In this document: positions 1 to 25,475 of the stretch, piece by piece
How positions within the stretch are numbered: the first letter of the stretch is position 1
Layout of the letters: every line of letters starts with the position of its first letter
Virus record (IMG/VR): IMGVR_UViG_3300042478_001867
Span: 1 to 25,475 of that record
Origin: a virus
Taxonomy: Duplodnaviria > Caudoviricetes
Reading direction: 5' to 3' (one strand)
Length of the DNA: 25,475 nucleotides
The notes under the pieces: generated by a model
What the model was told of the DNA's origin: nothing
Seen by the model: the letters and a program-made list of their open reading frames with translations, nothing else
Databases searched by the model: none
Position numbers and translations under genes: made by a program

Positions 1-1
1 A

Positions 2-688
2 TTGCAATTGCCGGACACGATGGGCCGGAATCATGGCACGCTGATTAACTTTTCGAACAACGGCAATGATGCGTATGTTGCGAGTCCTGACAAGTTAGCA
101 TTGGATTTCGACGGGTCAAATGATTTTTTTGTCGCCACAATTCCGCTCCTTTCAGGGACTCTTTCGTTTTCGGTGTGGGCCAGAGGAGTTCCCGGAAATG
201 CGAGCACTAATTACATAGCAAGCATACCGGTAGTTAGCTCCGGATCAAATGGGGTCGATTTCAAAAACCCAACAAACGTGCAGGCTAATTTATCGCTAAA
301 CGGAACCTTCGTGACGATTAGCTCTGGTGTCGACATTCGAGGCCCCTGGAGTCACTTGCTTTTGGGGTATCAAAATGGAGTTGCATTCTTTTACGTCAAT
401 GGAATTTTGGTAGGCTCTCAGGCATGGGCGAACGGAGTGAACGCTTTGAGTTCACGAGAGTTAAATCTTGGCAGGTTTGGGACGTTTGGGTCTTATTCTC
501 CGGTGCGACTCGACGACATAACTATTTTTAACGCCGCCCTGACCGCCGGCGAAATAAAATTCATCTACGAGCAGGGCCGAGGCGGTGGCATGTTGCGAGA
601 ACCACCGAGACGCCGTTCGTTTTTCGTGCCGACATTGCCGTTACCAGTACGCCGACGTTCGAGCCGATTTCTAGCATTCCCAGGTTGA
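2..688 (+). CDS. LamG/concanavalin-A-like beta-sandwich protein (5'-truncated at window edge), possible virion adhesion protein
   Basis: Motifs typical of LamG-like domains: ALDFDGSND, SFSVW, WSHLLLGY...FYVNG, LNLGR and LDDITIFNAALTAGEI. The frame is open from the window edge, so the true start is probably upstream. Confidence 0.75.
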   Translation: MQLPDTMGRNHGTLINFSNNGNDAYVASPDKLALDFDGSNDFFVATIPLLSGTLSFSVWARGVPGNASTNYIASIPVVSSGSNGVDFKNPTNVQANLSLNGTFVTISSGVDIRGPWSHLLLGYQNGVAFFYVNGILVGSQAWANGVNALSSRELNLGRFGTFGSYSPVRLDDITIFNAALTAGEIKFIYEQGRGGGMLREPPRRRSFFVPTLPLPVRRRSSRFLAFPG

Positions 689-760
689 TAGGTTGAGCCA
701 TGCAAATTCGAGCCAGGTTTCAAAACTTATTTTAAAAACGCAAAACGCGAAATTTAACCA

Positions 761-1162
761 GTGAACAAAATCGACATAGATTCGGACAAAGAACGATGGT
801 TGAACGCGATCGCGAAGAACGCGGGGATGGTCACGGCCATTGCCAAGGAACTGGGTGTCAATCGCAAGACCGTGGCGAAGTATCGCAAGGAAGTCGAATG
901 GGTGGGCGATGCTTTTGATGAGGTTGAGGCCAAAGCGCTTGACGATGCGGAGCAGACCATCCAAAAAGCGATCAGGACAAACGCAAAGGTTGCGGGTTGG
1001 TACCTCGATCGCAAAGGCAGGGACCGAGGGTACGGAAAGGAAGTCCGGGTAAAAACCGAAATGACCGGTCGATTGATCATCAAGTTACCGGACAACAATC
1101 GACGCTTGCCATCGACTCCGAGACCGCCAACGGAAGAGGTACAGGCCGATGGTAGCGAGTAA
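761..1162 (+). CDS. terS: Terminase small subunit (HTH-containing)
   Basis: HTH-like segment GMVTAIAKELGVNRKTVAKYR and WYLDRKGRDRGYG. Overlaps the start of the large terminase gene. Confidence 0.75.
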   Translation: MNKIDIDSDKERWLNAIAKNAGMVTAIAKELGVNRKTVAKYRKEVEWVGDAFDEVEAKALDDAEQTIQKAIRTNAKVAGWYLDRKGRDRGYGKEVRVKTEMTGRLIIKLPDNNRRLPSTPRPPTEEVQADGSE

Positions 1163-2642
1163 CCTCGACACGATCCTAGAACCGAACCCAGGACCGCAAA
1201 CCGATTGCTTTGAATCGGAGGCCGATATTGTCATTTATGGCGGCAGCGCCGGAGGTGGCAAGTCTTGGACTATAGTTCACGATCCATTGCGATACGTGGA
1301 CTTGCCAGGGTTCCGAGCAATCATCTTTCGACGGACCTATCCGGAGCTAACGGGGCAGGGCGGATTGTGGGACGAATGCCAACCGAGCTATCGAGCCCTT
1401 GGCGCTAGTCTTCGAGACATTCCACACCTGGACGCGGAATTCGAATCTGGTGCACGGATTAAGTTGTCGCATTTGCAGCATGAAAAGGACAAGTATTCGC
1501 ATCAGGGCTTGCAGTACGCTTTTGTCGGGTTCGACGAGTTGACGCACTTTACCGAGACCATGTTTTTCTACATGTTGTCTCGATTGCGGACTACATGCGG
1601 AATCCGTCCATACGTGCGTTGCACTTGCAACCCAAAGCCAGGCTGGGTTGCTGACCTCCTTGCTTGGTGGATCGGCGAGGACGGCTACGCAATTCAAGAT
1701 CGCATTGGGAAGCTTCGATACTTCTATCGCGACTCCGAAGGGATCTTACATTGGTCCGACTCGAAGCAAGAATTGATCGAGGAATTCGATGACATCGACG
1801 AAAACGACATCATGTCGGTCACGTTCATCCGGGCGACGCTCGATGACAACCCCAAACTGCTCGAACGGGATCCGGGCTACAAAGGGCGGTTGAAAGCCCA
1901 ATCCAAAATAGAGCGAGCCAGATTATTAGACGGCAACTGGAATGTCGCCGAAGGAACACAAATCGATTCAGCTTGGGTTCGTAGATACGTTTGCAACCAA
2001 GCTGAGTTCCACATCACTTTTCAAGATCACTTCTACAGGATCCCTTTCGCCAAGTGCCAACGCTTTGCCACGATCGACACGGCTGGAACATCTAAGGAAA
2101 AGGCAGCGGTAACGCGTGGCAAGCAACCATCTTGGAGTATCTGCGCGGTATGGGATCACCTGCCCCATTTGGTCATGCCGGTTGGGGACCGAAAGGTGAT
2201 TCTCTCGGAGCTGCTGTTCCTGCGATACGTTTGGCGTGGGCAAGTAGATTGGAGCAGGCTGGTAGCTGGCGTAGACGATACGCTCGCAGCATGGGAAGTG
2301 CCAAAGGCATACGTCGAGAATGCTCACTTCGGGCCGGTACTTGCAAAAGAGGTAACCGCGTGCAAGGTGGAGCTTGTGGGCCCGTGCATTCCAGGCATGG
2401 GAGACAACTGGGAAGGGGCTAAGCTAGAACGTGCGGTCGCTTCCAAAATGCTCGCTCGTTGGGAGCATGGAAAGATATTCGTCCCCCTCGAACAATCCGA
2501 TTGGCTCAAAGCGTACTTGCGAGTACTTTTAGGCTGGACTGGCAAGCCGGACGAACCAAACGACGACATTGACGTGACCTCCTACGCCGCCTACGTCTCG
2601 AAGCGATCGAGCGCGGCATGGGGGGGAGTTATCAAAACGTGA
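1149..2642 (+). CDS. terL: Terminase large subunit (Terminase_6-type ATPase plus RNase H-like nuclease)
   Basis: Q-motif PNPGPQ, Walker A GGSAGGGKS, Walker B FVGFDE, coupling motif CTCNP. Nuclease acidic residues in TIDTA, YVEN and NDDIDV. Confidence 0.95.
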   Translation: MVASNLDTILEPNPGPQTDCFESEADIVIYGGSAGGGKSWTIVHDPLRYVDLPGFRAIIFRRTYPELTGQGGLWDECQPSYRALGASLRDIPHLDAEFESGARIKLSHLQHEKDKYSHQGLQYAFVGFDELTHFTETMFFYMLSRLRTTCGIRPYVRCTCNPKPGWVADLLAWWIGEDGYAIQDRIGKLRYFYRDSEGILHWSDSKQELIEEFDDIDENDIMSVTFIRATLDDNPKLLERDPGYKGRLKAQSKIERARLLDGNWNVAEGTQIDSAWVRRYVCNQAEFHITFQDHFYRIPFAKCQRFATIDTAGTSKEKAAVTRGKQPSWSICAVWDHLPHLVMPVGDRKVILSELLFLRYVWRGQVDWSRLVAGVDDTLAAWEVPKAYVENAHFGPVLAKEVTACKVELVGPCIPGMGDNWEGAKLERAVASKMLARWEHGKIFVPLEQSDWLKAYLRVLLGWTGKPDEPNDDIDVTSYAAYVSKRSSAAWGGVIKT

Positions 2643-2650
2643 GAAACAAA

Positions 2651-3082
2651 ATGAGCAGCGCACCACACGGAAAAAGCCAAGCGAACCTCGTTGGAGACAT
2701 CGAGACGCATGCAACTGACCCGATTCTAAACCAAGCGACGGTTGCGTCGGTTCTCGGTGTGCATAAAAGTACGGTGCACCGATGGCTCGAAACCGGTGCG
2801 ATGCTTGCGGTTCGGAATCCGAAGGGCATCCTGAAGGTACGCAAAAGTACCGTTTTGAATTTTGTTCGTTCTTCCAAATGGGGCGACGACAAAGCGGTTA
2901 TTGAAACATTGGAAGGGATCGAGGACGAAGAGGTTTCGCAATCCGTAACGGTCGACCCGGTCGACGAAACAAACAGAACTGAGGAGCTGGTAAGCGATGG
3001 CAATACGCAGATGGTTGGGGACAGTGGCAGCGGTCAAGCAAGTAACGACAATCACCATCGGCGGAACAATCGCCATCGGTAA
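2651..3082 (+). CDS. Excisionase/MerR-like (HTH_17-type) DNA-binding protein
   Basis: ILNQATVASVLGVHKSTVHRWLETGAMLAVRNPKGILKVRKSTV fits a winged HTH of the Xis/HTH_17 type. ATG 2651 chosen because it follows the terL stop. The C-terminal tail overlaps the next gene by 86 nt. Confidence 0.75.
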   Translation: MSSAPHGKSQANLVGDIETHATDPILNQATVASVLGVHKSTVHRWLETGAMLAVRNPKGILKVRKSTVLNFVRSSKWGDDKAVIETLEGIEDEEVSQSVTVDPVDETNRTEELVSDGNTQMVGDSGSGQASNDNHHRRNNRHR

Positions 3083-4157
3083 CACGTTGACGTTCACGGT
3101 AGGGTTTGCTTCGCTCCCTATCGTGATGACGGGGGCTACGACGGCACTAGCGGCAACGCAAATCACGGACGCATTGAACGCTAGCGGAATCCCCCCTGAG
3201 TTCTTAGAGTTCACCTATTCGGTTGCGGGATCCGTCATAACGGCGACGGCAAAGGTGGCGGGTGTTCCGATCGTAATATCGGGCGTTGTGACAACCGGTT
3301 CGGGCACGATCACAATTGCAACACCAACGGCGGCGACAGGTCCAAACTTTGTCGACGTTGCGGCCAACTGGAGTGGCGCGACTCTTCCCGTGGTTACGGA
3401 CACCATCGCTATCGAGAGTGGTCCGCCTATGCTTTATGGACTTGAGACGATCACGGGCTTGATGGCAAGCGTGGTCATCGAGGCGGAAATGTCGGAAGCG
3501 ATCGGACTGCCAGAAACAAACGCGGCTGGCTACCCTGAGTATCGAGCGCAGTACTGGGCGATCAACACCTCGGCATTGACGATCGGCGGCGGTGCCGGGC
3601 GATTGTCTCCAAGGATCAAGCTGAACCTTGGAAGCGTTGCTACTGCGATTGTTATCGAGAAAACTGGGCAGCAATTCGGTGGCGAATGGCCAGTGCAAAT
3701 CATCGGTGGATCCAACGCGACGGCATACATTCTTGGGGGCCAGGTCTCGTTTGCGGGCCGAGCTACCGAAGTTTGTTCTTTGACGTCGTTGAATGTCGCA
3801 GAAGGGGCAACGGTTATTTGTGGTGCAGGGGTCACGCACACAACCATCGATTCCACCGGAAGCCTGCTTTTGGCGAACACGGTCACAACGTTGCGAGTAC
3901 ACGGCGGGACGACGTACCTCCAAGCGGCGGCGACAACTTTGGTAATCGACGGCGGGACATTGGTCTATCAGGCCTTGAATACTCTTCCGAGTGTTACTGT
4001 TGGTCCTGGTACGCTGGATCTATCCGACGTCAGACCGCGAACTATCACGTCGTTGACACTCAAGCGAAACGCGACCGTCCGAGACCCCAGAAAGACGGCG
4101 ACCATCACTACAACCACGATCGCGGCGGATTCAACGACCATCACAACATCGGGCTAA
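2997..4157 (+). CDS. Thr/Gly/Ala-rich putative virion structural protein (sheath-insertion-like N-domain plus beta-solenoid-like C-region)
   Basis: GAGGAG RBS at 2981-2986. N-terminal pattern TITIGG...AATQITDALNA...VITATAKVAG. Later AANWSG and repeated short beta-strands (TLRVHGGT, TLVIDGGTL, SVTVGPGTL). Confidence 0.55.
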   Translation: MAIRRWLGTVAAVKQVTTITIGGTIAIGNTLTFTVGFASLPIVMTGATTALAATQITDALNASGIPPEFLEFTYSVAGSVITATAKVAGVPIVISGVVTTGSGTITIATPTAATGPNFVDVAANWSGATLPVVTDTIAIESGPPMLYGLETITGLMASVVIEAEMSEAIGLPETNAAGYPEYRAQYWAINTSALTIGGGAGRLSPRIKLNLGSVATAIVIEKTGQQFGGEWPVQIIGGSNATAYILGGQVSFAGRATEVCSLTSLNVAEGATVICGAGVTHTTIDSTGSLLLANTVTTLRVHGGTTYLQAAATTLVIDGGTLVYQALNTLPSVTVGPGTLDLSDVRPRTITSLTLKRNATVRDPRKTATITTTTIAADSTTITTSG

Positions 4158-4241
4158 CACCAGCGGTAACCGAGTCGCCGCCAAGAGACCCGGAGTTGAG
4201 AACTAGGTGACCGGCGACTTTGGTTCACCGCTTTGTTTTGC
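4152..4241 (-). mobile_element. attC-like site (integron gene-cassette recombination site), 90 bp
   Basis: The minus strand reads GCAAAAC-AAAGCGGTGAACCAAAGTCGCCG-(31 nt)-CGGCGACTCGGTTACCGCTGGT-GTTAGCC. This has AAC and GTT core ends and an imperfect ~19-bp palindrome (4162-4180 vs 4212-4232) with two unpaired bases on one arm. Confidence 0.6.
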
Positions 4242-4251
4242 GAGAATAATG

Positions 4252-4551
4252 ATGGCGATGAGTTTACAGCAGGCATGGGCACATGTTAAGGCATTGTGGC
4301 CGAATGCGGAGCGATTGGATCGGCACGATGGGAAGACAACGGCTTGCTTTAAAAATGCGACCATCGTGGTTGGTCCGATGTTTTTTTATCACATTGATCC
4401 AGGCATTGTGGATTGGCCGGTGGGGGTATCGAAGTTCGATCCTCAGCAGCAAACGATTGACCATCCGAAGGAAAACGACAATCCAGCCACGAAGGAAGAT
4501 TACGAAACAATGCACGATTACCTGTATCCGAAAAATGATCGCAAGGAATGA
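4252..4551 (+). CDS. Hypothetical protein (~99 aa) inside the putative cassette insertion
   Basis: Open frame with ATGs at 4249, 4252 and 4258. The track's GTG 4207 lies within the hairpin. No recognisable motif. Confidence 0.55.
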   Translation: MAMSLQQAWAHVKALWPNAERLDRHDGKTTACFKNATIVVGPMFFYHIDPGIVDWPVGVSKFDPQQQTIDHPKENDNPATKEDYETMHDYLYPKNDRKE

Positions 4552-4561
4552 TCGGCCTAAC

Positions 4562-4597
4562 TTGTTGTCATTGTTGCGATTGTTGCGTCCGTTGCAT
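4562..4597 (+). promoter_or_regulatory. Four 9-bp-period direct repeats upstream of the head operon, putative regulator binding site
   Basis: TTGTTGTCA, TTGTTGCGA, TTGTTGCGT and CCGTTGCAT in tandem. Followed by the palindrome TTTCTAGAAA (4611-4620) and a -10-like CATACT (4628-4633). Confidence 0.45.
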
Positions 4598-4640
4598 GCG
4601 TCGCTAGCGGTTTCTAGAAAGGCTCTGCATACTTCCATCC

Positions 4641-5909
4641 ATGAGCGGCAAGTATCGTAAAGCGATGTTGGAGGTAGGGACTTACACGAGTCCCGACGGC
4701 GAGGTTGTCGTTACTCCCGAGCGATTGCGACATTGGGAAAAAGAAGTCAGGCGTGTACAGGAAGCGAACTATGTAATTCCTATGCATTGGGATCATGCAA
4801 GCGACATGGAGCTGCTAGAACCCATAATGCTCGATACCCTCCATGAAAACAAAACACGATCGGCCAAGAACACTGTCGGGAAAATCGTCGACTTCCAAGT
4901 AGCAGCGGACGGGCAAGCGGCGAACATCACGCTCGAGACTCTGACCCCCGAAGCAACGCGGGCAGCGGCTTCGAACACTTGCTTTGTGTCACCGGTACTT
5001 TTTTCTGAATGGAAAGATGGACGCGGCAATCTCTATCGGGACGTCATTGGGTCGGTCGATTTTGTCGACTACCCGGTTGATGCGTCGCAAGGCCCTTTTG
5101 AACCCGTTCAAGACCAACCGCAATTCATGTCTTGCGTAATTCGCATGGCCACTAACCCAAGGATTTTTAGGATGGCATCGGAAAAGGATCCAAGCAGCGC
5201 CGAACCATTCGGTAGCGAACCAGCAGCAGACGCGACATCGTACCCGGTAGCCGAAGGATCGGACGACGCAATCACCACGGACACCACGCCCCCGCAAGCA
5301 GGCGGAACCAGCGTATCGGACGTCCTCGAAGCCTTAGCCCAGTTGGGGCTCGTCTTGCCTGCTGACACCACAACCACAAGCTTCCTGGAACGTCTAAGGC
5401 CTGCATTGCTGACCGCTATCGCTGGCAAGCAACAACCTCAAGTTGAGCAACCAGCTACGACTCTCCCACCGGAAGAGAACCAGCAACAACCAGACAATCC
5501 GATCATGTCGGAGCAACCGCAAATCGCGGCCATGAGCGCGCTCAAGAAACGTATCGAGACTCTCGAATCCGATCGTATCGAAGCGACACGGGTCAAGCTC
5601 AAGGAACGAATCCAAGCTTTGCTCACGTCCGGGCGATGCTTCCCCCACGAAGCCAATGACAAGACGCGACTACTCCAAGTCCAAAAGCTTTCCGTCGCAG
5701 CGGATTGCACGGTCCATAGCGGAGATTTAGACGTGTGGCTGCGATCGCGTGAAGTATTGCCAACCGGAGCTTGTTGGGACGCTACGCAGAAGGTCAGCAA
5801 GCTCGGAACCAAACCCGTCGAAGCTCCACAGAGCTATGACACCAAAGGCTCTATCTCGAAACGTGAAGAGGACGAAGCTGTCGCAGCTTTGACCGCTCGC
5901 AACAAGTAA
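4641..5909 (+). CDS. Mu gpI-like prohead protease with C-terminal scaffold region
   Basis: N-terminal GTY...VTPERL, IPMHWDH, GKIVD and FVSPVLF match the layout of Mu-type/herpes-fold prohead proteases. An acidic Pro/Gln-rich linker and a coiled-coil region follow. Located upstream of the decoration and capsid genes. Confidence 0.75.
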   Translation: MSGKYRKAMLEVGTYTSPDGEVVVTPERLRHWEKEVRRVQEANYVIPMHWDHASDMELLEPIMLDTLHENKTRSAKNTVGKIVDFQVAADGQAANITLETLTPEATRAAASNTCFVSPVLFSEWKDGRGNLYRDVIGSVDFVDYPVDASQGPFEPVQDQPQFMSCVIRMATNPRIFRMASEKDPSSAEPFGSEPAADATSYPVAEGSDDAITTDTTPPQAGGTSVSDVLEALAQLGLVLPADTTTTSFLERLRPALLTAIAGKQQPQVEQPATTLPPEENQQQPDNPIMSEQPQIAAMSALKKRIETLESDRIEATRVKLKERIQALLTSGRCFPHEANDKTRLLQVQKLSVAADCTVHSGDLDVWLRSREVLPTGACWDATQKVSKLGTKPVEAPQSYDTKGSISKREEDEAVAALTARNK

Positions 5910-5924
5910 CAAGGAACTGCCGGA

Positions 5925-6764
5925 ATGAACTACGGACAATTTGGAACACCTGGTTTTACAGTACTCGCCGAAACGGTCGATTCGGAACTGTTTTGGGGTG
6001 GCGACGCCTCGCGGATTCACGTGCTGACAAAGCCGGGGATGGTATCAAGCGCGACGGTTGATGCGGGCGCTACTCCAACGTGGCAAATCCGAAAAGGAAT
6101 GCTGCTTGGCAAGATTACCGCATCCGACCAGCATGCGCAATGGAACCCACTGGCAACCGACGGTTCCCAAGAACTGGACGGCGTCTTGCAATTCGAGTTG
6201 ATCACACAAGACGGAATGGGGGCCGCGAAGAGGAACGCGGTGCCTATCGTTGTCGTAGCACCCTTGAAAGCATCCTCGTTGATTGTGCTGGGCTCGCCAC
6301 TCGTTGGCAGCATCCACGAATACACAGCCCGTCGTCGCCTCCATCAAATGGGTTGCGTTCTCGACGATGACGTGAACGGGTACAGGGCGGGCGTTGTACC
6401 GCGATCGCAAACGAAGATCACGGACTACACGGTTCTGGCAACTGACAACGGTACAAGGTTCTTCGCTGATACGGCCAATGCGAACTTCACGCTTCCAGCG
6501 ATCCGAGCTGGATTAAGTTTCGAGTTCATGAGAGTGAGTGACCACAACCTTGTCGTCACTTCCGCCGAAGGTGACAACATCATCGTTGGCAATGACTTGT
6601 CCGCAGACTCGATCACTTACTCGACAGCCTCGAACAAGATTGGGGCACGCATTCGGGTCTCGTGTGAATACGTAGGAGCGACGCCAACTCTCAAGTGGAT
6701 TGCGGAAATCGTACCGGTCCCATTCAGCACGGGCGCGTTCCTTACTCAAACCTTGGCAACCTAG
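5925..6764 (+). CDS. Head decoration protein (lambda gpD-like N-domain) with extra C-terminal domain
   Basis: IRKGMLLGKITAS...WNPLATDGSQELDGVL is the typical decoration-protein pattern. Located between the protease and capsid genes. Confidence 0.7.
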   Translation: MNYGQFGTPGFTVLAETVDSELFWGGDASRIHVLTKPGMVSSATVDAGATPTWQIRKGMLLGKITASDQHAQWNPLATDGSQELDGVLQFELITQDGMGAAKRNAVPIVVVAPLKASSLIVLGSPLVGSIHEYTARRRLHQMGCVLDDDVNGYRAGVVPRSQTKITDYTVLATDNGTRFFADTANANFTLPAIRAGLSFEFMRVSDHNLVVTSAEGDNIIVGNDLSADSITYSTASNKIGARIRVSCEYVGATPTLKWIAEIVPVPFSTGAFLTQTLAT

Positions 6765-6802
6765 TAGTCGACACGGCGACTAGCTCACACGACTAGCTCA
6801 CA
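6765..6802 (+). repeat. Perfect 13-bp tandem duplication overlapping a 6-bp hairpin
   Basis: CGACTAGCTCACA at 6777-6789 and 6790-6802. TAGTCG (6765-6770) is complementary to the CGACTA of either copy. Confidence 0.85.
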
Positions 6803-6832
6803 GATTCTTACTTTTTAACAGGATGTTTTGTC

Positions 6833-7975
6833 ATGCCAGCTCTACAAACCCTATTGAACCCACAGGTTCTAACGCGAACCGTTAGCCAAGTGGCAGCGAG
6901 TTCCGATTGGCTTGCGGCTTTGTTTGGCGTCCAGCCGGGCGGCAAGAACATCATCAACCAGGGACATGGACGCGAAGGCGCATTCCATGTCTATAACAAC
7001 ACGCGGAAAGTTGCCAGGGGTCGAACACCTGGATCAGCGGCCGCACGACGTGCACCGCAACCGATGGGAAAGGTAATGTTTTCGTATCCACGAATGCATG
7101 ATTCGGTCTCGCTTGTTGCGGAACAACTTCACAACTTGTCGAAAATCGACGATCCAGCGGTACGAGACGTAGCAGGCAAGGATATGGTTTCGCGACAAAC
7201 CACAACCCTCGGGCAACTTGCGGCCAACTGGCGCAAGGTGCAGTTGATGGGAATGCTTCGCGATTCGCTCTACGTCGCGAGAAACGGCGACGATGAGTAC
7301 TTCTCGTTGACGGATCCGGGGATCACGGGCGAACGGGTGAATTTCCGTATGCCGTCTGGCAATCAAGGGCAGTTGAACATGCTTGGCGCGGGCAACATCA
7401 TCACGGGCTCATTTGCGTCCGATGCGACCGATATTCCCCTGATTCTTGGCAACATCAACGCGGCGTTCCAACAACTATGCGGCGGGTTCCTGGGTGCAGT
7501 TATCACCAACTGGCAACAGTGGAACAACATCATCGGCAACGCTTTCGTACAAGCCCTCCACGGGACCTCGAGCGCTCCATTTGTGAGTATCGATTGGATG
7601 GGGGAAGAAACGGTCGCCAAGACCATGAAGAACGTTTACATGGCAAGATTGAACTTCATGCCGCAGACGATCTTCTACATCACCGAAGAAGGGCTAGAAA
7701 TCGGCTTACCTGGGTCCGAAACGTATCAGAAAATCATTCCGGCCAACAATGCAGCATTCATCGGATTCACACCGGGCGATGACGTAGTGGGAATGTACGA
7801 AGGCTCGGAACCGATTGCGGAATATGACGGCGGGCCGATGAACGTCAAGACGGGTTTGAGTTCTTGGTCCGTAGCGCGTTCCAATCCAACGGCAACTGAG
7901 TTGTATGTCCTCGACAACGCCATGATTGCAAACCACGTCCCATCGGCTATGGCGTTTGGTACTGTCCAGTTCTAA
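6833..7975 (+). CDS. Major capsid protein (lambda gpE-like, HK97 fold)
   Basis: 380 aa, directly after the decoration gene and before the gp36-like adaptor. Segments such as VARGRTPGSAA, RVNFRMPSGN and IPANNAAFI resemble capsid-E family proteins. Confidence 0.8.
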   Translation: MPALQTLLNPQVLTRTVSQVAASSDWLAALFGVQPGGKNIINQGHGREGAFHVYNNTRKVARGRTPGSAAARRAPQPMGKVMFSYPRMHDSVSLVAEQLHNLSKIDDPAVRDVAGKDMVSRQTTTLGQLAANWRKVQLMGMLRDSLYVARNGDDEYFSLTDPGITGERVNFRMPSGNQGQLNMLGAGNIITGSFASDATDIPLILGNINAAFQQLCGGFLGAVITNWQQWNNIIGNAFVQALHGTSSAPFVSIDWMGEETVAKTMKNVYMARLNFMPQTIFYITEEGLEIGLPGSETYQKIIPANNAAFIGFTPGDDVVGMYEGSEPIAEYDGGPMNVKTGLSSWSVARSNPTATELYVLDNAMIANHVPSAMAFGTVQF

Positions 7976-7990
7976 GAATAGGCGGTTGCC

Positions 7991-8509
7991 ATGGATTTAA
8001 CCGACCTTGACGCCTTGACGCGGTTGATTACCGCCCAAGGCGTCATTTCATTTTCGGAGCAAGACGAGGGGGGCTCGGACGGCAGCTCGGCAGACGAATG
8101 CATCGCATTCGCGATCGCATACGTCAAGGGACGTCTGGCAGCAATGTACCCACCTGCGGTTTTGGTAAACGCTCCAATTCTCCGAGAATGGACTACGGTT
8201 ATCGCGGCGAGAACGCTTTGCACCAGGCGAGGAAACCCTATTCCAGATTCGCTGGAAATGCGATACCAGGAAATCATCGACCCTCGGTCGGGATTCCTGA
8301 CCCAAGTATTCACCGGGATCATTGCTCTTGTTGACGCCAACGGCAGCATCATCATCGGAAAGCCATCCTCGGCACCTGTGATGAGCAACTTACGGATTGA
8401 TCGCCGGTATCCGAACAAGTCGGTACGGGTTGTACGTCAGACTACGCGACCCGTAGACAGCCAGCTACCTCGAGACATCGGACAGAACGGGGGATTCTTC
8501 AATGGTTGA
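7991..8509 (+). CDS. Mu gp36-like (DUF1320) head-tail adaptor
   Basis: CIAFAIAYVKGRLAAMY...PILREWTTVIAARTLCTRRG...RYQE pattern. Located immediately after the capsid gene. Confidence 0.75.
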   Translation: MDLTDLDALTRLITAQGVISFSEQDEGGSDGSSADECIAFAIAYVKGRLAAMYPPAVLVNAPILREWTTVIAARTLCTRRGNPIPDSLEMRYQEIIDPRSGFLTQVFTGIIALVDANGSIIIGKPSSAPVMSNLRIDRRYPNKSVRVVRQTTRPVDSQLPRDIGQNGGFFNG

Positions 8510-9359
8510 CTTTAACGGAAACCGAGACGAAGCAATCGCACTCATTCGCGGCGTGGTTGCACAGCTTGTTGGGCGAGCCCCAGATTCGCACGGGATTGCC
8601 CGTGGGGTTTTTTATGCGATCGGACTCGCGGCACTGTCCGACGTCCAAGAGGCCTTCATAGTCAAATCGCGAGGGGGGACGGATGAGGCTGGGATAAGTT
8701 GGCCGAAGCTTTCAAAGAAGTATCTGGCTTACGGCCGTCGCTTCGGACCTGGGGAACAAGCTGCGCTCAAACGAGCTGCGGGGCTTGGCAAAGGTCACAA
8801 TCGAGGAGTCGGTGGAAATCGCGTTGTGGGAAGTCGATGGGAAGATGATGTACTCCAACCTGTATTCGGCGGGAACACGGGACTGCTTACCGCGGCCCAA
8901 CAGAAACGATGGAAAACCGTCTTTGCTCAAACCTTTGCATGGGCCATGGCGAGGTTCGGGGAAAAGCAAGCCAAAGCGATCGCGGCGAGCCACGCATGGA
9001 ATGTGCTCAAATCCGAAGGGGCCAAAACCAAGCTAGAAGTCTACGGTAATCGCGTTGTCGACATCCTGAGGGACACGGGCGTCCTCTTCAACTCAATATC
9101 CCCTGGATACCTCGATGGGAATGAATACACCCCACCAGCCGGGGACGGGGGCGAAAAACAGGTATTCCGCGCCCTGCAGGACGGCATCGTCATTGGTACA
9201 ACAGTCGCATACGCGGGGGCGCACAACAAAGGAAAGGGAGTCCCCAAGCGTCAGATCTTCCCGGAACGCATCCCAGCGGTATGGGCACGGCGATGGGCAG
9301 GCGTGGGCCTCCAAGCGATCGGAAACGGCATGCGGCAAGCATTCGGGGAGGCAGCATGA
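8502..9359 (+). CDS. Phage virion morphogenesis protein (Mu gpG-like / tail completion)
   Basis: Family motifs WPKLSKKY, ILRDTGVLFNSI, IGTTVAYAGAHNKG and PKRQIF. Confidence 0.8.
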   Translation: MVDFNGNRDEAIALIRGVVAQLVGRAPDSHGIARGVFYAIGLAALSDVQEAFIVKSRGGTDEAGISWPKLSKKYLAYGRRFGPGEQAALKRAAGLGKGHNRGVGGNRVVGSRWEDDVLQPVFGGNTGLLTAAQQKRWKTVFAQTFAWAMARFGEKQAKAIAASHAWNVLKSEGAKTKLEVYGNRVVDILRDTGVLFNSISPGYLDGNEYTPPAGDGGEKQVFRALQDGIVIGTTVAYAGAHNKGKGVPKRQIFPERIPAVWARRWAGVGLQAIGNGMRQAFGEAA

Positions 9360-9934
9360 TCGAAGGCGAAGTATGCGTACTTGAAGGGGTGCGGGACGTC
9401 TTACGGCGCAAGCTCAGTCTGTCTGATGGGCAATGCGATTGTGAGTTCGACGACCAAGTGCCGTCGATTGCATCGGACGTCTATTTTGCCGTCATCGGGG
9501 CAGGCATCGCACCCGGCCCCACACATCGGCCAAGCGGTGGAGTTCGTGATGTCATTCATTCCGTTCAGGTCCTCGTGATACAGCGATCGTTCACCGCAAG
9601 GGATCAAAGGCGTTCCATCTATTTGAATCGCTTGCATGGGCTCAATGCGGACCTCGGACGGGTTTTTGCTGCGCTCGATTGGCAACATGACCTTTTGAGT
9701 TACATTAACGCATTGTTGTTTCGAGACAGCCCGAGCGCTCAGCCTTTTATCGAAATGCTCAGATACGAACGCGTCGACGCCAAGCCGAGAATGGTCAACT
9801 CGGACCTATTCGCAGGCATGAACCCAGGAGGCAAAGGGACAACACCATTCGTCGCAATGGCGAGGTCGATCTATTTCGGTGGCTTGCGTCGAATCCAAAC
9901 CGTCGGGCAACTCAATAAGGCGGCGAGAATATGA
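9356..9934 (+). CDS. Putative tail terminator/neck protein
   Basis: The ATGA overlap at 9356-9359 with a GGGGAGG RBS defines the start. Size (192 aa) and position fit a tail terminator. Function is inferred from synteny only. Confidence 0.5.
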   Translation: MIEGEVCVLEGVRDVLRRKLSLSDGQCDCEFDDQVPSIASDVYFAVIGAGIAPGPTHRPSGGVRDVIHSVQVLVIQRSFTARDQRRSIYLNRLHGLNADLGRVFAALDWQHDLLSYINALLFRDSPSAQPFIEMLRYERVDAKPRMVNSDLFAGMNPGGKGTTPFVAMARSIYFGGLRRIQTVGQLNKAARI

Positions 9935-10437
9935 ACTGGAAGAATCCAAGCGTATCAAACAATCCTGCATTCCGGTCGGAGTCGAATCCGAATGACCCGA
10001 TTGCAGCGATTCTCGCAGCGATCAAGCCATTACCGATGGCGACATCGGACGCGGGTATCGTCATCCCTGACGAAAGAACAACGCGGCAACGCAATTTCGC
10101 CTTTTGCTCGAACCCAGAATGCTCAGAGCAGGGAATGGAATTTCGCTTTGAAATCCAAAACGACCTGGTTCCCTGCCCAAAGTGCGGCGCTTGCCAAGCT
10201 CCGATGGTTGGGATCCTAGCCAAAACTCACTTGCTCGTAAGGGACCCGATGGGCCATATCGTCGGGCAAGGTGGATTGCGTTATCGCATTGGATGCGACG
10301 TCGAGAACAAGCGGCACGTTATTTCAACCATTTACAACCACGAATTAGCGACTTCTGATCGAGCGACGGCTAACTGCTTGGACTGCTTGATCGAAGTGCC
10401 ACAAAACTACCGAACCGGATTTTCAATCCACAACTAA
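9931..10437 (+). CDS. Cys-rich putative zinc-ribbon protein
   Basis: Motifs CSNPEC, CPKCGAC and NCLDC. ATGA-coupled to the upstream gene. Confidence 0.6.
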   Translation: MNWKNPSVSNNPAFRSESNPNDPIAAILAAIKPLPMATSDAGIVIPDERTTRQRNFAFCSNPECSEQGMEFRFEIQNDLVPCPKCGACQAPMVGILAKTHLLVRDPMGHIVGQGGLRYRIGCDVENKRHVISTIYNHELATSDRATANCLDCLIEVPQNYRTGFSIHN

Positions 10438-10447
10438 GGGGCATACC

Positions 10448-10984
10448 ATGGGCTTCGTCGCCGGTGCATATTTGATGGGGTACAACGCGAAAGTCTGCGG
10501 GCAATCGCAAGATGGAATCGTCTTCGAAAGGCAAATTTACAAGCGTCTCATCACGGGCGATTGGATGGGCCAAGCGGCACAGGATGGGATGTATCTTGGC
10601 GTCGACCTCTTGAGCAATGTCACGTTTATTGAGGCGGACGCGGCGGCGCTCAACGATATAATTCGTCCATACAATGCAGCGGGGGGATCGGCATTCGTCA
10701 ACGGCGTTGTTGGCATCCTGGATCGGCAGCACGGGGTTGCCAAGTCTCTGGTCCTCACTTCGCTTCTCACGGCTGCGGTCATCAACGCCAACGGCGGTAC
10801 CGGAGCGACGGCCGTGTTACCTTTGACGAGAACTCTACCACGTACGGCTCTCGCAGAAAACTTCCCGATCCGAGAGTTACTCGGGACCAACCTGCGCGAC
10901 GTCCCTCTTCGGATGCGACACTACCCAACGCCACATACCCAGTCGACCGGAACGGGCGGCGGGGAATTCGGCACGGAAACCTAG
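10448..10984 (+). CDS. Putative tail tube (major tail) protein
   Basis: 178 aa. N-terminal FVAGAY...GQSQDGIVF resembles tail-tube beta-hairpin starts. Located before the chaperone-like and tape-measure-like genes. Confidence 0.55.
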   Translation: MGFVAGAYLMGYNAKVCGQSQDGIVFERQIYKRLITGDWMGQAAQDGMYLGVDLLSNVTFIEADAAALNDIIRPYNAAGGSAFVNGVVGILDRQHGVAKSLVLTSLLTAAVINANGGTGATAVLPLTRTLPRTALAENFPIRELLGTNLRDVPLRMRHYPTPHTQSTGTGGGEFGTET

Positions 10985-10987
10985 CCG

Positions 10988-11320
10988 ATGATACAAAAGA
11001 CCTGGAGGATTCACACGGGCCAAAAGTCGATCGAGGTTGATCGAGGTGGAGAGGTATCGACCTTTTCCTATGACATCGTAGAAATGAAGCTCTTGGCTGA
11101 GGAACTGGAAATCAAGCATGGAATGCGCAAGCCTGACACCAACAAGGTTTCCGGACCAACGATAGCTTTCCTGAAAGAGTATGCCTCTGCCCTAGATCAT
11201 CTTGGGATTCCAGGATGCACAAGCGACACGGCTTTCCGGTTCTACAACTTAATCGGAACGCAATTCGTATTGATGACTAACGAACTTCAATCGCAATGCG
11301 AAAGCATGGCTAAGGGATAG
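10988..11320 (+). CDS. Putative tail assembly chaperone (paralog of 14403-14903)
   Basis: 110 aa, between the tube-like and tape-measure-like genes. Shares a PTxxFLKxxAxxLxxxG...CxxxxAxxFxxLI pattern with the 14403 ORF. Confidence 0.5.
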   Translation: MIQKTWRIHTGQKSIEVDRGGEVSTFSYDIVEMKLLAEELEIKHGMRKPDTNKVSGPTIAFLKEYASALDHLGIPGCTSDTAFRFYNLIGTQFVLMTNELQSQCESMAKG

Positions 11321-11326
11321 TATGGC

Positions 11327-12664
11327 ATGGCATCTGATGCAGAATTGGTTATACGTCTGCTTGGTGATAGCACGCCGGAGGAAAGCGAGGCTATCAGTAC
11401 GTCCGTCCCAAGGGATCCGGGCGTGCAGGACTATCCGCGCGCAAACCCAAACGCATCCGAGACGACTGCAACAACTCGACCGGAATCCGGACATCAGTCG
11501 GATGGCACGGGGCTGGAACGCCATTCCCTCGAGGGAGCTGTCTCCGACCTGAGAGAGACAATCCAAGTTCTCAACGATAAGCTCAAGCCAGAGCTATTCG
11601 AGCGACCCGTAGAGGATTTCTCTCGTAACCTCGATCGCTTCCTTTCGGAGTATCAAAAGAAAGAAAGCCAACGATTGGGGGCAACCGAGTCGGAACCAAA
11701 TAGGCAAGACAGCAATTCGACCTCGCAACCAGAAAGTAACCCTCGAAGTACTTTCGGCAAGTTGCGAGAGACGGGACGTCGGTTCTTAGACAGTGTCGAA
11801 AAGCGATCACCAACAGCGCGGACAATCCGAACCGGTTTTCGACTCGGAAAGGCAGTGGGGCAACGATTCACAAAGAGAGCCAGAACGCTTGCAACCAGCG
11901 TTGGCAAAACTCGATTTGGCAAGGCAGTAACAAGTGTCTCGTCTAAAGTCGCTGCGAGGTTTGGAGTAGGAGCTGCAAGCACGGCAACAACAGCGGCAAC
12001 GGCGGCAACGGCGGCAACTGCAGCGCCAGCGGCTGCAAGTGCCGGTGCAGCGGCGATCGGTGGGGTAGGAGTCGCGGTGGGAGGCGTAGTAGCCGGAATG
12101 GCAGCGCTTGCAATTGCTACTGGCGTGTTAGTAAAGAAGTTCAACGATGCGGCGGACGACATCGAAAGATTTTCCCCAGATGTATCACTTGCCAGGGCAC
12201 GAAGCCGAGCAAACACCGAACTAAACTTACTCGATCGAGCACAGCGCATCGGTCCAGCATCGGGACGATTAGAAGCGTCCAAGGGCGCTCTTGGCAATCA
12301 AGTTGAGAAGCTGCTTACTGACCTTCTCGATCTTGTGTCGAAGTTTCAGCCACAGTTAAGCGCCGGAATCAATACAGCGGAGGCAATTGTCATCAGTATT
12401 CGTGGCATGGTTGCTGCGATCGAGCGGATACTGGGTGAGATTGAAGCGTACAAAGCTTTGCTAACCCCCCTGGATCCTGCGGACGACGCGGCGGCGGCGG
12501 CGAGAAACGCAAAAGCCGAAAAAGACTTCGCAGACCGCATGGCAGATCTAGCCCTAAAATTGAATGAAGCTTGGTTGAACCTGCAAGGCAACGCGCAGCA
12601 GAATCAGCAACAGATCGATCCAATGTTGCTGCAAATTATGAACTCCAAATTCGGAGGGCCATGA
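11327..12664 (+). CDS. Short tape-measure-like protein
   Basis: Ala-rich helical protein with a hydrophobic Gly/Ala/Val segment (AIGGVGVAVGGVVAGMAALAIATGVLV). Located after the tube-like and chaperone-like genes. Confidence 0.55.
   Translation: MASDAELVIRLLGDSTPEESEAISTSVPRDPGVQDYPRANPNASETTATTRPESGHQSDGTGLERHSLEGAVSDLRETIQVLNDKLKPELFERPVEDFSRNLDRFLSEYQKKESQRLGATESEPNRQDSNSTSQPESNPRSTFGKLRETGRRFLDSVEKRSPTARTIRTGFRLGKAVGQRFTKRARTLATSVGKTRFGKAVTSVSSKVAARFGVGAASTATTAATAATAATAAPAAASAGAAAIGGVGVAVGGVVAGMAALAIATGVLVKKFNDAADDIERFSPDVSLARARSRANTELNLLDRAQRIGPASGRLEASKGALGNQVEKLLTDLLDLVSKFQPQLSAGINTAEAIVISIRGMVAAIERILGEIEAYKALLTPLDPADDAAAAARNAKAEKDFADRMADLALKLNEAWLNLQGNAQQNQQQIDPMLLQIMNSKFGGP
11981..12030 (+). 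repeat. 9-nt-period in-frame repeat (GCGGCAACN) encoding TAA-TAA-TAA
   Basis: The sequence ACGGCAACAACAGCGGCAACGGCGGCAACGGCGGCAACTGCAGCGCCAGC is read directly. Confidence 0.75.
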
Positions 12665-14406
12665 TAGTGGGCATGTCCTCGATAAGATACAACGGCTATC
12701 AATTCAACGATCGGTCAACTTACGGAGTTGTTGAGCAATATGTCTACGACGATTCTGAAAGGACTGTAAAGGCGGTTCGCTTTACCCTGAACGTCAAGAC
12801 GATCATCACGGGGAATGCGGGAGCGTCCTACACTCCAGGTACGGAAGATGCAACAACGTTTGCCGGGTTGAACGTCCACAACGCTCGGCAATTGCTTTCC
12901 AAACCCGCCGGGATACTAGACATCAAGCATGATGGTTTAGGTCCGTGGTGGGAAATCAATGGCTATTCCCTCAAAGACATTTCCTGGGGACCCAAACCGC
13001 GTTTCTTGCGTTGGGATCCTATCGGACATACCAACGCGGCGGAAGTCGAATGGGAATGCGAATTCGAGATTGCCATATGCGATGGCACTCGACCGCCAGC
13101 GTTGTCCGGCATTGCTCAATTCTCCTATTCCGTATCCTTCTCGATCGATCAGAAGGGATACACAACGCGACGAATATCGGGCGTCGTCGAAATCGCTTTG
13201 ACACGCCTCACACAGATGTCGAATTGGCTTACGGATTCGGTCGATCGGTGGAAGGATCAAATCACATTCGGGAAGCCAACAAACTTCGAACGGCAATCCG
13301 AGTGGAGCATCAACCCGGACAAAAGAACCGCAACGTTTATCATCGTTGACTCGGAGATTCAAAGCCCCAACGCTTGGCCCCCTGGAGTTGTTGGGATTCA
13401 GGCTACGCACAGAGTAAACCGCAACCGCAATTCACTTGCGAGGGTGTCTCAAACACTCAGCGCGACAATCGAGCTTTCGCCCATTGAACCCAAGGTACGC
13501 ACGTGGTTGATTTTCCGTGACCTGTTTTTGTTGCGTATCGCATACCTAAGAGAGCTAGGAACGGGCGCGGCTATCTTCATCGAATCGATCGACATTGCTG
13601 AAGAAATCTATGCCAACAAAGCAAGCTTCCAAATCGTCTTCTATTACCTTGACCCCTCCAATATGGTGAACATGTTTTCGGGGACCGGTCTATTCCAACC
13701 TTTGTTGCAAGGTCCTAATCCATGGCTTGCTTGGGCTTCGTCCCTGCAACTAATCACTCCACACCAAGGAACGGGCGGCGACCGGGCCGCGGCGGGCTTG
13801 ATGCATGAATGGGGCAATGAGCGGATTATCGACCTTTGCAACCAAACACCCTTTGGCTTTACGCCGGGAAGATCGCCCGGAGCGTTCCCGCAAAACCCGC
13901 TCCAACCCGGATCACCAGGGCAACAACAACCACCTCCGCCATGGCAAGAGGGAAGCGTCCTATCGAATACCAAGCCATCCCCCCTGAGCAGTTGGTTGCA
14001 ATTTTCTGTCACTATCGAGGTGAAAGACGACCCGTGGGTCAGCACATCGGTTCAACTCGCACCTAACGCAACAATGCATCAGCCATTCAATCCACAGAGA
14101 CCAGATACGGGCATGCCTGTAGAGTCGGAGCAAATCAAGAGGTTTATCGAGGACAAGGCAGGATTCCAATCGATTATCGTGCGAGGGTATGCCGAGCGAA
14201 TCGGATACCCTGTACCAAAACCGGGTGGGCGAATCTTCATAGGAGGACAGGCCTACACTCCGGTGGGTAAGGGTGCATTTGGGATGAAATTTGATGGCGA
14301 TTATTTTGGTGTCCCAAAGTACTCCGCTTCATGGGCACAAGAGTATCGACTGCTCACCTTCCCGAATGACAACGATCCGAAGGAAGGTCAAGAGGGCGTC
14401 GAGTGA
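12661..14406 (+). CDS. Hypothetical tail/baseplate-proximal structural protein
   Basis: ATGA overlap with the tape-measure-like gene and GGAGG upstream. Beta-rich, ~581 aa. Function is inferred from position only. Confidence 0.5.
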   Translation: MIVGMSSIRYNGYQFNDRSTYGVVEQYVYDDSERTVKAVRFTLNVKTIITGNAGASYTPGTEDATTFAGLNVHNARQLLSKPAGILDIKHDGLGPWWEINGYSLKDISWGPKPRFLRWDPIGHTNAAEVEWECEFEIAICDGTRPPALSGIAQFSYSVSFSIDQKGYTTRRISGVVEIALTRLTQMSNWLTDSVDRWKDQITFGKPTNFERQSEWSINPDKRTATFIIVDSEIQSPNAWPPGVVGIQATHRVNRNRNSLARVSQTLSATIELSPIEPKVRTWLIFRDLFLLRIAYLRELGTGAAIFIESIDIAEEIYANKASFQIVFYYLDPSNMVNMFSGTGLFQPLLQGPNPWLAWASSLQLITPHQGTGGDRAAAGLMHEWGNERIIDLCNQTPFGFTPGRSPGAFPQNPLQPGSPGQQQPPPPWQEGSVLSNTKPSPLSSWLQFSVTIEVKDDPWVSTSVQLAPNATMHQPFNPQRPDTGMPVESEQIKRFIEDKAGFQSIIVRGYAERIGYPVPKPGGRIFIGGQAYTPVGKGAFGMKFDGDYFGVPKYSASWAQEYRLLTFPNDNDPKEGQEGVE

Positions 14407-14903
14407 TTATCGAATACGAATCACAATCCATCGAAGTATCCATGCTTGAGATGGCGAGGACAATCACGAAGCTTGCCGGGGCGTTGCCAGTTCGGAACTC
14501 GAACATGCGTCCCACCATGCCATTCTTGAAGCAAGTGGCCGAGCTTCTCGCAAGCAAAGGATTGAAGTGCGATACAACGGCGGCTTGGCAGTTTTGGCAG
14601 CTCATCACCGAAGCGATCGACGCTTACTCGCAAGCGATGGAAATTGAATCCGAAATAGCTTGGGAATATCACATCGACCCAACGCAGCTATCGGAAGAGA
14701 CCAAGCTGGGGCTAGAACGCAACATCGTGCGCAACCGAGCAAAGCAACGGTTGGCAAACGGCGACTATTCTCCCACCGATTACGAGGGTGTGTATAACTT
14801 AGCACTCTTGGCGACAGGGGACGAAGCGTACTCGCAGAAACTAAAAACCGAAGCCTTCAAACGCTTCGTCGATTCGCAAGCAAAACGAGGGCAACGAGCA
14901 TGA
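14403..14903 (+). CDS. Hypothetical protein; N-terminal half paralogous to 10988-11320
   Basis: GTGA and ATGA coupling on both sides. PTMPFLKQVAELLASKGLKCDTTAAWQFWQLI aligns by eye with PTIAFLKEYASALDHLGIPGCTSDTAFRFYNLI. Confidence 0.65.
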   Translation: MIIEYESQSIEVSMLEMARTITKLAGALPVRNSNMRPTMPFLKQVAELLASKGLKCDTTAAWQFWQLITEAIDAYSQAMEIESEIAWEYHIDPTQLSEETKLGLERNIVRNRAKQRLANGDYSPTDYEGVYNLALLATGDEAYSQKLKTEAFKRFVDSQAKRGQRA

Positions 14904-17900
14904 GTCAGTCATGGGAATTCGAGACGTACGTTGGGGTTGGAAATCGTCCGACGGGCGATGCGGCAAAAGCCATGACGGTACCGACAAAGGAGAATCCACG
15001 CGGAAACCCTCGCACGCAGCACTATCGCGGTCCTCACTACGTTTATTTCAATCAGCATCGCGATCTTCCACTCTTCACCTTTGAGACTATTCGTGTCATG
15101 CTGCGAGATCCGCAGGTTCGCTTGTGCCTCGCGATGCGAGCTGCCCCGCTTCAATCAGTCGAGTTCGCTTATCAAGATGGAATCGGCGAGGATGGGAAGC
15201 CTACTTGGATCCCTGGAGTCAAAGCTAAGAATCCAGTGGTTGCGGCATGGGTATTACGACAACTCCAAACGATATGGAATAATTACCTACCAGGAATCAT
15301 GCGATCGCAAGTATGGGGCTGGGCAGCAGGGGAAGTAACGTTGCGGCTATCTGATTCGAATCTCATTGAAATCGATCAATTGTTGCATCGGCACGCAAGG
15401 GATTGCCGCCTTATGGAATGGGAGCATGCGGGTACTCCCTGGGGTGTTCAAATCGACAACGTGAAGAACATGGGCGTTGTGCAACTCCCCTTTCCGTACT
15501 GCTACTTCATAAACTTCCGACCTGAAGACGGGGAGCGATACAGTTGTCCGATTCTGCTCGGAGCCTATTCGCCATGGTGTGACAAGTGGCTTAACGGCGG
15601 TGCGCTCGATACTCGACGCCTGTACATGCACAAAGATGCATACGGCGGCATGAAAGTGGGATACCCTGAGGAATCTGTATTTGTCGAAGGAAACGATAAC
15701 CCGGTACCAGCAAGGGATATTGCTCTGCAAATCGTAGAGCAACGCCAAGCGGGTGGAACTCTCACCTATCCGTCGACGCGCGACGATCAAGGCAACGAGA
15801 AGTGGATTATCGCAGAGGCAACAGTAGCTTCGAATCCCGAACACATTTTGAAGTATCCAAAAGACCTTGATGCGGAAATACGCCAAGGCATGGAGATCCC
15901 AGACGGTGCCATTTCCAACGACGGCGCTGGATCCTGGGAGGGCAAATCGCTTCCACTCGCAGCGTTCTACAGCGGTCTCGATTCGTGGGTGGTGCAAATT
16001 CTTTGCGACATTCGCCGCACTTTAGACCCGATCGCCCGAATGAATTTTGGGACCGACGTCGAATACGAGATCACCCATAAACCACTCGCACAATCGGCGA
16101 TGGAGCAACAGGGACAAAAGCAAGCTGGCACCGATCAAGGCCAAGCGATGCATGGCGACCCGTCAGGCATTATGAATCCAGCGGACCAAGGCATGCTGCA
16201 GCGCATGGGATCACTAGACCCCGTCGATGCGGTTGGCCGTGGTGTTCTTAGCGCTTCGTCAATCGTAGAAGCAGCTCGGAGAGCTTTGGATAATGGTGTC
16301 TTGAGGCTTTCGTTGAAAGAATCCGACGAGGGCGAAGACTCGGACGAAGAAGCCCTGGAACGCGCTAAAGCCATCGCGGAAATCCTCGAACACATCTACG
16401 GAGACGATGCGGAATCTCACTTCGACGAAATGTTCGGTTCGCAGGTCCAAAAAATGGGTTCATGGAACGCCATCGACCATCCGCGAGGACCAAACGGGCG
16501 ATTCATTCCCAAGTACAGCGCAGAGGCAGTATCAGCGGCCAAGGATGCCGTCAAGGAATCGCTACAGTCGAACAAGACACCTGAGAGTGCAAAAAAACTG
16601 GTCGAGCATTTGTCGTTGCTGAACGGCAAGCAACTTCGCGAACTGAAACAGGAATACGGTGTTTCGGCAGCAGGAAAGACCAAGCAATCTCTCGTAGAGA
16701 AGATCGCAGATCGCCTGGATCGAGGGAGACGTACTCCCAAGGATGACGCCGGTACCGAAACTCCCAAGGAAGACGCTCAGGCCTCGAGTGACACTGCTTT
16801 GAGCGACACTGCTTTGGCAGACAAAAGCTCGGAATCCAAAGCCGGGGAACCGAAGGCAAGGGAAAAGAAACCGTTCGTCTATCCAGACGGATCGACGCAG
16901 GTCTTCAACGCCGACGGAACCCCAGCGGCAACAACGGAAGCATTTTCAAAAGCCGAGGAATCTGGGGCGGATCCACGCGAGGCCGCAAAGGCTGCGGACC
17001 AACAAGAAGAAACCAAAAAGGAGTACGAATTCGCTCGCGACAGCGAAGTAGGCAACCGTGGCGAAGACCTTAAGAATTCAGCTCGACACAAGGTCAACGC
17101 TTGGAAAGGGCTAGCATCCGCCGAAACCGACGGGACAGCCGAAAAGCTTGTCAATCGCGACATGCTCTTGAAGCTTGAACCTCACAATTTGATGGAACAT
17201 GCAGACCGGGCGCCGTTGACGTCCTTGGCCATGCACTTTGCGATGAAAAGTTTTCCGCCAAACCCAGTTTACGGGAAGAACACGAAGAACACGCCCGAGC
17301 TTCGCAGTGACTACGTGGCAGCATATCAGAGCATCAAGGCTAAGGCCGAAGAGATTGCTTCCACTCATGACGATAAAGACTCGATAAAGTCCATTCGTAG
17401 ACTCCAAAGCCACGTCATGGGGATTGTCAACGAGCGGAGGAAAGCAAATCGCTTTGACAACCTCGCTAATAACTTGATCGGCTTGGCAAACTCTCTTGAG
17501 GTCAGCCGCTATGCAAGTAAGACGACCACGTATGGCAAGCTCAACGAGTTTGCCAGTGAGCTAAAAACCAAGTACGGAGACGAGTGGACAAACGCTTTCA
17601 ACGACGATAACACTCCGCAAGGAATGGAGTCCAAGCGGATCATGTTGGAAAAGGCTGCGGAACACGCAAAGGATGTCATTGAAGGGAAGTCCATCAATGC
17701 GACCTTCGGAAAAGAAAGCAAGACCGGGGCCAAAAGAAAAGATTTTGAGCTTAAGAACCTGTACGGTCAAAAGGCTGAAAGAATGGGCGGGAGGGATCTT
17801 TCGTCGATAACTTCGGACCCAAACAAAGCAGTCGACCATTTGATAGACGAATATGGTTTGAGGGGCTTTCAGTGGGGCAATTCAGTCACGGATTCAGAGC

Positions 17901-20752
17901 GGAAACACCATGCAGCCCGAATGGTTGAGGCCATAGCGGACCTTGCGGACGTCACAGGGCTCCATCCAAAAGATATTTCACTTGATGGGAAACTAGGACT
18001 TGCCGTCGGGGCTCGTGGACACGGTACGGCAGCCGCGCACTACGAGCCGGGAAACCAAGTGATCAACATGACCCGCAATAGCGGAGTTGGAACCTTCGCC
18101 CACGAATGGGGCCACGCCTTCGATCACATGCTCGGTGGCTTTGGCATTGGCCGCGACGGCGGAAAATATATGTCCGACGTCGACGTTTCCCATACCCACG
18201 AAGTTACCCACAAGACGCGGGGCTATCCTCTCCGAGTCAATGCGGCCACCGCCGAAGCCTACCGAACTCGGGGTGACGATGAGTTTACGGTAAAAGAACT
18301 GCCAGACCCAGAAATCAGAGGAGCCATGGCCTCTTGGCAAGAAGCGGCCAAGCCTTTTATGAGGCGGGTACGGGGCGTGGTATCGAAGATGATCAGAGAT
18401 GGAAAGCTATCCGAGGGTAAAAGGGATTATTGGAATAGCTCTATTGAGTGCTTCGCACGAAGCTTTGAAGTTCACGTAAAGAAGCAACTGGAAACCAAGG
18501 GCCGAAAAAACACCTATCTTTCTAGCCTCTCCGATGAGTCTGGCGAAGCTTCCCTATGGCCAACCAACGCGGAAGCCGAGTCCATGGCCGAAGCCTTTGC
18601 GGGGCTTATGACCGCATACCGACAAAAACGCCACGGACAGGCCGATCCGATCAAGTTCTCACTCTTTGACGTCATCGGCGAAGTAATTCCCGATTCTGAT
18701 GATTTCGATGAGCTTGCTATCGAAGAAAACGAGTCACCGAATTCATCCGGGCAGGTCCACAAGTACGCATGCTTGATGTTTCACCTAACGGAAGATCTTT
18801 CAGGCCGCATTCGCGAGTTCCAAGCCAACATTGCCGATGATCAGCTTGCGTCTGGCGACAGGGAACAAGAGTCGCACGTGACGCTTCTCTACGGGTTCAA
18901 GGATGAGGAGTTACAGAACGTCTTAGATGCCTTGTCCAATATGCAGGCTCCTTTGGCGACATTCTTCCAGTTAGATGCATTCCCATCAGGTAAGGATGGA
19001 GCACCACTGCACGTCTGCGTCGATTCTCCAGACCTGCACAAGATGTACGCTGAACTTAGAAAGCGTATCCCAGCCGTTTGCACGCATCCGGAATACAAGC
19101 CGCATGTCACGATTGCCTACATGAATGACGCGAGTTCACTGGTGGGCGCTAACGGTCCAATTTTTGGCGAAAGTCGCGTACTCGATCGAGCATTCATCGC
19201 TCTCCAAAGTGGAAAAAATATCGAGGTGACTTTGGGTAAGGCCGATCCGATAAGGATGGGTATTGACGACCAAACCAGAGTTGCTGGAGCCGAGTCAGAG
19301 AATGGCGATGAACAGGCAGAAGCGATCGCGGAAATACTTACGTCGCTCTACGGCGATGACGCCGAAGCCATGTTCGACAAGATCTATGGCATCAAGAGAA
19401 TGGCATGGGCAGCCATCGATCACCCAAGGGGGCCCAATGGGCGTTTCATCGCCAAGAACAGCCCCGAGGCGGCATCCGCTGCGAAGGAAAAGATCAATGA
19501 GGCGCTCAATGGCCAAAGGTCGCCTAGCTCACTGAAGACGGTTACGGAGCACCTATCGATCTTGACTGTCAAGCAGCTACGGGAGATGCAGAAGGAGCAT
19601 GGTATCCGCGCAGGCGGAGCGAAACCGCAATTGGTCGCCAAGATCGCCGATCGGCTGCATGGCAAAGTAACTCAGACGGACAGCCAAGCAAGTAAGTTCC
19701 ACGAAAACGGCACTCCAAAACAAGTCAACAACCGCGACATCTACACGGTCCCAACGTCTTCCTTGAAGGTCGACCCAAAGCGATTTCAGTACAAAGTGAA
19801 AGACATCGGGGAGGATGGCGTTACTGGAGAACTCAAGGGAGTTTCCAAGTGGAACCCGGAACTGGCCGGATCGCTATTGGTGTGGCGTGATCCATCCGAC
19901 GGGCAGGACTACGTGATCAACGGACACCATCGCCATGAATTGGCAAGCAGACTCAATGCCGATCACATCAATGCGAGATACATCGACGCGCCAAACGCCA
20001 AGGAAGCTCGCGCTCGAGGGGCATTAGCGAACATCGCGGAAGGCCGAGGATCGGCCATCGACGCCGCAAAGTACCTTCGAGACTCGGGGCAAACCCTTGA
20101 CCACCTACGCGAAGCGGGGATCAGCATGTCCGGGAAACTGGCGTCCGATGCGGTGACGCTTACTGCCCTAAACGATAAGGCATTCCAGAAGGTGACCGAA
20201 GGGAGGTTGGATGAAACGACCGCGTTGGCCGTCGCAAAGCACCTCAAGGATCCAGCACTTCAGGATCTATTGTTCAAGAAACTTGCTGATCGAGAGACCG
20301 AAGGCAAGGACTGGAGTACGCGAGAAATCGAGACGGCTGCACGCAAGATGGCCAACGCTGGAAAGGCAACGCAAACGGGCTTCGATCTGTTCGGTGCATT
20401 TGAAGATGAAAAATCGACGTTCGATCAGGAGGTAGAACTTGAATCGTTTGCAAACCGCATGCTTCAGCAGGAAGCCGACGACTACCGAGCCGTGGCCAAC
20501 AAGCGCCGAGCCAATCGGGTATCGGAGGCTGGGAACGTACTGGCGATCGACGAAAACGCTAAGCGATCCGATTCGGCAGAGCAATCCGTCAAGGATTTCA
20601 ATCGAGAAGTTCATCTTCGGGGCCCAGTAAACGCAGTGATCCAAAAGCACGCGGCAGATCTTCTGTTGGCGAAAACCAAAAAAGAGAAAGAAGCCGTTAA
20701 GTCCGCAATGATGGACGAGTTAAAATTGTCTCTTCGATCCTTTGGAACCTAA
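14900..20752 (+). CDS. Portal (Mu gp29/DUF935-like) fused to polyvalent cargo: LPD1/zincin-like, 2H-phosphoesterase and ParB-like domains
   Basis: The N-terminal ~400 aa look portal-like (MLRDPQVRLCLAMR, VWGWAAGEV, LDPIARMNFG), and there is no other portal candidate in the window. Cargo motifs: HEWGH 18101-18115, YWNSSIECFARSFE 18428-18469, HVTL 18875-18886, HVTI 19103-19114 and NGHHR 19919-19933. Confidence 0.8.
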   Translation: MSQSWEFETYVGVGNRPTGDAAKAMTVPTKENPRGNPRTQHYRGPHYVYFNQHRDLPLFTFETIRVMLRDPQVRLCLAMRAAPLQSVEFAYQDGIGEDGKPTWIPGVKAKNPVVAAWVLRQLQTIWNNYLPGIMRSQVWGWAAGEVTLRLSDSNLIEIDQLLHRHARDCRLMEWEHAGTPWGVQIDNVKNMGVVQLPFPYCYFINFRPEDGERYSCPILLGAYSPWCDKWLNGGALDTRRLYMHKDAYGGMKVGYPEESVFVEGNDNPVPARDIALQIVEQRQAGGTLTYPSTRDDQGNEKWIIAEATVASNPEHILKYPKDLDAEIRQGMEIPDGAISNDGAGSWEGKSLPLAAFYSGLDSWVVQILCDIRRTLDPIARMNFGTDVEYEITHKPLAQSAMEQQGQKQAGTDQGQAMHGDPSGIMNPADQGMLQRMGSLDPVDAVGRGVLSASSIVEAARRALDNGVLRLSLKESDEGEDSDEEALERAKAIAEILEHIYGDDAESHFDEMFGSQVQKMGSWNAIDHPRGPNGRFIPKYSAEAVSAAKDAVKESLQSNKTPESAKKLVEHLSLLNGKQLRELKQEYGVSAAGKTKQSLVEKIADRLDRGRRTPKDDAGTETPKEDAQASSDTALSDTALADKSSESKAGEPKAREKKPFVYPDGSTQVFNADGTPAATTEAFSKAEESGADPREAAKAADQQEETKKEYEFARDSEVGNRGEDLKNSARHKVNAWKGLASAETDGTAEKLVNRDMLLKLEPHNLMEHADRAPLTSLAMHFAMKSFPPNPVYGKNTKNTPELRSDYVAAYQSIKAKAEEIASTHDDKDSIKSIRRLQSHVMGIVNERRKANRFDNLANNLIGLANSLEVSRYASKTTTYGKLNEFASELKTKYGDEWTNAFNDDNTPQGMESKRIMLEKAAEHAKDVIEGKSINATFGKESKTGAKRKDFELKNLYGQKAERMGGRDLSSITSDPNKAVDHLIDEYGLRGFQWGNSVTDSERKHHAARMVEAIADLADVTGLHPKDISLDGKLGLAVGARGHGTAAAHYEPGNQVINMTRNSGVGTFAHEWGHAFDHMLGGFGIGRDGGKYMSDVDVSHTHEVTHKTRGYPLRVNAATAEAYRTRGDDEFTVKELPDPEIRGAMASWQEAAKPFMRRVRGVVSKMIRDGKLSEGKRDYWNSSIECFARSFEVHVKKQLETKGRKNTYLSSLSDESGEASLWPTNAEAESMAEAFAGLMTAYRQKRHGQADPIKFSLFDVIGEVIPDSDDFDELAIEENESPNSSGQVHKYACLMFHLTEDLSGRIREFQANIADDQLASGDREQESHVTLLYGFKDEELQNVLDALSNMQAPLATFFQLDAFPSGKDGAPLHVCVDSPDLHKMYAELRKRIPAVCTHPEYKPHVTIAYMNDASSLVGANGPIFGESRVLDRAFIALQSGKNIEVTLGKADPIRMGIDDQTRVAGAESENGDEQAEAIAEILTSLYGDDAEAMFDKIYGIKRMAWAAIDHPRGPNGRFIAKNSPEAASAAKEKINEALNGQRSPSSLKTVTEHLSILTVKQLREMQKEHGIRAGGAKPQLVAKIADRLHGKVTQTDSQASKFHENGTPKQVNNRDIYTVPTSSLKVDPKRFQYKVKDIGEDGVTGELKGVSKWNPELAGSLLVWRDPSDGQDYVINGHHRHELASRLNADHINARYIDAPNAKEARARGALANIAEGRGSAIDAAKYLRDSGQTLDHLREAGISMSGKLASDAVTLTALNDKAFQKVTEGRLDETTALAVAKHLKDPALQDLLFKKLADRETEGKDWSTREIETAARKMANAGKATQTGFDLFGAFEDEKSTFDQEVELESFANRMLQQEADDYRAVANKRRANRVSEAGNVLAIDENAKRSDSAEQSVKDFNREVHLRGPVNAVIQKHAADLLLAKTKKEKEAVKSAMMDELKLSLRSFGT
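16364..16717 (+). repeat. Internal protein repeat copy 1 (AIAEIL...YGDDAE / HPRGPNGRFI / SAP-like), ~118 aa
   Basis: Aligns colinearly with 19316-19657 in translation. Confidence 0.9.
16733..16815 (+). repeat. Short in-frame duplications in the polyprotein linker (TPKDDA/TPKEDA; SDTAL-SDTAL)
   Basis: ACTCCCAAGGA(T/A)GACGC at 16733 and 16760. GAG(T/C)GACACTGCTTT at 16786 and 16801. Confidence 0.8.
18639..19251 (+). repeat. 13-bp direct repeat AGGCCGATCCGAT bracketing the 2H-phosphoesterase module
   Basis: Identical copies at 18639-18651 and 19239-19251, exactly 600 nt apart and in the same frame (both encode A-D-P-I). Confidence 0.8.
19316..19657 (+). repeat. Internal protein repeat copy 2 (AIAEIL...YGDDAE / HPRGPNGRFI / SAP-like), ~114 aa
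   Basis: Shares AIAEIL, YGDDAE, AIDHPRGPNGRFI, SAAK, EHLS, KQLRE and KIADRL with copy 1. Confidence 0.9.
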
Positions 20753-20770
20753 ACCTAATCGGAGTAAGCA

Positions 20771-20941
20771 ATGGCCAACGATCCAACCGAGCCCAAAAAA
20801 AGCGAATGGTACCTGACCCCGGAGGAAGCTAGCCGAGTCGCCAAAGGCCATCGCGAAATGGTTGAACTCCCAGAGACGAAACCTATCCCTCAGGCCAAAA
20901 AATCTGAACCCGACAAGACGAAACCGGAAACCGATGGCTAG
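20771..20941 (+). CDS. Small hypothetical protein (56 aa, not in ORF track)
   Basis: GGAG at 20761-20764, then ATG 20771, encoding MANDPTEPKKSEWYLTPEEASRVAKGHREMVELPETKPIPQAKKSEPDKTKPETDG. Fills the gap between portal and MuF, and its stop overlaps the MuF ATG by 8 nt. Confidence 0.65.
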   Translation: MANDPTEPKKSEWYLTPEEASRVAKGHREMVELPETKPIPQAKKSEPDKTKPETDG

Positions 20942-21950
20942 TTTAACGTCCCTCGAACCAAGCGATCGCATAGCAGGCATGGCCCTCATCGGGGCTGAGG
21001 CTTTGTTTGCAGAAATTCGCGGACGGATCGGCGATGCTGCTACCGGACCAATCTACGCACCGCAATCGAACTTGCTTTCGGCAATCTGGAAAGTGATGAA
21101 CGATTCGGTCCCTGTCATTGTCGACCATCTGACGGATACCGAGATGGCGAGCTGGACGGGTGGTATGGATTCGTTGGCCAAGCAACTCCCGAAGTGGCTA
21201 CTCGGCGACTTCATGGATGGACGTTTTGGGCAGTCTCCCCCGGACCGTCCTCGCTTCTCTCTCTTCGACATGTTCGGCGACGAGCCGAAACTGCGATTTC
21301 CATTGATCGAAAAGGCAGCAGAGAAACTCGCCGATCGCAACATCATGACTCGCAGCGACTGGGATGCAGCAACGCGGTCCGCGCAGGAGCGAGCGTTCTT
21401 CATCACCGGCGACATCACTCGGGACACGATCTCCAAAGTTCGAGATGAGCTTGTCAACGATTTATCCGACGGCACGTCGCTTCTCACGTTTCGCGAACGA
21501 GTCAGCGACGTTCTGAACCGTTCTGCCATCGGCCCGGCCAGAGTGGAGAACATTTATCGCACCAACGTCCAAGCCGCATTCCGCGATGGACGTGAGACGT
21601 TGGCCAGCCATCCGGTTGTCGCTGGGATCTTCCCCTATCAGCAGTACCTCGCTCAGCATGATGCGAGAACCAGGCACCAGCACAAGGAACTCGAGAAGCT
21701 GGGTCTCAACGGGACTGCGGTCTATCGCCGAGACGATCCGTTCTGGGATATGTTCACGCCCCCTTGGGATTACCAGTGCCGTTGCGGCGTACGCATGCTG
21801 ACCATCTCCCAGGCGGCTAAGTTGGGCGTCAAGGAAGCAATCGAGTGGCTCGATACCGGCGTCGCGCCGATGCGACCGGAATGGCGGTATCAAGACATCC
21901 CATTTGCTGCGAAGCCAGGATTTGGAAGCCGTGGAAGGGTGGCAGCATGA
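20934..21950 (+). CDS. MuF / SPP1 gp7-like minor head morphogenesis protein
   Basis: Hallmark motifs AFFITG, RVENIYRTNVQAAF, DARTRHQH and DDPFWDMFTPPWDYQCRC. Start moved to ATG 20934. Confidence 0.9.
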   Translation: MASLTSLEPSDRIAGMALIGAEALFAEIRGRIGDAATGPIYAPQSNLLSAIWKVMNDSVPVIVDHLTDTEMASWTGGMDSLAKQLPKWLLGDFMDGRFGQSPPDRPRFSLFDMFGDEPKLRFPLIEKAAEKLADRNIMTRSDWDAATRSAQERAFFITGDITRDTISKVRDELVNDLSDGTSLLTFRERVSDVLNRSAIGPARVENIYRTNVQAAFRDGRETLASHPVVAGIFPYQQYLAQHDARTRHQHKELEKLGLNGTAVYRRDDPFWDMFTPPWDYQCRCGVRMLTISQAAKLGVKEAIEWLDTGVAPMRPEWRYQDIPFAAKPGFGSRGRVAA

Positions 21951-23233
21951 CGAAGGTTTATGCCTACAAATGGAAGGTTGGAGGCTTTGATGTTGAAAGC
22001 CCTGAACCATCGACCAACCCCCAAAAGCAGTTTCTTGATATGCCGCGAGGGGCCGTCTCTGGATTTGCTCAGTTCTACCTACGAACGGATGACGCAAAAA
22101 AGGTATCGCAGCAGTCTTCGGTTGACATCGTTGCCAACATCTTTACCCGCGAAAATGACGGTTCAACGGTATGGCAACAAACCGATTCGATGACCTGGAA
22201 AAAGTACATCCCCGTCGAAATCGCGGAAGAGAATCAACGAGGCTATTCGCTCGTCATTCTTCGGGACGTGCGTCACAAACTCGACAGAGCGGAAACGGCG
22301 AAGATCTGGAACGAAGTACGATACGTGACATTTACGGCATCCCTTGCCGAAACAATCACCTACGAGCCCCTGCATTTGAATAGCGGCGTTCCGTACACGT
22401 ATCAGAACATCGTGACGGAGCTGCTCGGACCAATTACAGCGCCATCACTTCCAGCGGGTGGATCCGGCATTCCAAGAAACCTGAAAAGCACAGGATCGAC
22501 CGCTGCGGCTCTCGATGGAATCCTTGCATCGCTTGGCTACGCCCTGACGATTAGCCGGGACGGTACAGCGAACTATGTAGACGTAGGCAACGTGACGGTC
22601 CCACCTAAGATCACAGCGGCGCGAACTGAAAAGCTTATCGGGACGATAGAAGGAAACCCAGTGCTTCACGGCAAGGTTACGGTATGGCCAACGAAGTATT
22701 ATCCCTATCACCCAAAATCCAGTTCGACCGCGATCGGAGGTGGAGGCGACGCAAAAGAAATCATCCTTCTCGATCACGAACTATCTGACAAAAACGCGGG
22801 TGTTCTCTCTGCCCGACTGACCGCCATTCAGACCGTTGTGAATGCATGGCACCAGGCCGAACGGAACGATTACGACGACACCTTCTACGGTCTTTTGGAC
22901 GTAGTGCCAGGTCCAGGGATAACACGAGTCACTTGGTACGTTGGCGACAACGCACAAGGGCATTGCACGCGGGTAAAGCAGTATTCGCCGCCTATGCCTT
23001 GGCCAGACCGCACCGAACCGCCAGCTCCAACGCCATTGTGGGGCAAGACATTCAACACTATCGCGGCGGATTCCACCGGCGAAGTATTTGTTGACGATCC
23101 GGTATCGGGCGGTATGTGGACGACATCGAGCAAGGTGCAGTTTGTCTACAACCGTGGGCCTGCGATCGCAACGAACAAGCGGGTGATACTATTTCCCATG
23201 GATGACCGTTGGTGCGTTGTGGAGGTGTGCTAG
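21947..23233 (+). CDS. Hypothetical tail-tip/hub-like structural protein
   Basis: ATGA overlap with MuF. Contains LVILRDVR, YTYQNIVTELL and AAALDGILASLGY, reminiscent of hub-type proteins. Ends in WCVVEVC. Confidence 0.5.
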   Translation: MTKVYAYKWKVGGFDVESPEPSTNPQKQFLDMPRGAVSGFAQFYLRTDDAKKVSQQSSVDIVANIFTRENDGSTVWQQTDSMTWKKYIPVEIAEENQRGYSLVILRDVRHKLDRAETAKIWNEVRYVTFTASLAETITYEPLHLNSGVPYTYQNIVTELLGPITAPSLPAGGSGIPRNLKSTGSTAAALDGILASLGYALTISRDGTANYVDVGNVTVPPKITAARTEKLIGTIEGNPVLHGKVTVWPTKYYPYHPKSSSTAIGGGGDAKEIILLDHELSDKNAGVLSARLTAIQTVVNAWHQAERNDYDDTFYGLLDVVPGPGITRVTWYVGDNAQGHCTRVKQYSPPMPWPDRTEPPAPTPLWGKTFNTIAADSTGEVFVDDPVSGGMWTTSSKVQFVYNRGPAIATNKRVILFPMDDRWCVVEVC

Positions 23234-24462
23234 TGGCCAGGATCGGTACTTGTTGCTGCATCGAATGCCTTATTTTTTCCGACGACTTCACGAGAGGAGA
23301 GACCGGAACTCCGTTGGGTAATAGAGTCTCAGCACCGTTCTCGGGCCAGGGATGGTGCGATACCCCTGGGGACTACTACATCGTGGATACCCCAACGTGG
23401 AGAGCCAGGTGCGAAGTCCCAGACGCGAAAGCGATCTGCAACGTGAAGCACCCTAACGAAGTTGGCTCCATGTACGTCTCTCTGATCACGCAAGAGGAAG
23501 AGAACCGAGCTGGTTCGGAGTACTCTGATGGACAGAAGTGGCGACTCTATTTGAACGTCTCCAGGACGGTCTCGGGCGACCCGGAGGAATGCGAGGCGAC
23601 ATCCTACTACTTCGCCGAGTACGAGAGGCTTGGTGGAGCTGCTGGAGGGTCTTCGGATCCCGCCGATCGGAGCTGGATTCGGCTTGGGGTTGGCAGCGGG
23701 GGCAGCGAATCGATTTTGAAGCAGCTCCAAGTGTTTTCCGAAACGGGTGACTCAAGGCGTTTCTGGGCGACTATCGACGAGGACAGCTTTTGCGCCGGGG
23801 TCGACAATTCCATACTTGGTTCCGTGTCGATGGAATCTCCAGGGCTGTTTGTAAACGGATGGTACAGCGGGTTCGGGATGAGCGAACAAGACATGCTCGC
23901 CGACAACTTTGAGTTCTATCGGCACTACAACAGCAATCCACCTGAAACCAGGGACCTCAATTGTCCGCGATGCGGATTGTGCCTTTGTGACGACAACACC
24001 GCAGAAGGAACCGATAACCAAATCGAACTGCCCGCAGTGCTGAACGTCTGCATTTGGCCAGACCCAGAGGACTGCGCTCGCCTAATAAACCTTGAGCCTT
24101 GTTGCTTCCAGATCGAATACGATCGAGTCGACAACGCGTGGAAGCATGATGAGCAGCAGTGCTGCGGTCAGTTTATCGTCGAGTTTGCTTGCGCTGCCGA
24201 GCCGGGAATCAACAAGTATGTCCTGGCAAACATGGGCGGTTGCACTCAGACAGGTGAAGGCACCAGCACTCGCAACCCGATCGACTACAGATGCGCAAGC
24301 GAGACGGGGGAGTCGTGCTTCCTTTTCGGCCCATACGTCATAACCGAACTAGATTTTGCTTGCCTTTGTCGCGACACTATTTTCGGGACTGGTGCGTGTG
24401 GTTACTACGTTACGGTAAGTTCCGATGACTGTTGCTCACGAAGGGATTGCAGTGGTGTGTAG
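23233..24462 (+). CDS. Cys-rich putative virion/tail-tip protein (29 Cys in 409 aa)
   Basis: GGAGG at 23221-23225, then GTG 23233 overlapping the upstream TAG. Starts MARIGTCCCIEC. Contains IFSDDF (a lectin-like start), three CC pairs and CPRCGLCLC. Confidence 0.7.
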   Translation: MARIGTCCCIECLIFSDDFTRGETGTPLGNRVSAPFSGQGWCDTPGDYYIVDTPTWRARCEVPDAKAICNVKHPNEVGSMYVSLITQEEENRAGSEYSDGQKWRLYLNVSRTVSGDPEECEATSYYFAEYERLGGAAGGSSDPADRSWIRLGVGSGGSESILKQLQVFSETGDSRRFWATIDEDSFCAGVDNSILGSVSMESPGLFVNGWYSGFGMSEQDMLADNFEFYRHYNSNPPETRDLNCPRCGLCLCDDNTAEGTDNQIELPAVLNVCIWPDPEDCARLINLEPCCFQIEYDRVDNAWKHDEQQCCGQFIVEFACAAEPGINKYVLANMGGCTQTGEGTSTRNPIDYRCASETGESCFLFGPYVITELDFACLCRDTIFGTGACGYYVTVSSDDCCSRRDCSGV

Positions 24463-25475
24463 CTGTCCGCATTGCGATAAGGCTTGCTCGAATGATATTC
24501 GCCCATACGTGTGTACGTGCGGTGCGGTGCTTGGCAAGCGTGGCTGGCTGACGACCGTGACGGTCAAACCGACCAGTGGAAACTCGATCGTCGATCGCGA
24601 GGCGAGAAAAGCCATCGAAGGGCGGAGAGCGTGGTCGAAGCTGCACCGCATTGAGCTTGGGACTCCCGAAGCTTTTGAGAAGTGGAAGAAGTACATGCCA
24701 GCCGGCTGCGAGTGCCGCAAGAAGGTTGGTGCGATTTTGAGCCGACTACCGCCGAGGTACGGATCGCCCGAAGAATGGTTCGAGTGGACCGTGGAGTTCC
24801 ACAACGCAGTGAATGCAGGCTTGAGCACCCCAAAGCCTGCCGTTCCAATGGAGCGAGCCTACGTGCTTTGGCGCAACCGCAGGCCATGCACAAGCAAGAC
24901 TCGTTGCATTGTTTCTGTAGCCGTGGGTCTCGAGATGATAGAGATAGCCAAGGAGACGTGGCCGCTCATGCAGGCTTACGCCGATCGGTGCGGAGCCGAC
25001 TTTATCGGTCTCGACAACGACACCGAAGATTGGTGGGGGCTCGAAAAGTTTCGGACGGGACATTTTGCAAGCCAGTATGACGAAACGCTATTCCTGGATG
25101 CAGATTGCGTGGTGCGAGAGCAATCGCCGTCGATTTTCGACGAGCACCTCGAATCGATCGGCATTTGCGACGAATCCAGCAAGTTTAATCGCCGACACCG
25201 AGAATGGATGATCAAAGAGCGAAAGTCGGTCGAGTCGCGTTCAAAAGTCAAGATTGAGCACACGGAGCATTCGGTCAACTCGGGCGTGGTCTTGTGTCGT
25301 CGGTCGGCCAGTGACATTTGGAAGCGACCGGAAGTTGACATCGGCACGATGCACTGCGCGGAGCAAGTGTGGGTCGGAAAGCAGATTGACGATTTGGTAG
25401 CGAACGGGGCCTCGCTCGGAAATCTTAGCTTTCGATGGAACTGGCAATACTGGTACTCAGACTTTGGCGAGGGGC
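24425..25475 (+). CDS. Erv1/ALR-like sulfhydryl oxidase domain fused to GT-A glycosyltransferase (3'-truncated, not in ORF track)
   Basis: Hand translation shows no stop from ATG 24425 (alternative GTG 24452/24455) to the window end. Erv-like motifs: GRRAWSKLH 24620-24646, PAGCEC with CEC at 24707-24715, and WTVEFHNAVN with HNAVN at 24800-24814. GT-A motifs: FLDADC with DAD at 25097-25105, NSGV 25277-25288, then EQ and RWN. Confidence 0.8.
   Translation, partial: MTVAHEGIAVVCSCPHCDKACSNDIRPYVCTCGAVLGKRGWLTTVTVKPTSGNSIVDREARKAIEGRRAWSKLHRIELGTPEAFEKWKKYMPAGCECRKKVGAILSRLPPRYGSPEEWFEWTVEFHNAVNAGLSTPKPAVPMERAYVLWRNRRPCTSKTRCIVSVAVGLEMIEIAKETWPLMQAYADRCGADFIGLDNDTEDWWGLEKFRTGHFASQYDETLFLDADCVVREQSPSIFDEHLESIGICDESSKFNRRHREWMIKERKSVESRSKVKIEHTEHSVNSGVVLCRRSASDIWKRPEVDIGTMHCAEQVWVGKQIDDLVANGASLGNLSFRWNWQYWYSDFGEG

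Follow-up and report, generated by a model that had tools for sequence, protein, structure and literature searches.

The window analysed here is a 25,475-nucleotide stretch of DNA from a lake virus that likely has Planctomycete bacteria as its host. It contains a portal-cargo polyprotein gene, a stop-free open reading frame (ORF) of 1950 amino acids (14900–20752, plus strand, as are all features below) that encodes, in order, a Mu-type portal, an HPR/SAP-like leader, a zincin/LPD1 peptidase, an Acb1-like 2H phosphoesterase, a second leader, and a ParB/Noc-type domain. A gene for a MuF minor head protein lies directly downstream (20937–21950), and a gene for a putative Mu gpI-like head protease/scaffold occupies 4641–5909. 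The window is free of N, and the ORF is 100% identical over its full length in four of six IMG/VR loci; the other two are L002, which covers the ORF only in part, and L005, a variant. In two of four sequencing runs, which are possibly the source of the same DNA, the ORF lies on a single contig with zero substitutions or gaps, and none of the four runs differs from it. The identical ORF in four other contigs together with the single-contig runs rules out a frameshift-merged artefact, and the ORF is genuine. With at least two conflict domains in one chain, encoded together with portal–terminase packaging genes, the protein has the make-up of a phage polyvalent protein. A PADLOC search returned no meaningful match.

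The first 410 residues (14900–16129) form the portal domain. Residues 1–420 match Pfam Portal_Mu (PF06074) with 24.5 bits (cut-off 23.9), and matches to this family among the homologs reach E 1e-18. The AlphaFold (AF2) model of the domain (pLDDT 78) has 124 PDB matches at E ≤ 0.001 by Foldseek (best E 1e-12), all of the matches listed being portal or neck structures, including the Mu neck (9khx), so that the family match and the predicted fold both uphold the portal identity. In portals generally the crown points toward the capsid interior, and the last helix of the domain (residues 396–410) is likely this crown. An apparent second portal at residues 1541–1947, indicated by a match to a PHROG "portal" profile, is actually the ParB-like module, which has been absorbed into that profile.

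Beyond the portal, a short conserved helix (residues 437–470; 16208–16309) was found by BLAST in 36 of 90 homologs and is also present in two portal-only members of the family. Module 1 consists of an acidic helical spacer (16337–16459), which ends in a predicted cut site described below (site 3, K518-M-G), and leader 1 (16460–16735), in which W-x4-HPRG-x2-GRF is followed by a SAP-like helical domain and which was found in 37 of 90 homologs. Module 2 has the same make-up, with an acidic helical spacer (19292–19405) that ends in predicted site 6 (R1500-M-A) and leader 2 (19406–19684), a duplicate of leader 1 with its HPRG motif and SAP-like domain. The modules represent a true internal duplication (52–56% identity over 119–147 amino acids, compared against L005), and the two leaders are 58% identical to each other. 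Matches of the leader to the SAP family are sub-threshold (E 0.0015–0.003; 1e-4 in homolog P0008); the SAP-like domain likely binds nucleic acid.

Between the modules lie a helical region and a zincin (MPTase) domain that includes the Pfam LPD1 part (17012–18649; LPD1 match at residues 1174–1242, E 8e-12). This region carries HEWGH (residues 1068–1072) as its HEXXH, an Asp three residues on (D1075), and a Glu on a later helix (E1183), the MPTase signature that the accessible text of PMC5512222 describes for polyvalent proteins. Residues 979–1243 match giant proteins of Stx-type phages; in phi24B, the LPD1-bearing gp47 is reported in the available portion of a preprint to be detected in virions and absent from the cryo-EM model (bioRxiv 10.64898/2026.04.10.717836). 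A zincin of the window type occurs in only 6 of the 90 family members.

The 2H phosphoesterase (18752–19234; match at residues 1320–1411, E 9e-10) has both HxT catalytic motifs intact within a 2H fold (H1326-x-T and, at about H1401/1402, a second HxT). Its nearest solved relatives are Acb1 enzymes, which provide the top two PDB matches (7T26 and 9Q2G; E 1.8e-5 and 6.9e-5), the third being a cyclic phosphodiesterase; in Pfam it scores 28.3 bits for Acb1 (cut-off 27) versus 39.2 bits for 2_5_RNA_ligase2. Its closest sequence relatives are 2H domains in other giant polyvalent proteins. Among 121 genomes from the family that is the likely host, 10 have SMODS cyclases scoring above cut-off. We regard the odds that the domain is active against CBASS-type signals as evenly balanced.

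The C-terminal module (19727–20752) comprises a ParB/Noc-type N-terminal domain with a GHHR motif (residue 1675), then an HTH domain, which is the canonical ParB/Noc order, and long C-terminal helices. The usual ParB motif at the GHHR position is GERR. The last 350 residues fold like ParB/Noc/KorB (E 7e-7), and no useful match came from searching the PDB with a profile built on the ParB alignment, full-length rows included. A DdrB-like ParB (PF18763) was rejected, with no Pfam match at E ≤ 0.5 for residues 1601–1950; homologs P0059 and P0062 do match that family. The ParB module also occurs within a 2571-amino-acid protein of the T7-like phage P-SCSP1c, two genes past an "internal virion protein" gene. 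Pfam, AlphaFold/Foldseek and motif evidence thus agree with the original prediction of a portal fused to a multi-domain tail, and the LPD1, zincin, 2H and ParB elements it listed are all present; LPD1 and zincin, however, are probably a single peptidase domain rather than two, and the ParB is canonical, not DdrB-like.

The window portal is one of 90 non-redundant portals in a phage family that is mostly Planctomycete; the sizes of these portals range from portal-only (L009, L030, L052, L054) to about 3000 amino acids with variable cargo. The ParB-type module is the commonest cargo (40 of the 90 homologs, mostly 70–86% identical), and its domain is better conserved than the portal itself; other cargo includes sigma factors, SNF2 helicases, ADP-ribosyltransferases, DarA_C and topoisomerase. 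A 97%-identical relative is without the 2H cassette, and on a quick tree of the portals 2H was gained or lost about 10 times, as is expected under conflict. Swapping of cargo among homologs, which had been anticipated, is therefore observed. Brakhagea baltica SH449 (DSM 116586), a type strain available in culture, harbours a related prophage in which portal, leader and ParB are found together with these tags, described next.

A motif that escaped the original prediction, [RK]-[MLF]-[SAG], marks six joints of the ORF. Site 1 (R435-M-G; 16202–16210) follows a Q/G/M-rich linker, and the motif stands ahead of the post-portal helix in 52 of the 55 homologs in which that helix was found. Site 2 (R469-L-S; 16304–16312) is where the swap between P0005 and P0004/P0006 lies, and sites 3 and 6 close the two acidic spacers. 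Sites 4 (K1252-F-S; 18653–18661) and 5 (R1452-M-G; 19253–19261) are the left and right borders of the 2H cassette: L005, P0001 and P0006, all without 2H, diverge immediately past site 4, and in P0003 and P0004 other cargo begins immediately past site 5. Beside the same 2H domain, the motif is present upstream in 10 of 12 and downstream in 9 of 12 portal fusions, as against 0 of 14 and 1 of 14 in unrelated carriers. It is found just upstream of the HPR leader at 38 of 43 distinct sites (background 7.7%) and ahead of the GWKN leader in all four cases, and a broader form, x-M-[SAG], precedes the RAPxG leader in 10 of 11. Within the window's own clade, swaps coincide with the motif in four of five pairs.

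A three-letter motif is weak on its own, with 14 loose matches in the ORF, 8 of them away from joints, and 7 in a tape-measure-like gene, and many of the counted sites are not independent because they are homologous. Family-wide, 88 of 398 BLAST breakpoints fall at the motif versus 55 expected, an enrichment of only 1.4–1.7-fold; among close pairs only 7 of 17 divergence points do so (background 21%), and many swaps fall after a retained leader. Two further candidates, RMG at 961 and RFSLF within MuF, which resembles site 4, were discarded, the first not being conserved and the second not being conserved among MuF homologs. A literature search to which most subscription papers were out of reach returned nothing on this portal family or on the motif, and no cleavage motif for Mu gpI-like proteases.

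The same motif recurs in the head protease. The assignment of this protein to the Mu gpI-like family draws on the Atlas (features 0.95 and TM 0.67–0.68 against PF10123 rows) and on the predicted catalytic residues His52 and Ser117 (conserved in 20 and 21 of 21 homologs); Pfam and PDB gave no match, and hhalign to Mu gpI did not align. Five conserved x-[ML]-[SAG] sites (residues 168, 177, 297, 349 and 387) carry the motif in 21, 21, 21, 21 and 19 of 21 aligned homologs; for 20 more divergent homologs the count at each site is 13–20. The motif is 7-fold denser in the scaffold part than in the protease domain, and two copies lie directly behind the latter, where self-cleavage is expected. MuF homologs that bear C-terminal cargo (L017, L018, L019, L026 and L049) gain the motif at the joint. 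As a control, the scaffold part of Mu gpI holds five x-x-L-S-A repeats, and the Mu portal has AALSA at about 427–431, beyond its last modelled residue; the last 124 residues of that portal are absent from the virion structure, which is attributed to protease I in the accessible part of PMC11915804. The proposed release of the cargo by proteolysis thereby acquires a specific predicted site motif common to the head protease, and a precedent in Mu, and we consider cutting at the predicted sites highly probable.

The chain might instead be processed by its own zincin, or the tail might stay attached with the motif serving as a scaffold-type docking sequence. Autoproteolysis by MPTase has been proposed for polyvalent proteins (accessible text of PMC5512222), the HEXXH is intact here, and the repetition of a motif within a scaffold might serve binding. 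Against this, only six family members have the zincin although most are punctuated by the motif, and its two copies behind the protease domain sit where that enzyme should cut itself, which makes both possibilities quite unlikely.

We favour, with a probability of roughly 0.55, a reading in which the head protease cuts up a belt of cargo that forms the portal tail, and the pieces travel out with the DNA and go to work soon after reaching the next host cell. From the observed domain content, motif positions and conservation, and cassette gain and loss, we infer the following steps. The portal crown would place the tail inside the prohead, where 12 tails would fill ~3% of the space in a sphere with an assumed radius of 26 nm. 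The Mu gpI-like protease would cut the belt at the [RK]-[MLF]-[SAG] tags, by analogy between M/L/F and S/A/G, since in other capsid proteases a small residue comes directly after the cut. Such cuts would yield a 49-kDa portal, an 81-kDa leader plus zincin, a 22-kDa 2H, a 49-kDa leader plus ParB, and three short spacers. The newly exposed basic HPR/SAP N-termini may tether pieces to the DNA for co-ejection, after which the 2H piece would, like Acb1, hydrolyse the cyclic nucleotides that serve as alarm signals, the ParB piece would bind and shield the incoming genome, and the zincin piece would cleave a protein of the host or the phage. We consider it reasonably probable that the pieces with a leader, at least, are injected.

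Action before phage gene expression, as first proposed, is only one possible timing: since prohead proteases can trigger CBASS late in infection (accessible part of PMC12991175), the 2H piece could already be at work in the cell that makes the virions. The head protease might then free the pieces, above all the leaderless 2H, which would either exit the prohead or remain in it, and the alarm signals be destroyed during assembly, when CBASS is set off by the protease itself, so that injection is unneeded, an idea that suits both this late activation of CBASS and the predicted 2H piece, which is small, acidic (pI 4.6) and devoid of a DNA-binding leader, and whose fusion couples its release to the time of protease activity. 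A free late gene, however, would exceed the 12 copies per head by a wide margin, cargo such as the sigma factors, helicases, ADP-ribosyltransferases, DarA_C and topoisomerase fits early action, and both the ParB and the zincin module are also seen in proteins of the ejection type; we therefore think a purely late role unlikely. Very unlikely, in our view, is a mainly structural or neutral tail, with acidic spacers as scaffold, SAP and ParB as DNA condensers in head assembly or DNA organisation, and enzymes as passengers in a recombination-tolerant region. The portal-only members and the acidic, helical, scaffold-like spacers agree with it, but the catalytic motifs are intact and conserved, the ParB domain is better conserved than the portal, and the repeated gain and loss of 2H is what conflict would produce.

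The favoured cargo belt may be taken further, although we find the extension doubtful and offer it tentatively: delivery would obey a two-part grammar of a protease tag and then a leader, drawn from a short, basic and interchangeable set (HPRG-SAP, GWKN, RAPxG and GRTY), that would turn into an ejection signal only when exposed by the cut. The core payload would be a ParB clamp preloaded in the head to close on the incoming genome and shield it, and the defences of the host would determine whether an Acb1-like nuclease is gained or lost. If the cargo-belt reading is true, the cut rule would make it possible to infer from sequence which tools this little-studied family of Planctomycete phages injects, would predict exact fragments for mass spectrometry, and would define what Mu gpI-like proteases recognise.

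Fusions of 2H, PBECR and InPase to portal or MuF are already known among phage polyvalent proteins (Iyer et al. 2017, PMC5512222, accessible text), and portal- or MuF-fused 2H was proposed there to degrade signalling nucleotides in an anti-defence role. The class was thus predicted in 2017; new here are the cut code, the swapping of cassettes, and the finding of a related prophage in a host that is in culture, and the 2017 prediction becomes checkable in a natural plus/minus pair, the window versus L005. The main text of that paper contains no instance of the string "planctomy"; its external supplementary files, outside this count, may list such proteins. As in the polyvalent proteins described in its accessible text, MPTase, LPD1, 2H and a ParB-superfamily domain share one chain in a packaging context, with portal fusions; there, however, processing is assigned to the MPTase, with neither a head-protease cut code nor leader modules, and the ParB is of the DdrB type, which the window ParB does not match. 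With the CTP-binding clamps ParB, Noc and KorB the window module shares the N-terminal ParB and HTH order and a GxxR motif, but it has GHHR, forms part of the portal cargo, and lacks a ParA partner anywhere in the window. Acb1 likewise has a 2H fold with two HxT motifs, but its solved chains are 144–165 amino acids long, and other 2H enzymes match the window domain almost as well (E 2e-4).

Phage Mu has a portal (gp29, H) of the same family, PF06074, an adjoining MuF (gp30), and a protease, gpI, with a scaffold-repeated motif. Its 124-residue portal tail has no known enzymes, whereas the window cargo spans about 1510 residues; the Mu motif is small-x-L-S-A rather than [RK]-[MLF]-[SAG]; and the window portal gene stands among tail-region genes, 12 kb from the terminase. 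That head cargo can be freed by a protease is a general principle already well documented for T4 and other phages, which limits the surprise: in the available sources, T4 internal proteins and Alt, which are cut by gp21 (PMC9026906), and SPN3US ejection proteins are head cargo that a prohead protease frees at a short motif for delivery into the cell, and T4 IPI counters a restriction enzyme. The T4 cargo, as described there, comes from genes of its own, bears short targeting peptides at the N-terminus, and is present in hundreds of copies; in the window phage, by contrast, the portal itself would be the carrier, and the number of cargo molecules would be limited to about 12.

The portal gene at 14900-20752 (+) is a single open frame of 1950 codons. 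The full-length frame recurs at 100% identity in four other IMG/VR contigs and lies unchanged on one contig in two of four sequencing runs (possibly the source samples), which rules out the frameshift-merged artefact that the original prediction had allowed for. Residues 1-410 form a Mu-type portal by Pfam (above cut-off) and fold matches, bearing out the portal-like ~400 aa first noticed, and are followed by a linker rich in Q, G and M, then by a short helix, an acidic spacer and a leader that combines W-x4-HPRG-x2-GRF with a SAP-like domain (its SAP matches fall below cut-off). Next comes a zincin whose HEWGH lies at 1068 and whose Glu helix lies at 1183; because this helix is the Pfam LPD1 segment, we read what had been called an LPD1/zincin region as one domain, as the fold description in the available text of PMC5512222 suggests. 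The predicted 2H phosphoesterase follows with both HxT motifs; its best PDB matches are Acb1, although the generic 2H Pfam model outscores Acb1. A second spacer and leader precede the last domain, which is ParB-like as proposed, of ParB/Noc/KorB type with an HTH, and is not matched by the DdrB-like ParB model.

The window is a head-tail block of terminase, protease/scaffold, decoration, capsid-sized, adaptor and tail-like genes, portal and minor head protein (MuF). Portal and MuF (within 11327-21950) lie among tail-region genes, preceded by a short tape-measure-like gene (445 aa) and ~12 kb downstream of terminase; the protease, decoration and capsid genes lie 8-10 kb upstream of the portal, as in most relatives. 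Small genes at 10988-11320 and 14403-14903 resemble each other over 41 aa (37% identity, pairwise E 5e-6) and are possibly paralogous tail-assembly chaperones. A Cys-rich ORF at 23209-24462 (417 aa), with no Pfam or PHROG match, is perhaps a tail-tip or receptor-binding protein, and a small HTH gene (2618-3082) separates terminase from the structural genes. IMG/VR rates the window's record 55% complete; two near-identical ones, 45 and 41 kb long, are rated 97% and 100%. The metagenomes holding the sequence are from lake water; Planctomycetota are the likely host, since a related portal sits in 13 loci of bacterial genomes and 11 of these belong there, mostly to Pirellulaceae.

A short tag, [RK]-[MLF]-[SAG], occurs at six joints of the portal protein (aa 435, 469, 518, 1252, 1452 and 1500). 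The best control for it is the 2H domain, which in portal fusions has the tag upstream in 10/12 and downstream in 9/12, whereas related 2H domains in 14 other giant proteins have it in 0/14 and 1/14, respectively; many of the sites are homologous, so such counts are not independent. The tag precedes 38/43 HPR, 4/4 GWKN, 2/11 RAPxG and 1/3 GRTY leaders, and the broader x-M-[SAG] precedes 41/43, 4/4, 10/11 and 2/3 (background 8-13%). It is also present at the MuF joint in homologs that gain a tail. Two MuF homologs (L017:15693-21137 and L026:14214-21113), which carry cargo of their own and reach over 1800-2300 aa, have extensions that open on the motif plus a RAPxG leader. A tag this short also matches elsewhere: 8 of its 14 occurrences in the portal protein lie away from joints, and the tape-measure-like gene has seven.

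The family comprised 114 sequences from 56 long homologs and 63 loci, with seven copies of the window's protein dropped; these reduced to 90 non-redundant sequences, some ending at contig borders. Sizes run from portal-only (~460 aa; L009, L030, L052, L054) to 3096 aa, with ParB in 40/90, the HPR-SAP leader in 37/90, 2H in 12/90 and the window-type zincin in 6/90. Scanning 27 homologs revealed further cargo that includes SNF2 helicases, sigma-70 domains, ADP-ribosyltransferase, RelA/SpoT, zeta toxin, InPase, PBECR, LPD3, DarA_C and topoisomerase I. Portal fusions P0043, P0044, P0046 and P0048 have sigma-70 regions 2 and 4, possibly a virion-delivered sigma factor, some alongside zeta toxin, ADP-ribosyltransferase or RelA/SpoT. 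Free-standing genes downstream of the portal (L034:7586-10189, L037:15011-20611), with acidic spacer, motif and HPR-SAP leader, appear to be cargo belts split off from it.

Near-identical portals bear different cargo, the swapping that the original prediction had proposed to survey. Close relative L005 (94-97% DNA identity) lacks the 2H cassette and diverges just past K1252-F-S, P0003 and P0004 switch cargo just past R1452-M-G, and P0005 has 2H directly after R469-L-S. On a quick portal tree 2H requires 10 gains or losses and clusters no tighter than shuffles (46/500 as low). Family-wide alignment breakpoints are enriched at the motif just 1.4-1.7-fold, and close-pair divergences fall there in 7/17 cases against 21% by chance, four of the seven involving the clade of the window itself and the remainder apparently fortuitous; many swaps retain the leader and alter the sequence beyond.

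The candidate protease is encoded at 4641-5909; Atlas features and structure liken it to Mu gpI, although HMM and hhalign tests of that assignment gave no match. Among 21 homologs (4 of 25 matches being excluded as near-copies or partial), candidate catalytic residues His52 and Ser117 are kept in 20 and 21. In the scaffold half of the protein, five aligned positions carry the motif (in 21, 21, 21, 21 and 19 of 21), a density of 2.7 per 100 aa versus 0.39 in the protease domain. The third of these always reads A/T/M-M-S, so a basic residue is favoured rather than obligatory.

On these patterns, cutting at the tags is probable. The head protease would release portal (49 kDa), leader plus zincin (81 kDa), 2H (22 kDa), leader plus ParB (49 kDa) and three spacers, and the pieces would be co-ejected into the next host; we put this whole predicted sequence at roughly 0.55. 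Twelve tails amount to 2.0 MDa, ~3% of an assumed head volume. SMODS cyclases occur in 10/121 genomes of the likely host family, so a target for 2H exists. The main rival, that cargo acts late in the producing cell, owes its standing to the report that prohead proteases trigger CBASS (available text of PMC12991175) and to the 2H piece being leaderless. Suggestive of injection, the ParB module recurs (~aa 450-760) in a 2571-aa protein (L088:4657-12372) of the T7-like Prochlorococcus phage P-SCSP1c, within the internal-virion-protein block, though that protein matches no ejection-protein profile. The zincin region also has matches among the giant proteins of Stx-type phages, a kind of protein described inside phi24B virions in the accessible part of bioRxiv 10.64898/2026.04.10.717836. 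Processing with co-ejection would resemble T4, which delivers cut internal proteins, even foreign enzymes, in like manner.

Protease-released head cargo has its precedent in T4 (both points from the available text of PMC9026906). A 2017 account (PMC5512222, in part) already covered portal- and MuF-fused effectors, including 2H with a suggested role in countering nucleotide signalling, as the original prediction had noted for individual fusions. New at this locus are the specific predicted cut code, cassette exchange at tag sites in close relatives, the leader grammar, the use of canonical ParB for core cargo, and a cultured host carrying a related prophage. Read in this way, phage Mu has x-x-L-S-A five times in its gpI scaffold and AALSA past the portal's modelled end, where the last 124 residues are missing and their loss is ascribed to protease I (PMC11915804, as far as its available text goes).
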